In this document: positions 1-64,000 of the stretch, one piece after another
Numbering within the stretch: position 1 is the first letter of the stretch
How the letters are laid out: every line of letters starts with the position of its first letter
Notes under the pieces: model-generated
The model's input: only the letters and a program-made list of their open reading frames with translations
What the model was told of the DNA's origin: nothing
Database searches by the model: none
Assembly (NCBI RefSeq): GCF_055900595.2
Contig: NZ_JBVWEU010000003.1
Source of the DNA: a plasmid
Length of the DNA: 64,000 nucleotides
Reading direction: 5' to 3' (one strand)
Translations under genes and position numbers: made by a program

Positions 1-864
1 CTGAACCAGACCTCATTTACTGAAAGCACATACCGTCAGGTAAAGAACCCGAATCCGGTATTCACACCCCGTGAAGGTGCCGGGACGCTGAAGTTCTGCG
101 AAAAACTGATGGAAAAGGCCGTGGGCTTCACCTCCCGTTTTGATTTTGCCGCGCATGTGGCGTATGCCCGTTCGCGCGGCCTGCGCCGGCGTATGCCGCC
201 GGTGCTGCGCCGCCGGGCGATTGATGCGCTGCTGCAGGGGCTGTGTTTCCACTATGACCCGCTGGCCAACCGCGTGCAGTGCTCCATCACCACGCTGGCC
301 ATTGAGTGCGGACTGGCGACGGAGTCTGAGGCCGGGAAACTCTCCATCACCCGTGCCACCCGTGCCCTGAAGTTCCTGGCTGAGCTGGGGCTGATAACCT
401 ACCAGACGGAATACGACCCGACAATTGGCTGTAATATCCCGACCGACATCACGTTCACGCCGGCACTGTTTGCCTCACTCGATATCTCAGAAGAGGCAGT
501 GGCTTCCGCACGCCGCAGCCGCGTGGAATGGGAAAACAGGCTGCGCAAAAAGCAGGGGCTGGATGCGCTGGGTATGGATGAACTGATAGCGAAAGCCTGG
601 CGTTTTGTGCGCGAGCGTTTCCGCAGTTATCAGGCAGAGCTTAAGTCCCACGGCATGAAACGTGCCCGTGCGCGCCGCGATGCAGGCAGGACCCGTCAGG
701 ACATTGTCACCCTGGTGAAACGGCAGCTGACGCGTGAAATTGCGGAAGGGCGTTTCCGGGGAAGCCTGGAAACCGTGAAGCGCGAAATCGACCGTCGCGT
801 GAAGGAGCGCATGATAATGTCGCGGAACAACAACTACACACGGCTGGCCACAGCCTCACCCTGA
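1..864 (+). CDS. repA: Replication initiator RepA1/RepZ family, 5' end outside window
   Basis: Frame 1 is open from base 1; translation (…[39 protein letters not shown]…RLATASP) matches my recollection of FII/I-complex RepA1 proteins. Confidence 0.85.
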
Positions 865-899
865 GAGTGACCTCATCTGAATAATCCGGCCTGCGCCGG

Positions 900-1400
900 A
901 GGCTTCCGCACGTCTGAAGCCCGGTGACGCACAAAAAAGCAGCACAGCACACAAAAAACAGCCTCATTATCTGCCTTCCGGCTCGCCTTGCTCCCCCTGT
1001 TTTTCACGCAAAACACGTATCACAGACGGGGAATTCTGTTTATCCACATTTAACTGCAAGGGACTTTTCCGTAAGGTTACAACCGTTCATGCTATAAAGC
1101 GCCAGCCGCAGGCGTTACAGGGTGCAATGTTTCTTTTAAACCCCAGTACTGTATTTCCTTTAAACTACTTAATTACTTCCATTTAAAAAGAAAACCTGTT
1201 CAGTGCCTGTCCTGTGGACAGACAAATATGCACCTCCCACGCTGACGCGCGGGCCCCGAACCTCACCGTTCTGGAACCACAACAAAAAAACATCAGAAAT
1301 AAAAACACCACACAAACGCAGCACCGTGCCCACCCCTCATAACTGAAAAGCGAGGCCGCCCCCGCCCGAAGGGCGGGAACAACATCGCTTTTAATTATGA
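900..1400. other. Putative replication origin region downstream of repA (DnaA box TTATCCACA near 1040-1048, AT-rich stretch near 1140-1200, GC hairpin near 1360-1385)
   Basis: Perfect DnaA-box consensus and adjacent AT-rich tract immediately 3' of repA, as in FII-type oriR; extent not determined. Confidence 0.45.
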
Positions 1401-1819
1401 ATGTTGTAACTACATTATCATCGCTGTCAGTGTTCTGGCTGGAAGTTCTGAGTACACGCTCGTAAGCGGCCCTGACGGCCCGCTAACGCGGAGATACGCC
1501 CCGACTTCGGGTAAACCCTCGTCGGGACCACTCCGACCGCGCACAGAAACTCTCTCATGGCTGAAAGCGGGTATGGTCTGGCAGGGCTGGGGATAGGTAA
1601 GGTGAAATCTATCAATCAGTACCGGCTTACGCCGGGCTTCGGCGGTTTTACTCCTGTGCCATATGTAGCCACATCATGCCGCCTTCCATGCCGCTGGCGC
1701 GGCATATACCGGCAGTACAGCTATCTGTGTTTGATAGTATTTAAAGCGACGTTTTTTTCTTGAACCTGTGTCACTTATAAGAGACAATATACACAGGTTA
1801 AGGGAATGAGGGCGGCAAG

Positions 1820-2155
1820 ATGCCTTACACGGCGAAACGATATCAGACAGAAAACGGTGAGATCCCATACACCGACTGGATGAAAAAATTAAGACGCAAA
1901 GACCAGGCCGCAGCGTTAAAGGTGGATTCCAGAATTGCCCGCGCTATGAGCGGAAATTTCGGAGATCATAAATTTGAAAGGGACGGTGTCTGGGAATTAC
2001 GGATTGATTACGGTCCTGGTTACAGGGTTTATTATTCAATCGAAGATGGCGAAATAATTCTTCTGCTCATTGGCGGGAATAAAAAAACTCAGACAGCCGA
2101 TTTAGATAAAGCCGTTAGTTATCTGCAAGATTTTAAAAAGAGGTCAAAAAAATGA
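1820..2155 (+). CDS. RelE/ParE-superfamily toxin (HigB-like addiction module killer)
   Basis: 111-aa basic protein; 4-bp ATGA overlap with the downstream HTH antitoxin gene; toxin-first order typical of HigBA. Confidence 0.7.
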   Translation: MPYTAKRYQTENGEIPYTDWMKKLRRKDQAAALKVDSRIARAMSGNFGDHKFERDGVWELRIDYGPGYRVYYSIEDGEIILLLIGGNKKTQTADLDKAVSYLQDFKKRSKK

Positions 2156-2502
2156 CAGCCACCAAAAATGTGAAGGCGCAGAAAAATGGTTATCCGGCAT
2201 CCGTTGATCACAATGCCGCCATGATTGAAGAATTGCGCGCAGATCCTGATTATGCAAACGCTTATCTTGCTAATGCCCTGGAAGAAATAAACGAGCCTGG
2301 TGGTTTAGGCGGTTTTCTTGTTGCGCTACGTCAGGTCATCGAGGCGCGAGGGGGGATTTCCGAAGCTGCCAGGAAATCTGGCCTTGCCCGTCAGAGTATT
2401 TACCGCGCATTATCCCCGAACGGGAATCCGACCATCACAACACTTGCACAACTTACATCAGTAGCCGGATTACAGTTCACTCTCAGTAAATCCAGCCACT
2501 AA
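2152..2502 (+). CDS. HTH antitoxin (HigA-like addiction module antidote)
   Basis: 116 aa with a C-terminal HTH-like segment (SGLARQSIYRAL…TITTLAQL); translationally coupled to the toxin. Confidence 0.7.
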   Translation: MTATKNVKAQKNGYPASVDHNAAMIEELRADPDYANAYLANALEEINEPGGLGGFLVALRQVIEARGGISEAARKSGLARQSIYRALSPNGNPTITTLAQLTSVAGLQFTLSKSSH

Positions 2503-2631
2503 TCTCTCCGGTTCCCCCTGAGCGGGGGAATTTCACTGGCACTTATTGCGGGGAACAAAACCATCGGACGGGGGAAACATCTGTATTTCTGTGTGTCCTG
2601 GTGTAATACGGTGGATTTGTGTGTGTCTGGA

Positions 2632-2668
2632 AGCTTAATGCTAATGTATGCGTACATTAGCATTAAGC
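2632..2668. promoter_or_regulatory. Long near-perfect palindrome (GCTTAATGCTAATGTA…TACATTAGCATTAAGC)
   Basis: 16-bp arms read directly from the sequence in the noncoding gap between the TA pair and the finO-like gene. Confidence 0.4.
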
Positions 2669-2844
2669 CTGTTTTCCCGTCGTGTCGGGGTCAGTCTGGG
2701 AAACGTACAATATTGTGTGTTTCTTGCTGTAGGGGAACGAGGTAACGTTTACACACTCGCGAGTGAGCGGATGAAATAATATCTCATTCAGTACTCTTTT
2801 TATCTGCTGCCGTTTTTTCCGGTGATTTTTTTTCTGCATACAGA

Positions 2845-2878
2845 AAAAAAGCCTGCCCGGAGGGCAGGCATGAAAGAC
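2845..2878 (-). terminator. Rho-independent terminator-like hairpin on minus strand
   Basis: GCCTGCCC-TCCG-GGCAGGC stem followed by a T-run when read on the minus strand. Confidence 0.35.
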
Positions 2879-3220
2879 AATCGCACAGTCAGTGTTGAAA
2901 TTAATGATGTCACGCATTTTCCCGGCGGATACACAAACCATCCCGGCCAGTACCGGCGGCATCGTAATCAACGTCTGCGGGCTGTGCAATGCTCTTTTTG
3001 CTGATTTAAGATAAAGTTATTACAGCCCCTGACGGAGACGAAAACAACGGCAGACAATATACGGGAAATATAATCAGACCGTTTTAATATTATTTCCAGG
3101 AACGCGACGAAGTCAGGCAGATTTATATATTTCTGGCCGGGCTGACATTCCGGATTGGTGTATATAATAATACGTTTGTGATATATTTATAATCGGTTTT
3201 ATTATGTTGCCGGGGTATTT

Positions 3221-3844
3221 ATGGCCAGGAATCAGGAAAAGAAAACGCCCGTCATTGTGGTGAAAAAACGTCGCGTTATTTCACCTCCTGTCGTCGATAA
3301 AACAGAGACTGTCATTCCGCCTGTACCGGAAGTGGCGGTACCACCGGCAGCTGCTGATGCGCAGCTGCCAGCCCCCATCCCGGATGCGTCTCCTGCGCCT
3401 GCTGCCGTCGGAAAGAAAAGGAAAGGAAGACCACCACGCAGGCTCCTCAGAGAGCACTGGACACGGGAGTTCACCGACCAGTGCATGGAAAAGGTCAAGG
3501 CAATTTTCCCGCATCTTCGCGCTGAAGGCGGCGGTTTTCTGCCTCTCAGGGTCGGTATCTCCCGCGATATTACTGCCTGGCTGGCTGAGCACCCTGAAGC
3601 CGGACTCACCCGGGATGAATGGGACTGTGCCGTATCCTGTATCACCTCCCGGCGTGTCTATCTGTTGCGTACCGCTGTCACCGGTGCCACCCGCTATGAC
3701 CTCGATGGTAAGCCTGCCGGGCAGGTTTCTGAGGATGAGGCAAAAAATGCTCAGCGCTGGCTGGCCATCCGGGACCGCCGGTGGGAGAAAAAACAGGCCG
3801 CTCTGGCCGGGGCAACAGGCGGGGAGAATACGACCGCAAAATGA
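3221..3844 (+). CDS. FinO/ProQ-like RNA chaperone domain protein (tentative)
   Basis: 207 aa; Pro/Ala-rich N-terminus with basic KKRKGRPPRR patch, then a C-terminal domain that resembles FinO by pattern; family assignment is from memory only. Confidence 0.4.
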   Translation: MARNQEKKTPVIVVKKRRVISPPVVDKTETVIPPVPEVAVPPAAADAQLPAPIPDASPAPAAVGKKRKGRPPRRLLREHWTREFTDQCMEKVKAIFPHLRAEGGGFLPLRVGISRDITAWLAEHPEAGLTRDEWDCAVSCITSRRVYLLRTAVTGATRYDLDGKPAGQVSEDEAKNAQRWLAIRDRRWEKKQAALAGATGGENTTAK

Positions 3845-3947
3845 CTCAGCTCCCGGCCGGGCAAGCCCGTCACTCTCCGACCGCCGAACCGCAGGTTGTC
3901 ATTGACTGGCTGGCCAGAAGCTGGGGCTGGTTGCCCGCGCCATGCTG

Positions 3948-4931
3948 TTACTGTTTACGGTGCTGATTCCCTTCGCCGTAAATTTGACAATCTCCGCGCC
4001 CGGGGTGCGGAGATTGTCGCTCGTTATATGGTTTGAATGCCTGTTTTTGCTGTTTCATTTCATTTATCAAAAAATCAGTAAATGCTCTTACTTTGGGGGA
4101 CAATTGCCTGTTAGTCGGCCACATTATCATTAAGTCTCCAAAAGGGGCCATGAACTCGGTCAACACGGGATATAATTCACGTGATTCTAATGCATCATGA
4201 GCAACATATATGGGAAGGTGGGCCAGACCTAACCCATTTACTGCTGCATATAACCCCGCGTATGTGTTATTGAAAATGAAGTTTTGAGGTAGTGTTATAT
4301 TTTTATATGGTGGAATGAATGACCATGGAGCGATCTTTCCATTAGATGGATATTTAAAATGAATACAGCTATGTTCTGATAATTCCGATGGGATTTGTGG
4401 AGCGCCATATCTGTCTAAATAGGAGTAACTACCACATACAACGAAATGTTGCTTCCCTATATATCTGCTTACTAACCTTGAGTCTACGGGATTACCGCTT
4501 CTTATTGCTATATCTATACCTTCTTTTATGATATCCACAACATGGTCTTCAAAGTCAATATCTAAATGGATTTCAGGATATAATAAATTAAACTTTGATA
4601 TTAACGGCATTAATAGTTTATGCCCAAATATATGAGGTGCTGTGATGTGCAAGGTTCCCCTGGGAGTACACATATTTGATGAAATGATTTCTTTTGCACT
4701 ATATAGTTCATCTAATATTAAACAGCATCGTTCATAAAACAAGAAACCATTTTCTGTTAAACTAATACTTCTTGTTGTTCTATGGAAAAGTCTTGTTCCA
4801 AGTTCATCTTCCAGCTTTGATATACTTTTTGCAATAGCGGAGGGAGATAGCCCAAGAACTCTGGCAGCTTGTGCGTAGCTATTATGTTTTACCGCATATA
4901 CAAATGCGGTTATACCTTGGAAACCCTTCAT
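3948..4931 (-). CDS. LysR-family transcriptional regulator
   Basis: N-terminal HTH (YAQAARVLGLSPSAIAKSISKLEDELG…LFHRTTR) plus ~300-aa co-inducer domain; divergent from the adjacent operon; AT-rich codon usage. Confidence 0.85.
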   Translation of the reverse strand: MKGFQGITAFVYAVKHNSYAQAARVLGLSPSAIAKSISKLEDELGTRLFHRTTRSISLTENGFLFYERCCLILDELYSAKEIISSNMCTPRGTLHITAPHIFGHKLLMPLISKFNLLYPEIHLDIDFEDHVVDIIKEGIDIAIRSGNPVDSRLVSRYIGKQHFVVCGSYSYLDRYGAPQIPSELSEHSCIHFKYPSNGKIAPWSFIPPYKNITLPQNFIFNNTYAGLYAAVNGLGLAHLPIYVAHDALESRELYPVLTEFMAPFGDLMIMWPTNRQLSPKVRAFTDFLINEMKQQKQAFKPYNERQSPHPGRGDCQIYGEGNQHRKQ

Positions 4932-5053
4932 GATAACTAATATCTGGATTAGTGAAAAAGAGTCATGATTATAATGACTGAATTTGATATTTACAATGGG
5001 GGGAGGGGTAATAAAATCAAATCGCCAGTAATATGATTTCTCTGTAAATAGTA

Positions 5054-5906
5054 ATGGTAGGTATATTTATGAGTTACATGCCCAAGAAAATTGAAGGGGC
5101 TTCTGTTGATGAGCTTGTGCTAAAAGGGGTTAAGCATATTATTAATAATGGCGAGAGAATATCCTCAAGAGCTGGAGGGGCTATTCAGGATTACGGAGTT
5201 ATATATGTTTTGTCCGATCCCCTAAACAGAGTTCATTCCTTGAGAAACGGAGCTATGAGGTATTTTGCAAGAGAGTTGATTGCCTATTTTTCAGGGAGTC
5301 TAAAGGTTGAGGATGGATTGGCTAAGGCATCAAAGTTTTGGGCATCGCTTGCAGATGAGAACGGGAATATAAACTCAAACTATGGATACTATGTGTTCCA
5401 TGAGAAAATAGATAAATATACAAATCAATATAATTGGGCTAAATGTGTCTTGTTAAAAAACAAAGATACCAGACGAGCCATAATCAATATAAATCAGGTT
5501 CGTCATAAGTCTGACACGAAAGATTTTCCCTGTACTGTAAGTATTCAGTTTTATATTAAAGATAATGAGTTGTACTGCGAAACTAATTCTCGAAGCACAG
5601 ATATTATAACAGGATTGCCATATGATATGGGATTTTTTTTCGTTTGTTCATGAGTTAATGTGGAAAGATCTTATCGAGAATGGATTGGAAGATTTGAAAC
5701 TTGGACCAACTATAATGAAAACAACATTTACTCAGATTTATGATAAAACAATAAATAAAGCATATGAAATTCTGAATAATGAATGTAATGATCTTAATGT
5801 TATAAATATGCCAAGTGTAATATCTGCTCAGGATACTTTAAATGATATAATGTCAGGAAGTTCGAAAACGGATGTTGTTAAGTGGATATATAAATATGCA
5901 GAGTAA
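5054..5906 (+). pseudogene. Thymidylate synthase-family enzyme (ThyA / dNMP C5-hydroxymethylase-like), split by a +1 frameshift in a T8 run near 5633-5640
   Basis: ORFs 5054..5653 and 5622..5906 together align with ThyA: DTRRAI versus DSRR, FPCT versus catalytic PCH, GLPYDMGFFSFVHELMW versus GLPFNIASYALLVHMM. Seven T's would restore a single ~280-aa frame. Confidence 0.7.
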
Positions 5907-6438
5907 AAAGAAAATATTCTTAACATCAAACAATCCAGCTAAAGTAGAAGCTGTCAAAATAGTTTGTTCTAAATTATTTGATGTTTTTTCTATCAAGCAT
6001 GAGGATATAGCGTCAGGTGTTAGTGATACTCCATTTACAGATGATGAGGCTATTTTAGGATGTTATACAAGAATTAATTCATCTGAGCATAATTTAAGTG
6101 AGCATGTGGATTACATTATTGCATTAGAAGGATTGATAGAGAAAAAATCATTTGGACAATTTGTTTATGGATGGGCTGTTATAAAGGAAATGGAAAGTTC
6201 GAGTTTTTTTTATGGATGTAGTGGGAAAGTTTATTTGCCAAATCGTGTTATGCAAAAGATGTCTTCCCAGAAAAGATTGTCTGATGTTGTTCTTGAGTTG
6301 TATCCAGGAACAAGTGCTGATGAGTTAAAGTTGATAGGAACGAATGGTGTATTGACCGGTGGACTATATACGAGAGCGATGGAGTTCGAGACAGCTTTAT
6401 TGTGTGCTTTCGGTTCTATGATGACAAGTAAAGTTTAA
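5896..6438 (+). CDS. YjjX-like non-canonical purine NTP phosphatase (inosine/xanthosine triphosphatase family)
   Basis: Aligns along its length with my recollection of E. coli YjjX (NNPAKVEAV; SGVSDTPF; YGWAVIKE; C-terminal GVLTGGLYTRA). Start taken at the internal ATG (MQSKKK). Confidence 0.6.
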   Translation: MQSKKKIFLTSNNPAKVEAVKIVCSKLFDVFSIKHEDIASGVSDTPFTDDEAILGCYTRINSSEHNLSEHVDYIIALEGLIEKKSFGQFVYGWAVIKEMESSSFFYGCSGKVYLPNRVMQKMSSQKRLSDVVLELYPGTSADELKLIGTNGVLTGGLYTRAMEFETALLCAFGSMMTSKV

Positions 6439-6453
6439 AAAAAAGGTGATATT

Positions 6454-7734
6454 ATGTTATTTAAAAAAGTAAATTTTCTTGATCATCATGATATGAGCTT
6501 TAGAAGAGGTGATATCCGTGTGATGGGTAATATGATCGTACAAATAGATGATGATCTGCAACCTATTGGAGATGAAGAGTTTGTTACATTGGATCATATG
6601 ATTGTTTTACCTGGGATTGTAAATGCACATCTACATCCAAGTAAGGAGATATATGGATGTTTATATGAATCAATGAACATAAATGATGTTCTTAACTCTG
6701 TTCATAAAAACAATAAAATGGAAACATCTGATGTGCAGTTTTTGTCTTCAACTAAAGCGTTAGTAAATGCATTAAAGAAAGGTGTTACAACATTAGGGTT
6801 ATTTACTAGTAGAGTTGATAGCGATTATGTTGCTGCTAAATGTGTTGGTGGGCGTTATGTTATAAATTTTTGTCAGAGTAATTACTGGTGCGCTGATGGT
6901 GTTCCTCCTGAAAGAATAGAGATCAGAGATATTATTAAAAACTACGATTTATATAGTAAACAAAAAAATGATTCTAAGATAATATTCTCAGCTGCAACAG
7001 CTTCTGAGTTATCTGCTGATGACCAATTGATCAAAAAATGTCATGATTATGCAGCAAGTAACAATTCAAGGTTTTTTATCCACATACATGAAGGTGCTGA
7101 ACAGGTTGCAAAACATAAATTACATTTTAATGAAAGTGGCATTAGTCGATTGTTTAGACTAGGGGTTTTAGATGAATATACAACTCTAATCCATGCAACT
7201 CATCTCTTGGATAGTGATCTTGATATTATTACCAGATCTCACTGTAATATAATTCATTGCCCTGTGAGTAATAGCTTTGTTACAGCGGGAACAATGCCAT
7301 TAAGAAAAATGATATCAGTAAATAGATTTGTTGGATTGGGTACTGATGCAGCTATGGTTAATCCAGTTAATGACATTACATTTGATGCACTTTTTGCTCT
7401 ATATCATCATGGTGACAGAAATTCTAACTTGAAAGTATCTGCCAGTGAAATAATAAATATGATCACATTTAAAGGAGCTGGAGCATTAGGATTGGATAAT
7501 ATAGGACTAATTAAAGCTGGTTATAAAGCAGATCTTATTTTTTTTGACTTGGAGAATATTGATGGCGATTATATAAATACGCCCGTATCTATATTGAAAA
7601 TGTTGCATAAAGAAACACCTATACATGTAATGGTTGATGGCAAGTTTATTATATACGAACATATGTTCGTGAATTGTAATTTTAATGATGAGCTTGAAAA
7701 ATACGCTTCTTTAAAAAAAGAGATTGTGAAATGA
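6454..7734 (+). CDS. Metal-dependent amidohydrolase-superfamily deaminase (cytosine/guanine/MTA-deaminase-like)
   Basis: 426 aa with N-terminal HxH metal motif (VNAHLHP) and downstream HATHL, HCPVSN, GLGTDA motifs typical of nucleobase or nucleoside deaminases. Confidence 0.75.
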   Translation: MLFKKVNFLDHHDMSFRRGDIRVMGNMIVQIDDDLQPIGDEEFVTLDHMIVLPGIVNAHLHPSKEIYGCLYESMNINDVLNSVHKNNKMETSDVQFLSSTKALVNALKKGVTTLGLFTSRVDSDYVAAKCVGGRYVINFCQSNYWCADGVPPERIEIRDIIKNYDLYSKQKNDSKIIFSAATASELSADDQLIKKCHDYAASNNSRFFIHIHEGAEQVAKHKLHFNESGISRLFRLGVLDEYTTLIHATHLLDSDLDIITRSHCNIIHCPVSNSFVTAGTMPLRKMISVNRFVGLGTDAAMVNPVNDITFDALFALYHHGDRNSNLKVSASEIINMITFKGAGALGLDNIGLIKAGYKADLIFFDLENIDGDYINTPVSILKMLHKETPIHVMVDGKFIIYEHMFVNCNFNDELEKYASLKKEIVK

Positions 7735-8339
7735 AAAATGTTGCATTTATTTTTTCAGGGAGAGGTAGTCTCGTTACAACTGTTTTGGATGCTATTAGAG
7801 ATAGTAAGACACAATCCAGATTATCCTTAATGATTACAAATAATGTCGAGTTTGATGAGAAATTTACCCCTAAGGGTGTTGATTTGGTTGTTTTAGACCG
7901 GAATGAGTATGTGAAAAGGAATGATTTTGAGAAAAAGATAATATTTGAGTTGAAAAAAAGAAATATTAGCTTAGTTATTCTTGGAGGTTTTAAATTCATT
8001 TTTTCAGAAAAATATGTTGATCTTTTTGGAAACATTACAATAAATACACATCCATCATTACTTCCTGCTTTTCCTGGAGATAAGGCGCAACAAAGGGCTT
8101 TAGCTAAAGGAGTTATATATACTGGTGCAACAATTCATTTTATAAATGAGCATGTTGATGATGGACCTATTATTGACCAAGAGGTTGTCAGGGTTGAAGA
8201 GGGTATGACGGAGTATGAGCTAAAGGAACAAATTATTGAAGTTGAAAAGATAATGATTTACAGATCTGTTAAGGCATTTCTCGACGGAAGATTATATTTA
8301 AAAAACAATCAGGTTATATATGGGGTTGATGATGTATAA
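7731..8339 (+). CDS. PurN-like formyltransferase (GAR transformylase fold)
   Basis: 202 aa; N-terminal FIFSGRGS, NTHPSLLPAFPG (Asn/His catalytic pair) and DDGPIIDQ (catalytic Asp) match the PurN family; ATGA overlap with the upstream gene. Confidence 0.8.
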   Translation: MKNVAFIFSGRGSLVTTVLDAIRDSKTQSRLSLMITNNVEFDEKFTPKGVDLVVLDRNEYVKRNDFEKKIIFELKKRNISLVILGGFKFIFSEKYVDLFGNITINTHPSLLPAFPGDKAQQRALAKGVIYTGATIHFINEHVDDGPIIDQEVVRVEEGMTEYELKEQIIEVEKIMIYRSVKAFLDGRLYLKNNQVIYGVDDV

Positions 8340-9519
8340 GATCAAAAATGATATACTTGCAGCTAGTTGTGTTGCCAGTATTCTGTTTGTGGCTATTATA
8401 TGTTTAGGATTGTCACTGGCAATATTACCCTTGTTTGTGAATAAAATATTACACTTGTCGCCTTTATTCGTTGGAGGAGTTATCTCTGTTGAGTCGATCT
8501 CTACATTGTTATCAAGAGCATCTTCTGGACGGTATTCAGATAAAAATGGCCCCAAAAAAGGAATGATTGCTGGTCTTACATTGATTGTTTTATCTGGTGT
8601 TCTTGTTTGTATATCTTTTGTTCTTAAAGAGAACGTTATTGCTTCATATATAGTGCTTATTATATCACGTATTATTATGGGGGTTGGTGAGAGTTTGGTT
8701 TTTACATGTAGCGGCACATGGCCTATAGGACTGGTTGGCAGGGAACATGCCGGGAAAATAATGTCATGGGTGGGGATTGCTATGTTCATGGGGCTGGCTT
8801 TAGGAAACTATATTGGTGTCTGGTCATTCTATAAATATAATATTATGGTGTCGGCCATTAGTATTACATTGTTTCCATTATTAGGGTTTATTATTGTCTG
8901 TATTGTCAGAAGTGTTCACTATCATCCCGATGTTATTTCTCCATCAATTGTTTATGGCATAAGAAAAATATGGAGAGCAGGAACAGGTTTTGCTCTCGCA
9001 AATATAGGATATGCATCAATCACCACATTTTTAGTTTTGCTTTTTATCGATAATGACTGGGGGAGATATAGTGCTCTTGGTTTATCTCTTTTTGGTATTG
9101 GGTATGTTACTTCCCGCTTAACAATAGGATGGGCGGCCGATCATGTAGGGTTAAAAACAACAATATTTTCACTTGGTCTTGAAGCTTTAGGATTATTATT
9201 TGTTGGTTTGTCAGTTAATATGTATCTGTCTATGTTTGGGGCTTTCTTAACAGGCTTCGGATTATCAATGGTGTATCCACTGTTGGCATTACCTGCAATT
9301 AAAAACATGCCAGAAGAAAATATTGGATTTGCAATTAGCCTTTATGAATCATGCTTTGATATTGGCATACTCATTTCCGGTTTTTTAGGCGGTCTGATTG
9401 TATCTTGCTTTGGGCTTCAATATATATTTTACTTTTCTTTTATATGTTGTCTGATCGCGATTCCTCTTTCTGTTATGGCATATCAGGTATCATCCACGTT
9501 AAATAAAGAATGCAGATAA
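8320..9519 (+). CDS. MFS transporter (likely efflux)
   Basis: 399 aa, about 12 predicted hydrophobic helices with glycine-rich loops; overlaps the purN-like stop, so probably co-transcribed. Confidence 0.8.
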   Translation: MGLMMYKIKNDILAASCVASILFVAIICLGLSLAILPLFVNKILHLSPLFVGGVISVESISTLLSRASSGRYSDKNGPKKGMIAGLTLIVLSGVLVCISFVLKENVIASYIVLIISRIIMGVGESLVFTCSGTWPIGLVGREHAGKIMSWVGIAMFMGLALGNYIGVWSFYKYNIMVSAISITLFPLLGFIIVCIVRSVHYHPDVISPSIVYGIRKIWRAGTGFALANIGYASITTFLVLLFIDNDWGRYSALGLSLFGIGYVTSRLTIGWAADHVGLKTTIFSLGLEALGLLFVGLSVNMYLSMFGAFLTGFGLSMVYPLLALPAIKNMPEENIGFAISLYESCFDIGILISGFLGGLIVSCFGLQYIFYFSFICCLIAIPLSVMAYQVSSTLNKECR

Positions 9520-9529
9520 ATCGGACAAC

Positions 9530-9793
9530 TTGTATGCTGCCAGGATGTTGAAATACTTCTGCTGTGACTGCCAGCACGGTACATTGTACGAAGGGACTCG
9601 GGGGGATACTGTGATGTTGCATGAGGATTTTCAGGAGCTTGAGCAGCCGGGGCCGGACAATGTGCAGGAATTTGAAGAGAAACGGCGGGATGAACTCAAC
9701 CTGCTCTATGTGGCGGCCACGCGGGCCCGGAAGACGCTTGTTCTGAACAGTGTACTTCGCCAGATTCTGGCAAACAGTCGCTTCACCGGATGA
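9530..9793 (+). pseudogene. C-terminal remnant of a UvrD/Rep-like helicase
   Basis: 87-aa ORF ends with the helicase C-terminal motif LNLLYVAATRARKTLVL; no N-terminal ATPase domain upstream; composition jumps back to GC-rich exactly here. Confidence 0.45.
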
Positions 9794-10054
9794 TTGCCTG
9801 GCCGTGACGAAAACAGCATGATACCGGTACTGGAACCGTGTTTTCAGGGAGTACCGGATATGTGGTTTTTTTCGACAGTTCTGTTTCTGCTCATTGTTAT
9901 CTGTTGCGTGGCTGGCGTTGTGAATGCACTGGCGGTGCAGCGTGAATTACATGCACGCAGGGAGCAGGAATATCATGCCCGGATACGCGCGGAGACAGGT
10001 GAGCGTATCCGGCGGGAATGGTATGAGCAGTGCCGACAGAAAAGAACACAATAA
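9794..10054 (+). CDS. Hypothetical small membrane protein
   Basis: One hydrophobic helix (FFSTVLFLLIVICCVAGVV) followed by a charged tail; no recognisable family. Confidence 0.3.
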   Translation: MPGRDENSMIPVLEPCFQGVPDMWFFSTVLFLLIVICCVAGVVNALAVQRELHARREQEYHARIRAETGERIRREWYEQCRQKRTQ

Positions 10055-10349
10055 ATAAAAACAGCGGTTACGAAGCAAAATGCATCGTGAGAGTACATTC
10101 AGTTATTTTTTGTTATTTTGTTTTTTATAAAACAAAATAACAGGCATGGTTAATGCGAGGTGTTTTATAGAAAAATGCCCTCAGAGGAGATAGTGAGGGC
10201 ATAAAGTAAAAACCGATTCGATGGATAGTCTGTTAATTATAATTTTAAATGGAAATTTTAAAACATGCAGAAACAGGATACAAACCGAAAGATAAAAAAT
10301 GTGATACAGAAAACAGAATATCACTATATCACGGTCAGCATGATGGCTG

Positions 10350-10561
10350 TCATTCTGCTGATGAGCAGTTGCTTAATACAGGTCTGTCATTCCCTTCTAC
10401 CAGATCGGCTTTTTTCCCTTTTGTGTACAGTTTATATGAGTAGTTTTTGTTGATGGCTTCGTAATTCGCTCCGGAGGCCATTTTCATAAGCTGCATGGGT
10501 ATCATCTCATCCATCTGATTTATCACTGCATAGGAGTTTCCGGCAGTGGTGTTGATATAGA
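10350..10561 (-). pseudogene. mliC-like lysozyme inhibitor gene, C-terminal part (displaced by the IS66 insertion)
   Basis: Minus-strand translation from the target duplication gives …YINTTAGNSYAVINQMDEMIPMQLMKMASGANYEAINKNYSYKLYTKGKKADLVEGNDRPVLSNCSSAE*, with the MliC-type SGA.Y motif; in frame with the N-terminal part at 13261-13395. Confidence 0.6.
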
Positions 10562-10591
10562 GTAAGCGGCTCGTCAGAACCGTATTGATAT

Positions 10592-12163
10592 TTACTGAGA
10601 GCTCAGATCAACTTTCCAGGGCAACAGATCGCGTACCCGGTTTGCCGACCAGTCCTGGATATGTTCAATGACGTAACGCAGCCACTTTTCTGGCTCCACA
10701 TTGTTCAGACGGCATGTGCCGATCAGCGAGTACAACACCGCCGCATGTTCACCACCGCTGTCGGAACCCGCGAACATCCAGTTTTTCCGGCCTACGGCCA
10801 CTCCCCGTAAGGCGTTCTCTGCGATGTTGTTGTCGATTTCCACCCAGCCATTACTGCAGTACACGTTCAGTGCATCCCACTGTTTCAGCAGGTATGCGAA
10901 CGCTTTTGCCGTATCTGAGTGACGCGACAGTGTTTTCATCTGAGTCTGTATCCAGTCGTACAGTGACTGCATCAGTGGCGCAGCTCTGGCTTTTCTTGCC
11001 GCCAGACGCTGTTCTGCTGAACATCCCCGGACCTCTGCCTCGATTGCATACAGTTCACCGATACGCTGCAGGGCTTCCGTGGTGATATCGGTAGGCGCTC
11101 TTGCATGCACATCGTGGATTTTTCTCCGGGCATGGGCCATACACGCGGCTTCCGTTATTCTGCCGGATTCGTATAACGCCCGGTAACCACCGTAAGCATC
11201 GGCCTGAAGCACACCGCTGTAACCGGCCAGGTGATTCTGTGGATGGATACCTTTCCGGTCCGGGCTGTACGCGAACCAGACCGCCGGGGGCATCTGTGAA
11301 CCGGTGTTACGGTCATCACGGACGTAAACCCACAGCCGGGCAGTTCTTGTTTTACCACTGCCCGGCTCCTGGACCGGAACGGGGATATCATCCGCATGGA
11401 CTTTACCGGGCATCAGCACATACTGGCGCAGCACGTCATACAGCGGCTCCAGCAGTTCAGCAACGGCACTGGTCCAGCGCCCCAGCGTGGCGCGGCTCAG
11501 TTCCACGCCCTGACGACGGTATATTTCTGACTGGCGGTATAACGGCAGATGGTCTGCATACTTCCCGGTGACGATATGAGCCAGAAGCCCCGCTCCGGCA
11601 TAACTGCGTGCAATGGGTTTTGAAGGTACTGGTGCCTGCACGATATGGTCGCACCGGCAACAGGCCAGTTTCGGACGTTGTGTTTCGATAACCTTAAAGG
11701 CGCTGCTGATAAGCTCCAGTTGCTCTGACACATCACATCCCAGAGAACTGAGTTCGCCACCACAAGCCGGGCAGCATTCCTCTTCCGGCCGGATAACCCG
11801 GGATTCACGGGGAAGTGCAGCCGGTAACGGTTTACGGGCTGAAGACTGGCGCAGGGAAGATGGCAGTGCCGGGTCATATTGCTCACCCAGTGTTTCCGCC
11901 ATTTCTTCCTGAAGTGCGCTGATTCGCTCCTGTGCTTCCTGTATCTGTCGTTCGGTTTTTGCGCGAAGTTTTTCTGAGCTTTTACCGAACTGCATGCGCT
12001 GCAGTTTTGCAACCAGCGCCTTCAGCCGGTTGATTTCAGAAGCATAAGCCGCCACCCGCTGTGAGAGCAGGCAATTGTATTCGGCCATCTGGCGGATGGT
12101 GTCCTGTTGCGCCTGCAACAGTGCCCGCAGGCGGGCGTTCTCATGAGCAAGTGAGGTGTCCAT
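10592..12163 (-). CDS. tnpC: IS66-family transposase TnpC
   Basis: 523 aa with an N-terminal coiled coil, a Cys cluster (CPACGG…CCRCDH) and a DDE-type core characteristic of IS66 TnpC. Confidence 0.9.
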
Positions 12164-12182
12164 ATCCTCACTTTACAACGGG

Positions 12183-12530
12183 TTATATGCGGATTCCAGC
12201 GCGTTCCGTTCGTTTTGGATGTTTCCAGTCGATGCCCTCAAGAAGCATGGATAACTGGGCCGGAGTAAGGTGCACCTTGCCGTCACGGGTGACCGGCCAG
12301 ACGAAGCGGCCCCGCTCCAGGCGTTTGGTGAAGAGGCACAGTCCGTCGCTGTCAGCCCACAACACTTTTATCTGGTCACCCCGGCGTCCGCGGAAGATGA
12401 ACAGGTGTCCGGAGAACGGGTCATTCTTCAGGACGTTCTGAACTTTTGAGGCCAGGCCGTTAAAGCCATTTCGCATGTCGGTGATACCGGCAACCAGCCA
12501 GATACGCGAACCTGCAGGGAGAGATATCAT
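12183..12530 (-). CDS. tnpB: IS66 Orf2 (TnpB)
   Basis: 115 aa with the conserved IS66 Orf2 signature (WLVAGITDMRNGFNGLA…GHLFIFRGRRGDQIKVLWAD). Confidence 0.9.
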   Translation of the reverse strand: MISLPAGSRIWLVAGITDMRNGFNGLASKVQNVLKNDPFSGHLFIFRGRRGDQIKVLWADSDGLCLFTKRLERGRFVWPVTRDGKVHLTPAQLSMLLEGIDWKHPKRTERAGIRI

Positions 12531-13207
12531 CAGTGGCTGCTCCCTTTCATTTCGCGGATAAGTGTCTGTAATAAGGCCGGTGTCAGTTCACCTTTCAGCC
12601 TGAGAGTTCCGGCCGGCAGAACCAGCTCACAGCACAGACTGTCGGACGGTGTATTTATCTGCTCTGGTTCCTGTGCCGGAGCCGGGATTTTATTATCCGG
12701 CTCCGGCGTTAACGTCACGGGAAGCAGTGCAGGCATATTTTTTCCGGAAGGCAGCAGGCCACCTTTCCGGTATTGATGGCGCCAGTTGAAGAGCAGGTTA
12801 TCGTTGATTCCGTTTTCACGGGCGATCTGCGCCACACAGGCTCCGGGCTGCAGTGACTGCTCCACTAAGGCGATTTTAAACTCATAAGGAAAATTAGGCC
12901 GCCGGGGACGTTTTTTTACCACCGGGACTTCGGACATAACGGTGTTTTCAGTAAGTACGACAGGTACTGTGGAGGCACTCCCGTAAAGACGGGCATCAAG
13001 TTCCCGCTCCGACATACCTGCGGGAAGAGGCCATGAAAGGCCAGCTTTGCGGAAGCGCACGAACATACCACAAACTGTTGATTTTGGTACGCCCAGGCGA
13101 CGTCCGGCCACAATCCGTGGTAAATGTTCTTCAAAGTGAAGACGTAAAGCTTCGGTGATCCAGGTCCGGTATTCCATACGATAGTGTCCATTAAAAATGA
13201 TGGACAT
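12530..13207 (-). CDS. tnpA: IS66 Orf1 (TnpA-like) with N-terminal HTH
   Basis: 225 aa; sits first in the three-gene IS66 arrangement and overlaps Orf2 by one base. Confidence 0.7.
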   Translation of the reverse strand: MSIIFNGHYRMEYRTWITEALRLHFEEHLPRIVAGRRLGVPKSTVCGMFVRFRKAGLSWPLPAGMSERELDARLYGSASTVPVVLTENTVMSEVPVVKKRPRRPNFPYEFKIALVEQSLQPGACVAQIARENGINDNLLFNWRHQYRKGGLLPSGKNMPALLPVTLTPEPDNKIPAPAQEPEQINTPSDSLCCELVLPAGTLRLKGELTPALLQTLIREMKGSSH

Positions 13208-13395
13208 TATTTTTGTGGAGCCGGAGGAAACAGACCAGACGGTTCAGATGAGGCGCTTACGATATAGACAACCTCCATTGTCTTGTTTCCATCACAGACA
13301 TAGGCTTTTTTTGAGATTTCTTGTGTGGCAGCGGAGGCTGTCATACAGGAGCAGGCGAGAATGAGTGCAAGGACGGCTGAAGAATATTTTTTCAT
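13207..13395 (-). pseudogene. mliC-like lysozyme inhibitor lipoprotein gene, N-terminal part interrupted by IS66
   Basis: Signal peptide with lipobox (LILACSCMTA) then YVCDGNKTMEVVYI; the original frame leaves at the target duplication and the ORF runs on into IS66 sequence. Confidence 0.6.
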
Positions 13396-13848
13396 AACAA
13401 CTCCTTCTGTAGGTTAAAAAGAGAGGTGCTTTGCCGGAGTTATATTAATAATTCATTCATCAGAGAAAACTTTTTTTTGTTACGGCAATAATAATGAGAC
13501 AATTCCAGGTAAGCCCGGTGCCGTTCTACGGTTGCACCGGGAGGGCTGGAACTCAGTGCGGAGATTTTTTACCATCCTGGTGATATAAATGATCATGTGC
13601 TGTTTTGCGGTCCCTGTATATGCCCATTAGACTGGCCCCCTGAATCTCCAGACAACCAGTATCACTTAAATAAGTGATAGTCTTAATACTAGTTTTTAGA
13701 CTAGTCATTGGAGAATGTAATGAACGCATCCCAACTATTTGAGTATGAAGCCGGGGTTGGCAGGAAAAGTGTGGAGCCTCGCAGATTTCCGGCATCATAG
13801 TGCCCAATACGGGATGCATAAAGCTCCCTCAGACTGGAGACTCCACAA

Positions 13849-14436
13849 ATGAAATATACACCGGTTGGCGTTGATATCGCAAAACATGTCATTCAGGTTC
13901 ACTTCATCAATGAGCACACAGGGGAAGTGGTGGATAAGCAGGTTCGTCGTCAGGATTTTCTGGCGTATTTCAGTAACCGCGAACCCTGCCTGATTGGCAT
14001 GGAAGCTTGTGGAGGCTCCCTGCACTGGGCGCGTGAATTAACAAAGCAGGGACACAAAGTCCGATTGTTGCAGGCTCGCTTCGTTAAAGCATTCGTCATG
14101 GGCAATAAGAATGACGTGATGGATGCGCGAGCTATCTGGATGGCGGTACAGCAGCCAGGCAAAGAAATCGCCGTCAAAACAGAAGAACAACAGTCAATAC
14201 TGGTTCTGCACCGTTCCCGCAGACAACTGGTGAAGTTCCGGACCGCGCAAATTAATGCCCTGCACGGGAGGTTACTGGAGTTTGGTGAAACCATTTCTTT
14301 TTCAGTCTGTATCGCAGAACTGCGTAATAATCTGAAGGAGAACTCTTCCTGGCTGGTTGCTCTCTGTGATTTCATTTTTGCACGTTTCAGGCAGTGCTGT
14401 ATTCGTCTCTGGATACAGATCCGATCATCTTCCTGA
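13849..14436 (+). pseudogene. IS110-family transposase, truncated or frameshifted
   Basis: The first ~150 aa (MKYTPVGVDIAKHVIQVHF…GMEACGGSLHWAREL…) match the IS110-family DEDD N-terminal domain; the ORF stops at 195 aa with a non-conserved tail. Confidence 0.55.
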
Positions 14437-14551
14437 AGGTAGTTCAGCAGCAATTCCTGCCAGCGTGCAGCGGCTCTGCGCCATAATCCCCGCTGTTCGA
14501 GCTCTTCAGCTTTTTTATCAGTAATCATATTCACCTCTGCTCTGGTCGGTC

Positions 14552-15352
14552 ATGCTTTCTTCCCGGTATGTTATAGTTATTAAGATACTTTTGTCCCTGT
14601 TCTGTTCCGGAGTGAACATGATTTTTGTCTGTTCTGTTGTACTGGCTGGCAGGGCATTCACCCTGCAGTTTGCCGGGAAAATGCTGTCCCTTTCTGCAGG
14701 AGATGTGCTTCTGATTGATGATGCTGATCGTGAGGATTTTCAGCCTCATGCTGAGCATATCACTGAGGTGAGGCTGGATGAAAATATCATCCGCAGATAT
14801 CTGGAGAGTTGTGGCGGCAACCGGGAGGCCGACAACACGGTTTCTTCTGGTTTCATCAGAGTGGCCTTTGCTCATCCTGCGTTGTTGCGTGACGTTATGC
14901 ATCATCTGAATTCGGGAGGATTTGTTCATCCCGGATTTTCCGAGCAGATGTTTTTTTCCTGCATTGCTGTCTTTGCATCAAAAAAAGGCTTTCTTCCTTT
15001 GTTGCTGGGCGGAATGCTTTCTGTGGCCGGGAGAGTGAGGCATATCATCTGTACTGACCTTTCACGCCAGTGGAAGCTGCGGGATGTCAGCAGTCGTTTG
15101 TATATGAGTGAAAGTCAGCTGAAAAAGAAACTGAAGGAAGAAGGATGTTCGTTCACCGGAGTGCTTCTGGATGTGAGAATGGGCTATGCACGCCGTCTGT
15201 TACAGGCCCGTCTGCCGGTCAACAGGGTGGCCGCGCAGTGTGGTTATGTAAGCACATCTTATTTTATCTGCGTGTTCAGGGAATGTTTTGGCGTCACGCC
15301 TCACAGGATGCTGGCGCTTCAGGAGCACGGGCAGCATAAAAGTGAATGCTGA
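14552..15352 (+). CDS. AraC-family transcriptional regulator
   Basis: C-terminal double HTH (RDVSSRLYMSESQLKKKLKEEG…VAAQCGYVSTSYFICVFRECFGVTP); the true start may be the internal MIFVC. Confidence 0.7.
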   Translation: MLSSRYVIVIKILLSLFCSGVNMIFVCSVVLAGRAFTLQFAGKMLSLSAGDVLLIDDADREDFQPHAEHITEVRLDENIIRRYLESCGGNREADNTVSSGFIRVAFAHPALLRDVMHHLNSGGFVHPGFSEQMFFSCIAVFASKKGFLPLLLGGMLSVAGRVRHIICTDLSRQWKLRDVSSRLYMSESQLKKKLKEEGCSFTGVLLDVRMGYARRLLQARLPVNRVAAQCGYVSTSYFICVFRECFGVTPHRMLALQEHGQHKSEC

Positions 15353-15535
15353 GTTTGAATTATTCTGAAGAACGGCGGGCATTTTATGGAAACGGCACAT
15401 TTCCGTGTCTCTGTGGTCATTCCCGATTGCTGTTGACGCATCGCCACTCACCGGAAATGTGCCGGAATATTTTAATCGTTCTTCACCGTCTGTGAAGGTC
15501 CTGTGCTTACATTGCTGAGCGGAAAATGGCTGGTA

Positions 15536-15573
15536 GGGGTTTGAGGTCCAGTGGAACGAAAACGTACGCTAAG
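15536..15573. mobile_element. Tn3-family 38-bp terminal inverted repeat (GGGGTTTGAGGTCCAGTGGAACGAAAACGTACGCTAAG)
   Basis: Matches the Tn3/Tn21-type IR consensus (GGGG…GGAACGAAAAC…ACGCTAAG) read directly from the sequence; the element interior lies to the right. Confidence 0.6.
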
Positions 15574-15662
15574 AGAGTAATTCGTTGTTTTTAAATAGCT
15601 TAATACGTTGAATCCGGGAGAGTTTAGCCTTCCCGGATTAGATGCGACGTAATCCCATTACC

Positions 15663-15880
15663 TCACATTCAGCGATAAACCGAACGTGCAATGCGGGTAT
15701 ATGTATGCCTGACTCCGCGAATGGCAATACTATAAGCTAGGATGTTCTCCGGTAGTGCCATCCCCATATAGCCGGTATCACCAATATGGTGCAGATCGGC
15801 CCCTGCCATTTTGCTCATTAACGCTATTTGACGAATGGTGCTTATATCAGCACCTTCCTGGCGGTTCCGGCGTAGAACCC
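15663..15880 (-). pseudogene. Probable 3' remnant of a Tn3-family tnpA
   Basis: A minus-strand frame ending ~90 bp inside the IR, oriented as tnpA is relative to its IR; assignment rests on context, not on recognised sequence; truncated before the par iterons. Confidence 0.3.
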
Positions 15881-15934
15881 CCTATTAATATTTGTTTTGT
15901 TTTAGGTTCTATTCAACATAGGTCATCCTAAAAT

Positions 15935-16015
15935 ATATTGAAGATAACAAGATAACAAGATAACAAGATAACAAGATAACAAGATAACAAGGTGTTATCT
16001 TGTTATCTCAAGGTG
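15935..16015. repeat. Iteron array: tandem 8-bp AAGATAAC units (about 6-7 copies) plus inverted GGTGTTATCTTGTTATC copies, downstream of the par operon
   Basis: Direct read of the sequence; a related array lies upstream at 17065-17120. Confidence 0.6.
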
Positions 16016-16318
16016 TTATCTTTGTTTTACTTCTGCTATCAATCGTGATACCTCTGTTTTTGATAGTGTTTTAAGTGCTTCTACCGCCGCCCTGACAACA
16101 TCAGAACGATTCACTCTGCCTTTACCTGAAACCATCTCAGCCGTTATAAGGGCATCAATGTCTTTTAGGTTTTCTTCAAAAAAAGAAATACTCACTGGTT
16201 TTGCTTTGCTTACAACCGATGATTTATCTGATGACTTTTTGGTATTATCAAGGCCAGCCGTGCCACCGTTAATAAATGCTGCCTCGTCACGAGGTGAAGT
16301 GTTTGCTCTATTTCTCAC
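16016..16318 (-). CDS. Small partition/centromere-binding protein (ParG/ParB-like, tentative)
   Basis: 100 aa, overlaps the parA stop; basic N-terminus; non-ATG (GTG) start per ORF track. Confidence 0.45.
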   Translation of the reverse strand: MRNRANTSPRDEAAFINGGTAGLDNTKKSSDKSSVVSKAKPVSISFFEENLKDIDALITAEMVSGKGRVNRSDVVRAAVEALKTLSKTEVSRLIAEVKQR

Positions 16319-16941
16319 AGAATAACCTCTTTCACTAACGCTTCGATTTCTTGCTGGGCTTTATCATTTTGCGTTTCAAAAATTGTCATTGATTCGGCCC
16401 AAGCATCTCGATGTGCTTTACGATCACATACCCGGGAGTTTGCCAGATGCATTTCAGGGTAATCCTTAAGTACTTCAGCTGCCTCATTGGCTTCATTAAC
16501 AAACATATTTGTGGGCGTCATGTTTAAAACGAGATATCCCCGAACATCCCCATTAAAATCTTTTGCTGCTGTAAAAACGGAGCATGTATGAGGCACAACA
16601 TCCAGGTCCATCTGAGATGGGCGCAAAGGAGAAATGAATACATCTGCGGCCATCAATCCACTACGCATTTCTGCGCTATCACGGCCAGCACAGTCTGCAA
16701 TAACAAAATCATAGGATTTTTCGTGTTCCTTTAACATGGCTTTGATGTTACCTGTCGCGCCTGTAACCGGAATATGAGGGAGATCTTCAGGGCGATTGTT
16801 GTACCAGGTTAATACTGATTTCTGGTCATCTGCGTCGACAATAATCACTCTATTGCCTAGTGACATCAGATACGCAGCTATAGATACCGCCAGTGTACTT
16901 TTACCTACCCCACCCTTTTGACTACCTAATACTATTATCAT
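16315..16941 (-). CDS. parA: ParA-family partition ATPase (type Ib)
   Basis: Deviant Walker A motif KGGVGKST at the N-terminus; 208 aa. Confidence 0.9.
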   Translation of the reverse strand: MIIVLGSQKGGVGKSTLAVSIAAYLMSLGNRVIIVDADDQKSVLTWYNNRPEDLPHIPVTGATGNIKAMLKEHEKSYDFVIADCAGRDSAEMRSGLMAADVFISPLRPSQMDLDVVPHTCSVFTAAKDFNGDVRGYLVLNMTPTNMFVNEANEAAEVLKDYPEMHLANSRVCDRKAHRDAWAESMTIFETQNDKAQQEIEALVKEVIL

Positions 16942-16949
16942 TATAGCCT

Positions 16950-17120
16950 CATATTAAGTTGTTAAGTTAACAACTTAATATTGCCATCTGAACGCGAATC
17001 ATGCAATTATTTTTGTTATATTAACAACTTAACAAGTTATTAAGTATTTGATTTATAGATTAATTAATATAACAAGATAACAAGACAACAAGATAACAAG
17101 ATAACAAGATAACAATATTA
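16950..17120. promoter_or_regulatory. par promoter/operator region with palindromes (AAGTTGTTAAGTTAACAACTTAA) and upstream AAGATAAC iterons
   Basis: Read from sequence immediately upstream of the parA start. Confidence 0.5.
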
Positions 17121-17136
17121 TGGGTGGATTACATAT

Positions 17137-18408
17137 TCATAACTGGGCTACTGGCAAATCTGTCCATCTGGTGGTATACGCAGGAGAAAGCATTTCCCGT
17201 TTCATTTGCCACTCAGGGGCGGTTCCTCGCCCCGCAAACCACACTTTCCCTTTTCCCGACTGGTTCAGTTCATCGAGTGTTTTCATTAACTTTTCACTGT
17301 TTTTACGGGGCTGGATTTCATCAAATAATCCCGGCTGCGCTATACCCGATGGTGTGAAATCAGCCAGCATGACTCCTGCCTTCATATAGCGGTACCCTTC
17401 ACGCCAGACATGGTTTAAGGCCCTGCATGCGGCGGCAATAATGTCCCGGCTGTCCTGTGTGGGCAATGAAAGCTTTTCCACAGCGGCATTGCTGTAACAG
17501 GGTTCTTTTACTGCAAAGGGGGATGTCCGTACAAATGTCGTCACCTGCCGGCAATACTGACGTTCCCCACGTAGTTTCTCTGCGGCCCGCTCTGCATACT
17601 GAACAACAGCCTGGTGCATGGCATCTTTGTCTGTGATTCGTTCACCAAAACTGCGACTACAGACAATCTGCTGTTTTGCCGGTGGTGCTTCTTCCAGGGA
17701 TATGCAGGACTCGCCGTTGAGTTCGCGTACCGTACGCTCAAGAATGACGCTGAAGTTTTTCCGGATGAATGCCGTGTTAGCCTGCGCCAGCTGCAGTGCT
17801 GTGTTAATACCCAGCGCATTCAGCTTTTCCGTCAGTCTGCGTCCTACTCCCCAGACCTCACCAACTGGCTGCAGCCCCAGTAGCTTCAAGATCCGATTAC
17901 GGTTTTCTGCCGTCAGCGCGACCACACCGGAAAACTGTGGCCATTGCTTTGTTGCCCACTGTGCACTTTTAGCCAGCGTTTTTGTAGGCGCAATGCCCAC
18001 CCCCATGGTGAGTCCTGTCCAGCTCTTTACCTGTTCCCTGAGCTGATGACCAAAAACCTCCGGAGAGATGCAATGATTTATCCCCCGCAAATCAATGAAC
18101 ATTTCATCAATTGAGTAGGGCTCAACTGCGGGAGAAAGCGACTCCAGAACAGCCATAACCCGTTGGCTCATGCTGTGGTACAGCGCATAATTGCTGGAAA
18201 ATACATGTATTTTCTTCTCCAGGCGCATCTGTCTCACCTGAAACCAGGGCTGCCCCATTCTGATGCCAAGGGCTTTTGCCTCCGGGCTGCGCGCGATCAC
18301 ACAGCCATCGTTATTGCTGAGTACGATGACCGGTTCGTTGCGAAGGTCCGGGCGGAAAACTTTTTCACATGAGGCGTAGAAACTGTTGATATCAGCCAGT
18401 GCAAACAT
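17137..18408 (-). CDS. impB: Y-family error-prone DNA polymerase subunit (UmuC/MucB/ImpB)
   Basis: 423 aa starting MFALADINSFYASCE…, the conserved Y-family polymerase N-terminus. Confidence 0.9.
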   Translation of the reverse strand: MFALADINSFYASCEKVFRPDLRNEPVIVLSNNDGCVIARSPEAKALGIRMGQPWFQVRQMRLEKKIHVFSSNYALYHSMSQRVMAVLESLSPAVEPYSIDEMFIDLRGINHCISPEVFGHQLREQVKSWTGLTMGVGIAPTKTLAKSAQWATKQWPQFSGVVALTAENRNRILKLLGLQPVGEVWGVGRRLTEKLNALGINTALQLAQANTAFIRKNFSVILERTVRELNGESCISLEEAPPAKQQIVCSRSFGERITDKDAMHQAVVQYAERAAEKLRGERQYCRQVTTFVRTSPFAVKEPCYSNAAVEKLSLPTQDSRDIIAAACRALNHVWREGYRYMKAGVMLADFTPSGIAQPGLFDEIQPRKNSEKLMKTLDELNQSGKGKVWFAGRGTAPEWQMKREMLSPAYTTRWTDLPVAQL

Positions 18409-18845
18409 CAGCGTAACTCCCGCGTCCTGTGTATCACGTGAGTGACAACACCAAAAATACAGATGTTTTCCGGATACAGTGTGCGGAACTCCGGGCTGTC
18501 TGAAACCGGCTCCAGTGCCGGGCGTGGGCGCAACAGCAGTCGTTTGACGGTGAACTCACCGTCGATCTCAGCGATAACGATGTCCCCGTGTTGTGGTTTT
18601 TCGGCCCTGTCCACTACCAGCAGATCACCATTCTGCACGCCAGCCTGGTTCATCGATTCACCGCTGGCGCGCAGAAAGAAGGTGGCTGCAGGTCTGCTGA
18701 TGCAATAGCTGTTCAGATCCAGTTCCTGCTCAGCATAATCAGTGGCAGGCGAAGGAAAACCGGCCTGGCAACGATCGGCAAACAACGGTCGCACGTAACT
18801 GTCATCGCCTGAAGGGTCAGCCGGACGGTGATAAACGGTACTCAT
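18408..18845 (-). CDS. impA: UmuD/MucA/ImpA-like LexA-type self-cleaving protein
   Basis: 145 aa with S24 peptidase-like signatures (GESMNQAG… and a downstream Lys); overlaps the impB start. Confidence 0.85.
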   Translation of the reverse strand: MSTVYHRPADPSGDDSYVRPLFADRCQAGFPSPATDYAEQELDLNSYCISRPAATFFLRASGESMNQAGVQNGDLLVVDRAEKPQHGDIVIAEIDGEFTVKRLLLRPRPALEPVSDSPEFRTLYPENICIFGVVTHVIHRTRELR

Positions 18846-19090
18846 GCTGCAGGCAGCCAGCTGTCGTCCTGCCAGATTTCTTCCAGCAGAGACAGGATAC
18901 GTTCTTTATCCTTGTCGTTGCGGGCTCCTGTGACAGATACAGACGGGGCGCTGCCCTGGTCTATACGCAGCCAGATTTCCGGGTAGTGTGGTTTCAGACG
19001 TTGTTCGATTTCATTCTGTAGCGCCTGAAGTGTGCCTGATTTGAGGTTTTTTGTGCTCTGGCGGTCGAAAAGAATTTCAATGCGGATCAT
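18842..19090 (-). CDS. impC: DinI-like protein (ImpC)
   Basis: MIRIEILFDRQ…LLEEIWQDDSW resembles DinI; start taken at the internal ATG; the longer ORF to 19150 begins with GTG. Confidence 0.65.
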   Translation of the reverse strand: MIRIEILFDRQSTKNLKSGTLQALQNEIEQRLKPHYPEIWLRIDQGSAPSVSVTGARNDKDKERILSLLEEIWQDDSWLPAA

Positions 19091-19113
19091 GTTCTCATCT
19101 CCCTTTTCTTTTG

Positions 19114-19129
19114 CTGTATGTATATACAG
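19114..19129. promoter_or_regulatory. LexA (SOS) box CTGTATGTATATACAG
   Basis: Perfect CTGT-N8-ACAG palindrome immediately upstream of impC. Confidence 0.7.
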
Positions 19130-19777
19130 TATTCTAATAACTGAATCCACACACAGTCAAATGTCATTATTGTGACTAAAAAACGCTCAATTCTCTGAGG
19201 GTGTGGCTGTATGCCTGCTGTGGACTGCTGTGTCCAGCTTATCCACAGCATTTTGCGCACGGTTCTGTGAATAAAATACCTGGTTACCCAGGCCGTGCCG
19301 GCACGTTAACCGGGCTGCATCCAATGCAAGTGTGTCGCTGTCGCCGGCATCCTCACCAGGTCACTCAGCAGTCAGGGAGAAAAATGGCGGATGAAGTATG
19401 ACGGAGACGGTCGGGCAAGTGCCCGTTTCTTTTCCGACAAAGGATGTCGCCGTGCTCCTCTTTTTACTGCGCCGGCTGACGCGGCGCGGCATAAACGCTG
19501 CCTGTGGTCAGTGTCCCGCGTCCGGCGGGCACGGGACGGGCGCTTTTACCGCTCCCGGCTGGCGTCGGTGACAGTGTACGCCAGCCCGTCGCCCTTTTCT
19601 GATGAACGCCCTTCAAGCCGCTTTCGCGGCATAGCCTTGCCGTCAGAAAGACGACGGCTGCGGTATTCCACGGTCGGCCTGACCCGTTACCGGACGCGGT
19701 GAACAGCCCACAGGCAGCGGGGAACGGGCACCACAGGGGTGCCCTCCCGGTGCCTTCTGTAAGAGAAGGAGGCTTTT

Positions 19778-20461
19778 ATGTCCCGTTTTATCCTGGGTGA
19801 CTGCGTGCGAGTTATGGCCACGTTTCCGGACAATGCTGTCGATTTCATCCTCACCGACCCGCCGTATCTCGTCGGTTTCCGTGACCGTTCCGGGCGCACC
19901 ATCGCCGGCGATAAAACCGACGAATGGCTGCAACCGGCCTGTAATGAGATGTACCGCGTGCTGAAAAAAGACGCGCTGATGGTGAGCTTCTATGGCTGGA
20001 ACCGCGTCGATCGCTTTATGTCTGCCTGGAAAAATGCGGGATTCAGCGTTGTTGGTCACCTGGTCTTCACCAAAAACTACACATCGAAGGCCGCATATGT
20101 GGGCTATCGCCACGAATGCGCCTACATCCTGGCAAAAGGCCGTCCACGTCTGCCACAAAACCCGCTGCCGGACGTGCTGGGCTGGAAATATTCAGGCAAT
20201 CGTCATCACCCGACGGAAAAGCCTGTTACCAGCCTGCAACCGCTGATTGAGAGCTTCACACACCCGAACGCAATTGTGCTGGACCCGTTTGCAGGCAGCG
20301 GCTCAACCTGCGTTGCCGCCCTCCAGTCCGGACGCCGGTATATCGGTATCGAGCTGCTTGAGCAGTATCACCGTGCCGGACAGCAACGACTGGCCGCCGT
20401 GCAACGGGCCATGCAGCAGGGGGCCGCGAATGATGACTGGTTTATGCCGGAGGCTGCGTAA
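19778..20461 (+). CDS. Orphan DNA N6-adenine/N4-cytosine methyltransferase
   Basis: DPPY catalytic motif near the N-terminus and a C-terminal FAGSGST SAM-binding motif; no adjacent restriction enzyme. Confidence 0.85.
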   Translation: MSRFILGDCVRVMATFPDNAVDFILTDPPYLVGFRDRSGRTIAGDKTDEWLQPACNEMYRVLKKDALMVSFYGWNRVDRFMSAWKNAGFSVVGHLVFTKNYTSKAAYVGYRHECAYILAKGRPRLPQNPLPDVLGWKYSGNRHHPTEKPVTSLQPLIESFTHPNAIVLDPFAGSGSTCVAALQSGRRYIGIELLEQYHRAGQQRLAAVQRAMQQGAANDDWFMPEAA

Positions 20462-20683
20462 ATGAACTATGCCGGACACGAAAAACTTCGCGCCGAAGTG
20501 GCGGAGGTGGCCAACACCATGTGTGACCTTCGGGCCAGGCTGAACGATATGGAGCATCGCTGTCGTTTTGATTCCGATGTGCTTGTTGAACGCCTGACAC
20601 GCCAGACGCTGTATCGCGCCAATCGCCTGTTTATGGAGGCGTATACCGAAATTCTTGAACTGGATGCGTGCTTCAAAGATTAA
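20462..20683 (+). CDS. Hypothetical protein (leading region)
   Basis: 73-aa ORF directly after the methylase stop; no family recognised. Confidence 0.4.
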   Translation: MNYAGHEKLRAEVAEVANTMCDLRARLNDMEHRCRFDSDVLVERLTRQTLYRANRLFMEAYTEILELDACFKD

Positions 20684-20695
20684 GGGGGAGACGAA

Positions 20696-21130
20696 ATGTA
20701 CGGAACATGCGAAACGCTGTGCCGGGAGCTGGCAGCGCAGTATCCGGGAGACACGCCGCTGATGCTGGTTGTCTGGTCCCCGGAAGAGATTCAGGCACTG
20801 GCTGACGGTATGGATATTTCTCTGACCGATCATGAAATCAGGACCGTCCTGTCGCGCCTGGAGGACATCCCGGAAGACCAGCGGAGTGAATCCGGTATTT
20901 CTTCCGGTGCGGCGATGGAGATCATCAATAACGTGAGAGAAAACCGCCAGGTGACCGTCCCTGCTGAACTGCTGGCGTCCCTGATTCAGACCGCCGAACA
21001 GGCACTGTGGAAACGTGAGTGGGCCGCCCGTGATAACGGCCTTGCCGTCCCGGAATGTGTTACCCGCCGTCAGGCAGTGATTAATCAGGCCCGCACCCTG
21101 CTGAAAAACAACACACACGAAAACAACTGA
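20696..21130 (+). CDS. Hypothetical protein (leading region)
   Basis: 144-aa acidic protein preceded by a GGGGAG Shine-Dalgarno-like sequence. Confidence 0.45.
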   Translation: MYGTCETLCRELAAQYPGDTPLMLVVWSPEEIQALADGMDISLTDHEIRTVLSRLEDIPEDQRSESGISSGAAMEIINNVRENRQVTVPAELLASLIQTAEQALWKREWAARDNGLAVPECVTRRQAVINQARTLLKNNTHENN

Positions 21131-21179
21131 TGTTATCGCCGCCTGCCCTGCGGGCGGCGATACAGGGAGACCATGAATC

Positions 21180-21950
21180 ATGAACGAAACGCTGAATGCA
21201 CTGGTTTGTCGTCACGCCCGTAACCTGCTGCTGGCGCAGGGCTGGCCGGAAGAGACGGATGTTGACCAGCGAAATCCGAACTATCCGGGCTGGATCAGCA
21301 TTTACGTGCGGCTGGATGCGCCCCGGCTGGCGACGTTACTTATCAACCGTCACGGCGGCGTACTGCCGCCGCTCCTGGCCTCTGCCATTCAGAGACTGAC
21401 CGGAACCGGGGCGGAACTGGTACTGTCCGGCAGTCAGTGGCAGTCGCTGCCGGTACTTCCGGCAGACGGAACGCAGGTGTCTTTCCCGTATGCCGGAGAA
21501 TGGCTGACCGAAGACGAAATCAGGGCTGTTCTTGATGCGGTGCACGATGCGGTACGAAGCATCTGTTACCAGGTGGCAGAAGATACGCGGCGTATCCGTG
21601 CGGCGCTGACCACCACCGGTCAGACGTTGCTGACCCGCCAGACGCGCCGCTTTCGCCTGGTCGTGAAGGAAAGCGATCATCCCTGCTGGCTCGATGAAGA
21701 TGACGAAAACCTGCCCGTAGTGCTCGATGCCATCGTGAACCGGGGCGCACGTTTTTCGGCAGTGGAAATGTATCTGGTCAGTGAGTGTGTGGAGCATATC
21801 CTGTCCAGTGGGCTGGCCTGCGATGTGCTGCGTATACCGGATGAACCGCCCCGCCGGTGGTTTGACCGTGGTGTTCTGCGGGAGGTGGTCCGGGAAGCCC
21901 GGGCCGAAATCCGCAGCATGGCGGATGCCCTGGCAAAAATCCGGAAATGA
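21180..21950 (+). CDS. Hypothetical protein (leading region)
   Basis: 256-aa ORF in the same-strand gene array; no family recognised. Confidence 0.45.
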
Positions 21951-22011
21951 TGACACTGGCGGGGTAAATCCCCGCCTTTTTCCTGCCGGTCCCCGGACAG
22001 AGCACAAAGGA

Positions 22012-22350
22012 AGTCGCCGCAGGCTCCGCTTTACCCGGCCATGCGGGGCATGGCCTTGTGGGTTTTCAGTTATGTGGCCTCAGCGTCGTGTGCGGGCTGT
22101 GCCGTGCCTCCATCGTAGCCGGGCTTCTGCGGGCGGGTTGCAAGGTAAGGTGAACCGCTGCGGTCACCCGGTCCCTCCTTCCCGTCTGCCGTGATTTTCC
22201 GGTCGTTCACCCGCTCAGATTTCGCGGTCTCACCCTCCAACTCCCGTCAGCCGTGTGCGTCAGGCTGCGGCTTCCCTTGCGCCCTTGCAACCCTGCAGGC
22301 CCGGCAAAGATGGAGGCACGGCACCGCCCGGTGTCGCGGAATATGTGAAC
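22012..22350. repeat. Leading-region structured repeat, family A, copy 1 (upstream of klcA)
   Basis: About 340 bp nearly identical to 28968-29306; GC-rich with multiple hairpins; the ORFs drawn across it are probably spurious. Confidence 0.7.
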
Positions 22351-22366
22351 AACGGAGGAAAACATC

Positions 22367-22792
22367 ATGCAATATGCGAAACCTGTCACTCTGAACGTTG
22401 AAGAGTGCGACCGTCTGTCTTTTCTGCCTTACCTGTTTGGCCTGGATTTTCTGTATGCCGAAGCGTCTGTATACGCGCTGGCGAAAAAAATGATGCCGGA
22501 ATATGAAGGCGGATTCTGGCACTTCATTCGCCTGCCGGACGGTGGCGGTTACATGATGCCGGATGGCGACCGTTTCCACATGGTGAACGGTGCAAACTGG
22601 TTTGACCGTACCGTGAGTGCTGATGCCGCAGGCATCATCCTTACCTCCCTTGTGATTAACCGCCAGTTGTGGCTGTACCACGACAGCGGGGATGCAGGGT
22701 TGACACACCTGTACAGGATGCGTGATGCGCAGTTGTGGAGCCACATCGAATTTCACCCCGAATGCAACGCGATTTACGCGGCACTTGACTGA
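22367..22792 (+). CDS. klcA: KlcA/ArdB-family anti-restriction protein
   Basis: 141 aa; LSFLPYLFG…GGFWHF…DGGGYMMPD…SADAAGII follows the KlcA/ArdB pattern. Confidence 0.8.
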
Positions 22793-22838
22793 TTAACGGA
22801 CGGGGCGGCAATGCCGCCCCTGTAAAGGAGACGAGAAC

Positions 22839-23261
22839 ATGTACTGTACTGTTAAAGAAATCATCCGCGATGTACTGGATACAGACGTGCCGGACAGTGA
22901 ATGCGTTTTTGCCGTGGTGCTGACCCGTGGGGATGTGCGTCACATAGCCCGGGACTGGAACCTGTCAGACGATGAGCTGGAAACCGTCATGCAGCGACTG
23001 GACGATGCCTTTGAGCATGGTGCGGATGTCAGCGTTGTTCACGACGTTGTTCGTGAACTGATGGAAGAAAAGCGCGCCAGCCGTCATGTGACAGTCCCGG
23101 CGGTGATGCTGGAAAAAGTGATGGCGCTGGCAGGCAGTGAAATGAAGCGCCTGTATGCCGTCGGGAGTGAGAACGGGGGCGACGGTGACGCATTCGTCAG
23201 GGAGGAACGCGAAGCAATGGACGTTGTGTTACAGGCGCTGGACGGGGAGACGATGTCATGA
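22839..23261 (+). CDS. Hypothetical acidic protein (leading region)
   Basis: 140-aa ORF preceded by AAAGGAGA Shine-Dalgarno-like sequence. Confidence 0.45.
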   Translation: MYCTVKEIIRDVLDTDVPDSECVFAVVLTRGDVRHIARDWNLSDDELETVMQRLDDAFEHGADVSVVHDVVRELMEEKRASRHVTVPAVMLEKVMALAGSEMKRLYAVGSENGGDGDAFVREEREAMDVVLQALDGETMS

Positions 23262-23449
23262 ATATCAGCACAGAAACTCGCGAAATTCTGCGTAATTACA
23301 GGGCCGTGATTAATGCGCGGCGTCGTGAAATGGGGCAGAAACCGCTCACCACCGCGCAGATTGTTGATGAAATCTGCGATTTTGTGGCGAATCAACAGGC
23401 GGTTTTCCTGGGCGGTCACTACATCTTACAGGGCAGCAGAAACAGGTGA
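23258..23449 (+). CDS. Hypothetical small protein
   Basis: 63-aa ORF overlapping the upstream stop (ATGA). Confidence 0.3.
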   Translation: MNISTETREILRNYRAVINARRREMGQKPLTTAQIVDEICDFVANQQAVFLGGHYILQGSRNR

Positions 23450-23652
23450 TACAGGGGCAGGCGGTGGAGGGCGCCTGTCAGCCCGCGCGAAAACCCCTGG
23501 CAGGCTGGCGCCTGCCGGAAACGCGGGGTGCAGCGCCTGCGGCGCTGCCGGCCCGGCTTTCCGGTCAGAAGGTAGTGTATGGCTGTATGCCAGGAACAGG
23601 TGTGATGTTCCGTGACACTGTCACCGTTTCTGGCTGTTTTTTGTTGCGCCCA

Positions 23653-24150
23653 CTTCGGCTCCCGGCTGCCTGACGGCATCCGGTCGTCAGGCCCGACTCC
23701 GACAGGCAGCTGCTGGCGCACCCGCCAGTCTCCGCCGAACCCGCTGGCGCGGTTTCGGGCTGTCGCTACGGTCCGATGCGTGAAAACCCGGGCTTGCAGC
23801 GACCGTTCCGGTCGCGCCGCCCCTGTCGCGCCGTGACCTGCGCTCCCTGCACACCTGACGGTGTGTGAGGAAACTGCGCCTGATGGCGCAGCAGTCCTCC
23901 CTCCTGCCGCCACCCCTGCGGCCTGTTTCCCGCTGTGGACTTTCCGGGGGGCAGACGTAACCCCCTCCCGTTCCATCTGTCCAGGGTGAGATGCACCGGC
24001 CACAAAATTTTTAGCCATGAACCCGGCAAAAAATTTTGCGTCCGCCCCCGGACAGCTGCCCCGTGAGGCGGTAAACGGGCCCCCATCGGAAAGGTCCACT
24101 GCGGGGAGAAACCCCTGTGAAGTGGACGGCAGGAGGAGCTTTCGCTCCTC
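23653..24150. repeat. Leading-region structured repeat, family B, copy 1 (upstream of ssb; single-strand-promoter-like)
   Basis: About 500 bp shared with 30005-30512 and, in part, 33030-33365; contains hairpins CACACCTGACGGTGTG and CTGCGCCTGATGGCGCAG. Confidence 0.65.
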
Positions 24151-24219
24151 TGAAGGGGCACATGAACGTCCCGTCGCCGGTATCCGGTTTATCTCACATC
24201 TTTCAGTCAGGAGGTTCTT

Positions 24220-24747
24220 ATGAGTGCACGTGGTATCAACAAGGTCATCCTCGTCGGGCGTCTGGGCAATGATCCGGAAGTCCGTTACATCCCCAACGGG
24301 GGTGCAGTGGCAAACCTGCAGGTGGCTACGTCAGAAAGCTGGCGCGACAAACAGACGGGGGAGATGCGGGAGCAGACGGAATGGCACCGCGTGGTGCTGT
24401 TCGGCAAGCTCGCGGAAGTGGCAGGTGAATATCTGCGCAAGGGCGCGCAGGTCTACATCGAGGGGCAACTCCGTACCCGTAGCTGGGAAGATAACGGTAT
24501 CACCCGTTACGTCACTGAAATTCTTGTTAAGACCACGGGCACCATGCAGATGCTGGGGAGTGCACCACAGCAGAACGCTCAGGCGCAACCGAAGCCTCAG
24601 CAGAATGGGCAGCCACAGAGTGCTGACGCGACGAAAAAAGGTGGCGCGAAAACGAAAGGCCGTGGACGTAAGGCCGCGCAGCCCGAGTCTCAGCCGCAAC
24701 CGCCGGAGGGGGAGGATTACGGGTTTTCAGACGATATCCCGTTCTGA
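24220..24747 (+). CDS. ssb: Plasmid single-stranded DNA-binding protein
   Basis: OB-fold N-terminus ([23 protein letters not shown]…), Gln/Pro-rich linker and acidic tail DDIPF. Confidence 0.95.
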
Positions 24748-24765
24748 CTGGCCTGACTGTGATAA

Positions 24766-25038
<273 letters not shown>

Positions 25039-25101
25039 GAGAGGTGCCGGACGGGAACGCGTCCGGCAGACATACAACCATCCCGGTCAAAGGAGAAATA
25101 T

Positions 25102-27060
25102 ATGTCAGTTACAGAGTCTAAGACAAAAACGGAGCGTAAATCCAGCCGTAAACCTGCAAAAACGCAGGAAACAGTCCTGTCTGCCCTGCTGGCGCAGACG
25201 GAGGAAGTGAGCGTGCCGCTGGCCTCACTGATTAAGTCACCGCTGAATGTGCGCACGGTGCCGTATTCTGCGGAGTCCGTCAGTGAACTGGCTGATTCCA
25301 TTAAGGGGGTCGGCCTGCTGCAGAATCTGGTTGTTCATGCCCTGCCAGGTGACCGCCACGGTGTCGCCGCAGGTGGTCGCCGACTGGCTGCACTCAATAT
25401 GCTGGCAGAGCGTGGCATCATTCCGGCGGACTGGCCTGTCCGCGTGAAGGTTATTCCGCAGGAACTGGCGACGGCGGCATCAATGACTGAAAACGGTCAT
25501 CGTCGGGATATGCACCCTGCTGAACAGATTGCCGGATTCCGCGCAATGGCGCAGGAAGGCAAAACACCTGCACAAATCGGTGATTTGCTGGGCTATTCAC
25601 CCCGCCATGTCCAGCGAATGCTGAAACTGGCTGACCTTGCGCCTGTCATCCTCGATGCGCTGGCAGAAGACCTCATCACCACCGAGCACTGTCAGGCGCT
25701 GGCGCTGGAGAACGACACCGCTCGTCAGGTGCAGGTGTTTGAAGCCGCCTGTCAGTCAGGATGGGGCGGTAAACCGGAAGTGCAGACCATTCGTCGTCTG
25801 GTGACCGAAAGTGAAGTGGCGGTGGCGGGGAACAGTAAATTCCGCTTCGTGGGGGCTGATGCCTTCTCGCCAGATGAACTGCGCACCGATTTGTTCAGCG
25901 ATGACGGGGACGGTTATGTCGACCGCGTGGCGCTCGATGCCGCCCTGCTGGAAAAACTCCAGGCTGTCGCTGAACACCTTCGGGAAGCCGAAGGCTGGGA
26001 ATGGTGCGCCGGACGTATGGAGCCTGTCGGTTTCTGCCGTGAGGATGCCGGAACATACCGCAGTCTGCCGGAGCCGGAAGCTGTGCTGACGGAGGCGGAA
26101 GAAGAACGCCTGAACGAACTGATGGCACGTTACGACGCGCTGGAAAATCAGTGTGAGGAATCCGACCTGCTGGAAGCAGAAATGAAGCTGATGCGCTGCA
26201 TGGCGAAGGTCAGGGCGTGGACGCCGGAGATGCGTGCCGGAAGTGGCGTGGTGGTGTCCTGGCGTTATGGAAACGTATGTGTCCAGCGTGGTGTGCAGTT
26301 GCGCAGTGAGGATGACGTGGCTGACGACGCTGGCCGCACGGAACAGGTGCAGGAGAAAGCCTCCGTGGAGGGAATCAGTCTGCCGCTGCTGACGAAAATG
26401 TCTTCCGAACGCACGCTGGCAGTCCAGGCGGCACTGATGCAGCAGCCGGACAAATCCCTGGCACTGCTGGCATGGACGCTCTGCCTGAATGTGTTTGGCA
26501 GCGGAGCGTACAGTAAACCAGCACAAATCAGCCTGGAATGTAAACATTATTCGCTGACCAGCGATGCGCCATCGGGGAAGGAAGGTGCCGCGTTCATGGC
26601 GATGATGGCAGAAAAAGCCCGTCTTGCGGCCCTGTTACCGGGGGGATGGTCACGGGACATGACGACGTTCCTTTCACTCAGTCAGGAGGTGCTGTTATCC
26701 CTGCTCAGTTTCTGCACCGCGTGCAGCATCCACGGCGTTCAGACCCGCGAGTGTGGTCACACGCCACGCAGCCCGCTGGACACGCTGGAGAGCGCCATCG
26801 GTTTTCACATGCGCGACTGGTGGCAGCCGACAAAAGCAAACTTCTTCGGACACCTGAAAAAGCCGCAGATTATCGCAGCCCTGAATGAGGCAGGACTGTC
26901 CGGTGCCGCACGGGACGCGGAGAAGATGAAGAAAGGCGATGCGGCTGAACATGCAGAGTTCCATATGAAAGACAACCGCTGGGTGCCTGGCTGGATGTGT
27001 GCACCACGTCCACAGACGGATACCACTGAACGCACTGATAACCTGGCTGATGCCGCCTGA
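25102..27060 (+). CDS. ParB-like nuclease-domain protein (large leading-region protein)
   Basis: 652 aa; N-terminal ParB/Srx-like motif (LQNLVVHALPGDRHGVAAGGRRLAA) followed by HTH-like segments. Confidence 0.75.
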   Translation: MSVTESKTKTERKSSRKPAKTQETVLSALLAQTEEVSVPLASLIKSPLNVRTVPYSAESVSELADSIKGVGLLQNLVVHALPGDRHGVAAGGRRLAALNMLAERGIIPADWPVRVKVIPQELATAASMTENGHRRDMHPAEQIAGFRAMAQEGKTPAQIGDLLGYSPRHVQRMLKLADLAPVILDALAEDLITTEHCQALALENDTARQVQVFEAACQSGWGGKPEVQTIRRLVTESEVAVAGNSKFRFVGADAFSPDELRTDLFSDDGDGYVDRVALDAALLEKLQAVAEHLREAEGWEWCAGRMEPVGFCREDAGTYRSLPEPEAVLTEAEEERLNELMARYDALENQCEESDLLEAEMKLMRCMAKVRAWTPEMRAGSGVVVSWRYGNVCVQRGVQLRSEDDVADDAGRTEQVQEKASVEGISLPLLTKMSSERTLAVQAALMQQPDKSLALLAWTLCLNVFGSGAYSKPAQISLECKHYSLTSDAPSGKEGAAFMAMMAEKARLAALLPGGWSRDMTTFLSLSQEVLLSLLSFCTACSIHGVQTRECGHTPRSPLDTLESAIGFHMRDWWQPTKANFFGHLKKPQIIAALNEAGLSGAARDAEKMKKGDAAEHAEFHMKDNRWVPGWMCAPRPQTDTTERTDNLADAA

Positions 27061-27114
27061 TGAACAACCACACCGCCCCGCCGGAGACGGGGCGGCAGCA
27101 AGGGAGATACCGTG

Positions 27115-27549
27115 ATGAAAACTGAACTGACCCTGAATGTATTACAGACCATGAGTGCACAGGAATATGAAGATATCCGTGCTGCGGGAAGCGATATGCG
27201 CCGTAATCTCACTCACGAGGTGATGCGTGAAGTGGACGCACCGGCTAACTGGATGATGAATGGCGAGTATGGCAGTGAGTTCGGGGGCTTTTTCCCCGTC
27301 CAGGTTCGTTTCACGCCAGCCCACGAACGTTTCCACCTGGTATTATGTTCGCCGGGAGAAGTCTCTCAGCTCTGGATGCTGGTTCTGGTGAATGGTGGTG
27401 GACAGCCTTTCGCCGTCGTTCAGGTGCAACATATCTTCACGCCTGTCGCGATCAGTCACACGCTGGCGCTCGCCGCGACACTTGATGCGCAGGGATACAG
27501 TGTTAACGACATCATTCATATTTTGATGGCAGAAGGAGGTCAGGCATGA
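27115..27549 (+). CDS. psiB: Plasmid SOS-inhibition protein PsiB
   Basis: [26 protein letters not shown]… matches PsiB; ATG follows the track's GTG by one codon. Confidence 0.9.
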
Positions 27550-28265
27550 GCGCACGTTCACGGGCACTGATCCCCCTCAGCGCAGAACAACAGGCCGCCA
27601 TGCAGGCTGTGGCTGTCACCGAACAACGTCGTCGTCAGGGACGCACACTTTCAGCATGGCCTTATGCCAGCGCTTTCTTTCGCTGCCTGAATGGCAGTCG
27701 CCGGATTTCGCTGACCGATCTCCGCTTTTTTGCTCCTGCGCTGACGAAGGAGGAATTTCATGGCAACCGTCTCCTGTGGCTGGCTGCCGTGGATAAACTG
27801 ATTGAAAGTTTTGGTGAAGTCTGTGTTCTTCCCCTGCCATCCGATGCGGGGCACCGTCTGTTCCCGTCCGTTCCTTTTCGTGAAGGTGAGCGTCGTCGTC
27901 AGAAAACCACGCTGACAGAGCAGAAATACAGCCGCCAGCGGGAACGTGAGGCAGAACGACGGGAACTGGAATACCAGACATGTTTTGCTCAGGCGCAGAT
28001 TGACCTTGCGTTTCATACTCCCTCCACGGTCGGAAGCTGGTTGTCCCGCTGGTCTGGTGTTGTTGAGGAGCATGATCTGGAAACGATTTTCTGGGGGTGG
28101 TGCGGGCGTTTTCCGTCACTGTCATCATTTGACCGTTTTTTCTGGCAGGAGGAACCACTCTGGCGGCTGATTTTTGAAGCCGGTGAGGCCGGTCGTGGTG
28201 CACCGGTACAGGTACGTGCACTTGAGCAGTGGATGATCCCGAACAAGCTGGAGAACGTAATATGA
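27546..28265 (+). CDS. psiA: Plasmid SOS-inhibition protein PsiA
   Basis: 239 aa immediately after psiB with a 4-bp overlap; the canonical psiB-psiA pair. Confidence 0.85.
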
Positions 28266-28858
28266 TGAAATCAGACGAAAAATACCAGGTTCCCGCGTGG
28301 ATGCGACCTCTGTTGCCGTTGCTCTGCAACACCGGGGAGAACGATCCGGAAGAACTGCTGAATGATACAGAAACCACTGCCAGTGCGAATGTTGTCCGTT
28401 ATGTACTGATAGTTGCAGTGCGGTCGCAGGTTGATCTGCTGCAGCTTCTGTACAGGAAAGGGCTGTTGCGCACAGAGATACCAGGTGGCTTTTCACCGGA
28501 AGAAGCGCAGGAACTCCTGGATAATCTGGTGCGCAGCCATATCAGCAGGGCGCTGTCGGGTGAGCGAATGGCAGCCCGTGACAGGAATGCCGATCTGGCC
28601 TGGATTCGACAGCAACTGGTCGATGCCGCCTGGTTTGTCCGTGCCACACTGGAAGCGCATGGGATGAGCGTCGGAAATGAGAGTCCCCCTGCTCAGCCGG
28701 AGACAATGCCGGACATACAGACACGGGAACTGGTGATGTTGATCAAGCGACTGGCATCATCGCTGAAAGCGGTGAAACCGGACAGTTGTGTGGTGCGTGA
28801 AGCGCAGGACTGGCTGCGCGACAGAAAACTTGTGAGCATCACGGATGTTCTTCGGTGA
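28262..28858 (+). CDS. Hypothetical protein (leading region)
   Basis: ORF starting at the ATG (MMKSDEKYQ…) that overlaps the psiA stop. Confidence 0.4.
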   Translation: MMKSDEKYQVPAWMRPLLPLLCNTGENDPEELLNDTETTASANVVRYVLIVAVRSQVDLLQLLYRKGLLRTEIPGGFSPEEAQELLDNLVRSHISRALSGERMAARDRNADLAWIRQQLVDAAWFVRATLEAHGMSVGNESPPAQPETMPDIQTRELVMLIKRLASSLKAVKPDSCVVREAQDWLRDRKLVSITDVLR

Positions 28859-28967
28859 ACCAGTGGAGGTATGCTTGAGGGGCAGGGACATGCCGGTCAT
28901 GATCGTTTCGTTCCAGGGGTGGTCTGGAGATCATGCGGCGTGTCCTCTGCACTCGCCGGAATAAGGA

Positions 28968-29306
28968 CGTCGCCGCCGGCTCCGCTTTTACCCGGCCATG
29001 CGGGGCATGGCCTTGTGGGTTTTCAGTTATGTGGCCGCCGTGTCGTGTGCGGGCTGTGCCGTGCCTCCATCGTAGCCGGGCTTCTGCGGGCGGGATGCAA
29101 GGTAAGATGAACCGCTGCGGTCACCCGGTCCCTCCTTCCCGTCTGCCGTGATTTTCCGGTCGTTCACCCGCTCAGATTTCGCGGTCTCACCCTCCAACTC
29201 CCGTCAGCCGTGCGCGTCGGGCTGCGGCTTTCCTTGCGCCCTTGCATCCCTGCAGGCCCGGCAAAGATGGAGGCACGGCACCGCCCGGTGTCGCAGAACA
29301 TGTGAC
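28968..29306. repeat. Leading-region structured repeat, family A, copy 2 (upstream of ardA)
   Basis: Near-identical to 22012-22350. Confidence 0.7.
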
Positions 29307-29322
29307 TATGGAGGATTCGGGA

Positions 29323-29823
29323 ATGTCTGTTGTTGCACCTGCTGTATACGTTGGAACCTGGCACAAATATAACTGCGGAAGCATCGCCGGCCGCTGGTTT
29401 GACCTGACCACGTTTGATGATGAACGCGATTTTTTCGCCGCCTGCCGTGCCCTTCACCAGGATGAAACCGATCCGGAACTGATGTTTCAGGATTATGAGG
29501 GTTTCCCGGGGAATATGGCCTCTGAATGTCATATCAACTGGGCCTGGGTTGAAGGCTTCCGCCGGGCACGGGATGAAGGCTGCGAAGAGGCTTATCGTCT
29601 CTGGGTGGATGATACCGGTGAGACGGATTTTGACAGCTTCCGCGATGCCTGGTGGGGCGAGGCTGACAGTGAGGAGGCTTTTGCGGTTGAGTTCGTCAGT
29701 GATACCGGCCTGCTGGCTGACGTGCCGGAGACGGTGGCGCTCTATTTTGACTATGAGGCGTATGCGCGGGATTTATTCCTGGACTCCTTCACCTTTATTG
29801 ACGGTCATGTGTTCCGTCGGTGA
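29323..29823 (+). CDS. ardA: ArdA anti-restriction protein (DNA mimic)
   Basis: MSVVAPAVYVGTWHKYNCGSIAGRWFDL…DYEAYARDLFLDSFTFIDGHVFRR matches ArdA; start taken at the internal ATG. Confidence 0.9.
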   Translation: MSVVAPAVYVGTWHKYNCGSIAGRWFDLTTFDDERDFFAACRALHQDETDPELMFQDYEGFPGNMASECHINWAWVEGFRRARDEGCEEAYRLWVDDTGETDFDSFRDAWWGEADSEEAFAVEFVSDTGLLADVPETVALYFDYEAYARDLFLDSFTFIDGHVFRR

Positions 29824-30004
29824 TTTACTCCCCCGCTCCGGCGGGGGTATGGCCTGCCGGGCCGCCGGAAAACCCTGGCAGGCTTACGCCTGCCTGAAAT
29901 GCAGGAGGGCCGCGCCTGCGGCGCTGCCCTTCCTGCCCGTCATGGTGTGAGGCATTTTTCTGTTATGTCGTTTCTGTTGTTCTGATTTCCGGAGGCGGGG
30001 ACAC

Positions 30005-30512
30005 CCTTCGGCTCCCGGCTGCCTGGCGGCATCCGGTCGTCAGGCCCGACTCCGACAGGCAGCTGCTGGCGCACCCGCCAGTCTCCGCCGAACCCGCTGG
30101 CGCGGTTTCGGGCTGCCGCTACGGTCCGATGTCTGAAAAACCAGGCCTGCAGCGACCGTTCCGGTCGCGCCGCCCCTGTCGCGCCGGAAACGGCGCTCCC
30201 TGCACACCTGACGGTGTGTAAGGCCACTGCGCCTGATGGCGCAGTTGTCTGCCCTTCCGCCGCCACCCCTGCGGCCTGTTTCCCGCTGTGGACTTTCCGG
30301 GGGCTGAAGCGGCCACAACACGTTTCAGCCGTCCAGGGGAGAGATGTACCAGCCACAAAACTTTTTGCCGCAGGCGTCAAAAACTTTTGCGTCTGCCCCC
30401 GGACAACTGCCCCGTGCCGTGGCAGTCGCTGCCCCATCGGAAAGGTCCACTGCGGGGAGAAACCCCGAAGAAGTGGACGGCAGAAGGGGCTTTCGCCCCT
30501 CCGGGGAATAAC
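30005..30512. repeat. Leading-region structured repeat, family B, copy 2
   Basis: Shares the hairpin-rich sequence with copy 1; immediately precedes the ORF at 30555. Confidence 0.65.
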
Positions 30513-30554
30513 CGGTCGGCCCGGCGACCTGATTCAGCAGAAGGAGACGTTTTC

Positions 30555-30989
30555 ATGACAGTCAGCAGCACGATTTCCGTTTTTTGCCGAGACGGGGTGT
30601 TCCGTACCGTTTACTGCCACCTGCACGGTGAGCCGACCTGGAACGGTCGCATCCTGCATACCCACTATGCCACCGGTCAGCTGGCCGAAGCCCTGGTTGA
30701 ACACGGAGATATCCGTTGCCTCGGTCCCCGTTGCGACAAACCCGCCGGGCATACGCTTCAGAACCCGGTGGACGGTGTGACGGCTTATTACGGACGTGAC
30801 AGTGGTTTCCGGATGGACAGTGAAGCGCGTGAGTACCGCTCTTTCAGGGAGGCTATTGCCACTGAAAGCACAGAAGAGGTGCGCTTCCATTATGTGTTCA
30901 TCGACGGCTACTGGAAGGTGATGTACCGCACGCCGGAAGGCTGGAAGATGAAAGCGCTCGCGCTGGCACTGCGTCGCTGTCCGGAATGA
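30555..30989 (+). CDS. Hypothetical protein downstream of a family-B repeat
   Basis: 144 aa; AGGAGA Shine-Dalgarno sequence before the ATG; same position relative to the repeat as ssb. Confidence 0.5.
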   Translation: MTVSSTISVFCRDGVFRTVYCHLHGEPTWNGRILHTHYATGQLAEALVEHGDIRCLGPRCDKPAGHTLQNPVDGVTAYYGRDSGFRMDSEAREYRSFREAIATESTEEVRFHYVFIDGYWKVMYRTPEGWKMKALALALRRCPE

Positions 30990-31081
30990 AAAAAAGCAGG
31001 GCGATAAACCCTGCCTTTCTCCGCCGGCGCTTCCCCGTACGGAAGTCCGGCATCTCATTCACTAACTATGGAGATTATGCT

Positions 31082-31348
31082 ATGAGGCCATCAATTATCT
31101 TCGCAACCGCCGAGTATGTAAAGCGTCTGCGTGAAGAGTGCCGGCGGGAGAACAAACCCCTGCACCGCCATACCCGCTTCAGACGCCAGGAACTGGCACC
31201 GGATGAGATTAACCCGGACGTCCTGGCGATGGGCGGTCATATCGCCAGACGCTGCAGTGAGCGGAAGCGGGTGCGTATCCCCGCCATGAAAGTCAGCGAA
31301 TGGGGCCACCTGCTCCGCGCGCTTGAAATTGAGCGGGTCTGCCACTGA
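31082..31348 (+). CDS. Hypothetical basic small protein
   Basis: 88 aa starting MRPSIIF after a GGAG Shine-Dalgarno-like sequence. Confidence 0.35.
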   Translation: MRPSIIFATAEYVKRLREECRRENKPLHRHTRFRRQELAPDEINPDVLAMGGHIARRCSERKRVRIPAMKVSEWGHLLRALEIERVCH

Positions 31349-31412
31349 TTAACCCTTGCCGTCTGCCTGTGCAGGCGGCAGGATACGTTCAGACATCTCA
31401 CCAGGAGGAACC

Positions 31413-32330
31413 GTGAGTAAGAAGAAAACCACCACGACGCCCACGCCGCATGATGCCGCGTTCCGGTCGTTCCTGGCGAACCCCGACGTCGCCAGAGATT
31501 TTCTGGAACTGCATCTTCCGGCGGAGTACCGGCAGTTGTGCGACCTGTCCACGCTGAAGCTGGAACCCGCCACCTTTGTTGAGCCGGACCTGCATCAGTA
31601 CGCCAGCGATATCCTCTGGAGTGTGAAAACCACCGGGGGTGAAGACGGCTATATTTATACGCTCATCGAGCACCAGAGCACCGAAAATCTGTACATGCCT
31701 TTCCGCATGTTACGTTACAGTGTGGCGGCGATGCAGAGACATCTGGAGCAGCACAAAACATTGCCACTGGTGATTCCGGTGCTGTTCTATCATGGTGAGC
31801 GCAGCCCGTACCCGTACAGCATGAACTGGCTGGACTGTTTTGAGGATCCGGCACTTGCGGCTAAAATATACACAAAGCCGTTTCCGCTGGTTGATATCAC
31901 TGTCGTTGATGACAATGAAATCATGAACCATCGCCGGATGGCCGCACTGACGCTGCTGATGAAGCATATCCGTCAGCGGGATATGCTGATGTGTCTGGAC
32001 AACCTGGTCAGGGCACTGCAGGACATCCAGGATGAAGAGCAGATTACAGTTCTTTTCAACTATCTGCTTAATGGCAGCGAACATGTAACGGTTAAATTTT
32101 TGCAGACGCTGGCGCAGCGACTGCCGCAGCACGAGGACAGCATTATGACACTGGCAGAACGTCTTAAGCAGGAAGGAATACAGCAGGGAATACAGCAGGG
32201 AATACAGAAAGGCCGCATGGAGGAGAAGCTGGATATTGCGCGTCAGCTTCAGAAAACGGGAATGTCATTTGCACAAATCTGTCAGATCACCGGACTTTCT
32301 GAAGCCGAACTGAAAAAAATCGCCCACTGA
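31413..32330 (+). CDS. Rpn-family (YhgA-like) recombination-promoting nuclease
   Basis: GTG start 7 bp after AGGAGG; N-terminal HDAAFRSFLANPDVARDFLELHLP and YTLIEHQST motifs typical of Rpn proteins; C-terminal QQGIQQGIQQGIQKG tail. Confidence 0.7.
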   Translation: MSKKKTTTTPTPHDAAFRSFLANPDVARDFLELHLPAEYRQLCDLSTLKLEPATFVEPDLHQYASDILWSVKTTGGEDGYIYTLIEHQSTENLYMPFRMLRYSVAAMQRHLEQHKTLPLVIPVLFYHGERSPYPYSMNWLDCFEDPALAAKIYTKPFPLVDITVVDDNEIMNHRRMAALTLLMKHIRQRDMLMCLDNLVRALQDIQDEEQITVLFNYLLNGSEHVTVKFLQTLAQRLPQHEDSIMTLAERLKQEGIQQGIQQGIQKGRMEEKLDIARQLQKTGMSFAQICQITGLSEAELKKIAH

Positions 32331-32342
32331 GTAAACATCACA

Positions 32343-32368
32343 GCCCGGCAAAATGCCGGGCTTTTTTG
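32343..32368 (+). terminator. Rho-independent terminator after the Rpn gene
   Basis: GCCCGGCAAAATGCCGGGC hairpin followed by TTTTTT. Confidence 0.6.
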
Positions 32369-32394
32369 TCAGCAGGAGCAGAGCAAACAGCATG

Positions 32395-32550
32395 ACGATT
32401 GCAGAACGTCTTATTCAAAAAGGCGCTCTTGAAGTGGCGCGGGAAATAGCCTGCCGGCTTCGGGATATGGGCTGGACGCCGGAACGGATTCAGGAGGCAA
32501 CCGGACTTTCCGGTGAAGAACTGAAAAAACTGTTTCCTGATGAGCTGTAG
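32395..32550 (+). CDS. Free-standing small protein resembling the Rpn C-terminal tail (RpnS-like)
   Basis: MTIAERLIQKGALEVAREIACRLRDMGWTPERIQEATGLSGEELKKLF parallels the last ~55 aa of the adjacent Rpn (MTLAERLKQEG…ICQITGLSEAELKKIAH). Confidence 0.45.
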   Translation, partial: TIAERLIQKGALEVAREIACRLRDMGWTPERIQEATGLSGEELKKLFPDEL

Positions 32551-32580
32551 CCTGGCATTCTGCCAGGCTGTGAATCACGC

Positions 32581-32832
32581 TCACACATCCTCTGCCGTTT
32601 CCCCCAGTTCATTTTCCAGTCGCCTGATGATATCTGCCTTACGCATCCCCTGCATGTGAGGCAGCAGGTCACGGACTGAAAGAGCCTGGGTGGTCCTCCA
32701 GACGGTGACGTCCACCTGTTCCGCATTTTCCCAGGCGTGCCATGTTCTCTGCGTCACGCCAAATTCTCTGGCCGCTTTTTCGCGTGACCAGAGCATGCTT
32801 TTTCGCCAGATTCGCAGTTCCCAGCCGGTCAT
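32581..32832 (-). CDS. Putative small HTH DNA-binding regulator
   Basis: 83 aa; KAAREFGVTQRTWHAWE is HTH-like; divergent from the downstream operator-like palindromes. Confidence 0.4.
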   Translation of the reverse strand: MTGWELRIWRKSMLWSREKAAREFGVTQRTWHAWENAEQVDVTVWRTTQALSVRDLLPHMQGMRKADIIRRLENELGETAEDV

Positions 32833-32844
32833 AAAACACCTTTG

Positions 32845-32935
32845 AAAAAGTGAAAAAACTTCACTTTATTTTATCATCATAATCATCAAATCAGCGCGAT
32901 AAATAAGTGTGAAAAAGTGAAGAAATTTCACTTTT
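32845..32935. promoter_or_regulatory. Two operator-like palindromes AAAGTGAA-N5-TTCACTTT
   Basis: Two copies about 65 bp apart in an AT-rich spacer between the HTH gene and the family-B repeat. Confidence 0.4.
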
Positions 32936-33029
32936 TTTTGATTGTGGGTGTCGTGCTGTTTTCTCTGTTTTCACCTGTGCGGGAGTGGTGCGCCAGTGAC
33001 CACAGCATGCCGTTGTTGTGCCGTCGGTT

Positions 33030-33365
33030 TTCTCCGGTCGCGCCGGATGCGGCGCTCCCTGCACACCTGACGGTGTGTAAGGCCACTGCGCCTGATGGCG
33101 CAGCTGTCTCTGCCTGTCTGCCGCCGCACTGCGGCCCGTTCTCCGCAGACGGACTTTCCGGGGGTACATACACGACCACATCCCGTTTCAGTCGTCCAGG
33201 GGAGAGATGTACCAGCCACAAAACTTTTTGCCGCAGGCGTCAAAAACTTTTGCGTCTGCCCCCGGACAACTGCCCCGTGACGTGGTGAGCGTCCCCCGTC
33301 GGAAAGGTCCACTGCGGGGAAATCCCCGAAGACCCGGACGGCAGAAGGAGCTTCGCTCCTCCGGG
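33030..33365. repeat. Leading-region structured repeat, family B, copy 3 (partial)
   Basis: Shares the distal ~330 bp of copies 1 and 2; precedes the ORF at 33410. Confidence 0.6.
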
Positions 33366-33409
33366 AAATGACCTGGCTGACCCGGCAGTCGTGACGATGA
33401 GGAGACAAT

Positions 33410-34261
33410 GTGATGAATCAGACTTTACCCACTGCTGACCTGAATACTGCCGGCACGACAGATGTTATTCCGTCTGTGGCTATCGACCGCATCATCGCGC
33501 AGCGTAACGAAGGTATTACACTGTTCATGCAGGCGATGGAATGCCTGGCGACAGCGCGCAGGATTCTGCTCGATGCGTCAGGTGATATTTTTCTTTACGG
33601 GTTTGAAGACTGCGTGACTGATTCCGTTCGTCGCATGGATAAACCGGAAGAAGCGAAAAGGAATATCACCCGTCTTGCCGACCGGAAAATCTGGGACCGC
33701 CTGATGACAGATACGGGCATGTACACCTTCATGAGTTCATGCCAGCGTGATGAGTGGAACAGCCAGCTGATGAGCGACACCTGTCCTGAAATCACCCTGG
33801 ACAATGTACTGGCAACATTCCGCCATCTGAATGCCAGCAAAATGCAGACATTTGAACAGGGACTGATTGATGTCTACCGGAAATTGTCATGGGATTACAG
33901 AACCAATAATCCCTGCCGTCTGGGCAAGAAAATCATTATTGAAAACCTGCTGTACCGCTGGAGTAACGGGCGTGTGACGCTGGACTGCAGCGGACGGGAG
34001 GCACTGGATGACCTGGTACGTCCGTTTTATCTGCTGGAGGGGCGCAACGTTCCTGACTTCCGGAGCAGCATCGGGGCGCAGTATTGTGAATTTCTCGGGA
34101 ACGGCGACAATATCGGTGAGTTGTTTGAAGGGGAATATTTTACGGTGCGTGGCTACCAGAAAGGAACCGTACACATTGTCTTTAAGCGTTCTGACCTTGT
34201 TGAAAAACTGAATGATATTATTGCACGGCATTATCCTGGTGCATTGCCGCCACGAGTCTGA
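33410..34261 (+). CDS. Hypothetical 283-aa protein downstream of a family-B repeat
   Basis: GAGGAGA Shine-Dalgarno sequence before the ATG; followed by a terminator hairpin with a T-run (34272-34300). Confidence 0.5.
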   Translation: MMNQTLPTADLNTAGTTDVIPSVAIDRIIAQRNEGITLFMQAMECLATARRILLDASGDIFLYGFEDCVTDSVRRMDKPEEAKRNITRLADRKIWDRLMTDTGMYTFMSSCQRDEWNSQLMSDTCPEITLDNVLATFRHLNASKMQTFEQGLIDVYRKLSWDYRTNNPCRLGKKIIIENLLYRWSNGRVTLDCSGREALDDLVRPFYLLEGRNVPDFRSSIGAQYCEFLGNGDNIGELFEGEYFTVRGYQKGTVHIVFKRSDLVEKLNDIIARHYPGALPPRV

Positions 34262-34346
34262 TTAAACAGAAAAGCCCTGGTATTTATGCCGGGGCTTTTT
34301 TTTCTGTAATCATCATAATCTCAGAACACGATGTGACATTGTCACA

Positions 34347-34688
34347 TCAATTGTTGTTCATATCGATGCCATCTTTCCTGCCTGAATCTGTCTTTTTAGG
34401 TGCTGTTTTAGAGGAAGAACGGCGGGATGGTTTTTTCGATTCTGCTTCCCGAATAATGTCACGAAGTGCCTTCTCTCCTACTTCATACCCTGCATTTTTG
34501 AGCGTGTCACGAACATCTGCAAGTGTATAACCCTTTGTCCTTACCAGGACAATGATGTCATCACGAATGGCATCAAGAAAATCACGCAATGTTTTCCGTT
34601 GAGCGGTGAGGTCCGGCAATTCCGATAAGGCAGATTTTGCCAGCTGGATGTCATCATCTGAGTAAAATTTTTTAGAAGCCATTGGCAC
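34347..34688 (-). CDS. Hypothetical protein adjacent to oriT (possible DNA-binding accessory protein)
   Basis: 113-aa ORF with a basic Ser/Lys-rich C-terminus, divergent from nikA; family not recognised. Confidence 0.35.
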   Translation of the reverse strand: MPMASKKFYSDDDIQLAKSALSELPDLTAQRKTLRDFLDAIRDDIIVLVRTKGYTLADVRDTLKNAGYEVGEKALRDIIREAESKKPSRRSSSKTAPKKTDSGRKDGIDMNNN

Positions 34689-34719
34689 TGTCTCTCCGTT
34701 TCATGTTGAAGCCTGATTT

Positions 34720-34910
34720 TATCATCAAAAACTGACTCCTGGCAGGGCTGCGCCCTGCCTCTGCCGTCTGCATAAGACTATGATGCACAAAAATAACAGG
34801 CTATAATTGCATGAAAAACGGGACAGGATGTGGGAATGTCGGACCGCGCACGCGCACTCAGACATTCCCCACCTGGTCAGGGCTTTGCCCCGACACCCCG
34901 GTAAGGAGCA
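34720..34910. other. Origin of transfer (oriT) region
   Basis: Inverted repeats GGCAGGGC-TGC-GCCCTGCC and GGGAATGTC…GACATTCCC; minus-strand GGTGTCGGGGCAAAGCCCTGACCAGGTGG resembles the R64-type nick region as I recall it; lies directly upstream of nikA. Confidence 0.55.
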
Positions 34911-34914
34911 GACC

Positions 34915-35247
34915 ATGAGTGAGAAGAAAACCCGAACGGGCAGTGAGAACAGGAAGAGAATTGTAAAATTCACGGCGAGATTCACGGAGGATGAGGCTGA
35001 AATCGTAAGAGAAAAAGCGGAGTCAAGTGGACAGACGGTTTCAACATTTATACGAAGCTCTTCACTGGATAAGGTGGTTAACTGCCGTACTGACGACCGT
35101 ATGATTGATGAGATTATGCGTCTTGGCCGCCTTCAGAAGCATCTGTTTGTGGAGGGAAAACGCACTGGTGATAAGGAGTATGCAGAGGTTCTTGTTGCCA
35201 TTACTGAATATGTCAATGCTCTGCGAAGAGACTTAATGGGACGCTGA
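34915..35247 (+). CDS. nikA: Relaxosome accessory protein NikA (ribbon-helix-helix)
   Basis: 110 aa; RFTEDEAEIVREKAESSGQTVSTFIR…RLGRLQKHLFVEGKR matches NikA/MobC-like proteins; GGAG Shine-Dalgarno before the ATG. Confidence 0.85.
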   Translation: MSEKKTRTGSENRKRIVKFTARFTEDEAEIVREKAESSGQTVSTFIRSSSLDKVVNCRTDDRMIDEIMRLGRLQKHLFVEGKRTGDKEYAEVLVAITEYVNALRRDLMGR

Positions 35248-35258
35248 GATAACTGCTG

Positions 35259-37979
35259 ATGAATGCCATTATTCCGCACAAAAGACGTGACGGCAGGTCT
35301 TCCTTTGAAGACCTGATTGCGTACACGTCTGTGCGGGATGATGTGCAGGAAAATGAGCTCACAGAAGACAGCGAAATCAAGAGTGATGTCCCTCACCGCA
35401 ACCGTTTCAGACGGCTTGTTGATTATGCAACACGCCTGCGTAACGAAAAATTTGTCTCCCTGATTGATGTGATGAAAGACGGCAGTCAGTGGGTAAATTT
35501 CTATGGCGTAACCTGTTTCCATAACTGCAATTCACTGGAAACAGCTGCTGAAGAGATGCAGTACAAGGCGGACAAAGCTGTTTTTTCCCGTAATGATACA
35601 GACCCCGTTTTCCACTACATTCTTTCCTGGCCTGCGCATGAAAGCCCGCGTCCTGAGCAGCTTTTTGACTGTGTGCGTCACACACTGAAATCTCTTGAAC
35701 TCTCAAAACATCAGTACGTGGCTGCCGTTCATACGGACACGGATAATCTGCATGTGCATGTTGCCGTGAATCGTGTACATCCTGAAACTGGTTATATTAA
35801 CTGGCTTTCCTGGAGCCAGGAAAAACTCAGTCGTGCATGCCGTGAACTTGAACTTAAGCACGGATTTGCGCCGGATAATGGCTGCTTTGTGCATGCACCC
35901 GGCAACCGTATTGTGCGCAAAACAGCGCTGGTACGTGAGCGCCGTAATGCCTGGCGACGCGGGAAAAAGCAGACGTTCAGGGAATATATTGCGCAGATGT
36001 CGATTGCCGGGCTGCGTGAAGAGCCCGCACAGGACTGGTTATCTTTGCATAAACGGCTGGCCAGTGATGGTCTGTATATCACGATGCAGGAAGGGGAACT
36101 GGTGGTGAAGGATGGCTGGGACAGAGCGCGGGAAGGTGTTGCACTCAGTTCGTTCGGACCGTCATGGACAGCTGAAAAACTGGGGCGGAAACTGGGGGAA
36201 TATCAGCCTGTACCGACAGATATTTTCAGTCAGGTGGGGACACCCGGTCGTTATGATCCGGAAGCCATAAACGTGGATATCCGGCCGGAAAAAGTGGCAG
36301 AAACGGAGAGTCTGAAACAGTACGCCTGTCGTCACTTTGCTGAACGCTTACCGGAAATGGCGCGAAATGGTGAACTGAAAAGTTGCCTGGCTGTACACCG
36401 TACTCTGGCAGAGGCGGGATTATGGATGGGGATTCAGCACGGGCATCTGGTACTGCATGATGGATTTGATAAACAACAGACACCAGTACGTGCAGACAGT
36501 GTGTGGCCGTTAATGACGCTGGATTATATGCAGGATCTGGATGGTGGATGGCACTCTGTACCGAAGGATATTTTTACTCAGGTTATACCCGAAGAACGAT
36601 TCCGGGGACACAGTATTGGCACTCAGGCTGTCAGCGATTACGAATGGTATCGCATGAGGATGGGCACTGGTCCACAGGGTGCCATAAAGCGTGAACTGTT
36701 TTCCGATAAGGAAAGTCTGTGGGGATACGCTCTTATTCAGTGCAGGAGCCAGATTGAAGAGATGATAGCTGGCGGGGATTTCAGCTGGCAGGCATGTCAT
36801 GAGATGTTTGCGCGTAAAGGGCTTATGCTGCAGAAACAGCATCATGGTCTCGTGATTGTGGATGCGTTTAATCATGAACTGACACCGGTGAAGGCCAGCA
36901 GTATCCACCCGGATTTGACGTTATCCCGGGCCGAGCCTCAGGCCGGGCCATTTGAAATTGCGGCTGCAGATATTTTCGAACGGGTGAAGCCTGAATGTCG
37001 CTACAATCCGGAACTTGCTGCCAGTGATGAAGTGGAGCCCGGCTTCCGGCGCGATCCTGAGCTGCGTCGTGAGCGCCGTGAAGCCCGTGCAGCTGCGCGG
37101 GAAGATTTGCGTGCGCGTTATCTTGCATGGAAGGAACACTGGCGTAAACCCGATTTACGTTACGGCGAACGGTTGCGGGAAATTCATGCTGCCTGCCGTC
37201 GTCGCAAGGCTCATATCCGCGTGCAGTTCCGGGATCCACAATTGCGTAAACTGCATTACCATATTGCAGAAGTGCAACGTATGCAGGCGCTGATCAGACT
37301 GAAGGAAAATGTCAGGGAAGAGCGACTGGCGCTGATGGCGGAGGGTAAGTGGTATCCGTTGTCCTACCGGCAGTGGGTGGAACAACAGGCGGCGCAAGGC
37401 GACAGAGCTGCAGTGTCACAGCTCCGAGGCTGGGATTATCGCGATCGTCGCTCGCGTAATAAGGATAAAAGACGCACAACTAATGCTGATCGTTGTGTCG
37501 TTCTCTGCGAACCCGGAGGAACGCCACTTTTTAATAATGTTGCAAAACTTGAAGCTCGTCTTCAGAAAAATGGAAGTGTTCATTTCAGGGATACGCGGAC
37601 AGGAAAAAATGTCTGTACGGATTACGGAGATCGGGTTGTGTTCTACCATCACACGGACCGAAATGAACTGGCAGAGAAGCTTGATTTAATTGCGCCAGTT
37701 CTGTTCAGCCGCAACGGAAAGCTTGGTTTTGAGCCGGAAGGTTCATACCAGCAGTTTAATGATGTGTTTGCAGAAATGGTGGCCTGGCACAATGCAGCGG
37801 GAATAACCGGAAACGGACACTTCACCATTACTCGTCCGGACGTGGATTTGCACCGTCAACGCAGTGAGCAGTATTACCGGGAATATATCAGACAGCAGAC
37901 CCGTTTATCGGAGAGCCATGATGATAATTATACGTTACGGCAGGAGAAAACATGGGAGCCACCATCACCTGGAATGTAA
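35259..37979 (+). CDS. nikB: Relaxase NikB (MOBP family)
   Basis: 906 aa immediately after nikA; N-terminus contains HxDTDNLHVHVAVNRV (histidine triad). Confidence 0.85.
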   Translation: MNAIIPHKRRDGRSSFEDLIAYTSVRDDVQENELTEDSEIKSDVPHRNRFRRLVDYATRLRNEKFVSLIDVMKDGSQWVNFYGVTCFHNCNSLETAAEEMQYKADKAVFSRNDTDPVFHYILSWPAHESPRPEQLFDCVRHTLKSLELSKHQYVAAVHTDTDNLHVHVAVNRVHPETGYINWLSWSQEKLSRACRELELKHGFAPDNGCFVHAPGNRIVRKTALVRERRNAWRRGKKQTFREYIAQMSIAGLREEPAQDWLSLHKRLASDGLYITMQEGELVVKDGWDRAREGVALSSFGPSWTAEKLGRKLGEYQPVPTDIFSQVGTPGRYDPEAINVDIRPEKVAETESLKQYACRHFAERLPEMARNGELKSCLAVHRTLAEAGLWMGIQHGHLVLHDGFDKQQTPVRADSVWPLMTLDYMQDLDGGWHSVPKDIFTQVIPEERFRGHSIGTQAVSDYEWYRMRMGTGPQGAIKRELFSDKESLWGYALIQCRSQIEEMIAGGDFSWQACHEMFARKGLMLQKQHHGLVIVDAFNHELTPVKASSIHPDLTLSRAEPQAGPFEIAAADIFERVKPECRYNPELAASDEVEPGFRRDPELRRERREARAAAREDLRARYLAWKEHWRKPDLRYGERLREIHAACRRRKAHIRVQFRDPQLRKLHYHIAEVQRMQALIRLKENVREERLALMAEGKWYPLSYRQWVEQQAAQGDRAAVSQLRGWDYRDRRSRNKDKRRTTNADRCVVLCEPGGTPLFNNVAKLEARLQKNGSVHFRDTRTGKNVCTDYGDRVVFYHHTDRNELAEKLDLIAPVLFSRNGKLGFEPEGSYQQFNDVFAEMVAWHNAAGITGNGHFTITRPDVDLHRQRSEQYYREYIRQQTRLSESHDDNYTLRQEKTWEPPSPGM

Positions 37980-38198
37980 GCCCGGATAAGTGATGGTGCA
38001 AAGATTCAGCCCAAAAACGGCAGGAACCTTCGTCAATAAGGGCGGGAGTAGTCACTGAATTGAGTTTATACCCGGTTAACTCTGAATTAAGGGCCGTGTC
38101 TGCGGCCCTTATCCAGTGCGCCGTAAACCCCGGACTTAGTGAACAGGGTTTTACAGTCTGATTGACAGATATGGTCACCAGAAAATATTTGTATTCCT

Positions 38199-40499
38199 TC
38201 AGTATTTTTCGTCAGTTGTTGGTTGTGCTCCACATGATTTCTGGGGATGATCATTATTTATTGTCTGCGATTTATTATTTTCAGCGACCGGTAACAGTAT
38301 CTCCAGGGGGAGCAGGGTATTCAGAATCGCCTTCACTGAAGGTATATCTTCAGGACCGGAGTGTTCCTCTTCCGGACGATTCAGTGTGATATAACATACC
38401 CGGCGTTCTTCCCTGGTTGTGTTATTGATAGTGTGCACAGCCTTTTTCCACAGTTCGTTTGCCCGGGATTCGATATCTGTATCATATTGCGGAAGCAGAT
38501 CCAGTGATGTCTGCGCTGTTGCCAACCGGCGCTGGAATGTATCAATGATACGGTAAGGCTCTGTACGGTTTTTACGACGTTTACGGGATGGTTTTGCTGT
38601 CAGTACACCAATAATGCTGCTGACATGCTCCGGTGTGGGAAAACGGCGCTGCACTGTCCTGGGGACAAGACGGCGGAGACGTTCCAGTCGGGGGGCTTCA
38701 ACAGAGATATAACGGTTGATGACCACTGGATCACTGTCGCAACTTTTTTCGCTGTCCGGAATATACACAGAGGCTGACGGCACCACATCCCCCTGGAAAA
38801 CGGTAAAGAATTCACCGGCATTCAGTTTGATTAAATCCTGCACGTTGATTTTGCTTTCCATCTGGATTGTGATCTGGTTACCGTCCACCCAGGACTCTCC
38901 CATCACACCATCGTGGCGCTGCAGGCTGCCCATTCTGGCGCGGGCCTCTTCACCGGCGGCATTTTTCACCGTCCTTGCTGTTTTGTCGTCACTGACAATG
39001 CGTCCGGCGAATTTGGTGCCGGCGTTCTGCATCAGCGTGGCGGTGTTGGTGGCAGAAGTCTGCCCTTCGATTCGCTCCTGATCCTGCGCCGTCATTATCA
39101 GGGAGAACTCCAGTGAACGTACCTGGGTGGCCTCCACTGCAATGCGGTCCGTGTAGTAGGCACCGACTTCGTCAAGGATACAGATATAGGGGAAGCGGCC
39201 TTTGTATTTTTTGACTTCCAGGGTCTGTGCATCTGTGCCTTCCAGGCGGTAGCCCAGGTCACGGGCGAGGATCATGCTCTGCTGGGTGATGAACATACGA
39301 CCGAGTGCCGACGTGGTATGGGCTGATGTGTCCAGTGCGGGGATCATCACAATCAGAATTCGGTCGCTGTGGATACTGTCGCGAATATCGATGTCGCCGG
39401 CATCTGCCGCAAAGACGTCCCCGAAGGTTTCGGCAAAGGTTGTGAACGTTTCCGAGAACTGACCGGAGAGATAAGCATGCTGTTTACGGGGCTCCTCAGT
39501 CCAGGCTGACGGCGTTCTCACCAGTGACATATCGAATCCCGGGACATCCTGCAGGTAGTTTCGCAGTGGTGCGATAGCTTCTTCCGGCCACTGGTCATCA
39601 AGGCCACGGCAATAGAGTTTTGCCATCCCTTCCAGCGTCATATGTTCCCGTAACATATGCAGGGACATGGTTTTACCTTCCCGGACGCACCAGAATTTTG
39701 TGCCAAAGACCAGGGCCTTGTTCATGGCTATCGCCCGTGACTGCCATTCACCGCCCTGAACGTTCTGGGGCAGCATGGACTGCATGGTTTCGGCGGTGAA
39801 GGCTTCGGTGCTGAATGCGAACGGGTTCCAGGTGTTTGACTGTGGGCGGGATTTATCGCCACTCTGAATGACTTCACTGCGGGATTTTCCGCCGTTCATG
39901 AAGTTGATGACCTCGATATCATCCTCCCGGCCAAAACGTCGGGAGAGATACCAGATTGTCCTCGTGGTATCGTTCTGTGCCTTTCCGTCAACAAAGGTAA
40001 AGCCTCTTCCCCAGCAGAGCGGGTTGAGCAGCCAGGCAAAGGTGGTTTCTGTTTTACCGCCACCGGTGGTGGAAAAAAATATGATATGCCGGGTGAGGTC
40101 ATCCATGCTCAGCCAGAGCTCACGACCGATATCGTTGATACGGCGGTAACCGACATAAAAAATCCCCCGTGCGGGGGATGTTTCATCTGCTTCATACTGA
40201 AACAGGGTAGGCCAGAAGCTGAAGAGGCTTCGCCTGACCTTTCTGTCCTGGGAGGGGTCATCAAGGCTGAGCGTCATGGGCATACGCAGGGGGCATCGCC
40301 AGCGTTGCAGCGTGAATATCACGGAGGTGACCAGGGTGAACAGCAGACAGACAGGAAGGGCCAGTGGCCATATCAGGGCCGTAATGATACTGCCAGCCAG
40401 ACACAGACCAATGATGTTCAGGTTGTGCAGTGCATTCCACAGCGGGTTTCCCCAGGCCGTGCGGTGTATGAGGTCAGGATTAACGTGATGCTGGCTCAT
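38199..40499 (-). CDS. trbC: TrbC-like conjugal transfer protein (membrane-anchored ATPase-type)
   Basis: 766 aa; N-terminal transmembrane helices then Walker A STTGGGKTE; last gene of a trbA-trbB-trbC array convergent on oriT. Confidence 0.75.
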   Translation of the reverse strand: MSQHHVNPDLIHRTAWGNPLWNALHNLNIIGLCLAGSIITALIWPLALPVCLLFTLVTSVIFTLQRWRCPLRMPMTLSLDDPSQDRKVRRSLFSFWPTLFQYEADETSPARGIFYVGYRRINDIGRELWLSMDDLTRHIIFFSTTGGGKTETTFAWLLNPLCWGRGFTFVDGKAQNDTTRTIWYLSRRFGREDDIEVINFMNGGKSRSEVIQSGDKSRPQSNTWNPFAFSTEAFTAETMQSMLPQNVQGGEWQSRAIAMNKALVFGTKFWCVREGKTMSLHMLREHMTLEGMAKLYCRGLDDQWPEEAIAPLRNYLQDVPGFDMSLVRTPSAWTEEPRKQHAYLSGQFSETFTTFAETFGDVFAADAGDIDIRDSIHSDRILIVMIPALDTSAHTTSALGRMFITQQSMILARDLGYRLEGTDAQTLEVKKYKGRFPYICILDEVGAYYTDRIAVEATQVRSLEFSLIMTAQDQERIEGQTSATNTATLMQNAGTKFAGRIVSDDKTARTVKNAAGEEARARMGSLQRHDGVMGESWVDGNQITIQMESKINVQDLIKLNAGEFFTVFQGDVVPSASVYIPDSEKSCDSDPVVINRYISVEAPRLERLRRLVPRTVQRRFPTPEHVSSIIGVLTAKPSRKRRKNRTEPYRIIDTFQRRLATAQTSLDLLPQYDTDIESRANELWKKAVHTINNTTREERRVCYITLNRPEEEHSGPEDIPSVKAILNTLLPLEILLPVAENNKSQTINNDHPQKSCGAQPTTDEKY

Positions 40500-41604
40500 T
40501 GTGATTATCCTCGGTATCTGTGGCTTTCAGGAACAGGCTGACGGTAGTGGCGTCTTTCAGGATGCCGGACGGCAGGTGCCAGCCGGTATCGGATAACACC
40601 CATGGGGTACCGCCAAAACCGAACTGGCGGAAAGCCTGGTTATTGACATCGATGGCAGCACGAGCAGCGGTCAGACACTTTTCATCCGGTGCAGCCGGTG
40701 CATCGACGGTGGGTGCCATACCACCGTCTGCGGAATACAGCTGATGCCATCCGGTCGCCCGTTTTTGTGCGTCCGGTTCACACAGCAGTGGCGCAGTCCG
40801 GTTTGTGCTGGCCTCTCCGCCGATTACGGAGACCGGATAAATCACCACGCTGAATTCCCGGGCCAGTTGCTTAAGCGCGGGCTCCAGAAGACGGCAGTTG
40901 ATGCATGCGGGGTCAAGGAAGGCGTAGAGTGTGCGTTCATGACCAGTGGAGAGATTAATGGTGAACATACCCCGGTCCGCGTTGCGTTTAAGTACTGTGG
41001 ACAGATTACGGCGGGCCTCAGCGGCCTGAACGTGTTGTTCTTCCGTCACTGCCGTCGGGGCGGGGGCAGAAGAAGGTTCCTGCTGTGTGGGAGCCGGGCG
41101 GGCCGGGATGCTGTTAACATGATGTTCCGTATGTGGGCGTGGTGTCTCTGTGTCGGTTACTGGTTCAGCTCTCCATTCCTGAGATGTAGGGTAAGCCAGC
41201 GTGGAAGGGGGCTCTGCCTTCATCCAGTGGTAACCTGCAACTGTCGCCGGCAGAGCAATTCCGGCGATAAAGCCACACATCAGTGTCCGCCAGAAGCCAT
41301 ATTTCCGGGAGGGATGTTTTCCTTTTCCGGCATATTCGGCATCCAGGCAGGCATCAATCGCTGAGAGCATTCTGCCGATGTGATGTCCGGGACGTTCTGC
41401 ATCAACGGTATCAACAAGCACCGTTTCGGTTATTTCGCGAAAAGGGGAACTGAAGGACAGGTGCATCAGCCTGTTATTACGGTTAATCAGTGCGCCCAGT
41501 TCTGTTACCGGCAGGATGGCAATCACCTCCCGATTACCGTCAGGGTACAGGGCGGTCAGGGACAGGTGTTTATTATTCAGTGTTGCAGTGTAGTGGATGG
41601 TCAT
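40480..41604 (-). CDS. trbB: TrbB-like thiol-disulfide isomerase (DsbC-like)
   Basis: 374 aa with a thioredoxin-type CxxC (DPACINC) in the C-terminal half. Confidence 0.7.
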   Translation of the reverse strand: MTIHYTATLNNKHLSLTALYPDGNREVIAILPVTELGALINRNNRLMHLSFSSPFREITETVLVDTVDAERPGHHIGRMLSAIDACLDAEYAGKGKHPSRKYGFWRTLMCGFIAGIALPATVAGYHWMKAEPPSTLAYPTSQEWRAEPVTDTETPRPHTEHHVNSIPARPAPTQQEPSSAPAPTAVTEEQHVQAAEARRNLSTVLKRNADRGMFTINLSTGHERTLYAFLDPACINCRLLEPALKQLAREFSVVIYPVSVIGGEASTNRTAPLLCEPDAQKRATGWHQLYSADGGMAPTVDAPAAPDEKCLTAARAAIDVNNQAFRQFGFGGTPWVLSDTGWHLPSGILKDATTVSLFLKATDTEDNHNEPASR

Positions 41605-42962
41605 TGTTCTTTTTCCTTGTCGGCGGGATCCTGTTTTTCGGTGGTTTCGGTGGTTTCGGTGGTTTCGGTGGTTTCGGTGGTTTCGGTGGTTTCGGTGGTT
41701 TCGGTGGTTTCGGTGGTTTCGGTGGTTTCGGTGGTTTCGGTGGTTTCACCAGTGTCAGTGTCTTCGTCGTTATCATGGCGGCGGGGTATCACGTCATCCG
41801 TGAGTGACCAGCGGGTCCTGATCTGACGTTTACGATCGCGATCTGGCTGAGGTTCGTCCCATATCAGGCCCAGCCCCAGCATGTCCCGTCGAAGCCCTTC
41901 AATGGCCTCTTCCACACAGGGTTCCGGGCAGGGGAGGCCGAGACGGCTGGCTTCATTTTCTGCCCGGGCAACGGCCACCACGCCGGCCCCTTCGATGAAG
42001 CCTTTTGTGGTGTTTGCCCGGTGAAGGGCATAGAAGAGCGTCCGGTCAACGCCCTTGAGCCACAGCCAGTTCGGAGGCGTCAGGCGCAAATCATGTGCGT
42101 AAAGCCAGACCAGACCGCTGCGAACGTAACGGTGCTGCCTGAGCCACTTTTGTGCGCCTTCTGTTTTGATGACCCGGATAAAGGCGTTTCTGGCCAGTGA
42201 ATACACCGGCGTGCTGAAACGCCCCTGGTCCCGTTTACTTTTGAGCCTGCAGGAGAGATTGAGGTTGTTCATCAGGGCTACCGCTGCTTTCCGGTCACCG
42301 AGGAAGAACTGCAGGCCAAAGATGGCAAAGAGCGCTTTTTCATGTGGGGCCATGTCTTTCCAGCTGGTCAGTGGTTGCCCCAGTTGCGCCATGAAGCACT
42401 GGCGTGTGGACGCAACATCGAGCTGCATGTTGCGGATAAGGTTGTTCTGCTCCACAAAGGCTTCGGGGGTTAGTGCGACACGGCGCTCGGGACGTTTTTG
42501 TCCGTGGAAGAGTCTGTTGTTGTCTCCATCAGCCAGAACGGGGGCGATCGCCGGTGACAGAGCTGAAAAAATATGGGGCAGTGTGTGGATATTCAGTGGC
42601 CTGCGGGTAAAACGGGGCTGGGCCGGATGGTGAAACCACATCCACAGAAAGCCGAATGTCATGGGAAGCAGAATCAACCAGAGGATCCCCACTGTCCGGG
42701 ACATAACATCCAGCCACTGGCTGAAAGTGATGGTTGCCGCGTTGTTAGCAGTGATGGCCAGCAGGTTGTAACGGGGGGCGGCAAAGTTGTGAAAGGGCCC
42801 CCAGTCAATCATGCCCCACAGTGTGTGCAGGATCAGGCAGGAGGCGAAGACGATTTCAGGTAAAAAGCGCCAGATGATAATCGCAAAGAGCAGGCATATG
42901 GCACCGACGATATACCATATAGCCATTGGATCTTCGGCGGCAGACGTCTGTTGGTAAGACAC
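41601..42962 (-). CDS. trbA: TrbA-like membrane protein with C-terminal (ETT)n repeat
   Basis: 453 aa; multiple transmembrane helices; the C-terminus is encoded by tandem 9-bp repeats. Confidence 0.7.
   Translation of the reverse strand: MSYQQTSAAEDPMAIWYIVGAICLLFAIIIWRFLPEIVFASCLILHTLWGMIDWGPFHNFAAPRYNLLAITANNAATITFSQWLDVMSRTVGILWLILLPMTFGFLWMWFHHPAQPRFTRRPLNIHTLPHIFSALSPAIAPVLADGDNNRLFHGQKRPERRVALTPEAFVEQNNLIRNMQLDVASTRQCFMAQLGQPLTSWKDMAPHEKALFAIFGLQFFLGDRKAAVALMNNLNLSCRLKSKRDQGRFSTPVYSLARNAFIRVIKTEGAQKWLRQHRYVRSGLVWLYAHDLRLTPPNWLWLKGVDRTLFYALHRANTTKGFIEGAGVVAVARAENEASRLGLPCPEPCVEEAIEGLRRDMLGLGLIWDEPQPDRDRKRQIRTRWSLTDDVIPRRHDNDEDTDTGETTETTETTETTETTETTETTETTETTETTETTETTEKQDPADKEKEQ
41637..41755. 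repeat. Tandem 9-bp repeat GGTGGTTTC, about 13 copies (in-frame, encodes Glu-Thr-Thr repeats at the TrbA C-terminus)
   Basis: Direct read of the sequence; on the coding strand GAA-ACC-ACC. Confidence 0.9.
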
Positions 42963-43104
42963 GGGGATTCCTCCATAGATGAATGGATAAATTTCGGGAT
43001 TAAGTCGGGTGGCATGAATGCGAATCAGCGCCGGTAATAACCGGACAGGAATGAGTTCAACAGGACATTTTCACAGAGAAGAGCGTGGGAGACAGGTACA
43101 AAAA

Positions 43105-43135
43105 AACCGACTGGTGAGGTCGGTTTTTTTGCTAT
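43105..43135. terminator. Bidirectional terminator-like hairpin (A-run / CCGACC…GGTCGG / T-run)
   Basis: Symmetric stem flanked by A7 and T7 runs, downstream of trbA start region. Confidence 0.4.
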
Positions 43136-43292
43136 TCCGGGGCGGAGTTGGTGACTCTGACCGAAAGGGAAATCACTCTACATCTAACACCATCATAGTA
43201 GGCTGCGCTTCTCTTTTTTGCAATCAGAAAAATGACTATAATCGCTCCGTTAGCTCTGTCTGGTGATGCTTCTGCCCTTTAATAAAATATGC

Positions 43293-43469
43293 TCAGGTTA
43301 AAAATCGAAAACCTTCCTGCACTTCCTGTGCCTGTTCCCGTGAGTCAAACATGAGCCGGCTTTTACCCGGAACTCCCCAGGAAATATATTCTACATCCAC
43401 CCACCATTTTCCGTATTCTTCATATGGTCCGGATATCACTTTAGTGACAAATGCATCAACCAGGTTCAT
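43293..43469 (-). CDS. Hypothetical 58-aa protein between nuc and trbA
   Basis: ORF I translated myself (MNLVDAFVTKVISGPYEEYGKWWVD…), below the track's 60-aa cutoff. Confidence 0.25.
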   Translation of the reverse strand: MNLVDAFVTKVISGPYEEYGKWWVDVEYISWGVPGKSRLMFDSREQAQEVQEGFRFLT

Positions 43470-43619
43470 TTTTACACCTTTCTGTTATTCTGCTTATTAC
43501 GACCAGCAGACAGCAAATATTAAAAATAACGCGGCGGTAAAAATGGCAATTTTTTCCCATACTGTATTTTTTCCATTTATTTGCTTTGAAATGTTTTTTT
43601 GCTTCATATCAGTAAATGA

Positions 43620-44111
43620 TTATTTTTTATTCTGTTTCCTCCAGGCCCATGGTGGCACCGGATTTTCATCTGCCCATAATCCCCGTTTAAGGGCACGGGC
43701 ATCGCGCTGGAGAGCCGGGAGAGTATAGTCCTTGTTGTAGTCCGGGTATACCCAGGCCGCTCCCTTCCTGATTTGCTCACGATTCGCTTCAGTGCCGTCA
43801 GCGGTATAGACTCTGCCGAGAATACGGTTATATCTGTCGGTCTGTAAGTATTGTACGGTTACAGGCTTTCCGGCCACCAGGTCCTTCAGCTGAGTGGCTG
43901 ACCAGCGTCCAAAGGGCTGTTTCTTTTCCGGTGCATCAATATTTGCCAGGCGGACCCTGACAGTTTTTTTATCCTGTAATATTTCCAGTGTATCACCATC
44001 AAGAACGCGGATAACGTTTCCCTGAATCTGTGCAGCGCAGAGGGAACCTGAAAAAATAATAGCGAGAGAGAACATATATTTTATCATTTTATTACATCCT
44101 TTTTTATTCAT
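43620..44111 (-). CDS. nuc: Secreted thermonuclease-family endonuclease
   Basis: Signal peptide then staphylococcal-nuclease-like motifs (RVLDGDTLE…RLANIDAPE…GLWAD). Confidence 0.8.
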   Translation of the reverse strand: MNKKGCNKMIKYMFSLAIIFSGSLCAAQIQGNVIRVLDGDTLEILQDKKTVRVRLANIDAPEKKQPFGRWSATQLKDLVAGKPVTVQYLQTDRYNRILGRVYTADGTEANREQIRKGAAWVYPDYNKDYTLPALQRDARALKRGLWADENPVPPWAWRKQNKK

Positions 44112-44208
44112 GAAAAACAGGCGGCGTTTATATTACGGAATAATATCGTTAAGTTGAGTTTATGTTTCCGGTAATGTAATGCTTCACGCAGAGGGTAATG
44201 ACTCCAAC

Positions 44209-44712
44209 TTACTGATAGTGTTTTATGTTCAGATAATGCCCGATGACCTTGTCATGCAGCTCCACCGATTTTGAGAACGACAGTGACTTCCGTCCCAGCC
44301 TTGCCAGATGTTGTCTCAGATTCAGGTTATGTCGCTCAATGCGCTGAGTGTAACGCTTGCTGATAACGTGCAGCTTTCCCTTCAGGCGTGATTCATACAG
44401 CGGCCAGCCATCCGTCATCTATACCACGACCTCAAAGGCCGACAGCAGGCTCAGAAGACGCTCCAGTGTGGCCAGAGTGCGTTCACCGAAGACGTGCGCC
44501 ACAACCGTCCTCCGTATCCTGTCATACGCGTAAAACAGCCAGCGCTGACGTGATTTAGCACCGACGTAGCCCCACTGTTCGTCCATTTCAGCGCAGACAA
44601 TCACATCACTGCCCGGTTGTATGCGCGAGGTTACCGACTGCGGCCTGAGTTTTTTAAGTGACGTAAAACCGTGTTGAGGCCAACGTCCATAATGCGTGCA
44701 CTGGCGCGACAT
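44209..44712 (-). pseudogene. insB: IS1 insB' split by an in-frame TAG where canonical IS1 has TGG (…FEVVV*MTDGW…)
   Basis: Two consecutive same-frame ORFs (97 + 69 aa) separated by a stop at the position of the conserved Trp codon. Confidence 0.7.
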
Positions 44713-44906
44713 CCGACGCCATTCATGGCCATATCAATGATTTTCTGGTGCTTACCGGGCTGAGAGGCGGTGTAAGTGAACTGTAGTTGCCATGTTTTAC
44801 GGCAATGAGAGCAGAGATAGCGCTGATGTCCGGCAGTGCTTTTGCCGTTACGCACCACGCCTTCAGTAGCGGAGCAGGAAGGACATCTGATGGAAATGGA
44901 AGCCAC
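44631..44906 (-). CDS. insA: IS1 InsA
   Basis: [43 protein letters not shown]… is the IS1 InsA sequence. Confidence 0.9.
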
Positions 44907-44967
44907 GCAAGCACCTTAAAATCACCATCATACACTAAATCAGTAAGTTGGCAGCATTACCTTTCAT

Positions 44968-47133
44968 TTATTGTTTTATTCCGTCTTTATCATCTCCATT
45001 AATATTTTTCAGTTTTTCTTCACGAACGCCAGGTGTTCTGCGCATATTGGTATTACCTCCGGCAATAATATCTTTGACTGAAGAAACCATATTCCCCAGC
45101 ATATTAACGCCGTCACGTCCGCCCAGAAAATTAATTACATGGTCAGGCAGATAAGCCTGAAGTGCAAAAACGGCGGCAACCAGCGTGGTACAGACGCGGG
45201 CATAAATCATCAAAAATCCTGCCATGCTGAACACGCCCGTCACAGAATTTATCTGGACATTCATCAGCGCGGCGGCAAACAGCGCATTCAGGATTGTGCC
45301 GCCGGCCACGATGGCGACCGATGCAAAAAAGAACCCGAATACCATCAGCAGCGGTCTGATCATGCTGTCTATCAGGTAGATGTAACCGTAAGCGGCCCGG
45401 CTTCCCCGGTCCTGGCTTGTTCCCAGATGGGTGGCCGCCCAGAGGGGGCCAGCAGCACATCCAATCAGTACGCTAACTATCCAGTTACCAATGCCGGTCA
45501 TCCAGAAGATAAACGGAATAAACGGCAGGTAAATGGATAACGAAAAGCCGGCACAGAACAGCAAAAACAGCAGGAAGTAGAGCGGTGGAGCGGCTGCTTC
45601 CAGAAAAGCCTTTGCGGCGTCAGATAATCCGCTGACGGCATTGACCAGTCGACCAAAAACGGAGTTGCTGCCGGCCGTGGAAAGTACCCTGACGGTGGTA
45701 TAACCCGCCCAGATGGTTTCGGTTGTAACCATGGTGTAATCGCCAATGTTTTTCATTTTTATCAACGGATTTAGTTGATTAGTTGTGGTACCTGTACCGC
45801 TCAGATAAGTGGCTGTCCAGTTAGTCATTCTTGTTAGGTTAAACCCAATCAATTTTAAGATTGCTGATTGAGGGTCTTGAGTTTTAGATGCGTGGTATTC
45901 ACTGGCAGAGGTGGCGGTTCCCAGTGCAGGAGTATACGCTGAGTTCTGCAACTGTGCCTGGTAAGCTCCTCTGACTTCCTTCAGGAACTCCGTATCCCCG
46001 GCTTCGCCCAGTGACGAGACGCCACTCACAGTAGGAGCGCGGTTGGCCAGGTCTTCCAGTCGCTGGTTGGCGGTGGCAAAGGTCTGGTACCAGGCACCCA
46101 GGGCAACCCAGCCGTAGGTGGTCAGGTAGGATTTCAACTGCTCCCTGCGCTCAGTTTCTGCGTTATCTGCCGGCAACGCCTTCTGCACCGTTTCTTCATA
46201 CCGGTTGGCTGCCTTCTGAATACGGCTTTCAATATCCGGCAGGTTGCCGTTACCCGTGTCGCGTCGGGTCCGGTACGCTGACACAAATTCCTGTGCTGCG
46301 CTGTCCAGGTCACGGAGCATGGTATCCATGGCGGAGCGTTGTGCCGTCAGGACTCCCTGATACTCCGTTTCAATGAAGGGATTGAAAAAATGGGCCAGCG
46401 CGGACTGGTTGTTGCTGCCATTCCCTTTCACGGTGAGACTCACACTCCCGCAGGTGGCACTGCCATTTGAAACGGTGACGGTATACCTGCCGTTCTCTGT
46501 CCGTGAGGATTCGCTCATGGGCGGCGTTGATGAACGTGCGGTACGGTTAAAGTCATCGAGGCCCGTATTCATGGCGTGTTTGCACAGCGCCATCTCCAGA
46601 ATTCCCCGTGCTGCCGTGCGGGTGGAGACATGTACTGGCTGTACGGTCATTGAATAGCCTTCAGCGATGTTTTCTGCAGCAGTCTGAACCATGATATTGG
46701 CGGAACCGATGCCCATGATGGATGCGCCCCAGAGCATGACCAGTTGTGCCAGGCTCCAGCCGGAAGCGGTGGGCACAATCATCATAAAACCGCTCACAAT
46801 ACTGAGCATTCCGACGACGTCCCGTCCGTTGTTAAAGACATTGCCCTGGTGGCCGGTGCGGACAGCATGGCGGATTCCAATAAACAGGAACCAGACTATC
46901 CCCATAATGGCGATAATTGCGTTAAACACCATGAACAGGTTGCCGATAATGGTGTTGCTGCTGGCTGTCAGGGGATTTGTGACCACATCACCAAAAATGG
47001 TGACCAGTGCCTGGCGCGACAGGTCATCCGGATTGGTGGCGGCGCTCACAATGTCCTGATAGGTGACGAATGCCTGTGCAGGTACGGCAGCCAGCGCCAG
47101 ACCCGCACTCAGTGCTCTGGGTATGATTTTCAC
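44968..47133 (-). CDS. traY: TraY-like polytopic inner-membrane transfer protein
   Basis: 721 aa with many transmembrane segments; position before traX/W/U matches the I-type tra order. Confidence 0.65.
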   Translation of the reverse strand: MKIIPRALSAGLALAAVPAQAFVTYQDIVSAATNPDDLSRQALVTIFGDVVTNPLTASSNTIIGNLFMVFNAIIAIMGIVWFLFIGIRHAVRTGHQGNVFNNGRDVVGMLSIVSGFMMIVPTASGWSLAQLVMLWGASIMGIGSANIMVQTAAENIAEGYSMTVQPVHVSTRTAARGILEMALCKHAMNTGLDDFNRTARSSTPPMSESSRTENGRYTVTVSNGSATCGSVSLTVKGNGSNNQSALAHFFNPFIETEYQGVLTAQRSAMDTMLRDLDSAAQEFVSAYRTRRDTGNGNLPDIESRIQKAANRYEETVQKALPADNAETERREQLKSYLTTYGWVALGAWYQTFATANQRLEDLANRAPTVSGVSSLGEAGDTEFLKEVRGAYQAQLQNSAYTPALGTATSASEYHASKTQDPQSAILKLIGFNLTRMTNWTATYLSGTGTTTNQLNPLIKMKNIGDYTMVTTETIWAGYTTVRVLSTAGSNSVFGRLVNAVSGLSDAAKAFLEAAAPPLYFLLFLLFCAGFSLSIYLPFIPFIFWMTGIGNWIVSVLIGCAAGPLWAATHLGTSQDRGSRAAYGYIYLIDSMIRPLLMVFGFFFASVAIVAGGTILNALFAAALMNVQINSVTGVFSMAGFLMIYARVCTTLVAAVFALQAYLPDHVINFLGGRDGVNMLGNMVSSVKDIIAGGNTNMRRTPGVREEKLKNINGDDKDGIKQ

Positions 47134-47205
47134 GATAACTCCGGAACCGAAGGGATGCAGGGCATCAGCCTCCGGAATGAGGAAAAGGAATTGCAGACCG
47201 GACGG

Positions 47206-47775
47206 TCAGTACTGCCGGTGGGTAATGGCCAGCCATGTGGCCTGTTTCCAGCCGTGCCGGGCCTGCAGGTAATCGGGGAAGGTGCCCTGTTCGTCCTCGC
47301 TGACCCGCCGTTCATTCAGTTGCCAGAGGCGGTATGACACAATCAGGGTTTTTGAGGCACACAGTGCTGCAATGGCACTCATCAGTAACAGGCAGGCCAG
47401 TATACGTATCAGGGTGATGGCCGGCAGCGCTGTGGCAGCAAGGGCCATGCCGCACAGCAGAAGTACCGGTATCATCATCAGCCAGAATCCTGTCCGCCAG
47501 AACATCCTGCGACGTCGCAGACGCCGATCCAGTTCGTTGACCGTAAGGCCGCTGGCCCTGACGGCTTCTTCCCAGGTCATACAGACCGGAATCTCCGGTT
47601 GCCGGTCGGGCATGAGGCGCTTCAGGCGCGTTTTATGCTGGCCCAGCATATGGCGGCAGCTGCGCAGCATCCACCGGGTTTCGGCCAGTGGTGCGAACAG
47701 GTTTATCCCGATGTCACCGATGCGGCGGAGACGGGGGGCCGGTTTTTTTTTGTCGGTGCTGTTGTCGTCTTTCAT
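47206..47775 (-). CDS. traX: TraX-like transfer protein
   Basis: 189 aa with two central transmembrane helices; assigned by position and size. Confidence 0.5.
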   Translation of the reverse strand: MKDDNSTDKKKPAPRLRRIGDIGINLFAPLAETRWMLRSCRHMLGQHKTRLKRLMPDRQPEIPVCMTWEEAVRASGLTVNELDRRLRRRRMFWRTGFWLMMIPVLLLCGMALAATALPAITLIRILACLLLMSAIAALCASKTLIVSYRLWQLNERRVSEDEQGTFPDYLQARHGWKQATWLAITHRQY

Positions 47776-48977
47776 CTTACGCTCCCCTGGCTCATGGCCT
47801 GTGACAGTTCACCGAGACGCTGTCCGTAATACTGTCGTGCCGCCAGTGCCAGCTGCTGCCCGGCGATAACATTACCCTGGCGTATCTGCTCTTTCAGGTC
47901 GTTCATCTGCCAGTTCAGCAGGGCGGTAGTGCGCAGCAGTTCACGGAGAAGGTTATCGCCTTCCATGCCCTGCAGATCCTGCTGCCAGTCGGTGTTTGCA
48001 TAGCGTCTGCCGGCTTCAAAGGCCTCAAACTCCCGCTGGCTCATGTGACCACGGGTGCGGGCCTCTGATGATGCGGTCCGGTCAAAATATGCCGCAGCGG
48101 ATGGTGACTGCAGGGCTTCAGTCAGTGCTCCACGGGTGGCCTCATTAGGGGTACTGTCAGCTATCAGTGACAGTTGCGGATGAGAGGCGGCATCGATGAT
48201 GCCGTTGTATTCATTCTGCAGGCCCACATACGTGCGCCCGGTCTGTGTTCCCACTTCACCTTTCCCCGGGGCACGACCCGCTGACGGTCTGGCGGTGTTT
48301 TTCATGTAAGCCGTGGCAGCATCAATCTGTTTCTGATCCCAGGTGAGGGCGGCAGGGGTATCTGCTGTGCCTGCACCCTGATAGAGCGATCGCACCTGGC
48401 TGTCTCCGCCCGGCAGCTCGCCCACGGCAGGGCAGACATCGGTTCCGCCAAAGCGGGCATATTCAGCTTCCGTGCAGTAACCGGCATGAATGCCTGCACT
48501 GTCATATGCCTCGCGGGTTGGTGAGTCTGCTGCCCGGGAGAGACGTTCACGGATGGGTTTACTGCTGACGCCTCCTCCCTGACTCAGACGTGCAGCCGCA
48601 GACGCTGCTGCACGGCGACTTTCAGCTGCAACTCCGGAGGCGGATTCACTGCAGATGGAGTCCGGCACGCTGAAGCTCTTCCGGGCTTCCTCAAGCCGGC
48701 GGGTTTCATTACTGAATATCATCTGCTGACGGGTGGCCTGCCCATCCTGTGCGATGACAGAGGCCAGCTTCTCTGAACTCTGGTTGATGGCTGTGCCGGT
48801 GGCTGTCTGCATACGGACCATCTCTGCCATCACGCCCTGAATAGCGGCCAGCTCCGGCATGATTTGTGTGGTGACAGGCTGGCTGGCCACTACGGTCACA
48901 GAGTAGGCATGGGTGGCAGGAATAACCGCACAGCCTATCAGGAGTGCAAGCAGTGTGGTTGCAGATTGTCTTTGCAT
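47772..48977 (-). CDS. traW: TraW-like lipoprotein
   Basis: Start taken at MQRQSATTLLALLIGCAVIPATHA (signal/lipobox-like); about 400 aa. Confidence 0.55.
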   Translation of the reverse strand: MQRQSATTLLALLIGCAVIPATHAYSVTVVASQPVTTQIMPELAAIQGVMAEMVRMQTATGTAINQSSEKLASVIAQDGQATRQQMIFSNETRRLEEARKSFSVPDSICSESASGVAAESRRAAASAAARLSQGGGVSSKPIRERLSRAADSPTREAYDSAGIHAGYCTEAEYARFGGTDVCPAVGELPGGDSQVRSLYQGAGTADTPAALTWDQKQIDAATAYMKNTARPSAGRAPGKGEVGTQTGRTYVGLQNEYNGIIDAASHPQLSLIADSTPNEATRGALTEALQSPSAAAYFDRTASSEARTRGHMSQREFEAFEAGRRYANTDWQQDLQGMEGDNLLRELLRTTALLNWQMNDLKEQIRQGNVIAGQQLALAARQYYGQRLGELSQAMSQGSVR

Positions 48978-49555
48978 TCTTTTTTCTCCGTTTTCGGGGG
49001 ATACAGGATGTCTGGTACGCGATGACTGAGTGATTCCGGCAGCGGAGCCAGCGGGAAACACTGGAAGCGGCGCGTGATCCATCCCTGACGGTTACGGTTA
49101 TCGATGAGCGTGAAGGTACGACGCTTCACGCGTTTCAGTGTCGGGGTGTCGCTTTCCATGACCGGCCAGTCTCCGGCTGTGAGTGCCGGTGTGCCGGGGA
49201 CATCCGGCCACAGCCAGGTGTTGTCAGACATCAGCGCAGTGAGTGGTGCGGGCAGAAGCCAGTGAATGACATGCTGTATATCAAAAGGCGGTCGCTCCGG
49301 CACGTTAACCTGCCAGGTGGCCGTTGTAATCAGCGTGCCTGTCTCTCCGGGCAGGGCCAGGCGAATACCACTCATCTCCCCGTCAGCCCGTCTGTCACTG
49401 GCAAAAATGACCCGGGGATTGGGGGACGGTCGCAGTGTGAAGCAGGCGGACGGCAGGGTGAAGCTGAAACTGTCACCGTCCACGCGCAGCGTTTTCAGGA
49501 AGACCTGTCCCCGTGCAGGACGCCGGCAGCGGGGAGTGATGTGTATGCTGTACAT
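48938..49555 (-). CDS. traV: TraV-like transfer protein
   Basis: 205-aa ORF between traU and traW; assigned by position only. Confidence 0.4.
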   Translation of the reverse strand: MYSIHITPRCRRPARGQVFLKTLRVDGDSFSFTLPSACFTLRPSPNPRVIFASDRRADGEMSGIRLALPGETGTLITTATWQVNVPERPPFDIQHVIHWLLPAPLTALMSDNTWLWPDVPGTPALTAGDWPVMESDTPTLKRVKRRTFTLIDNRNRQGWITRRFQCFPLAPLPESLSHRVPDILYPPKTEKKECKDNLQPHCLHS

Positions 49556-52500
49556 CAGAGGTGATATCCCTGCTTACGGATGAGTTCCGCAGCCAGATCA
49601 TGGATGACGTTTTCACTGTCATGTGTACGGGCGCGGTGTTCTATCAGTGAGGTGGCTGAACCACGGGGAAAGTTTTCTGCCAGGATCTGGCGTGCCCGCA
49701 GTGACCCGAGCTCCTGCGTCAGCGCACGTCTCAGGGCGCTGTCTTTGGGTGAGGAATTCAGTGCCCACAGCTCCAGTGGACCGAGAGTGAATTTCAGGAT
49801 CCGGGCCAGCGTACCGTTTTTTACACGGAACACAGCCAGTACCGGGACACCGCTGCCATCCGGTGCAGCCCCTTCCGGCATTTTCAGGAAGCGCCGCAGG
49901 GTGACTTCAGGGACACCAAAATTATCCCGCAGAAACGGAATTTCGTCAGGGCGGTAACGCAGCAACCAGAGGGTGTTGGCGGATTTGAGAACTGCCGGTG
50001 GATAGTCCTGCAGTAGCTGGGTGCTCAGCACTGTGCGTATCCCGAACTTACGCTGCTCCAGCTCCTGGGTGTCCAGGGCTTCCCAGATGAAATTGATCCC
50101 TTTTGCATTGTGCAGTTCGTCATAGACTTTGGTCTTGACCTCCTGATCAAGCTGTTCAATGCGGCGGAAAATCACCTCATGGTAGCGTGGGTCGAGATTT
50201 TTCCGTATTTCCTCCTGATACTGCGGCAGGACAAAATCCCCGCCGGCGATTTGTCCTGCCAGCAGGTACATGATGCCGGTGCGCAGACGCCCGGCAGGTG
50301 TCTTGTCACCGGCCACATTGTTCAGATCAACGGCCACAACGCGGGTGTCGGGGCTGAGCATAAACCGGGTACAGCCGGACATCATCGGGTAGTCACTGTG
50401 TCCCTGATCGAGGGCACGGCGGATGTAGTCCAGTAACAATTCTGCTGAGTTATCGCGCTGAACTGTGCCGAACACATCCCGGATGGATGGCTGTCCCAGC
50501 AGGGCGGACATTTCAGCCAGCAGGGGCATGGCCTGGTAGTGTGCCCGCTGGGCTGCGGGGATATTGCCAGCCATATGCAGCATGTCCCTGATTTCAAACC
50601 AGGTGGCAGCATTCCACCATCCAGCGTCATGTTGTTCTGCGATGCCACTCTCTTCCAGGGCGAGATCCACAAGGGGCTCTGTTCCTGCACGGTACAGTCT
50701 GGGGTTGTTTTCGCCATACTCCCTGAAGGCCAGATCCACCAGGTTGCTTATGATTTGCCGGGTGTCACCGGGATTACAGGGCTGACCGGTGCCGGTATCC
50801 ACGCACAGTGCGCAGAGTACAGATACCATGAAGTTCTTTTCCGGGGTGGCGGGTTTTTTAGCACCGTACATCACATCAAACAGGTTACGGGTGTGTTCCG
50901 GATCATTGCTCAGAATGATCCCCACGGCTTCGTCCTTTCTCTGCTCCGGCAGGCTGTCACGGATAAGCTGTACCAGTCCCTGTGCACTGAATCCCTTGTC
51001 GATATAGGCAATGAAAGGCAGGTTCTTCTGGGCTGAGGCTATCTGGATCTCCGACAGTGCGTTGATGAGTACCGATTTGCCCAGACCGGGTGCGCCGGGC
51101 GTCAGTTCCGTGTGCTTGTTCTGTTGTGACGATGCCAGCGCGACCTCCCATGCAGAGCCGTCCTCGGTGTGCATCATCAGATTTCCCTGTCCCCGCCAGA
51201 CAGAGCCGGCCCTGTTCAGGGGAAACAGGGAAAGGGCGTGTGAAAGGGGCGGGTAAAGGGGGACTGGACCGGAACCGTGGGAGGCCGCCAGAACCGTGTT
51301 CACCCAGGCACGTCTCGGATCACCGAAGGTGGTGGTGGTGCCGCATACCCCCCAGCCTTCCAGCGCAGATTTCAGGAGAGCCTGGTTACGGGTACAGACT
51401 TCCCGGCTGTTTCCCCATGTGGTGGCAACAATGGTCATGATACAGACCGGATCATGTTTGTTGATGTCATTCAGCATCATCACCGAGTCATACATGGGCC
51501 GGAGAGGGGAAATAAAGCTGCTGTAGGTCAGCAGGGTTTTCTTGACCCCAAGCGCCTTCATGCCGCCGGGCATCAGATCCATCCGGATACGCCAGGGGAT
51601 TGCGCGGGGCACATCCCTGACCAGCTGGTTGAATGTCCGCAGATTCTGGGGGGGCAGGGTAATGGCGACCATACCGTGCCAGAGGTCACCGGCCTTTATC
51701 AGGCTGCCGTGTGTTTCAGGCTGTGTGGTGAATAACTGCAGATTCAGCGACGGTGCGTGGAATACAGAGGTATCCTCGCCCTGTCGCCAGCCGGCAGGAC
51801 GGGCATCTTCAGGCAGATGAGGCTGCCATACTGCAGGTGTGCTGTTGCGCTCCAGTTGACGGCGGATTTCCCGTCCCACTTCATGAATATCTATCAGGCG
51901 AACCAGCAGACCATCAGAATCATGTGTCAGGGCCTGCTCCAGCGTGTCCAGAAAGGCGTCATGCCGTATTTTGAGTGCGGAAAGTGTCCAGCGCCATGGA
52001 TCCTGCGCAAATCGGGCTGGCGGAGCGTGTTCAGCGAGTTTCCTGATACGGGTCTGGTGGTCCTTGCGATCGGTCCGGCTCAGCAGTTCTTCAGAGCTCC
52101 AGACGGTCAGCCAGCAGCGTTCCCGGACAAGCCAGGGGGTGAGCGTGGTGACTTTTTCATCCAGAACGTCCTGAAGCAGGATCCCCGTACGTGCGATGGA
52201 TTTTCGCTGGGGTAAGAGCATGGCTTCGATTTCATCCCTTCCACGCTCCGGATCGCGTTCGAAAACAAAACTGATTTTGTGACCGGTGTTTTTCCAGGCA
52301 GTGTTCATTCGCTCTGCCAGCGCTGTAATCAGTGATTCCAGTGTGCCGGGGGCTGTCAGGTCCGGGTTTTCATCCATTTCTTTCAGGGCACCGCTGATTT
52401 CAAAGACGGAAAGGTAATACCCCTGTTTGGTGGTGGCAATGTAGGGGGCTTTCAGCCAGGGGCGGCGTTCGCGGTCCTGCTGGTCCAGACCGATGACGGT

Positions 52501-52611
52501 GTGCAGATCACAGTAATCGGGGAAGAATGCGGAAACGGAATACCGTGACAGGGTACTGATACAGTCTTCAATGGCAAAAATAATGCGGTTGATATTCATG
52601 GCATGGAGCAC
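49555..52611 (-). CDS. traU: TraU-like conjugative ATPase (DotO/IcmB-type, VirB4-like)
   Basis: 1018 aa with Walker A GAPGLGKS and Walker B-like regions. Confidence 0.8.
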   Translation of the reverse strand: MLHAMNINRIIFAIEDCISTLSRYSVSAFFPDYCDLHTVIGLDQQDRERRPWLKAPYIATTKQGYYLSVFEISGALKEMDENPDLTAPGTLESLITALAERMNTAWKNTGHKISFVFERDPERGRDEIEAMLLPQRKSIARTGILLQDVLDEKVTTLTPWLVRERCWLTVWSSEELLSRTDRKDHQTRIRKLAEHAPPARFAQDPWRWTLSALKIRHDAFLDTLEQALTHDSDGLLVRLIDIHEVGREIRRQLERNSTPAVWQPHLPEDARPAGWRQGEDTSVFHAPSLNLQLFTTQPETHGSLIKAGDLWHGMVAITLPPQNLRTFNQLVRDVPRAIPWRIRMDLMPGGMKALGVKKTLLTYSSFISPLRPMYDSVMMLNDINKHDPVCIMTIVATTWGNSREVCTRNQALLKSALEGWGVCGTTTTFGDPRRAWVNTVLAASHGSGPVPLYPPLSHALSLFPLNRAGSVWRGQGNLMMHTEDGSAWEVALASSQQNKHTELTPGAPGLGKSVLINALSEIQIASAQKNLPFIAYIDKGFSAQGLVQLIRDSLPEQRKDEAVGIILSNDPEHTRNLFDVMYGAKKPATPEKNFMVSVLCALCVDTGTGQPCNPGDTRQIISNLVDLAFREYGENNPRLYRAGTEPLVDLALEESGIAEQHDAGWWNAATWFEIRDMLHMAGNIPAAQRAHYQAMPLLAEMSALLGQPSIRDVFGTVQRDNSAELLLDYIRRALDQGHSDYPMMSGCTRFMLSPDTRVVAVDLNNVAGDKTPAGRLRTGIMYLLAGQIAGGDFVLPQYQEEIRKNLDPRYHEVIFRRIEQLDQEVKTKVYDELHNAKGINFIWEALDTQELEQRKFGIRTVLSTQLLQDYPPAVLKSANTLWLLRYRPDEIPFLRDNFGVPEVTLRRFLKMPEGAAPDGSGVPVLAVFRVKNGTLARILKFTLGPLELWALNSSPKDSALRRALTQELGSLRARQILAENFPRGSATSLIEHRARTHDSENVIHDLAAELIRKQGYHL

Positions 52612-52774
52612 TCCGGTAAGGATGAATCATCACGGTCTGATATTTTTTGATGCCACAGCAGGGGATGTGGCATGAAAAAACAGCAGAGAAAATAAATAAT
52701 CTGTTGAGGGGCAGGTGCGTATTTCTGTGTGATTACAGTAAATAATAAAAATGTAATAAGGTGGAAACACGCTG

Positions 52775-53158
52775 TCAGCGTAGTGAATTTACTGGCGGAT
52801 AAGTGATTTTATTAATATGTACAACAATACATTTTCTTCTTTCATTTCGTATAAATACAGGGGGGATATAAAAGAAACGGAGACTGCAGAGACAGAGATG
52901 CAGTTGTTTTCCCCGTTTCCTTAATGAAAATTCAGTCAGGGGTGTGGCCGGATAATTATGCCGGGCGCTTAATTCCCTGTTGAACTGAAGTATTCCGGCA
53001 ATATTCAGCAGTATGCCGGCCAGCCTGCCGTCATCATCCCGAAGGAACCGACGGAGTAGCCGGTGCTCTTCTTTGGCGGTACTGTCAGCTTTTCCGGCCA
53101 GGTGTGCGAGGATGAGTGTTATAAGCGTCTCCGGGGATATGCGGTGAATTTTCATCAT
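52775..53158 (-). CDS. Hypothetical small protein (tra region)
   Basis: 127-aa ORF; the true start may be internal. Confidence 0.3.
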   Translation of the reverse strand: MMKIHRISPETLITLILAHLAGKADSTAKEEHRLLRRFLRDDDGRLAGILLNIAGILQFNRELSARHNYPATPLTEFSLRKRGKQLHLCLCSLRFFYIPPVFIRNERRKCIVVHINKITYPPVNSLR

Positions 53159-53553
53159 TCTTCTCCTGATTTTGTCGGGGGTACACCCGGATAAATAAAC
53201 TGCTGGCGGCGAATGAAAAAATCACAGAAGGGCATATCCGGTAATTCCGGGAGACCGGACACGGCAATATCCATCCATGAGAGATAGTTATCGACGCTCA
53301 CTGTGACGGTGATGCTGTTATGGGTACGGGATCTTTCATGAATTTCTGCAGCCAGAAAGAGCAGCCAGCCGCCGTTAAATGCCGGGTGGCGGAGAATGAA
53401 CCGGGCAATCTCTTTTTCATCTCCGTCAGGCGGAATATCGTCAGTCAGCGTCCGGATAATAAAGCGCCGGAATGCATCTGCGGAAAACTGATATCCGGCA
53501 GTGAGGGTATCCATTTTTTGTTCCTCTGTCAGTTGGGGCCGGCAGAACGTCAC
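53155..53553 (-). CDS. Hypothetical tra-region protein
   Basis: 132-aa ORF in the operon array with overlapping stop/start. Confidence 0.4.
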   Translation of the reverse strand: MTFCRPQLTEEQKMDTLTAGYQFSADAFRRFIIRTLTDDIPPDGDEKEIARFILRHPAFNGGWLLFLAAEIHERSRTHNSITVTVSVDNYLSWMDIAVSGLPELPDMPFCDFFIRRQQFIYPGVPPTKSGEE

Positions 53554-53568
53554 CGGCAGCGGTGTGTG

Positions 53569-54387
53569 TCACATGACGTACTTTTTGTCAGGAAACGAAT
53601 CCGGCAGCAGGATAAGCGCCACCCCGTCCATCTTCTCCCGCAGTGTTTTACGCTGTGCCGGCGGCCAGCGGCGCAGTGCATCAGCAAAATCCGCCGGACG
53701 CCAGGTGCGAAATTTCTCCTCAACGGCCAGACGGTTCTGTACCAGGGCATTCAGGACCGCCCGTCCCTGTCTGACACGCTTACGCTCATCGCTGAAAATT
53801 TCCTTCAGTGCCCGTGCATTGAGAGCAACTACCGAGGCCGGATGCAAATCAGGGAGCCAGACCATCACCCCCTGTGCGGCAGCGTAGCCGTTCAGGCAGT
53901 GCCAGGCGTGGCAGAAGGCACAGAGATGAAAGGGCGGGCCTTCCGGCTGCAGCAGTTCACTTTCATTTTCGCTGAGTGCATCTGTTGTGACGATTTGTGA
54001 CTTTTCCACATGACGCAGGGCCAGTCGCCTGGCCGACAGGCGGGCCTGTGCCAGGGACCGCTCCGCATCCTGCAGGGTTCGGGTGTGTTTCTTTTTTTCG
54101 TCAGCGTTTTCCGGTACCGGATGTTTTTTCAGGCGCATCACCCGGGTGAGGTTTTTTTCCAGCAGGACGACCGTATCCCGGCAGGTGTCAGCCATCTGCT
54201 GTAATGGCAATGAATCCTCCAGAATGAAGCGGTGAGTGACGGTCCTGCGACAGCAGGGACAGCGTCCGGGTGTTGAGAGCACGGGTGGTGGCAGCAGGGA
54301 TTCACCGCTGAATACCGTGTCCGGTTGCGGGAGCGGGAAAAGCCAGCGTTCCCGGGCCGGGGCGATGAGTGGCGGTGTTTTGTTCAT
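53569..54387 (-). CDS. Cys-rich (zinc-finger-like) transfer protein
   Basis: 272 aa with CPCC and CAFCHAWHC clusters; possibly DotN/IcmJ-like, assigned by pattern only. Confidence 0.4.
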   Translation of the reverse strand: MNKTPPLIAPARERWLFPLPQPDTVFSGESLLPPPVLSTPGRCPCCRRTVTHRFILEDSLPLQQMADTCRDTVVLLEKNLTRVMRLKKHPVPENADEKKKHTRTLQDAERSLAQARLSARRLALRHVEKSQIVTTDALSENESELLQPEGPPFHLCAFCHAWHCLNGYAAAQGVMVWLPDLHPASVVALNARALKEIFSDERKRVRQGRAVLNALVQNRLAVEEKFRTWRPADFADALRRWPPAQRKTLREKMDGVALILLPDSFPDKKYVM

Positions 54388-54609
54388 ACGTTTTTCTCTC
54401 TGTATACAGGGTGACGGCAGCCAGAATCAGTGCTGCGATGGCGGTGGAATAACACTCTGCAAACACAAACTCCTGATTATCCCGGTTGTCGCGGGCAATC
54501 ACGTTGCCGTGCTCTGTTCTGAGCAGGGTGAAAGGGGGCAGCTCACAGGACATGGTCTGGTCCTCTTCATTGTGTGAAGACGGCACCGGGAAACCGGTGC
54601 CGTTGTGGA

Positions 54610-55008
54610 TTAACTGATGGAGACCGGAGAAAGACCGAGCGTTTTCTGTCCACTGCTCATCATTTCCGGTACGACGGCAAGACAGGCACCGACCACAATG
54701 GACAGTATGCAGGCCAGCCCTGCTCCGGGTTTTTTACCGATTTGTTTGAGGCCAAGCAGGCCGGCAATAAAGAGCACCAGGCCAATAACCTGAGCGATGG
54801 TCACAAATGAACTGCTGGAGCCTTTTGCACCATCGCCAACGGTTTTGATCATATCGAATAGGGTGTTTGCCATCGCTGTGTGGGGCAGCAGTATCACGGG
54901 AAGCAGAAGTAACAGGCGTATCAGCCGGTCACGGCAGGCCACCAGGCATAACTGAACATAAATAAATGCAGCGCACAGATGCGCCGCCATGGCACGGAAT
55001 CGTGACAT
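54610..55008 (-). CDS. traR: TraR-like small membrane protein
   Basis: Hydrophobic protein; start may be the internal MANTLFDM. Confidence 0.45.
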   Translation of the reverse strand: MSRFRAMAAHLCAAFIYVQLCLVACRDRLIRLLLLLPVILLPHTAMANTLFDMIKTVGDGAKGSSSSFVTIAQVIGLVLFIAGLLGLKQIGKKPGAGLACILSIVVGACLAVVPEMMSSGQKTLGLSPVSIS

Positions 55009-55054
55009 ATAGTCTCCTTAACTAACAGACTGAATTACTGAAAATGAATGTGGA

Positions 55055-55585
55055 TCAGAAGGCGAGACCAAGACTCGCCAGAGAGGCATCGATGACGCGA
55101 TCGATAAAAACCAGCAGAACGCCGGCAACAAACTTGACGTTTCCTTTGCTGATGGACTCACTGCTGCTCAGGGCGGTATGCCCGTCCAGCAGGGATTTAC
55201 GCCAGATGGAAATGCCGTTCATGGCAAATCCCACTCCGGCCAGTTTTACCAGTGAGAGCATGGCATTGGCGGCACCGGCAGCGGCACCAAAGGTGGTTGG
55301 TTGTACATAAGCGATAGGGCCGAAGGAATCTGCCCTGAATCCCATCTGGGTACCCCCGGCATTGATGAAGGATGGCAGGGCGACCAGCATGCCGCAGATG
55401 ACGATACCGGCGATAAATTTTCCCGGTCCCATACTGCGACGTCCTTCTGCCCGGGCGCGCATCAGATGACCGATAAGGCCGATAATCCCCAGCAGCTCTC
55501 CCCAGGTAAAGAGAAACTCCATGCCTGCACTGAAAATACCGCTGGCAAAGTTCTCTATGGCTGTCAGGGCATCAATGCTCATCAT
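55055..55585 (-). CDS. traQ: TraQ-like membrane protein
   Basis: 176 aa with several hydrophobic helices; assigned by position and size. Confidence 0.55.
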   Translation of the reverse strand: MMSIDALTAIENFASGIFSAGMEFLFTWGELLGIIGLIGHLMRARAEGRRSMGPGKFIAGIVICGMLVALPSFINAGGTQMGFRADSFGPIAYVQPTTFGAAAGAANAMLSLVKLAGVGFAMNGISIWRKSLLDGHTALSSSESISKGNVKFVAGVLLVFIDRVIDASLASLGLAF

Positions 55586-56295
55586 CGTAATGTACCGGCA
55601 GAGGTGATGACTGCCCGGCTGGACGGGTCAATCCGGGTGATGGTGATGTTTCCCAGACTGTCGCCTTCCCGTACTGCCCAGGCACTGCCCTGCCAGCGGA
55701 TCCAGGCCATTCCTTTTTCCACCGACATGATTTGCATGCCCTGCAGGCGGGAAGGCGGGGTTTTCGTTGACTGGCCGTTATTCCCGGTCGGGATTTGCAG
55801 TGGTCCCTGCATCTGCAGGGCATGCACCTGCTTACGGGTTTCATCAAGCAACTGACGGGTTTCCTGTGCCCAGGCCTCATCTTTCCGTATGGTGTCGCCA
55901 AGGGTTGTGATGCTCTCTTTCAGCATGGTCAGGGTACGTCGGATTTCCTCATCCCGCCTGTCCAGCTCTGCTTTCAGGTCACGGGCAAGCTGCTGCATGT
56001 CTGCCTGTGGGGTGACAGGAGGCGCGGACATGGTGTTTCCGCTCCCGGTCTCCGTTATGGGCATGGGCTCTGCCCAGCTTTCGGCTGCGGGCGGTGTGAC
56101 ATCGAAGCCTGCATCTGCAGGGGGCTCTGAGGGTGTCCGCAGAAACTTGTACCAGATGGCGGCCAGGATGATGAGGGCACAGCCGGCCCAGACCGGCAGG
56201 CTGTATCCCATATACTGGCGTTTCAGGAAGGATTTGCCGGATGCCGGTGCCGGCGTTTCGCCAAAGCTGCCGGGATCTTCATGTTCGTTTTTCAT
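55582..56295 (-). CDS. traP: TraP-like protein (single N-terminal transmembrane anchor)
   Basis: 237 aa; assigned by position and size. Confidence 0.55.
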   Translation of the reverse strand: MKNEHEDPGSFGETPAPASGKSFLKRQYMGYSLPVWAGCALIILAAIWYKFLRTPSEPPADAGFDVTPPAAESWAEPMPITETGSGNTMSAPPVTPQADMQQLARDLKAELDRRDEEIRRTLTMLKESITTLGDTIRKDEAWAQETRQLLDETRKQVHALQMQGPLQIPTGNNGQSTKTPPSRLQGMQIMSVEKGMAWIRWQGSAWAVREGDSLGNITITRIDPSSRAVITSAGTLR

Positions 56296-57623
56296 GGATA
56301 ACTTTCCTGTTGTATGCCGTAGCGTTGCCGCATTTCATTCTGTTTACGGAGGACAGCTGCCTGGATTCTGTCAGAGGCCTGGTGCTCGGCCTCCGCCTGG
56401 GTGAGCGGACGTCCTGAGGATGGTGGCACTGAAGGGATACTCCCGGAGGAGGTGGGACTGATATCGTTGCTCATGACCGGCTCAACAAACAGAATTGAGA
56501 CGACCTCGCCCCGTGATACTGTCACCTGACGGTAAGGTTCGCTCTCTGCCTGGCGGGTCAGCAGCTCGCTGCCCCGTTCGGCCATGCCGCCTGCCATGAC
56601 GCCGGCCAGCGCCCTGCCATCAGGCATTCCCACCCTGCCGGTAAGACTGCCGTAGTTTCCCTGAAGGATCTGTGTGTTGGCGTCTTTGTAAAGACTCCCT
56701 CCCTTTCCCGCACCGCCAAGTATGGACGGCAGAACAATGTGCTTAAACCAGCGGTGGTTCACGTCGCTGGCCACGGTTGACATTCCTGTTCGTTCATTCA
56801 GGGCATATGCATTGACCTTCAGAAACATGCCCCGCCACATCATCCGGTCAAAGTGGATATCCATTCCCTTGCCGGCGAGTCTGGCGTCCTGGCTGTAGAG
56901 AACGGCTCCGGCCCATGGCCCGGCAGGTACGGAGGCCACCACGCGGGAGACCGCATTGTCAGAGTCCACTTCGGTGTCGATGTAAGCCGGTACGCGGGTC
57001 AGTGCCGGTATCAGCTGGATCCCCTGACGTGTAGCCGGTGTTGCCAGACTCGTCTCCTGCAGACGGGGATGCTGTGATGTAACGGTACCGGACGGTGACG
57101 CATGAGGGGCTGTCCCGGGCGCGCCGGTGGTGCTCCACATGGCAGCTGCCACTACCGGTGGCCGGGCATCCTGATGCTGTGTGTTGATACGGGCAAGCAG
57201 TTTCTGTAATGCCTCACGCCGTTTTTCCCGGGCCGTCTGATCTTCCTGAGGAGGGGATGCGTTTTGCCCGGAAGTGCCTGACTGATCATCGGGGGGATTA
57301 TCCCTTTTCTGATCGTTTCCGGTATCGGTATCCAGTCCCCGGGGCAGACTGGCGATAAACGTCTCGTTATTACGTAACGCTTCTGCAGCACCACGTTCAT
57401 TGTCAGCCCGCAGTAAATCCCGGTAGTGCTGTGTCTCCATCACGTTCCGTCCGCCGCCGGACGTTGTGCTGTTGATATTGACTGACGAGAGCGATGCGCT
57501 GTTTTCGGGGGAAAGCCAGGTGAGCAGCAGGTATCCGCCCCCGATGATAATCACGCCCCCGAGAACCAGCAGGGCTGACAGTTTTTTGCCGGACTTTGCG
57601 GCTGTGTCCTGTTCTGCGCTCAT
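56292..57623 (-). CDS. traO: TraO-like protein (DotG/IcmE-type core component)
   Basis: 443 aa with an N-terminal transmembrane anchor and Gly/Pro-rich regions. Confidence 0.6.
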   Translation of the reverse strand: MSAEQDTAAKSGKKLSALLVLGGVIIIGGGYLLLTWLSPENSASLSSVNINSTTSGGGRNVMETQHYRDLLRADNERGAAEALRNNETFIASLPRGLDTDTGNDQKRDNPPDDQSGTSGQNASPPQEDQTAREKRREALQKLLARINTQHQDARPPVVAAAMWSTTGAPGTAPHASPSGTVTSQHPRLQETSLATPATRQGIQLIPALTRVPAYIDTEVDSDNAVSRVVASVPAGPWAGAVLYSQDARLAGKGMDIHFDRMMWRGMFLKVNAYALNERTGMSTVASDVNHRWFKHIVLPSILGGAGKGGSLYKDANTQILQGNYGSLTGRVGMPDGRALAGVMAGGMAERGSELLTRQAESEPYRQVTVSRGEVVSILFVEPVMSNDISPTSSGSIPSVPPSSGRPLTQAEAEHQASDRIQAAVLRKQNEMRQRYGIQQESYP

Positions 57624-57626
57624 GAT

Positions 57627-58601
57627 TTACTCCAGTTCAGGGGTGACGTGAATGGACTGACCATTCACGGAGAAGGTGAGTAAGGGAGTCACCGGCAGTT
57701 TCCACAGACGCGTACCGTCAGCAGATGCCAGCGTCTGTTCAAATTCATCCCGCAGCATGGCCCGCGATCGCACGAGCAGATCATCGCCGTGCTGCCAGAT
57801 GGTGGTGTCCGGAACATTTCCGGAGAATTTCAGCCGACGCACGGTGGGATCATCGGGAGGAACACCGTCCAGAAAGGCCTGCAGGGTGGCATCATGCAGG
57901 GCAATCTTCTCTGATGGTACGGCTACCACAGGACTGGCAGGTCCCTGACGGGGAATGCGCAGATCCAGACGGCTGTCGATCTCCTGACTCAGGGTATTGG
58001 TGTCGGTTTCACCACTGGTGATATTCAGAATGACCGGTACAGACAGTCCTTTGAGGTAGACCGTTACATTCCCTGCAGCCCAGGCGCGCAGGGGGGTGAC
58101 GGAGACCATATTGCCGTTGAACTGCACATCAAAGTGACCGGGTGCCGCGTTATAAGGCGGATCCGACTGAGGCCACGGGGAGCCGTTGATGTCCGTGAAC
58201 GTTACCACGCTGACGTTATGCAGTGCGGTTCGGACAAGCGGCAGACTGGCCCCGGGTGACAGATTTACCGTGAGGGAGCTGATACGGGGCACCACACTGG
58301 TGACAGGTGCGCTGATGGCCCGTTCGTTATCGGCCATTCGTCCCCGCAGTTCCCGAATTTCACCTGCATTCAGGGGGGAATCCAGTGATGCGGCTTCCTG
58401 AACAAGAGGAGAGGCAGGTGGCGGCAGGGGGCCTGTGAGTTGTGTGGCTGGCGGGGGGCCGCCTGCGGGGGCGCTCCCGGGAGTCTGTCCTGTCTTTCCG
58501 CCAGCCTGTGGGGTTCGTGCGTTCTGCCAGCCCGGGTTATCTGCAGCCGTGACAGTGCCGCACACAATAAGCAGTGCGCCAAGAAGATGATGTATTTGCA
58601 T
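57627..58601 (-). CDS. traN: TraN-like secreted protein (DotH/IcmK-type)
   Basis: Start taken at MQIHHLLGALLIVCGTVTAA (signal peptide); about 324 aa. Confidence 0.6.
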   Translation of the reverse strand: MQIHHLLGALLIVCGTVTAADNPGWQNARTPQAGGKTGQTPGSAPAGGPPPATQLTGPLPPPASPLVQEAASLDSPLNAGEIRELRGRMADNERAISAPVTSVVPRISSLTVNLSPGASLPLVRTALHNVSVVTFTDINGSPWPQSDPPYNAAPGHFDVQFNGNMVSVTPLRAWAAGNVTVYLKGLSVPVILNITSGETDTNTLSQEIDSRLDLRIPRQGPASPVVAVPSEKIALHDATLQAFLDGVPPDDPTVRRLKFSGNVPDTTIWQHGDDLLVRSRAMLRDEFEQTLASADGTRLWKLPVTPLLTFSVNGQSIHVTPELE

Positions 58602-58611
58602 GATATGAGTC

Positions 58612-59307
58612 TCAGATTCCTGCTGCGGCGTTACGGGAAACCATCTGGCTGATTTCCATGCCGCCGGGTTTGATTCGTGGGTCCACGCGCCGGACAGTGA
58701 TTTCAAAGGTGAAGGCCTGCTCGGGGCGGGTGCTGGTCTGACCGACCAGACGCATCCTGACCGGATACTGGAATTTCCAGAACCAGATGCCGTTTTCCAT
58801 CTGGCCCTGATTCACCAGCGTGCCGGCCCCGATAGTGGTTGTGAGGTTAAATTTCTCCTTTTTAATGGTGTCCAGAATGTTGGAGGCCTGAAGAGCATTC
58901 ACATAGCCGGCAAAACCGGCTTCGGAAAAGCGTGGAGCCAGTGTCGTGATTTGTTTCCTGTAGTGGACAAAATCCAGATTAAAAGCTTCGCTCAGCGTCA
59001 TGCTGCCAAACGTCATGACGTCGCTCTGACTCCAGGCTGGCTGACTGGTGGGGGCCAGGCGGACCAGCCGGCCATTGTCGGTGGCAAAGTATTCGCGCGT
59101 CACGTCGGTGGCATGCCAGTACTGTATGATATTGCCGGTCAGACTGATGACGAGAGCTGCGCTGCTACACAGCAAGGCCCTGACCAGTCCGGGAACCAGT
59201 GCGGCCCGTTGTTCTGACTGTGCGATGGTTCTGAGCACGGGGTTATAAATATCTCCGCTGTTATCCGCTTCCGGTGAGACAGGGGAGGTGGGTTGTGCTT
59301 CGCTCAT
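58612..59307 (-). CDS. traM: TraM-like protein (DotI/IcmL-type)
   Basis: 231 aa with an N-terminal transmembrane helix; assigned by position and size. Confidence 0.6.
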   Translation of the reverse strand: MSEAQPTSPVSPEADNSGDIYNPVLRTIAQSEQRAALVPGLVRALLCSSAALVISLTGNIIQYWHATDVTREYFATDNGRLVRLAPTSQPAWSQSDVMTFGSMTLSEAFNLDFVHYRKQITTLAPRFSEAGFAGYVNALQASNILDTIKKEKFNLTTTIGAGTLVNQGQMENGIWFWKFQYPVRMRLVGQTSTRPEQAFTFEITVRRVDPRIKPGGMEISQMVSRNAAAGI

Positions 59308-59318
59308 GGTGCTCCTGT

Positions 59319-59669
59319 TCAGAGGTTATAGTCTTTCCAGGGGTCGATATTCCCCGGCAGATGTTCATTCACCCGATCCACGACGGCATCACAGACCTGG
59401 TTTTCCAGGTCGCGGAGGAGTTTGTCCAGGCTGGGGAACTGCGGAAGAGTGATGCTGACGTCCTTGATGCGGGACAGGCAGGACTGCAGGGAAGAGGCGA
59501 CGTCATTCTCCCGCTGTGACCATGCCTGGCTGGCTGTGCGCGCCCGCTCCCAGGCGGCTCTGCTGCCGGCTTCGGCAGCGGCCCCCGCCCGGCAGGTGGC
59601 GGCACCTGCCACCGGTGATGCCAGGGTGATGCCGGTCAGTATGACCAGCAGCGTTTTTTTCATGTTCAT
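59319..59669 (-). CDS. traL: TraL-like small periplasmic protein
   Basis: Start taken at MNMKKTLLVILTGITLASPVAGAA (signal peptide); about 116 aa. Confidence 0.45.
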   Translation of the reverse strand: MNMKKTLLVILTGITLASPVAGAATCRAGAAAEAGSRAAWERARTASQAWSQRENDVASSLQSCLSRIKDVSITLPQFPSLDKLLRDLENQVCDAVVDRVNEHLPGNIDPWKDYNL

Positions 59670-59685
59670 GGTCGTCCTTACCGGC

Positions 59686-62600
59686 TCATCGGCCGGGGCT
59701 GTGAGATTGTGCCTGTTGCAGAGTTTTTTCCTGCCTGTCCTCCGCCTTTTGGCTGTCAGACCACTCTTTCCAGGTCTGCTCAAAACCCAGAGAGCGGAAA
59801 AGCTTGTCCGGCTGCTCTTCCGGTTTATGGATGGCGGCAAACAACGGCGTATCCTGTTGCTTCAGGTGAAACTGCATCATTTGTGGGGCCGGACGCTGAT
59901 GAGTATTCTCATCGTGGTTGACAGCTTCACCGTAGCCGGCAAACTGCAGACCGTTATCCGTCAGTGCATTGATGACCAGCTGACGGTTGTTTGTTGTCGG
60001 GGTGGCCAGTGCCGGGTAGAGGGTGCCGTTCAGACGGACCACTCCCTGCAGATGCTCATCTGCGCTGTGGACCAGCAGAAGATTCAACTGACGATTGTCC
60101 TTATCGGCGGAGGCGACGGCAGGAATCAGTTCATCGGGGGCTTTACCAGCGAGGGGGAGTCGCATTGATTGATCCTGAGGTTCTGATGCAGGTTGCCTGT
60201 CTTCACCAATGTACAGATTATTGGGAGGATTTTTGGGGGAACGAACTTCCTGCATTATCTGTGGCCAGTGTTGCTGCATTTGTGACATTACCTGACTGAA
60301 TGTTTTCATCGGAAATTCCAGGATATGCTGACCAGCATGAGGAAGGTCATTATCGACGGTAATGCCGTTACTGACAGGAGTCATGGCCCAGATATTTCGC
60401 ACCCATTCCGGTTTGCCCGGTGATGAAGGTGATCTCTCCCGGGCCTGCAATGTCAGCGTGACGGGGTCGCCTTTCTGGTGGTTTTTGACCAGTTCTTCCA
60501 GGCCTTTTCCCCAGTATTCCCGTTTGCCACTGCGGTTGGTGAGCTCCACAAAAAAGCAGCGCCCTTTTCCGGGCGCATACTCTTTTTCTCCGTAGTTTGT
60601 CAGGACGGCAGTCACACTTTCACCGGGGCTGAGCTTGCCGGGCGGCTCTTCCTCCGGTGTGTCGGGTTGCTGCGGCTGTGCACTGACAGGGGCTTTTTCT
60701 GGCGCTGACGACGGGGCGGCTGGTTGTTCCGGTCTGTCGGCCCGGGGGGCTTCAGCTTTTGCCGTGACCGGCGCTTCCGGATGCGGTGTTTCAGCCGTAC
60801 TGCCTGCTGTTTGTTCAGCCTCTGCCTTCGGTGACACAGGGGGTTCCGGTTGTGCCATTGTTGTTTCTTCCGGTGACTGGCGGTTGAGTTCCGGCGTGGG
60901 TCTGTGGGTGACAATGGCATCATGCACCATCTCTTTTTCCTTGCGGAGTTTTTCCAGTGCTGCCCTCTGGGCCGGGAGTTTCATGCGAACCTTGATGTCG
61001 TATTCGACAATCAGCTGCATGGCTTTTTGTTTAAAGGCATCACTGCCGGTCAGCTCGATAACGCCGCCATAGAAGTTGGTGGCCACAGCAAGGGCAGCCA
61101 GAACCTTTTTGTCATCCGCGCTGGCACCATCCACCATTTCGAGACAATAGAGTCTGTCCAGGAAGGCTGGTTCGCCGTCAACACGGAAGAGCGCTGTCCT
61201 GTCGGGAAACTCTTCGTGCTCAAGATTTTTAATAATCTCGTCCAGGTTGTGCCGCTGCGGACTGTCGGGACGGCGGGGCGCAAAGATAATCGTGTCCGGT
61301 TCCGCTGACGATGTGTCTTCCGGGCTGTTTTCCGGTGGTGATGGTGGTGCGACCTCCTCTGTTGCTGTTTCAGCCTCCGTGGGCTTTTTCTCCTGAATAA
61401 CGGAAGGTTCTGAGGTGCGTGATTTCCCACCGGTCAGAAAACGGCGCAGACGGCTGAAAAGCGATGGCGTTTCAGGGGGGGCTGCTTCATTCGCTGTGCT
61501 GGTCTCAGTGGCGGACACAAGACGCTCTTCCTGCAGTTTATCTTCAGCCGTCGGTTCAGCGGTGGCCTGCCGGACTGGCTGAGTTTCTGCTGGTTCAGAA
61601 GGTGAGGCTGTTTCTGCTGTGCCGGTGTTGTGAACAGTGGCAGCAACCGTGGCATCGGCATTGAGCTCCTCAGGCGGTGCGTCACGGTTGTTATCGGGGA
61701 CGGCAGAGGCACTCTTTTCACTGGTATCCGTTGCAGACAGAACATCCTCTTCCTGCGGTTTATTTTCTGCCGTTGCTTCAGGGGTTGCCTGCTGAACAGG
61801 CTCAGTCCCGGCAGGTTCAGAAGGTGAGGCTGTTTCTGTTGTATCGGTGTGGTGAGCCGTGGTCATCACAGTGGCATCAGCGTTGAGGTCTTCCGCAAAT
61901 GCGCTCCAGTCGTCAGCGCTGGCCATGGAGACCTGCAGTTGTTCTTCAGTCTGCGTTGTGGTGGTGTGCTGTGTCCCGGTCGCGTCGGAGACGGAGGTTT
62001 CCGGTGTGTCGTCACCTGGGGAGAGCTCTTCTGCCTGTACGCTCTGGTTGTCAGCGGTGGTGGCAGAGGCATTTTTTTCACCGGTATCAGCGGCAGGTAT
62101 AACGCTCTCCTGAGGTTTGTCTTCTGCTGTTGGTTCAGGGGAGGACTTCTGAACAGGCTGAATCTCTGCAGGTTCAGGAAGCGTTCCTGTTTCTGCTGTG
62201 TTGGTGTTGTGAGCGGTGTCTGTACCTGTGGCGTCTGTATTGAGGTCTTCCTGGTCGCCAGCGGTAGCCGCAGAGGTATTCTCTGTGCCGGTATCAGCGG
62301 CAGACGCAATATTCTCCAGTGGTTTATCCGGGGATAACGTCTCCGTAGTTACTGACTGCAGGGATGCATAGGCGGCATAGTCATCTTCATATGCCTGGTT
62401 TTCTGTCTCTTCAGTGTGGATGTCATAAGGCGTATCCGGTGTCGCCAGCACCGTTTCCGGGGCTGTGCTCTGTTTGTTTTCAGGGGACATTTGTGGCTTC
62501 TCATCTTTTACCGGTGTGAATATCAGGTTGCCGATCACGACAGCCTCACGGTGGTCGGCAGTGTCACTGTTGGGTGTGGGGATACCGATATGTTTTAACT

Positions 62601-63717
62601 GTGCGTTCATGACATGCTGAAAGTCGTCCCGTCCCCGGCTGGCGTCCAGGTCATTGAAATCGGTCAGTCCCTGTGCTTTTTCCTCCTCCGTAAAGGCCGG
62701 AATAATGACTTCGCCATTCGTGACTTCTGCGGCTTTTGTTGCACTAAAAACCCCCTTGTTAATTTCCCGTTGATGATCGTTGTCGGCACAGAAGACAAAG
62801 GGGCTGTCAGTCCAGATTTGGCGGGCATTTTCTGCCACGGCAATCATATTGCCGGCATCAACTGTCATCAGAACCGGAAGGCCGGTGGCTTCGTGCAGGG
62901 AGGCGGCAGTAGCGTAACCTTCCGCAAATAACAGGGGACGGCCATTTTCCGGGGTTCCGAAGGTGAACCAGTTGCCGGTTTTCTCGGAGTCTTTCAGAAT
63001 GCGGGCATCCTTCCCGCCGGTGACCGGAATACGCTGGTACGAACGTATTTCCCCCCGGCCGTTGCTGAAGGGAATAACCAGCTCATTTTTATTGTTCAGC
63101 CGCACGCCAGGCGCGGCCCGGATGCCCTTGCGCGTCAGGTATTCATGTGCTGTTGCCTGTGGCAACCCGTTAATATAGGAGCGGGCATACCGGGCCTGTT
63201 TGTTGTACTGTTGCTGCAGTTTACGTGCGTTATCATCGCGCTGTTGCTGAGCGAATGCCCGCAGATGCAGTCTGGCCAGAGGATCGTGTTGTTCTCCGCC
63301 GGAAAATACCCAGTTTGTGGGACTGTCATCGGCGCTCCGGTAGTCGCGGTACCAGCCAGCGGGGCGCCCATCAAGATAGGCTTTGTATGCGCCACTTTTG
63401 GCCCCTTTTTTGTCATCCCGGGTGGCGACTCTGTGTATGGCGCCATCCATCTGTGGCAATCCCTGAATAACCAGCCCGGCGTTTTCCAGGACCTGAGCAA
63501 ATTCGGTGACCGGATCGCCGGCATCCATCGACAGTTCCTGCGGCCGGGGTAACCAGCGCTCCAGCAGAGAAAGTTCGGTACCTGCCCGGGCATACCAGAG
63601 TTTTTTTTCTGGATCCCATGCGACAGCTTTGCGGCCATTTAACGGGGGTACTGCATTTTTTACGGCTTCTGTCTCCTCAGGCGGGACAGCAAGCCAGGTA
63701 CGATATCTGGACTTCAT
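59686..63717 (-). CDS. Conjugative DNA primase (Sog/TraC-like) with a central acidic tandem-repeat linker
   Basis: 1343 aa; N-terminal Toprim-like primase motifs (LLFAEGYATAASLHEATGLPVLMTVDAGN…FCADNDHQ); the middle contains about three ~70-90-aa repeats. Confidence 0.75.
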   Translation of the reverse strand: MKSRYRTWLAVPPEETEAVKNAVPPLNGRKAVAWDPEKKLWYARAGTELSLLERWLPRPQELSMDAGDPVTEFAQVLENAGLVIQGLPQMDGAIHRVATRDDKKGAKSGAYKAYLDGRPAGWYRDYRSADDSPTNWVFSGGEQHDPLARLHLRAFAQQQRDDNARKLQQQYNKQARYARSYINGLPQATAHEYLTRKGIRAAPGVRLNNKNELVIPFSNGRGEIRSYQRIPVTGGKDARILKDSEKTGNWFTFGTPENGRPLLFAEGYATAASLHEATGLPVLMTVDAGNMIAVAENARQIWTDSPFVFCADNDHQREINKGVFSATKAAEVTNGEVIIPAFTEEEKAQGLTDFNDLDASRGRDDFQHVMNAQLKHIGIPTPNSDTADHREAVVIGNLIFTPVKDEKPQMSPENKQSTAPETVLATPDTPYDIHTEETENQAYEDDYAAYASLQSVTTETLSPDKPLENIASAADTGTENTSAATAGDQEDLNTDATGTDTAHNTNTAETGTLPEPAEIQPVQKSSPEPTAEDKPQESVIPAADTGEKNASATTADNQSVQAEELSPGDDTPETSVSDATGTQHTTTTQTEEQLQVSMASADDWSAFAEDLNADATVMTTAHHTDTTETASPSEPAGTEPVQQATPEATAENKPQEEDVLSATDTSEKSASAVPDNNRDAPPEELNADATVAATVHNTGTAETASPSEPAETQPVRQATAEPTAEDKLQEERLVSATETSTANEAAPPETPSLFSRLRRFLTGGKSRTSEPSVIQEKKPTEAETATEEVAPPSPPENSPEDTSSAEPDTIIFAPRRPDSPQRHNLDEIIKNLEHEEFPDRTALFRVDGEPAFLDRLYCLEMVDGASADDKKVLAALAVATNFYGGVIELTGSDAFKQKAMQLIVEYDIKVRMKLPAQRAALEKLRKEKEMVHDAIVTHRPTPELNRQSPEETTMAQPEPPVSPKAEAEQTAGSTAETPHPEAPVTAKAEAPRADRPEQPAAPSSAPEKAPVSAQPQQPDTPEEEPPGKLSPGESVTAVLTNYGEKEYAPGKGRCFFVELTNRSGKREYWGKGLEELVKNHQKGDPVTLTLQARERSPSSPGKPEWVRNIWAMTPVSNGITVDNDLPHAGQHILEFPMKTFSQVMSQMQQHWPQIMQEVRSPKNPPNNLYIGEDRQPASEPQDQSMRLPLAGKAPDELIPAVASADKDNRQLNLLLVHSADEHLQGVVRLNGTLYPALATPTTNNRQLVINALTDNGLQFAGYGEAVNHDENTHQRPAPQMMQFHLKQQDTPLFAAIHKPEEQPDKLFRSLGFEQTWKEWSDSQKAEDRQEKTLQQAQSHSPGR
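61400..62350. repeat. Tandem ~210-270-bp repeats inside the primase gene (about 3 copies)
   Basis: Repeated DNA blocks seen directly; the track also shows mutually similar plus-strand ORFs (61464-61664 and 61677-61886) as a by-product. Confidence 0.7.
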
Positions 63718-63780
63718 GTCGTTCTCCGGGGATTAAAGATGAGGGCGTTGTGATACGCCGGGATGATGGACAAAAGAGGG

Positions 63781-64000
63781 CTATTCTGGTCCGTGCCATT
63801 CACGGGGTAATTCTGTGCGGTGTCGGTACCACCAGGGACGTCCTGATGCCTGCTTACCCTGAAGCAGGCTGTACAGACGTATACAGAGGGTGCGGACTGT
63901 CCAGCCGGAATATCCCAGGAGCATAAAAAACAGCAGAATGCCGCTGCACACCCAGAATGTTGTTTTTGACGGATACGGAAACAACAGCAGGTAAATCATG
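63781..64000 (-). CDS. Partial membrane protein (TraK-like?), 5' end probably beyond window
   Basis: Hydrophobic ORF reaching the window edge on the minus strand; assigned by position only. Confidence 0.3.
   Translation of the reverse strand, partial: MIYLLLFPYPSKTTFWVCSGILLFFMLLGYSGWTVRTLCIRLYSLLQGKQASGRPWWYRHRTELPREWHGPE

Follow-up and report, generated by a model that had tools for sequence, protein, structure and literature searches.

The gap at positions 2503-3220 of the window, the 64,000-nt stretch of plasmid DNA analysed here, is by sequence comparison a mosaic of five parts, unrelated pieces that module swapping has brought together on a resistance plasmid. On balance, we lean towards the reading that a HigBA-like toxin-antitoxin (TA) module was swapped in here for a Phd/YefM-RelE pair, and that the non-coding module downstream was kept and is a small RNA gene. 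By sequence comparison, the HigBA-like module, together with its own 3' flank, has displaced the Phd/YefM-RelE pair and left behind the final ~18 toxin codons, and the downstream neighbour of the displaced pair, a 240-bp non-coding module, is still intact. The gap is part of the plasmid's maintenance region, which follows an IncFII-type replicon; it lies ~1.6-2 kb past the origin region, and its sub-regions (Table 1) differed from one another in their distributions in PLSDB. The original prediction handled the gap as a single unit; its palindrome and its terminator turned out to belong to separate, independently travelling modules.

Table 1. Features of the gap and of the adjoining FopA-like gene (positions in the window)
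Feature	Positions	Strand	Basis or remark
3' flank of HigBA-like TA module	2503-2705	+	alignment with IncI2 plasmid pRHBSTW-00372_4 (L071)
Hairpin TTCCCCC-TGAGC-GGGGGAA, then TTTC	2512-2530	+	10 nt past antitoxin stop
Direct repeats TGTATTTCTGTGTGTCCTGG and TGGATTTGTGTGTGTCTGG, 30 bp apart	2582-2630	+	just left of palindrome
Perfect palindrome GCTTAATGCTAATGTA-TGCG-TACATTAGCATTAAGC	2633-2668		arms 2633-2648 and 2653-2668
RelE/ParE toxin relic, last ~18 codons and stop	2723-2779	+	protein and DNA similarity
Conserved non-coding module; proposed small RNA gene ~3012 to 2844, ~170 nt	2783-3022	-	homologues
A/T hairpin TTTTTTTCTG-CATA-CAGAAAAAAA, takes in terminator T-run	2827-2850		inverted repeat
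Predicted intrinsic terminator, stem GCCTGCCC-TCC-GGGCAGGC 2869-2851, TTTTTTT 2850-2844	2844-2869	-	terminator scan
Most conserved module core, AATGCGTGACATCATTAATTTCAACACTGACTGTGCGATTGTCT	2875-2918	-	directly 5' of terminator
Candidate small RNA promoter, -35 TTGTTT 3047-3042, 17-bp spacer, -10 TGTAAT 3024-3019	3019-3047	-	sequence reading
Second promoter-like site CTGACT-16-AATAAT	3089-3116	-	consensus scan
Promoter-like sites CTGACA-18-AATAAT 3142-3171 and 3176/3178-3205, with leader of FopA-like gene	3142-3220	+	consensus scan
FopA-like ProQ/FinO gene	3221-3844	+	Pfam ProQ/FinO, E = 1e-15

The left part of the gap was delimited by the IncI2 plasmid pRHBSTW-00372_4, which carries a homologous TA pair and whose flank similarity stopped near window position 2705. 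The flank contains the hairpin at 2512-2530, the direct repeats and the palindrome. The hairpin folds at -15.8 kcal/mol (z = -2.05), has the same stem in the IncI2 homologue with the loop changed from TGAGC to TAAGC, and is probably a weak terminator of the HigBA-like operon. Both direct repeats were also present in this 82%-identical IncI2 context. To the right of the flank, the RelE/ParE relic matched the C-terminus of a 95-aa toxin (ending in …VAVGKRERSNVYHLASERMK before the stop) at 15 of 20 residues (BLASTP, E = 3e-7), and its DNA was ~85% identical to intact and pseudogene copies of the toxin gene. A full-length RelE/ParE ORF was absent at 2723-2779, and the stump, with ~18 of the 95 codons, is non-functional. 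The Phd/YefM-RelE pair holds this position in other IncF plasmids; the C-terminal stump retained in the window shows that the TA pair was replaced here. The identical TA slot downstream of repA/ori is filled by differing TA pairs across IncF plasmids, and the type II TA modules of the IncF replication/maintenance region (Phd/YefM-RelE, HigBA-like, YacAB) share this slot with the window, although the gap itself has no TA component. The region also shows "empty" plasmid spacers to be readable as an archive of module replacement. The hairpin at 2512-2530, the RelE stump and the patchwork make-up of the gap had been missing from the original prediction.

The non-coding module was found in 241 enterobacterial plasmid records and 29 metagenome contigs, with a relic in E. 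coli B-type chromosomes. The module occurred with the RelE pair and without the ProQ/FinO gene (L006, L011). In L008 it accompanied the ProQ/FinO gene without a TA pair, and in L003 and L030, where the homology ends just beyond the T-run of the terminator, neither left flank was present. As a discrete unit with borders at the T-run, it stood in at least four differing left or right contexts. A 21-base pattern of the core gave 0 matches in 100,044 species genomes, and a 20-base pattern matched 35 metagenome contigs, 29 of which were true homologues, all in the two known clades, and 6 were chance matches; the wider search thus added no diversity to the covariation analysis. All module homologues belonged to only these two clades and were 84-100% identical.

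The module looks like a candidate small RNA gene of ~170 nt, divergent from the FopA-like ProQ/FinO gene. RNA polymerase would start near 3012 from the -10 box and stop at the GC hairpin and U7 near 2844, and the nearly invariant 44 nt beside the terminator are the proposed functional part of the RNA. The original suggestion of an unannotated small RNA is the most fitting one for ~3012 to 2844 on the minus strand only, and not for the remainder of the gap. The terminator-like minus-strand hairpin that had been reported with it was real: its 8 pairs (7 of them G-C), 3-nt loop and T7 gave the best-ranked match of the terminator scan, and its fold reached -16.7 kcal/mol (z = -5.0). No T-run was found on the plus-strand side of the hairpin. 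Among the homologues, the stem was kept with four different loops (plus strand GGA, TGT, TCC and ACC), and a T-run of 6-9 was present in all of them, on the minus side only. Within the stem, the entire pZ1323 clade had one G-U pair compatible with the minus strand, L004 had one A·C, which is a better fit to the plus strand than to the minus, and L005 had two changes side by side. With a GC stem followed by a T-run, and a stem that is kept while the loop varies freely, the element is a predicted Rho-independent terminator. The A/T hairpin was conserved at 22 of 24 positions between the clades.

At the other end of the module, the start predicted for the candidate promoter was near A3012. The -10 box was TGTAAT or CATAAT in both clades, and the sequence upstream of it diverged. 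The -35 box is weak, because the consensus scan did not flag this promoter. The second minus-strand site would give a ~240-nt transcript in ProQ/FinO-linked variants; its -35 box was kept in L004 and L008, and its -10 box was kept in L004 and changed by a 6-bp deletion in L008. In the scan, the promoter-like sites were divergent and lay back-to-back between the module and the FopA-like gene. The part of the gap from 3023 to 3220 is the promoter and leader of the ProQ/FinO gene, and 3142-3220 was conserved only alongside this gene (36 plasmids; 88% in variants L004 and L008).

Conservation along the module was uneven. The window and the pZ1323 clade were identical at 48 of 51 positions in 2870-2919 (94%), compared with 35 of 53 in 2970-3022 and 35 of 48 in 2780-2826, so that the profile was highest beside the terminator (94% versus 66-78% elsewhere in the module). 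Since the homologues comprise two clades only, this conservation may partly reflect recent common ancestry. A doubtful but serious alternative is that the module is debris, namely the untranslated tail and terminator of a lost minus-strand gene, which hitch-hikes and is no longer a functional RNA. Consistent with decay, gene fragments abound nearby (the RelE stump here and, by the module in L009-L011, pieces of alkaline-phosphatase and further pseudogenes), the identity between the clades (~84%) does not exceed that found for the DNA of the adjacent toxin gene, and neither covariation nor a target was found. However, a uniform rate would give the conserved stretch with a probability of only 0.84^50, or ~2e-4, the several contexts of the module all contain it as a discrete unit, and the -10 box was kept though the sequence upstream of it was not. 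The conservation that the original prediction had named as a check on a small RNA was found in the ~3012-2844 stretch, in the -10 box, the terminator stem and the module borders.

Covariation, the companion check, gave the opposite outcome. RNAalifold returned 40 consensus pairs, 0 of which had compensatory changes, at a diversity too low for a fair covariation test. The structure conservation index (SCI) was 0.55 on the minus strand versus 0.52 on the plus strand overall, and 0.35 versus 0.28 for the body without the terminator; on both strands the structure was weak and, except for the terminator, nearly strand-neutral. One-sided base changes in the module were mostly G-U compatible on the minus strand. 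Complementary targets were sought by BLAST-short in the window and the whole of pTB-nb3, where the best match was 13 nt (E = 0.13), and RNAduplex energies against the same sequences were inside the range of the shuffled controls. The candidate RNA resembles trans-acting small RNAs (e.g. plasmid RepX/FinP-like; PMC8136791) in its predicted length of ~170 nt, its own putative -10 box, its strong predicted intrinsic terminator, its non-coding character and the conservation of its 3' portion above the rest. Unlike them, it has no Rfam family, its best matches scoring 15-25 bits, far under the gathering thresholds. More broadly, positions 1-6000 of the window gave no match in Rfam 15 at E <= 1, and at E <= 10 only generic hairpin matches were obtained (12-25 bits versus gathering thresholds of 40-245).

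That the gap encodes at least one small protein is very improbable. Ten ORFs of 20-108 aa exist in the gap, the candidates being a minus-strand ORF from ATG 2915 (MRDIINFNTDCAIV…) and plus-strand ORFs at 2871-3004 and 2904-3014; ATG 2915 and the next ~15 codons were almost invariant, and a 68-aa hypothetical protein is annotated here in one GenBank record. Against this, no ORF of the module was conserved among the homologues, in which indels of 1-2 nt shift the frames. The minus-strand ORF reads across the terminator hairpin and the variable-length T-run, so that each variant would have its own C-terminus and its own ORF length (33 to 92 aa). By hand count, it carried ~8 non-synonymous versus 3 synonymous changes, which is near neutral. 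On the plus strand, ATG 2871 was ATA in most relatives, and two compensating indels place the middle of the 2904 ORF in different frames between the clades. PGAP annotated nothing in the gap of the identical RefSeq record. None of the ten ORFs therefore held up against the homologues, in agreement with the original statement that the gap has no convincing ORF.

The position of the region ~1.6-2 kb downstream of the origin region also raises the idea of an IncFII replication element, either a Tus ter site or a single-strand initiation/primosome assembly signal, and both strands can be folded into long imperfect hairpins. We regard this as highly unlikely: the ter core GTTGTAAC was located at 1076 and 1403 and not in the gap, the z-scores of the folds were modest (-2.3 and -2.25), and the module was also found in IncK2/Z plasmids and chromosomal relics, distant from any IncFII origin.

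For the small RNA reading, the adjoining gene offers a possible partner. The FopA-like protein was 53% identical to IncI1 YafB/FopA, and ~37% identical to the product of a ProQ/FinO gene that several E. coli plasmids of ~60 kb carry ~3 kb into their records, a gene which we take to be of the IncI2 PcnR type. FinO-domain proteins encoded near replication genes (FopA, PcnR) set the copy number of resistance plasmids, and hence their cost and persistence. To our knowledge, few RNA partners of such replication-gene-proximal proteins have been described. The conserved, unannotated candidate small RNA gene, which lies back-to-back with such a chaperone gene on IncFII and IncK-type resistance plasmids of poultry and human origin, would be a concrete candidate for such an RNA partner.

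FopA binds the Inc antisense RNA (PMC7491321), and PcnR is a FinO-domain protein near replication genes that controls copy number (PMC8053102); the FopA-like gene resembles FopA of IncI1 pCol1B9 and PcnR of IncI2 in lying just downstream of the replication genes (PMC7491321, PMC8053102). PMC7367173 and PMC9674577 describe a terminator hairpin with an oligo-U tail as the 3' end of the ligands (FinP, Inc or RocR type) bound by FinO-domain proteins. The candidate RNA would end in just such a GC hairpin and U-tail, so the FopA-like chaperone is, by analogy, a plausible partner. The link is circumstantial, because ~200 plasmids carry the module without the ProQ/FinO gene, and because the module is absent upstream of IncI1 fopA, where the region is unrelated. 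The known FinO-domain ligands (Inc, the repR leader and FinP) are each antisense in cis to a replication or transfer gene, whereas the candidate RNA does not overlap any gene, and in the window and pTB-nb3 its antisense complementarity to a partner mRNA did not exceed chance.

The palindrome belongs to the HigBA flank and travels independently of the module. The original prediction described it as near-perfect and placed it at 2632-2668; its 16-bp arms were real, the start was off by one base (2633), and the arms were in fact 100% complementary around the 4-nt loop. About 1e-4 such palindromes are expected by chance per window (64,000 positions x ~6 loop sizes x 4^-16). Folded as RNA, the plus-strand hairpin reached -23.6 kcal/mol (z = -6 versus shuffles) and the minus-strand hairpin -24.9 kcal/mol (z = -8). 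The arm was not found elsewhere in the window at up to 2 mismatches. By its core sequence, the palindrome is a solo (orphan) copy of a family that flanks yadA, an uncharacterised 160-aa gene which normally has palindrome copies on both sides. The family core, ATGCTAATGTA-N4-TACATTAGCAT (26-32 bp), was 100% identical in ~1,400 PLSDB plasmids with unrelated flanks, and ~2% of all sequenced plasmids carry the letter-perfect palindrome. In E. coli genomes, 476 of 480 palindrome places were plasmid-borne; the core was absent from phages. YadA matched no known domain or fold, no associated recombinase or transposase (HUH-Y1 RAYT) was identified, and literature searches by gene names returned nothing on function. 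A literature search with the palindrome sequence gave a chance match to an M. tuberculosis oligonucleotide as its sole result.

In the window, yadA was absent, as it was from the complete plasmid pTB-nb3, which retains the palindrome; with no yadA partner on the plasmid, the palindrome would therefore be either a leftover or the hairpin that ends the HigBA transcript. A role as a general terminator was rejected, the T-rich tail being present here but missing in most other contexts. By eye, the resemblance to a Xer/dif-like site or to a CRP, Fur, LacI-type or KorB operator was likewise unconvincing, and sequence reading found no XerC/D-type or dif/cer half-site likeness in the arms.

The original prediction also offered a regulatory site as an alternative, and the palindrome, here an orphan of the yadA-linked family, may or may not be one. 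We also considered whether the function of the gap centres on the palindrome, which would then either be bound as DNA by a dimeric protein (as an operator, possibly of a YadA provided in trans) or serve as a recombination site for module exchange. In favour of this idea, E. coli, Photorhabdus and Erwinia had an identical core, although YadA, encoded next to it, drifted down to 46% identity; all 8 complete yadA loci had paired palindromes, one per side of the gene; and the upstream copy was the sole conserved sequence ahead of the yadA ribosome-binding site. Certain homology breakpoints lay at or near palindromes, and the loop orientation was reversed between close relatives. However, the outer bases varied and yet remained symmetric (mean extension 4.13 versus 2.66 bp; 0 of 10,000 permutations reached the observed value), and the core of one homologue carried a symmetric double substitution, both of which favour pairing of arm with arm over reading of the duplex. 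Within the window, the palindrome is not a breakpoint, because the IncI2 homology extends ~40 bp beyond it; the lack of yadA on pTB-nb3 and arms unlike XerC/D sites also speak against this role, which we judge unlikely.

The symmetry kept by the variable outer bases suggests that the hairpin form matters, and the fixed core together with the co-varying outer stem suggests that the palindrome acts in hairpin or cruciform form, which a sequence-specific factor would read. Tentatively, palindrome-yadA-palindrome may be an undescribed hairpin-bounded cassette among Enterobacterales plasmids and, independently of it, the 170-nt module may be a new plasmid small RNA acting together with the FopA-like chaperone. 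If the cassette exists, sequence-specific recognition of its hairpin or cruciform, perhaps by YadA itself, would be expected, and the solo copy in the window, like others, would be an orphan site or a footprint. A palindrome that brackets a gene without known function or fold is an unexplained plasmid architecture and may point to a novel means by which accessory genes are packaged or controlled. Its arrangement resembles REP/REPIN sequences with RAYT genes, the pdif modules of Acinetobacter and integron attC sites, in which short symmetric sites bracket single genes. With these systems the palindrome also shares a fixed core, the occurrence of solo copies, dispersal over many replicons and a maintained ability to form a hairpin.

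The gap between the HigBA-like toxin-antitoxin (TA) pair and the ProQ/FinO-domain gene has no PGAP (NCBI) annotation. Several E. coli plasmids of poultry and human origin contain it at 100% identity, such as pTB-nb3, an F-type conjugative plasmid of 82 kb. Its sub-regions were searched separately in databases and showed quite different distributions; the gap is a recombination patchwork, instructive but fairly ordinary. The IncI2 plasmid pRHBSTW-00372_4 (L071), which has a homologous TA pair, showed 82% identity along 2503 to ~2705 and diverged beyond. Apart from a 50-bp insertion relative to the window straight after the HigBA terminator hairpin (L071:2457-2506), L071 and the window are collinear across the TA module and its 3′ flank with the palindrome. 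The direct repeats (TGKATTTSTGTGTGTCYTGG, 30 bp spacing) are kept in this IncI2 context, with a third, partial copy at 2713-2724 of the window, and could be a protein-binding array. Further on lies a RelE/ParE toxin stump, and in other IncF plasmids the very same place behind repA/repA4 is taken by the Phd/YefM-RelE pair in intact form; the HigBA module has therefore replaced Phd/YefM-RelE. The stretch upstream of the ProQ/FinO gene was found in 36 plasmids, and pSCU-105-1 and pA17EC0191-4 contain 88% variants of it.

Features of the gap and its surroundings (window coordinates; L numbers denote other loci compared with the window)
Feature	Position	Strand	Remarks
repA, IncFII-family	109-864		window begins inside gene; origin region follows
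HigB-like toxin, Gp49/RelE-ParE type	1820-2155
HTH antitoxin of HigB-like toxin	2152-2502
Gap	2503-3220		718 bp, between antitoxin and ProQ/FinO gene
3′ flank of HigBA-like module	2503 to ~2705		travels with HigBA-like TA
Hairpin	2512-2530		directly after antitoxin stop; loop variable
Two direct repeats	2582-2630		19-20 bp; in HigBA flank, immediately left of palindrome
Palindrome arms	2633-2648, 2653-2668		perfect; loop TGCG
RelE/ParE toxin C-terminal stump	2723-2779		15/20 residues common to …VAVGKRERSNVYHLASERMK (stop)
Non-coding module	2783-3022
A/T-only hairpin	2827-2850		T7CTG-CATA-CAGA7; overlaps T-run of terminator; 22/24 conserved between clades
-10 box, candidate small RNA promoter	3024-3019	minus	TGTAAT; CATAAT in other clade
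-35, weak	3047-3042	minus	TTGTTT
ProQ/FinO-gene upstream stretch	3023-3220		conserved only together with ProQ/FinO gene
Promoter-like site	3116-3089	minus
Promoter-like sites	3142-3171, 3176-3205	plus
ProQ/FinO-domain gene	3221-3844		207 aa
Palindrome-bracketed yadA loci	L017 (pAPEC-O1-ColBM):3004-3585; L015:1976-2542; L055:2421-2960		also L012, L013, L054, L056, L064, L067

An unannotated small RNA had been proposed as one possibility for the gap; this is partly supported, and for the sub-region 2783-3022 only, which is non-coding, conserved and equipped with a terminator. Homologues of this module, which form two clades and share 84-100% identity with the window, were detected in 241 plasmid records, 29 metagenome contigs and the chromosomes of E. 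coli B-type strains and of others. In pZ1323CEC0010-2 and about 200 others the module accompanies the RelE pair but the ProQ/FinO gene is absent, in pA17EC0191-4 the ProQ/FinO gene is present and the TA is not, and in p1106-NDM and a metagenome contig (L030) foreign DNA begins immediately past its T-run; it thus behaves as a unit. The chromosomal copies sit in an obviously decayed plasmid-derived island and are evidence of old plasmid integration. In E. coli NEBExpress (L009:2438-2743) and LP50-1 (L010:2438-2789), the decayed region lies next to IS30 and comprises a RelE fragment, the module, an alkaline-phosphatase fragment and an autotransporter.

The minus-strand terminator-like hairpin of the original prediction is real: GCCTGCCC-TCC-GGGCAGGC at 2869-2851, followed by T7, was the strongest match of the terminator scan (z = -5 vs shuffled sequences). 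Homologues keep its stem with four loops (GGA, TGT, TCC and ACC, plus strand), and the adjoining A/T hairpin might influence termination, or it might function for the TA transcript that converges from the plus strand. Identity between the window and the other clade was 48/51 in the 50 nt adjoining the terminator and 40/51 and 35/53 further 5′, an uneven conservation that is the pattern expected for a small RNA. The -10 box is kept, though the sequence upstream is unrelated between the clades; with the weak -35 it predicts a start near A3012 and an RNA of ~170 nt, and ProQ/FinO-linked variants might also produce a longer RNA of ~240 nt from the site at 3116-3089.

Judged from its sequence, the module is not coding. 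As originally predicted, the gap contains no convincing ORF, since none of the ten short ORFs overlapping it is conserved among homologues. The ATG at 2871 (plus strand) is ATA in most homologues, and single-base indels shift the middle of the 2904 ORF into different frames between the two clades. A minus-strand ORF from ATG 2915 would have to cross the terminator and its T-run (length 6 to 9), and its substitutions are about 8 non-synonymous vs 3 synonymous.

Structure evidence outside the terminator is weak. The suggested covariation check came out negative, RNAalifold yielding 40 pairs with no compensatory change on the module; several one-sided changes are G-U-compatible. The structure conservation index was 0.55 for the minus strand vs 0.52 for the plus strand, and one stem substitution (L004, a homologous locus) even speaks for the plus strand. 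The module matched no Rfam family, and no complementary target stood out on the window or complete pTB-nb3. An expressed small RNA gene would still be the best reading, its chances about evenly balanced: non-coding character, terminator and conservation speak for it, and weak structure and the missing target leave room for the main alternative, that the module is an inert leftover from a transcription unit that has been lost. The small RNA candidate is new and reasonable.

The 207-aa neighbour carries a ProQ/FinO domain (E = 1e-15). It shares 53% identity with IncI1 YafB/FopA and about 37% with ProQ/FinO genes of ~60-kb plasmids, which we take to be of the IncI2 PcnR type. The pTB-nb3 replicon encodes two FinO-domain chaperones, a classical finO (L072:7410-7970) and a fopA-like gene (14995-15618). 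FopA binds Inc antisense RNA and quickens its pairing with repZ mRNA (PMC7491321), PcnR represses copy number via binding to the repR leader (PMC8053102), and the 3′ feature recognised in FinO-domain ligands is a terminator hairpin with a U-tail (PMC7367173, PMC9674577). In view of these RNA roles and this ligand type, the divergent arrangement of candidate RNA and chaperone gene is suggestive and may point to a functional link. Against it, the module is far commoner without the ProQ/FinO gene than with it. The region upstream of IncI1 fopA is unrelated to the module. The candidate resembles plasmid small RNAs of FinO-domain chaperones in being non-coding, terminated and conserved, but neither covariation nor an antisense target was found for it.

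The predicted long palindrome is in fact perfect, present once in the window and, with z = -6 and -8, much stabler than shuffled controls. Its 32-bp core, TTAATGCTAATGTA-TGCG-TACATTAGCATTAA, was 100% identical, with unrelated flanks, in roughly 1,400 of 72,556 PLSDB plasmids, including IncF, IncI1, IncX and small plasmids of E. coli, Salmonella, Klebsiella, Enterobacter and Citrobacter. Plasmids held 476/480 core copies in complete E. coli genomes, and no phage searched contained the core; a one-genome-per-species scan found it in Citrobacter, Phytobacter, Photorhabdus, Erwinia, Enterobacter, Lelliottia and S. diarizonae. The loop (TGCG, CGCA, TGCA or TGTG) flips between near-identical loci. 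Bases outside a 26-bp core differ by locus yet stay symmetric (GCTTA/TAAGC in the window; CGATATTA/TAATATCG, CTAA/TTAG, ATTG/CAAT and AGTTAGTTA/TAACTAACT elsewhere), the mean symmetric extension over 31 distinct contexts being 4.13 bp vs 2.66 bp permuted, a value reached by none of 10,000 flank permutations. In L071, two bases of the core itself are substituted symmetrically. Arm-to-arm pairing, as hairpin or cruciform, is therefore maintained.

Elsewhere, two palindrome copies bracket yadA, a gene of 157-162 aa named from IncI1/R64-style annotation, in 8/8 complete loci. The upstream copy, the only conserved sequence upstream of yadA, stops 10-20 nt before the start codon, beside the ribosome-binding site, and the core stays identical while YadA diverges to 46% identity. 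YadA matched no Pfam, NCBIfam or PHROG family and no named homologue beyond 'YadA' or 'cytoplasmic protein'; its confident, all-helical AlphaFold model (pLDDT 87.6) gave no convincing fold match. The likeness of the palindrome-yadA-palindrome unit to REP/RAYT units, pdif modules and integron cassettes is confined to layout, their defining enzymes or half-sites having been sought there and not found. The window and complete pTB-nb3 each have one palindrome and no yadA; the window copy is therefore an orphan member of a very widespread, unexplained plasmid palindrome family. It may still serve the HigBA transcript as a terminal hairpin: CTGTTTTCCC follows it, and the scan scored it as terminator-like, but a T-rich tail is missing at most other copies.

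Two further features were observed nearby. The Tus ter core GTTGTAAC, with 6 copies in the window vs 1.4 expected by chance, forms an inverted pair at 1076-1083 (minus) and 1403-1410 (plus), either side of the origin/repA4 region, consistent with the ter sites of R1/R100-type replicons. A low-GC island at 3948-6438 (27-40% GC vs 55-62% in repA and the ProQ/FinO gene) encodes a LysR regulator, a thymidylate-synthase-like gene and an inosine/xanthosine triphosphatase; other plasmids have a PerC-family regulator and Tn3/IS26 elements in this slot instead.

Follow-up and report, generated by a model that had tools for sequence, protein, structure and literature searches.

A mobile AT-rich plasmid cassette of nucleotide-type enzymes as a candidate pathway for an exported modified cytidine metabolite

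An IncK2/Z plasmid from a chicken E. coli carries an AT-rich island (GC 0.34) in which relatives of four core nucleotide enzymes are packed together with a transporter, raising the question of what such an enzyme set does on a mobile element. The window, the whole stretch of 64 kb of plasmid DNA analyzed here, contains this island at positions 3948–9519, with a divergent LysR gene and an operon encoding a protein of thymidylate synthase (TS) fold, a YjjX-type NTPase, a COG0402 amidohydrolase, a PurN-like formyltransferase and an MFS transporter (Table 1). These six family assignments, made in a first-pass annotation from the sequence alone, were upheld by profile searches at the superfamily level, and the window copies of the ThyA-, YjjX-, PurN- and deaminase-type enzymes all scored below equivalog cut-offs. 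ORF coordinates likewise agree with the earlier description of a tightly packed, overlapping operon with a divergent regulator: the NTPase start overlaps the TS-like stop by 11 nt, so that the two genes are predicted to be translationally coupled, the formyltransferase gene overlaps the amidohydrolase gene by 4 nt and is itself overlapped by the MFS gene. The reading we favor, at about even odds (roughly 0.5), is that the operon, mobile by horizontal transfer and under LysR control, makes and exports a metabolite derived from C5-hydroxymethyl(deoxy)cytidine.

Table 1. Features of the island and its right junction (positions in the 64-kb window)
Feature	Position	Strand	Basis or remark
LysR-family regulator, divergent from operon	3948..4931	-	Best model YafC-type, 175 bits, below its cut-off
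Divergent regulatory region	4932..5068		Two dyads and back-to-back promoter-like sites
TS-fold pyrimidine C5 hydroxymethylase-like gene	5054..5906 (start 5054 or 5069)	+	Frameshifted in window
YjjX/NTPase_I-T-family nucleoside triphosphatase	5896..6438	+	PRK05074, 80.8 bits vs 175; below equivalog cut-off
COG0402 metallo-amidohydrolase (TRZ/ATZ, MTA/SAH deaminase, 8-oxoguanine deaminase-like)	6454..7734	+	Profile and residue match
PurN-like 10-formyl-THF-dependent formyltransferase	7731..8339	+	TIGR00639, 144.3 vs 150.1
MFS transporter, PRK05122 group, presumed exporter	8320..9519	+	371 bits vs 374
Remnant of UvrD-type helicase C-terminus	9530..9793	+	UvrD_C_2 model positions 29-51 of 52; outside the system, marks right junction

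The island is compositionally foreign to its GC-rich backbone, as had been proposed, with a GC content of 0.341 (4030–9520) against 0.526 for the window; GC falls from approximately 0.58–0.61 at 3251–4000 to 0.29–0.37 across 4251–9500 and then rises again. The LysR ORF runs on into the GC-rich backbone for its final ~26 codons (3948 to ~4028), whilst the LysR proteins of Ewingella and Erwinia are 304 aa long and the tblastn alignment covers 301 residues, ending before the backbone part. Since homology ends there and the ORF tail is GC-rich, the AT-rich block is placed from ~4030. To the right, backbone common to other plasmids resumes from ~9673, and the ORF at the junction is read as the truncated helicase noted previously because its match is limited to the last ~23 positions of UvrD_C_2. 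Island-free IncK2/Z plasmids have ProQ/FinO-PerC-HTH at the same site. The island is very rare in E. coli, being present in 2 of 72,556 PLSDB plasmids and in one complete E. coli genome among 5,426, and a 436-bp LysR remnant cut by IS1 was observed on the IncF plasmid CP059926.1. In the window the TS-fold gene is split into two ORFs (5054–5653 and 5622–5906) by a single additional T, a T8 run at 5633–5640 replacing the T7 of pLS45-2, which accounts for the frameshift reported earlier; both pLS45-2 and p1106-IncFII carry an intact gene. With its first gene frameshifted, the window copy of the operon is probably inactive as sequenced. At columns invariant in the family, the E. coli copy shows no greater departure than the copies of Haemophilus or Bacillus, so no sign of erosion was seen apart from the frameshift and decay of this copy was rejected.

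LysR orthologues with 59% identity occupy the corresponding divergent position in Ewingella and Erwinia persicina. The region between regulator and operon contains two dyads, ACTAAT-N6-ATTAGT (4936–4953) and AGTCATGAT/ATAATGACT (4961–4979), and back-to-back promoter-like sites on the plus (4990–5017) and minus (4996–4968) strands. Promoter-like matches in this region were not enriched over shuffles of AT-rich DNA, and the sites are suggestive by position only.

The TS-like protein carries most of the information on substrate. Its best TS-model score was 61.5 bits against cut-offs of 327–405, and the ThyA equivalog cut-off was not reached (TIGR03284, 44.9 vs 108). The best PDB sequence match was T4 dCMP hydroxymethylase (E 1.4e-16), and Foldseek searches with an AF2 model (pLDDT 92) placed MilA and T4 dCMP hydroxymethylase ahead of ThyA. 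Residues C155, E69, D186, S176 and R135 are invariant in the family (D186 in 18 family members), with D186 aligning with D179 of the T4 enzyme at a position where ThyA has Asn (N177 in E. coli). The protein therefore combines the TS fold with the catalytic Cys and Glu and the base-site Asp of the T4 gp42/MilA/BcmA class. The Ala/Lys pair of CMP enzymes (MilA positions 176 and 133') is absent and is replaced by S176/R135, as in TS and the T4 enzyme, positions that have been tied to deoxyribose preference (PMC5175136). This Cys/Asp/Ser/Arg signature of a dCMP-specific enzyme points to dCMP, and not a purine, as substrate. The product is most likely hydroxymethylated, the exocyclic methylene then being resolved by water and not by hydride; sequence alone cannot separate hydroxymethylation from methylation, and the sole pointer is a greater similarity to hydroxymethylases than to methylases.

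The partner enzymes have folds and catalytic residues in common with core YjjX, PurN and MTA/SAH or 8-oxoguanine deaminases, as the TS-like enzyme has with ThyA. The NTPase matched the VC0702 and YjjX structures (E 7e-11 to 9e-7) and directly follows the TS-like gene in all 18 distinct sampled loci that carry it, a sample comprising full cassettes and trio, pair-plus-LOG and pair-only variants. YjjX ITPase/XTPase enzymes favor purine NTPs and are described as yielding NDP, not NMP. The amidohydrolase scored 116–146 bits with TRZ/ATZ, 8-oxoguanine and 5'-deoxyadenosine deaminase-type models, far from their cut-offs of >520; all cassette copies, including those of Thermoactinomycetaceae and Bradyrhizobium, retain the HxH, HxxE, His and Asp catalytic set and a NAHLHPSKE loop, which differs from the H-x-H-AAMSLFRG-type loop of 3lnp. 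The formyltransferase matched the PurN structure 2ywr (E 5e-35) and, numbered on the E. coli PurN reference with positions checked by the triad, keeps N106, H108, D144, E173, G11 and S12. Of these, N106, H108 and D144 form the PurN catalytic triad and the other residues contact GAR. In the same numbering, every cassette copy has L for N13, I, V or L for Q170 and T for I107. Of six sister formyltransferases tested, five passed the PurN equivalog cut-off of 150.1 with scores of 157–165, and RefSeq now names the pLS45-2 gene purN. Because most cassette copies clear this cut-off by a narrow margin, the protein may belong with PurN as a paralogue and have no tailoring role. The transporter falls in the PRK05122 group, which we take to be the YhhS/YfcJ-like group, and is replaced by EamA in Bacillus and by MatE in Acetivibrio.

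A database search for the same synteny, as proposed in the first-pass annotation, showed that at least 11 lineages of Gamma- and Betaproteobacteria and Bacillota keep the order TS-like, NTPase, (HAD), amidohydrolase, formyltransferase, transporter, with protein identities of 40–71%. Carriers include Pectobacterium, Erwinia, Ewingella, Edwardsiella, Trabulsiella, Xenorhabdus, Haemophilus, Burkholderia and Bacillus, and the cassette is widespread among plant-, soil- and insect-associated bacteria. In most hosts it is more AT-rich than its flanks, and it usually lies near mobility genes, the settings including a plasmid, an ICE (Haemophilus), and sites beside three tyrosine recombinases or beside IS110. 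The HAD proteins of sister cassettes resemble YjjG-family pyrimidine nucleotidases, and the Bacillus version has an HAD gene and an extra CTP synthase gene alongside its EamA gene. The trio of TS-like, NTPase and amidohydrolase genes is accompanied in Thermoactinomycetaceae by four BacD/DdaF-like ATP-grasp ligases, an MFS efflux pump and LOG, and in Bradyrhizobium by LOG, ATP-grasp, MFS and GNAT genes; Acetivibrio has MatE, TS-like, NTPase and LOG. LOG-family proteins were found only in these three versions and that of Burkholderia, and the E. coli version has neither nucleotidase nor glycosidase. The TS-like gene also lies beside Nudix pyrimidine dNTPase, NMP kinase and NDK genes in reduced genomes (CPR, Dependentiae), and members of the same clade lie beside dNTPase and kinase genes in Chlamydiae. 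By analogy, the reduced-genome neighborhood would follow a T4-like logic of dCTP to dCMP to modified dCMP.

No published description of the cassette was found in the searchable literature and PADLOC models gave no match for any of the six proteins, in line with the earlier view that this is not a described system. The closest parallels are the mildiomycin (MilA/MilB) and bacimethrin (BcmA/BcmB) pathways, which open in the same way with a TS-fold enzyme having a Cys nucleophile and a cytosine-selecting Asp. MilA is the best structural match of the cassette protein, yet identity is ~20% and its ribose-selecting residues differ from the deoxy-type pair found here. Some sister clusters share with mil and bcm a nucleotide N-glycosidase-type step (LOG, possibly analogous to MilB/BcmB) and an exporter, whereas the cassette lacks a MilB/BcmB homologue and has no methyltransferase, ThiD kinase or sugar-assembly gene. 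To our knowledge YjjX NTPase, COG0402 amidohydrolase and PurN-like partners are no part of either pathway. In the T4 gp56/gp42 module an NTP-hydrolyzing partner likewise adjoins the hydroxymethylase, and gp42 has the same Cys/Asp/Ser/Arg residues; identity to the T4 enzyme is ~24% in structural alignment and at most ~35% to any phage homologue (tblastn). The gp56 family presumably differs from that of the cassette NTPase. Unlike the T4 module, the cassette has no dNMP kinase or glucosyltransferase, has a deaminase-type hydrolase, formyltransferase, exporter and LysR regulator, and is cellular or plasmid-borne. PHROGs matches were confined to generic TS and PurN families, and the four relatives on viral contigs all lack partner genes; a phage module was ruled out because viral relatives are few and partner-less. 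The Pantoea PNP-1 cluster was judged unrelated, having only a generic formyltransferase and transporter in common.

Under the biosynthetic reading, the TS-fold enzyme would place a one-carbon unit from methylene-THF on C5 of dCMP, most likely as hydroxymethyl, an activity suggested by family, fold and residues. The NTPase would act on the triphosphate pool, either feeding cytosine nucleotide towards the monophosphate or destroying the modified nucleotide at the triphosphate stage and so sparing the producer its incorporation. In sister variants a YjjG-like nucleotidase or LOG-type glycosidase may then free the nucleoside or base, a step that would need a host nucleotidase in the E. coli version because the YjjG-like gene is absent there. 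The amidohydrolase, with its catalytic set present, could act on the ring in a hydrolytic, deamination-type step, and the PurN-like enzyme may N-formylate an amine of the intermediate or serve as an extra or insensitive GAR transformylase protecting the producer; the MFS protein would export the product. Real comparative support for biosynthesis comes from conservation of gene order across phyla and from additions typical of secondary metabolism (ATP-grasp, GNAT, LOG, CTP synthase, EamA/MatE), which appear to fit such a role, and the catalytic residues of the amidohydrolase and formyltransferase are intact. Against it, C4 deamination by the amidohydrolase would leave no obvious amine for the formyltransferase, GNAT or ATP-grasp ligases. 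The linear scheme first put forward (NTP to NMP, C5 modification, deamination, N-formylation) is conjectural, and of the suggested pyrimidine- or purine-derived antimetabolite with export, the pyrimidine metabolite and its export gain comparative support whilst a purine is disfavored by the dCMP signature. Ring rebuilding of the 5-azacytidine type, by formylation then cyclization, was rejected as having no backing in sequence or literature.

Other functions were weighed against this reading. A role in nucleotide-pool defense or conflict, in which the NTPase and TS-like enzyme drain dCTP/dCMP to an exported, dephosphorylated dead-end product and so starve or poison phages or competing elements, would resemble the T4 gp56/gp42 logic minus the kinase and would suit a cassette found on plasmids, ICEs and recombinase islands, where defense genes cluster; the homopolymer frameshift in the first gene is also a conceivable switch point. 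We nevertheless regard it as unlikely, given the lack of PADLOC matches, of a typical sensor or effector and, very largely, of close relatives on viral contigs, and variants with four ATP-grasp ligases, GNAT or CTP synthase suit biosynthesis better than depletion. Resistance or detoxification appears equally improbable: here an external pyrimidine analogue or antifolate would be modified, deaminated and exported, or the TS-like and PurN-like enzymes would be drug-insensitive replacements for folate steps. The near-equivalog PurN-like protein, the co-occurrence of TS-family and PurN-like enzymes and an efflux pump on an E. coli plasmid from poultry, and a HAD partner akin to the house-cleaning nucleotidase YjjG all accord with this. 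However, the TS-like enzyme falls far short of ThyA cut-offs and has Asp, not Asn, as its base-selecting residue, so that it cannot directly replace ThyA, and the cassette is common in plant-, soil- and insect-associated bacteria free of drug selection whilst being so rare in E. coli.

The combination of transporter and amidohydrolase/deaminase with a divergent LysR gene is also a layout classic for catabolism, and the direction of MFS transport is presumed, so that uptake and catabolism or salvage of 5-hydroxymethyl- or 5-methyl-cytosine nucleosides might be envisaged, with the MFS protein importing and the TS-like enzyme de-hydroxymethylating. This has little to recommend it when sister cassettes carry a phosphatase and not a kinase, when catabolism would have no use for NTPase, CTP synthase or ATP-grasp partners, and when the transporter is interchanged among PRK05122-group MFS, EamA and MatE, three families that all include known exporters. 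Least probable of all is a supply of modified dNTP for the DNA of the element or host: the CPR and Dependentiae contigs, with NMP kinase, NDK and Nudix genes beside the TS-like gene, would fit, but the cassette studied here has no kinase and has an exporter, and sister versions have a phosphatase or glycosidase. A thymidylate bypass, by dCMP methylation then deamination, was rejected since it leaves the exporter, LOG and ATP-grasp partners unexplained.

Within the preferred reading of an exported modified cytidine metabolite, a more specific proposal is offered tentatively, as somewhat doubtful: the mobile clusters may secrete a new class of 5-hydroxymethyl-deoxycytidine-derived antimetabolite, N-formylated here and peptide-conjugated in Thermoactinomycetaceae, with the YjjX-type NTPase and possibly a PurN paralogue providing producer immunity. 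These clusters would then form an undescribed family across Proteobacteria and Bacillota that enters E. coli and H. influenzae on plasmids and ICEs. If the operon does make an exported deoxycytidine-type antimetabolite, it would represent a new route to a natural product, assembled from enzymes recruited out of core nucleotide metabolism, in a combination that genome mining may miss as biosynthetic. For enzymology it would mean a new dCMP-modifying clade of the TS family, a pyrimidine function for a YjjX NTPase and a changed substrate loop in a PurN-like enzyme. The occurrence of the TS-like clade near dNTPase and kinase genes in CPR, Dependentiae and Chlamydiae hints at unrecognized cytosine-nucleotide metabolism in reduced genomes. 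Mobile elements, conjugative plasmids of E. coli from food animals among them, carry the cassette between Enterobacterales, Pasteurellaceae, Burkholderia and Bacillus, and such a product would bear on how bacteria compete in the gut and on plants.

The sequence of the window was found to be a near-copy of pLS45-2, an IncK2/Z conjugative plasmid of E. coli from chicken in China, with a further match to p1106-IncFII, also from chicken E. coli. A ProQ/FinO-family gene on one side and a helicase remnant on the other enclose an AT-rich block (GC 0.29-0.37 in 500-nt windows), and the foreign composition ascribed to it in the first-pass annotation was borne out by a GC content of 0.341 for 4030-9520 against 0.526 for the whole window. 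The helicase gene proved truncated, as that annotation had also proposed. Island-free IncK2/Z plasmids have the arrangement ProQ/FinO-PerC-HTH at this site, and backbone common to other plasmids restarts at approximately 9673. At its 3' end the LysR ORF runs for 26 codons through GC-rich backbone: homology to 304-residue orthologues (tblastn, 301-residue alignment) ends before them. The five plus-strand genes have overlapping or nearly abutting ends, and the region separating them from the divergent lysR gene contains two dyads and back-to-back promoter-like sites, which would agree with LysR control and are statistically undistinctive in such AT-rich DNA. The RelE/ParE pair and ProQ/FinO-family gene just upstream are ordinary IncK2/Z features. 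Downstream, an IS66-family element is inserted relative to pLS45-2, its end at approximately 10562 (GTAAGCG...) breaking a c-type lysozyme inhibitor gene that is intact in that plasmid.

Features of the island and adjoining backbone, with profile scores and curated cut-offs
Feature	Coordinates	Strand	Profile	Score	Cut-off
RelE/ParE toxin-antitoxin pair, ProQ/FinO-family gene	1820-2502 and 3221-3844
LysR regulator, divergent	3948-4931	minus
Thymidylate-synthase (TS)-fold gene	5054/5069-5906	plus	ThyA models	61	327-405
NTPase	5896-6438	plus	YjjX-type ITPase/XTPase	81	175
Amidohydrolase	6454-7734	plus	TRZ/ATZ, 8-oxoguanine, 5'-deoxyadenosine deaminase types	116-146	>520
Formyltransferase	7731-8339	plus	PurN (TIGR00639)	144.3	150.1
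MFS transporter	8320-9519	plus	PRK05122	371	374
UvrD-type helicase remnant	ORF 9530-9793		UvrD_C_2 (domain tail only)
IS66-family element (TnpC, TnpB, TnpA)	10562-13207
IS66-family element ORFs	10592-12163, 12183-12530, 12530-13207	minus

Carriage of the island in E. coli is very rare, at 2 of 72,556 PLSDB plasmids and one of 5,426 complete genomes. In a locus from an IncFIA/FIB plasmid of Canadian turkey origin (CP059926.1), positions 8001-8436 hold a 436-bp remnant (96% identical) comprising the LysR 3' end and left island junction, with IS1 directly after, suggesting that the island was formerly carried by an IncF plasmid and then deleted. In the window the TS-fold gene is split because a homopolymer has gained one T (T8 at 5633-5640, T7 in pLS45-2). 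This gene is unbroken in both sister plasmids, pLS45-2 and p1106-IncFII, and the additional T could reflect either a genuine mutation, inactivating or switchable, or a sequencing error in the homopolymer run.

Profile searches upheld the initial family assignments at superfamily level, with all of the enzymes, as encoded in the window, scoring below the curated cut-offs of their housekeeping namesakes. The top solved sequence relative of the TS-like protein is T4 dCMP hydroxymethylase (E 1.4e-16), compared with E values of 8e-11 for E. coli ThyA and 1e-6 for the CMP hydroxymethylase MilA. A confident AlphaFold model (pLDDT 92) superposes best on MilA (TM 0.76-0.78) and T4 dCMP hydroxymethylase, with ThyA structures ranking lower (TM about 0.65). 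Phage homologues share at most about 35% identity, and the ones given a specific name are annotated as dCMP or dUMP hydroxymethyltransferases. The cysteine nucleophile C155, E69 and D186 are invariant in 18 family members drawn from six phyla. In alignment D186 is the counterpart of T4 D179 and E. coli N177, at the position that selects cytosine over uracil. In the MilA structure Ala176 and Lys133' were tied to a preference for ribose, and Ser and Arg to one for deoxyribose (PMC5175136); Ser176 and Arg135 are invariant in the present family. Together with D186 these residues therefore give the signature of a dCMP-modifying enzyme, a predicted specificity for which sequence alone cannot separate hydroxymethylation from methylation.

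Every cassette amidohydrolase retains all catalytic residues of the deaminase type (HxH, HxxE, His, Asp), and an NAHLHPSKE loop is specific to this family. Among solved structures, those of MTA/SAH deaminases, 8-oxoguanine deaminase and uncharacterised COG0402 proteins lie closest to the amidohydrolase. The cassette formyltransferase was compared with an E. coli PurN reference sequence validated by its triad positions. It retains the PurN triad N106/H108/D144 as well as E173, G11 and S12, and every copy carries N13 to L, Q170 to I/V/L and I107 to T substitutions. The gene is labelled purN in the RefSeq entry for pLS45-2, and six sister formyltransferases score 157-165 with the PurN model, slightly above the cut-off. 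The E. coli plasmid protein is the sole cassette copy below it; at residues 88-89, corresponding to M89/R90 of E. coli PurN in the vicinity of the folate site, it has Lys-Phe where nine of nine other copies have Arg-Arg. The protein may be either a tailoring enzyme that arose by neofunctionalisation or a genuine paralogue of GAR transformylase.

TS-like homologues of 46-71% identity are widespread, and when the six-gene synteny was sought, as the first-pass annotation had proposed, the gene order was found to recur in many lineages as TS-like, NTPase, (HAD), amidohydrolase, formyltransferase, transporter. Full cassettes are present in Edwardsiella anguillarum, Trabulsiella odontotermitis, Xenorhabdus nematophila, Erwinia persicina and Ewingella americana (the last two with an orthologous divergent LysR), Burkholderia thailandensis and B. 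humptydooensis (LOG-family gene upstream), and Bacillus cytotoxicus (EamA transporter, HAD, CTP synthase). Others adjoin an IS110 transposase (Pectobacterium carotovorum) or three tyrosine recombinases (a metagenomic contig), or lie within an ICE with TraI_2 relaxase, integrase and ArdC (Haemophilus influenzae). In most hosts the cassette is AT-richer than its flanks (GC e.g. 0.39 vs 0.52, 0.41 vs 0.565, 0.40 vs 0.58), and the unit therefore moves horizontally. The HAD protein, where present, most resembles YjjG-family noncanonical pyrimidine nucleotidases. Among the loci sampled the formyltransferase is always accompanied by the amidohydrolase, while the amidohydrolase does occur without it.

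Four Thermoactinomycetaceae species lack the formyltransferase and keep the TS-like, NTPase and amidohydrolase genes, followed by four BacD/DdaF-like ATP-grasp ligases, an MFS efflux pump and a LOG protein. A Bradyrhizobium variant encodes LOG, ATP-grasp, MFS, GNAT, TS-like, NTPase and amidohydrolase proteins, and one from Acetivibrio MatE, TS-like, NTPase, LOG and a beta-lactamase-fold protein. Such gene sets typify small-molecule biosynthesis that includes tailoring and export and possibly self-protection. In Thermoactinomyces sp. DSM 45892 a larger orphan cluster (8918-19941 of the comparison locus) comprises a PA0069/Rv2578c-type radical SAM gene, TS-like, NTPase, amidohydrolase, three ATP-grasp ligases, MFS efflux pump, LOG and a fourth ATP-grasp ligase, and looks like a peptide-conjugated version of the cassette chemistry.

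With a probability of about one half, we consider the island to be a mobile LysR-controlled biosynthetic operon for a C5-modified cytosine deoxynucleotide derivative that is processed further and exported. A cytosine deoxynucleotide would be converted to its C5-hydroxymethyl or, less likely, methyl derivative, with the NTPase either supplying substrate or removing modified triphosphate to protect the producer. Because the E. coli version is without HAD and LOG, dephosphorylation would fall to a host enzyme. The PurN-like enzyme could tailor the product, or supply or protect GAR transformylase activity, and the MFS protein would act as exporter. Were C4 simply deaminated, there would be no amine left to receive a formyl, acetyl or aminoacyl group; the hydrolase may therefore act elsewhere, the acyl transfers may serve immunity or other substrates, or the steps may follow a different order.

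A defence module draining dCTP is unlikely, and no match to PADLOC defence models was obtained among the cassette proteins of the window. Equally unlikely is a cassette for resistance or detoxification whose folate enzymes are drug-insensitive; a role in catabolising or salvaging modified pyrimidines is less probable still, and modification of the element's or the host's own DNA the least probable. The variants with ATP-grasp, GNAT, LOG and CTP synthase genes, and the interchangeability of the exporters, count against all four.

Contigs from CPR, Dependentiae and Chlamydiae carry the TS-like gene by itself or paired with the NTPase, and its neighbours include a Nudix pyrimidine (d)NTP diphosphatase, NMP kinase and NDK, echoing the T4 route from dCTP through dCMP to modified dCMP. 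Relatives of about 51% identity carrying the cytosine-selecting Asp occur in a Patescibacteria MAG (8691-12659) and a Dependentiae MAG (9878-11243) beside a Nudix (d)NTP diphosphatase, guanylate-kinase-like NMP kinase and NDK, a hint that these organisms may modify nucleotides or DNA by way of dCMP or make thymidylate by an unusual route.

Of the known systems, the routes to mildiomycin and bacimethrin, where synthesis of a pyrimidine antimetabolite opens with a TS-family CMP hydroxymethylase, come closest in logic, and the T4 gp56/gp42 module is likewise close. The cassette belongs to none of these: the TS-like protein shares about 20-24% identity with MilA and T4 dCMP hydroxymethylase in structural alignments, its ribose-selecting residues are of the deoxy type, and MilB/BcmB, methyltransferase and kinase genes are lacking. 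To our knowledge neither a YjjX-type NTPase nor COG0402 amidohydrolase or PurN-like partners have been described in an antimetabolite pathway. A full-text literature search, with most subscription journals outside its scope and its silence thus no proof, found no description of the cassette. These data describe a widespread, mobile cassette that is carried by an E. coli plasmid from food animals and lends itself to direct testing.

Follow-up and report, generated by a model that had tools for sequence, protein, structure and literature searches.

Thymidylate synthase (ThyA, EC 2.1.1.45) and the deoxycytidylate 5-hydroxymethyltransferase of phage T4 (gp42) differ in the residue that specifies the substrate base, with Asn177 of ThyA serving for uracil and Asp179 of gp42 selecting cytosine. 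The ThyA-like CMP hydroxymethylases MilA and BcmA, of the mildiomycin and bacimethrin pathways, stand at the start of small pathways that convert a cytosine nucleotide into a modified pyrimidine, which is secreted. Homopolymers that alter a reading frame are known from the phase-variable loci of Haemophilus, Neisseria and Campylobacter, where the length of a tract within the coding sequence decides the frame, and from the slipped-strand frameshift pseudogenes of bacterial plasmids and genomes, where expansion of an A/T run by one base is followed by a stop a few codons downstream. The gene described here has features in common with each of these systems. It lies on a plasmid contig (NZ_JBVWEU010000003.1, assembly GCF_055900595.2), of which a stretch of 64,000 nucleotides, referred to throughout as the window, was analysed. 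A preliminary description of this DNA had proposed that a T homopolymer splits a thymidylate-synthase-like gene, and had left genuine inactivation, a slipped-strand phase-variation switch for the whole pathway and a homopolymer sequencing error as alternatives. Taken together, the results presented below make it probable that the split reflects a real, recent and clonally inherited frameshift of one T, and that this is ordinary decay as opposed to a dedicated switch. The features of the split gene are as follows.

5069-5653, plus strand: ORF A, 194 amino acids from ATG 5069 (199 from the alternative upstream ATG 5054); the N-terminal 190 residues of a ThyA-superfamily enzyme plus four out-of-frame residues (FVCS), including catalytic Cys155, R175/S176/D178 and the specificity residue Asp186
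5633-5640, plus strand: T8 tract; the native T7 encodes Phe189-Phe190-Ser191 (TTT TTT TCG), and the added T shifts the frame
5651-5653, plus strand: premature TGA stop made by the frameshift
5622-5906, plus strand: ORF B, +1 frame, 94 amino acids; from 5641 onwards it supplies the last 88 residues of the enzyme, among them invariant E195, G212 and the TFTQIY motif

The homopolymer consists of exactly eight T residues in the window sequence. When one T was deleted in silico, the two ORFs became one continuous protein of 283 or 278 amino acids (depending on the start codon used), as had been predicted, and this repaired protein was 100% identical to intact RefSeq proteins. The Pfam model PF00303 (Thymidylat_synt) matched it over residues 20-247 (E=9.7e-22), thereby spanning the junction. 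Conversely, when the intact protein of the related plasmid pLS45-2 was searched against the window by tblastn, two matches of 100% identity were obtained, one for residues 1-190 (frame 2) and one for residues 189-278 (frame 3). Homologues encode a single ORF. The break falls within the segment GLPYDMGFFSF, which is invariant in the ThyA-like family. ORF B begins at a fortuitous ATG at 5622, with AGGA located 7 nt upstream. The exact 194-aa product of ORF A is on record at NCBI (HFT1107314.1) and also occurs in Logan assemblies, and the 94-aa product of ORF B is predicted in two Logan assemblies. The two ORFs at 5054-5906 should be annotated as a single disrupted gene.

The identification of this gene as thyA held for the superfamily and fold but proved too specific. 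The protein shares with ThyA the PF00303 fold, the catalytic Cys and the RS.D motif; however, its scores against the NCBIfam ThyA models (61.5, 61 and 44.9 bits) are far below the respective equivalog cut-offs (327, 405 and 108). The best match among solved structures was T4 dCMP hydroxymethylase (1B49; E=1.4e-16), followed by E. coli ThyA (8e-11) and MilA (5b6d; 1e-6), the last being a detectable homologue that is nonetheless less similar in sequence than gp42. The catalytic Cys had been correctly placed in the first half of the gene: C155, within 'DFPCT', aligns with C148 of gp42 and is invariant in the family. D186 pairs with D179 of gp42, and the Glu of the REL motif (E69) also aligns with its T4 counterpart (PDB 1B49/1B5D). 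Both D186 and E69 are invariant in the family, completing the set of residues expected of a cytidylate hydroxymethylase, and at the position of the uracil-specifying Asn of E. coli ThyA (N177) the invariant Asp186 is found instead. Since Asp186 is invariant and pairs with the cytosine-selecting residue of gp42, we infer that the enzyme is a cytosine-nucleotide ((d)CMP) C5-hydroxymethylase or methylase and not a thymidylate synthase. The comparison with gp42 is a local alignment confined to residues 64-224, and the substrate and chemistry are predictions from sequence. The intact protein is named 'thymidylate synthase' in RefSeq, a name which the parent protein should not carry. Relatives at 50-70% identity are found in Xenorhabdus, Pectobacterium, Pantoea, Erwinia, Salmonella and Burkholderia, as well as in Vibrio, Bacillus, Haemophilus, Patescibacteria and Dependentiae.

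The gene is the first of a five-gene operon, which is preceded by a divergent regulatory gene. The remaining features, together with the cassette loci compared across phyla, are listed here.

3948-4931, minus strand: LysR-family regulator, divergent, presumed regulator of the operon; 100% identical to WP_086795425.1, with NCBIfam LysR/YafC-like matches
5896-6438, plus strand: YjjX-like NTPase (NTPase_I-T/DUF84), its start overlapping the stop of the ThyA-like gene
6454-7734, plus strand: cog0402-type amidohydrolase/deaminase with an in-frame T8 at 7538-7545; relatives are TRZ/ATZ, MTA/SAH deaminase and 8-oxoguanine deaminase
7731-8339, plus strand: PurN-like formyltransferase (TIGR00639, 144 bits; cut-off 150)
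8329-9519, plus strand: MFS transporter, putative exporter of the pathway product
Cassette loci: window 5069-9519; L022 8001-13171; L024 8001-13066; L026 8001-14608

The overlap between the ThyA-like stop (5904-5906 in the normal frame) and the NTPase start at 5896 is consistent with translational coupling. The operon represents a mobile cassette that recurs in several phyla with a conserved gene order: the ThyA-like enzyme (Asp-type) comes first, followed by a YjjX-like NTPase, a noncanonical pyrimidine 5'-nucleotidase resembling YjjG, the cog0402 amidohydrolase, the PurN-like formyltransferase and finally an MFS/EamA exporter. The YjjG-like gene is missing from the E. coli plasmid version, the Bacillus cytotoxicus cassette has an additional CTP synthase, and that of Haemophilus influenzae adjoins integrase and relaxase genes. 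Such surroundings (NTPase, deaminase, formyltransferase, exporter) are not those of thyA. They also differ from those of gp42, which belongs to a phage DNA-modification module, whereas the present gene lies in a cellular or plasmid-borne operon that includes an exporter gene. The general plan is that of the MilA and BcmA pathways, although neither an N-glycosidase of the MilB/BcmB type nor a methyltransferase is present here. From this gene content, the probable function of the cassette is the synthesis and export of a pyrimidine nucleoside or base modified at position 5. A role as an anti-phage defence system was rejected, as PADLOC matched none of the five operon proteins. In a full-text search of the literature no description was found of this gene combination, or of IncK2 plasmids carrying the ThyA-like gene, and the cassette thus appears to be undescribed in the searchable literature.

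The length of the T run was surveyed in 18 datasets of the E. coli IncK2/Z plasmid family. Fourteen of these had T7, the T8 allele being present in the window and in three further assemblies. The closest complete plasmids, pLS45-2 (NZ_CP095450.1) and p1106-IncFII (NZ_MG825371.1), are E. coli IncK2/Z conjugative plasmids from chickens, and both have T7 and an intact annotated CDS. PLSDB contained only two related records and the set of complete E. coli RefSeq genomes only one (the window's own record is absent from both), all with T7. T7 was further seen in ten more NCBI assemblies and in the one contig that was matched when JGI metagenome contigs were scanned with a gapped pattern allowing T5-T11. 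Exact-sequence look-up of the truncated 194-aa and 94-aa products returned GCA_043978215.1, SRR27226256 (plus one further sample) and SRR27886137. The T8 allele itself is carried by GCA_043978215.1, an NCBI TPA assembly, and by the Logan assemblies of SRR27226256 and SRR27886137; one of these three could be the window's own isolate, and their sequencing technology is inferred. All three were 100% identical to the window across the 5.7-kb operon, with a single flank SNP in one (L006). Moreover, GCA_043978215.1 has in common with the window an IS66 junction at 10574, which is, from the sequence comparison, a marker of the T8 plasmid lineage. Among the 18 datasets no T6 or T9 allele was found, nor was T8 found on another plasmid backbone. 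The nearest T7 operons (L012, L014, L015 and L019) differ from the window by this one T over 5.7 kb, and no compensating second-site indel was seen, the single T being the only difference between the operon and its intact haplotypes. A single-base difference restricted to a single haplotype fits one recent event.

The T8 allele was not the only lesion in the operon. In ERZ17914487 and similar contigs (L008), the same ThyA-like gene carries a TTA>TGA change at codon 129 (window-equivalent position 5454), which is, as read from the sequence, an independent nonsense inactivation in another plasmid lineage. In four further assemblies a contig ends within the gene, three (L009-L011) stopping at 5453/5454 and one (L028) beginning at 5446. 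The contig ends overlap by 9 bp at 5446-5454 (TGTCTTGTT), the pattern of a target-site duplication, so that an IS insertion is probable, and no IS sequence was found on these four contigs. Finally, in GCA_023896945.1 (L013) the in-frame T8 of the amidohydrolase gene at 7538-7545 is contracted to T7, resulting in a frameshift and a truncated product of 373 aa. The genes of this island have a GC content of about 0.34, and homopolymer slippage is the commonest indel type in this AT-rich island. Among the operon SNPs that distinguish plasmid variants, 10 are synonymous, 2 are missense (both in the MFS gene) and 1 is nonsense; that nearly all are synonymous indicates purifying selection until recently, the disruptions being young tip mutations. 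The lesions are, on this sequence evidence, the recent decay of a formerly selected operon, that is, ordinary accessory-gene decay. A further run, A8 at 6437-6444 between the NTPase and amidohydrolase genes, was A6 in two loci (L002 and L008) and A9 in two others (L020 and L021); as it lies just upstream of the amidohydrolase start, its length could affect the spacing of the ribosome-binding site.

The first gene takes three of the four independent lesions yet makes up 19% of the operon length. The probability of at least three falling within it by chance is about 0.02, a post hoc value that is based on small numbers. Given this bias, the first enzymatic step could be costly in E. coli. A more far-reaching proposal is that the operon encodes an undescribed, widely mobile pathway whose product is a cytosine or uracil nucleoside, modified at position 5 and secreted, and, at the same time, that its first enzyme is costly or toxic enough for its knock-out to be repeatedly favoured. 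We regard this combined proposal as speculative and rather unlikely; were it true, the T7/T8 tract would be a revertible, slippage-leaky 'dimmer' and not a dead end.

An improbable explanation is that the tract forms a contingency locus, with a reversible slipped-strand T7/T8 ON/OFF switch having been selected to toggle a costly pathway. The tract sits in the first gene of the operon, within the coding region, and its length sets the frame (T7 ON, T8 OFF), just as in the phase-variable loci of Haemophilus, Neisseria and Campylobacter. T7 and T8 are both present among near-identical plasmids, homopolymer lengths also vary at 6437-6444 and 7538-7545, and the first gene is disrupted by some route in about 40% of the sampled plasmids, hinting that its loss can be advantageous. 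However, T8 is monophyletic, being limited in the 18 datasets to one haplotype with the same IS66 junction, and neither T6 or T9 alleles nor other backbones bearing T8 accompany it there, so that the OFF state is confined to one clonal lineage and repeated switching is not evident. Furthermore, the tract is not maintained in orthologues. The Gly-Phe-Phe-Ser motif is invariant in the family, while the DNA encoding it is not: the orthologue codons read TTT TTC TCT where the E. coli plasmid has TTT TTT TCG, and the synonymous TTC interrupts and shortens the run to T6 in Pectobacterium and to T5 in Haemophilus and Bacillus. Other lineages show irreversible lesions unrelated to tract length, in the form of the nonsense codon and the probable IS insertion, and a run of 7-8 A/T nucleotides is short for a contingency tract in mismatch-repair-proficient E. 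coli. A dedicated phase-variation switch, as had been suggested for the pathway, is consequently not supported by the sequences compared. Set beside ordinary frameshift pseudogenes, with their clonal inheritance and the other types of lesion found in the same operon of the population, nothing essential differs in the locus studied here, save that a run of eight T suffices for transcriptional slippage to give partial rescue.

It is very unlikely that the gene is intact, with a true run of T7, and that the extra T arose as a homopolymer error in sequencing or assembly. Long-read and 454 chemistries are well known to err at runs of eight T, and the two closest complete plasmids have T7. Against this, T8 was assembled separately in the one TPA and the two Logan assemblies. 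An assembly-wide homopolymer error was also ruled out, as all indels relative to pLS45-2 were classified and, when the proteins of the approximately 60 CDSs shared with this plasmid were searched by tblastn, the ThyA-like gene was the only one found to be frameshifted in the window. Other isolated homopolymer differences from pLS45-2 occur at 2844, 15878, 34296, 38000 and 53514; all are intergenic, a location that suggests evolution filtered by selection and not random sequencing error. Comparison of run length among related plasmids, which had been put forward as a check, thus fails to bear out a simple error, and that alternative is essentially refuted, whereas real inactivation is supported by the recurrence of T8 on one haplotype. 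We are fairly confident, on the basis of these sequence comparisons, that T8 is a genuine mutation carried by a clonal plasmid sub-lineage, and 'polishing away' of the allele is not warranted.

The most probable sequence of events begins with a slipped-strand replication error that added one T to the native T7 at codons Phe189-Phe190-Ser191. The gene affected stands first in an AT-rich operon of five genes, which the E. coli IncK2/Z conjugative plasmid gained by horizontal transfer. On this reading the mutation is recent and has been inherited clonally within one plasmid sub-lineage, as one of several independent recent loss-of-function lesions that the operon appears to have suffered across the plasmid population. 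It cuts the ThyA-superfamily enzyme at residue 190 of 278. Although the 194-aa product retains the nucleophile Cys155 and the substrate-binding residues R175/S176/D178/D186, the 88 C-terminal residues that are lost include the family-invariant positions E195, L196, G212 and the TFTQIY motif, and loss of activity would be expected. The first committed step of the pathway would therefore be abolished or strongly reduced. Termination at 5653 would also remove translational coupling to the next gene, unless ribosomes initiate at the ATG of ORF B (5622). A polar effect on the downstream genes is thus plausible and the mutation probably affects them, though translation of ORF B, preceded as it is by AGGA, could preserve the coupling.

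The truncation may nevertheless be incomplete in its effect. In a systematic reporter study, E. coli RNA polymerase was found to delete a U at poly(T8), resulting in about 10% restoration of a +1-frame reporter, and no slippage was seen with T runs shorter than 7 (PMC6260861). According to comparative work, runs prone to slippage are usually 9 nt long, and a length of 8 is productive in certain cases (PMC1088944). Given the U deletion by E. coli RNA polymerase at T8 in that reporter, whose sequence context is a different one, the T8 allele is probably leaky rather than null, and it can also revert by the same kind of replication slippage that is proposed to have produced it. At the level of translation, the wild-type peptide would likewise result if tRNA-Phe in the P site slipped by +1 on the U run. 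A -1 ribosomal frameshift on this run was ruled out on geometric grounds, the downstream frame being +1 (or -2) relative to ORF A.

A programmed recoding site, at which transcriptional slippage or a +1 ribosomal frameshift would set a low enzyme level or generate two products, would make use of these same properties, T8 being sufficient for measurable U deletion by the E. coli polymerase and tRNA-Phe being able to re-pair in the +1 frame. However, all homologues and 14 of the 18 plasmid datasets have a single ORF in place of the two, a conserved stimulatory element is not evident at the site, and the allele is separated from the intact haplotype by one base, leaving us to consider programmed recoding more improbable still than sequencing error. 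Least probable of all is an active split enzyme, reassembled from the separate translation products of ORF A and ORF B. The two jointly cover all residues of the protein, and ORF B has its own ATG (5622), preceded at 7 nt by AGGA; however, the break lies inside the invariant core segment GLPYDMGFFSF, no natural split form occurs among 340 homologues and nothing suggests selection for such a form. With decay by a genuine one-base frameshift as the preferred reading, the T7 and T8 plasmids constitute a natural near-isogenic pair, one base apart over the operon, which could be used to identify the product of the pyrimidine-modifying cassette and the burden that it places on the host.

Several further differences were noted elsewhere on the plasmid. 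The IS66-family element of the window is 2.7 kb in length (10574-13261), has ORFs of 225, 115 and 523 aa on the minus strand, and sits inside an MliC-like lysozyme-inhibitor gene. At 59205 it is pLS45-2 that has the broken copy (C3>C2) of a 231-aa transfer-region (tra) ORF, which is intact in the window (58612-59307, minus strand, corresponding to 12839-13533 in locus L004); PLSDB has no CDS at this place for pLS45-2. Comparison of window positions 44193-44962 with pLS45-2 positions 44429-49186 showed that the window is without approximately 4.7 kb comprising an HTH gene, two hok/gef loci and excA, and an IS91 and a DUF1281 gene carried by pLS45-2 are likewise absent from the window. Lastly, the T7 contig SKEN01000455.1 (L029, 2780-4463) has an insert of approximately 1.7 kb relative to the window near 3470, within a ProQ/FinO-like gene.

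Follow-up and report, generated by a model that had tools for sequence, protein, structure and literature searches.

An ISCro1-like IS66-family insertion sequence within a PliC-type lysozyme inhibitor gene on an IncK2/Z-type Escherichia coli plasmid

The inserted element and its target site

The stretch of plasmid DNA that we have analysed (64 kb in full, called the window here) carries a complete 2,699-bp insertion sequence of the IS66 family, ISCro1-like and lying on the minus strand (10562-13260), which splits a gene for a lysozyme inhibitor, pliC, that extends from 10350 to 13395. These are exactly the coordinates that had been proposed for the element and for the divided gene in a sequence-only reading of this DNA, and the limits of the element are backed by its ends, its open reading frames (ORFs), a profile search and copies found in databases. 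Its three consecutive genes, tnpA-tnpB-tnpC, were taken from the ORF list and all of them are on the minus strand. The first, tnpA (12530-13207), encodes an IS66-like accessory protein of 225 aa (NCBIfam NF038385, 286.9 bits, cut-off 150); the second, tnpB (12183-12530), encodes the 115-aa IS66 accessory protein TnpB (NF033819, 129 bits, cut-off 50); and the third, tnpC (10592-12163), encodes an IS66-family DDE transposase of 523 aa (NF033517, 476.9 bits, cut-off 180). The tnpA stop codon and the tnpB start codon overlap at 12530, and the start of tnpC lies 19 nt past the tnpB stop. All three proteins exceed the curated cut-offs of these NCBIfam equivalog models, which confirms the assignment to the IS66 family.

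The terminal inverted repeats, located by sequence computation and assigned to no strand, lie at 10562-10583 on the tnpC-proximal side (GTAAGCGGCTCGTCAGAACCGT) and at 13239-13260 on the tnpA-proximal side, where the reverse complement is GTAAGCGCCTCATCTGAACCGT. They are imperfect, as had been noticed before, with 19 of 22 positions matching, and both begin with GTAAGCG. This start is general to the inverted repeats of IS66-family elements (ISfinder/TnPedia). The same beginning (GTAAGCGTCC...) is seen in an inverted repeat of the IS66 family that PMC12888890 quotes. The element is complete, with its three ORFs intact, and is probably active.

A plasmid search found DNA of this element in 3,453 records, and its identity to copies labelled 'IS66-like element ISCro1 family' by NCBI PGAP is 96.4% at the nucleotide level over the full 2,699 bp. 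The nearest copies, 99.2-99.8% identical and labelled 'IS66 family' only, are those of plasmid pCh101, which is the nearest of all (99.8%), and of three E. coli chromosomes. We considered the pCh101 copy as a donor or as a product of the same event and rejected it, as it adjoins the umuDC genes (umuC is annotated under the match) and is not bordered by an 8-bp duplication. The three chromosomal copies were fetched and proved to be located at unrelated sites, each of them being 2,699 bp long, having the same termini and being flanked by its own perfect 8-bp duplication (GATTCTGC, ACTCATAA and TTTAAAGG). Both the ends of the element and its habit of duplicating 8 bp are therefore independently confirmed.

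At the site studied here, the 8-bp sequence GATATAGA forms a perfect direct repeat that abuts both ends of the element, with the left copy at 10554-10561 and the right copy at 13261-13268 (neither is assigned to a strand; both were identified by reading the sequence and by comparison with the empty site described below, which has a single copy). These are its only two occurrences on the plus strand of the 64-kb window, and identity of an 8-mer at two preset positions would arise by chance with a probability of ~1.5e-5. The target-site duplication suspected earlier therefore directly adjoins the inverted-repeat ends and coincides with them exactly. The insertion point is after codon 45 of the 112 codons of pliC, which is read on the minus strand.

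The interrupted gene and its predicted product

Removing positions 10562-13268 in silico, that is, the element plus one copy of the duplication, restored a 339-bp ORF on the minus strand. The restoration had been anticipated by the sequence-only reading with a length of about 113 aa; the reconstruction holds and the length is 112 aa. The 5' part of the gene (codons 1-45, 13261-13395, minus strand), defined from the ORF list and the in silico excision, begins with an ATG at 13395-13393 and encodes the signal peptide MKKYSSAVLALILACSCMTASA followed by ATQEISKKAYVCDGNKTMEVVYI. Its frame now runs into the insertion sequence and reaches a stop at 13207, giving a truncated fusion ORF of 62 aa (13207-13395) that consists of the signal peptide, 23 residues of the mature protein and 17 residues derived from the element. 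The 3' part (10350-10561, minus strand; ORF list, excision and alignment) comprises the duplicated codons, codons 46-112 and the stop, and it holds both lysozyme-binding motifs as well as C108, the second disulfide cysteine. This part is now without promoter, native start and signal peptide.

A probable intrinsic terminator of pliC is found ~150 nt past its stop codon (10170-10202, minus strand), where a 9-bp G+C-rich stem, AUGCCCUCA/UGAGGGCAU, is followed by UUUUU. This hairpin was spotted by eye and is supported by folding (-15.5 kcal/mol, z = -5.3); our consensus scan missed it because it limits loops to 8 bases and 10 unpaired bases separate the stem arms here. Between 10000 and 13800 the same terminator scan returned only chance-level terminator-like matches inside the insertion sequence, and a consensus scan of both strands over this interval found no sigma-70-like promoter. 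The hairpin and its U-run suggest that pliC was a monocistronic unit before the insertion, and polar effects on the neighbouring genes are therefore unlikely.

The restored protein belongs to the MliC/PliC family, as the sequence-only reading had proposed. It matches the Pfam MliC domain (PF09864, E 3.5e-12, residues 32-103), the NCBIfam equivalog NF010363 'c-type lysozyme inhibitor' (159.6 bits, cut-off 127) and the PDB entry 3OE3 (E 4e-41, 89 aligned residues, 23-111), which is PliC of Salmonella Typhimurium (St-PliC; PMC6624275), and no MliC structure was among the matches of the PDB sequence search at E<=1. Because of this strong match to 3OE3, together with the lack of any MliC structure at that threshold, the protein is, as judged from its sequence, an orthologue of the periplasmic PliC and not of the lipoprotein MliC. 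The conserved regions of the family are SxSGAxY and YxxxTKG (PMC6033465), and they correspond here to MASGANY (residues 70-76) and YKLYTKG (residues 85-91). The first serine of SxSGAxY is replaced by methionine exactly as in Salmonella PliC, so that MASGANY is identical to the motif of St-PliC. Moreover, among 18 homologues C34 is invariant and C108 nearly so, and the two conserved cysteines of the family form a disulfide that stabilises the barrel (PMC2267010). Given the close match to St-PliC, the restored protein would be expected to inhibit c-type lysozyme (hen egg-white).

The way in which this protein would be processed deserves closer attention since the sequence-only reading had taken it for a lipoprotein with a lipobox cysteine. 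The formal pattern is indeed there, as I12-L-A-C15 fits [LVI][ASTVIL][GAS]C in this allele and residues 11-15 (L-I-L-A-C) are preceded by a short lysine-rich n-region and a hydrophobic segment. A conserved lipobox with an invariant cysteine at +1 marks the MliC proteins, which are lipoproteins, and the domain recognised in the restored protein is the one that Pfam calls 'MliC', so that an MliC-like product anchored to the membrane through Cys15, instead of a soluble periplasmic PliC, has to be considered. However, Cys15 is not conserved: alleles of 86-95% identity have T, S, G or V in its place, Salmonella PliC has S, and the cysteine is not kept in the homologues of Salmonella, Proteus or Morganella. 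What is conserved is a signal-peptidase-I site of the AxA type (ASA/A, A20-S-A22/A23), which in the alignment falls where mature St-PliC begins in the crystal construct; cleavage after A22 would leave a mature protein of 90 residues. The periplasmic fraction was the source from which Callewaert et al. (2008) purified the PliC of Salmonella, and they predicted for it a 24-aa Sec signal peptide and a mature protein of 90 aa (PMC2267010), the same length as predicted here. The absence of any MliC lipoprotein structure at E<=1 points in the same direction. All these data make processing by signal peptidase I and a soluble PliC the likelier outcome, and a membrane-anchored product doubtful; lipoprotein status is unproven and probably wrong, the cysteine that suggested it being absent from the closest alleles. 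The reading of the insertion itself is the same whichever way the protein is processed.

A variant of the lipoprotein reading concerns the history of this allele, which among the plasmids searched is common only to the window and to plasmid pLS45-2. Sister alleles read LILTSTC or LILAGTC where this one has LILAC15, and it is conceivable, if rather improbable, that substitutions in the signal peptide created a functional lipobox (LILAC15) that was later lost here to the IS66 insertion. If this were true, a soluble PliC of the periplasm would have been turned in nature, on a conjugative plasmid, into an MliC-like lipoprotein anchored in the membrane.

Origin and consequences of the insertion

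The search for an uninterrupted allele in related plasmids, suggested by the sequence-only reading, was successful. When the flanks were joined into a 1,400-bp query, its full length was matched at 99.9% identity by plasmid pLS45-2 (NZ_CP095450.1), a conjugative IncK2/Z plasmid of a chicken E. coli isolate. Across the junction, pLS45-2 agrees base for base with the joined flanks and contains GATATAGA once, and the restored 112-aa protein shows 100% identity to the product encoded there, WP_086795528.1, which is annotated as 'c-type lysozyme inhibitor'. The pLS45-2 locus is thus a natural empty site. Furthermore, from the start of repA onwards the window and pLS45-2 are collinear on both sides of the insertion sequence, the 10.6 kb that precede it being 99.4% identical and the 6.5 kb that follow it 99.6%, in agreement with the plasmid location attributed to the gene.

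The best explanation of these observations, to which we assign a probability of about 0.95, is a single transposition of an IS66-family element, with target duplication, into pliC on an IncK2/Z-type plasmid. In the proposed course of events, an intact ISCro1-like element (2,699 bp, with tnpA-tnpB-tnpC on the minus strand) would have transposed into the pliC gene of an IncK2/Z-type E. coli plasmid, behind codon 45 of its 112 codons, and GATATAGA, the 8-bp target, would have been duplicated in the process. The product of this gene was probably a periplasmic c-type lysozyme inhibitor of the PliC type. A simple and evolutionarily recent transposition is indicated by a duplication free of mismatches, by the intact ORFs of the element and by flanks that are 99.4-99.9% identical to pLS45-2, and nothing in the sequence speaks against this reading. 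As the insertion parts the promoter and the signal peptide from both lysozyme-binding motifs, it would have abolished the function of pliC. The claim of a clean insertion inactivating a plasmid-borne lysozyme inhibitor is therefore supported, with the functional loss being deduced from the sequence.

The gene is uncommon on plasmids, as it was found in 46 of 72,556 PLSDB records, all of them from Escherichia (34 full-length and 12 partial, the latter with breakpoints unlike the one described here), and in Salmonella, Proteus and Morganella homologues that are 55-65% identical lie on the chromosome. We also searched for the identical insertion with a query that included the element and both flanks (10150-13650 of the window): none of the PLSDB records covered at least 80% of it, and the insertion was not found among 5,426 complete RefSeq E. 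coli genomes. One RefSeq E. coli record reached 84% coverage and was discarded, as it represents a different arrangement in which a chromosomal pliC homologue is intact and a 95% ISCro1 copy follows downstream of it.

The gene halves could, in principle, have been joined to the element by recombination between insertion sequences, by some other rearrangement or by misassembly rather than by one simple transposition. The element is found in great numbers in E. coli, on plasmids as well as on chromosomes, and the near-identical copy in pCh101, which has no target-site duplication, indicates that such rearrangements occur. However, none of these processes fits a perfect 8-bp duplication placed exactly at both ends of the element, which an assembler would not create, nor flanks that rejoin base-for-base into an empty site existing in nature; in addition, no second copy of the element was found in the 64-kb window and the backbone to the left and right of the element is collinear with that of pLS45-2. 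Rearrangement or misassembly is thus effectively refuted by the duplication, the empty site and the collinearity, and we regard it as the least credible of the explanations. Scarcely more probable is a regulatory or adaptive role of the insertion, for instance through an outward promoter of the element driving the 3' fragment or the downstream DNA, or through selection for the loss of pliC. Insertion sequences near genes can change transcription, and there is a precedent in ST131, where an ISCro1 insertion upstream of afaA reduces afaA transcription (PMC8764528). The 3' fragment, however, has no signal peptide, so its product could not reach the periplasm; the scan of both strands between 10000 and 13800 gave no sigma-70-like promoter; and the terminator-like hairpin stands behind the gene, with no co-oriented gene for ~250 nt downstream. 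Selection for gene loss might be suggested by the independently truncated copies on other plasmids (the 12 partial records of 46, with their different breakpoints), but neutral decay in an accretion zone rich in insertion sequences would explain repeated truncation equally well.

A single transposition into pliC therefore remains our reading, and as such the event is a routine, textbook IS66-family insertion in which the element, the target and the mechanism all match what is known. In terms of annotation, 13261-13395 and 10350-10561 are best described as one IS-disrupted PliC-type pseudogene and not as two hypothetical ORFs. The insertion also provides a private marker that sets this IncK2/Z plasmid apart from the near-identical pLS45-2. 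Finally, any additional lysozyme tolerance that pliC might confer in this poultry- and human-associated plasmid lineage would be lost here.

Comparison with known systems

The closest known counterpart of the interrupted gene is the WP_086795528.1 allele on pLS45-2, which shares with it the protein, the 339-bp gene, the target site and the plasmid backbone, and differs in lacking the insertion sequence and in having one GATATAGA instead of two. Salmonella enterica PliC (SEN1802/STM1249; 3OE3) is ~63% identical to the restored protein over the full length, and both have a mature length of 90 aa, an AxA cleavage context, two cysteines and identical motif regions (MASGANYEAI and YKLYTKGK). The differences are that the gene described here is plasmid-borne in E. 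coli and split by an insertion sequence whereas that of Salmonella is chromosomal, and that the signal peptides are unlike each other, with two cysteines (C15 and C17) present in this allele only. The MliC proteins of E. coli (YdhA) and Pseudomonas aeruginosa have in common with the restored protein the PF09864/COG3895 domain and the SxSGAxY and YxxxTKG pair, but they are too distant for a PDB match at E<=1, and a low identity between PliC and MliC proteins has been reported (PMC2267010).

With regard to the element, it resembles ISCro1 of the IS66 family in its length class, in the tnpA/tnpB overlap, in the position of tnpC 19 nt downstream, in the inverted repeats starting with GTAAGCG and in the 8-bp target duplications. 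ISCro1 was first named in Citrobacter rodentium, and the isoform rule requires a nucleotide identity of 95% or more to the reference sequence in ISfinder. The element found here differs by ~3.6% from the copies that PGAP assigns to the 'ISCro1 family'; it may be an isoform of ISCro1 or an insertion sequence with a name of its own, and we describe it as ISCro1-like.

Surroundings of pliC on the plasmid

On the plus strand, at 13849-14436 of the window, we have found a truncated ORF of 195 aa coding for an IS110-family transposase, which matches the NF033542 profile with 147.6 bits, covering positions 2-156 of the 343 in the profile. The collinear E. coli IncK2/Z plasmid pLS45-2 (NZ_CP095450.1), in which pliC is uninterrupted, also carries this truncated ORF. 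Thus, pliC is located in a zone where IS remnants have accreted. Furthermore, a short plus-strand ORF at 9530-9793, annotated in pLS45-2 as an ATP-binding domain-containing protein, gave no matches better than weak ones (E of 1.7e-4 at best), which fall in the C-terminal portion of helicases of the RecB/AddA type; it is probably a gene remnant.

By collinearity with positions 3956-9526 of the pLS45-2 record, an accessory cluster of the plasmid backbone occupies approximately 3950-9520 of the window. According to the pLS45-2 annotation, it starts with a divergent LysR regulator, followed by genes for a thymidylate synthase, an inosine/xanthosine triphosphatase, an amidohydrolase, a formyltransferase-family protein and an MFS transporter. 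The cluster could be a small operon for nucleoside-analogue biosynthesis or resistance.

A high-copy E. coli repeat of ∼130 bp is also present in the region upstream of pliC, at approximately 13625-13760, which is ∼235 bp from the start of the gene. It was detected in 4,682 of the 5,426 complete RefSeq E. coli genomes, where it occupies 3 places per genome in the median and 41 at most, and it resembles the left end of IS2 (TAGACTGGCCCCCTGAATCTCCAGACAACC...), broken off after ∼90 bp. The 1,400-bp empty-site query, made of the rejoined pliC flanks, matched >5,000 plasmids, probably because it includes this repeat fragment.

The closest copy of the inserted element

The nearest copy of the ISCro1-like element is found in pCh101 (NZ_CP127318.1), another IncK2/Z plasmid, at 3001-5699 of the fetched locus L002; it is 99.8% identical (6 SNPs) and adjoins umuDC, with umuC annotated under the match. 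We inspected both ends of this copy and found no 8-bp duplication, the flanks being GCTGAATA and GGCAATAC. As three places in pCh101 match the element, recombination between copies or adjacent deletion is a likely explanation.

pliC in other replicons

An intact pliC homologue (WP_000760916.1) was found in an E. coli chromosome (NZ_AP045791.1; L003, 2501-5936) with an ISCro1 copy ∼400 bp downstream, the pair being flanked by a YadA-like adhesin gene on one side and by sugar-utilisation genes on the other. Therefore, pliC travels in chromosomal, IS-associated islands too. Moreover, truncated pliC copies of independent origin are present in further plasmids (PLSDB matches H96-H99). One set of them keeps only the 5' 152 nt, and the annotated protein P0069 combines a partial PliC match (92% identity over 45% of the restored protein) with an integrase-core Pfam domain (PF13683). 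These truncated copies and P0069 indicate that pliC has repeatedly decayed through IS activity.
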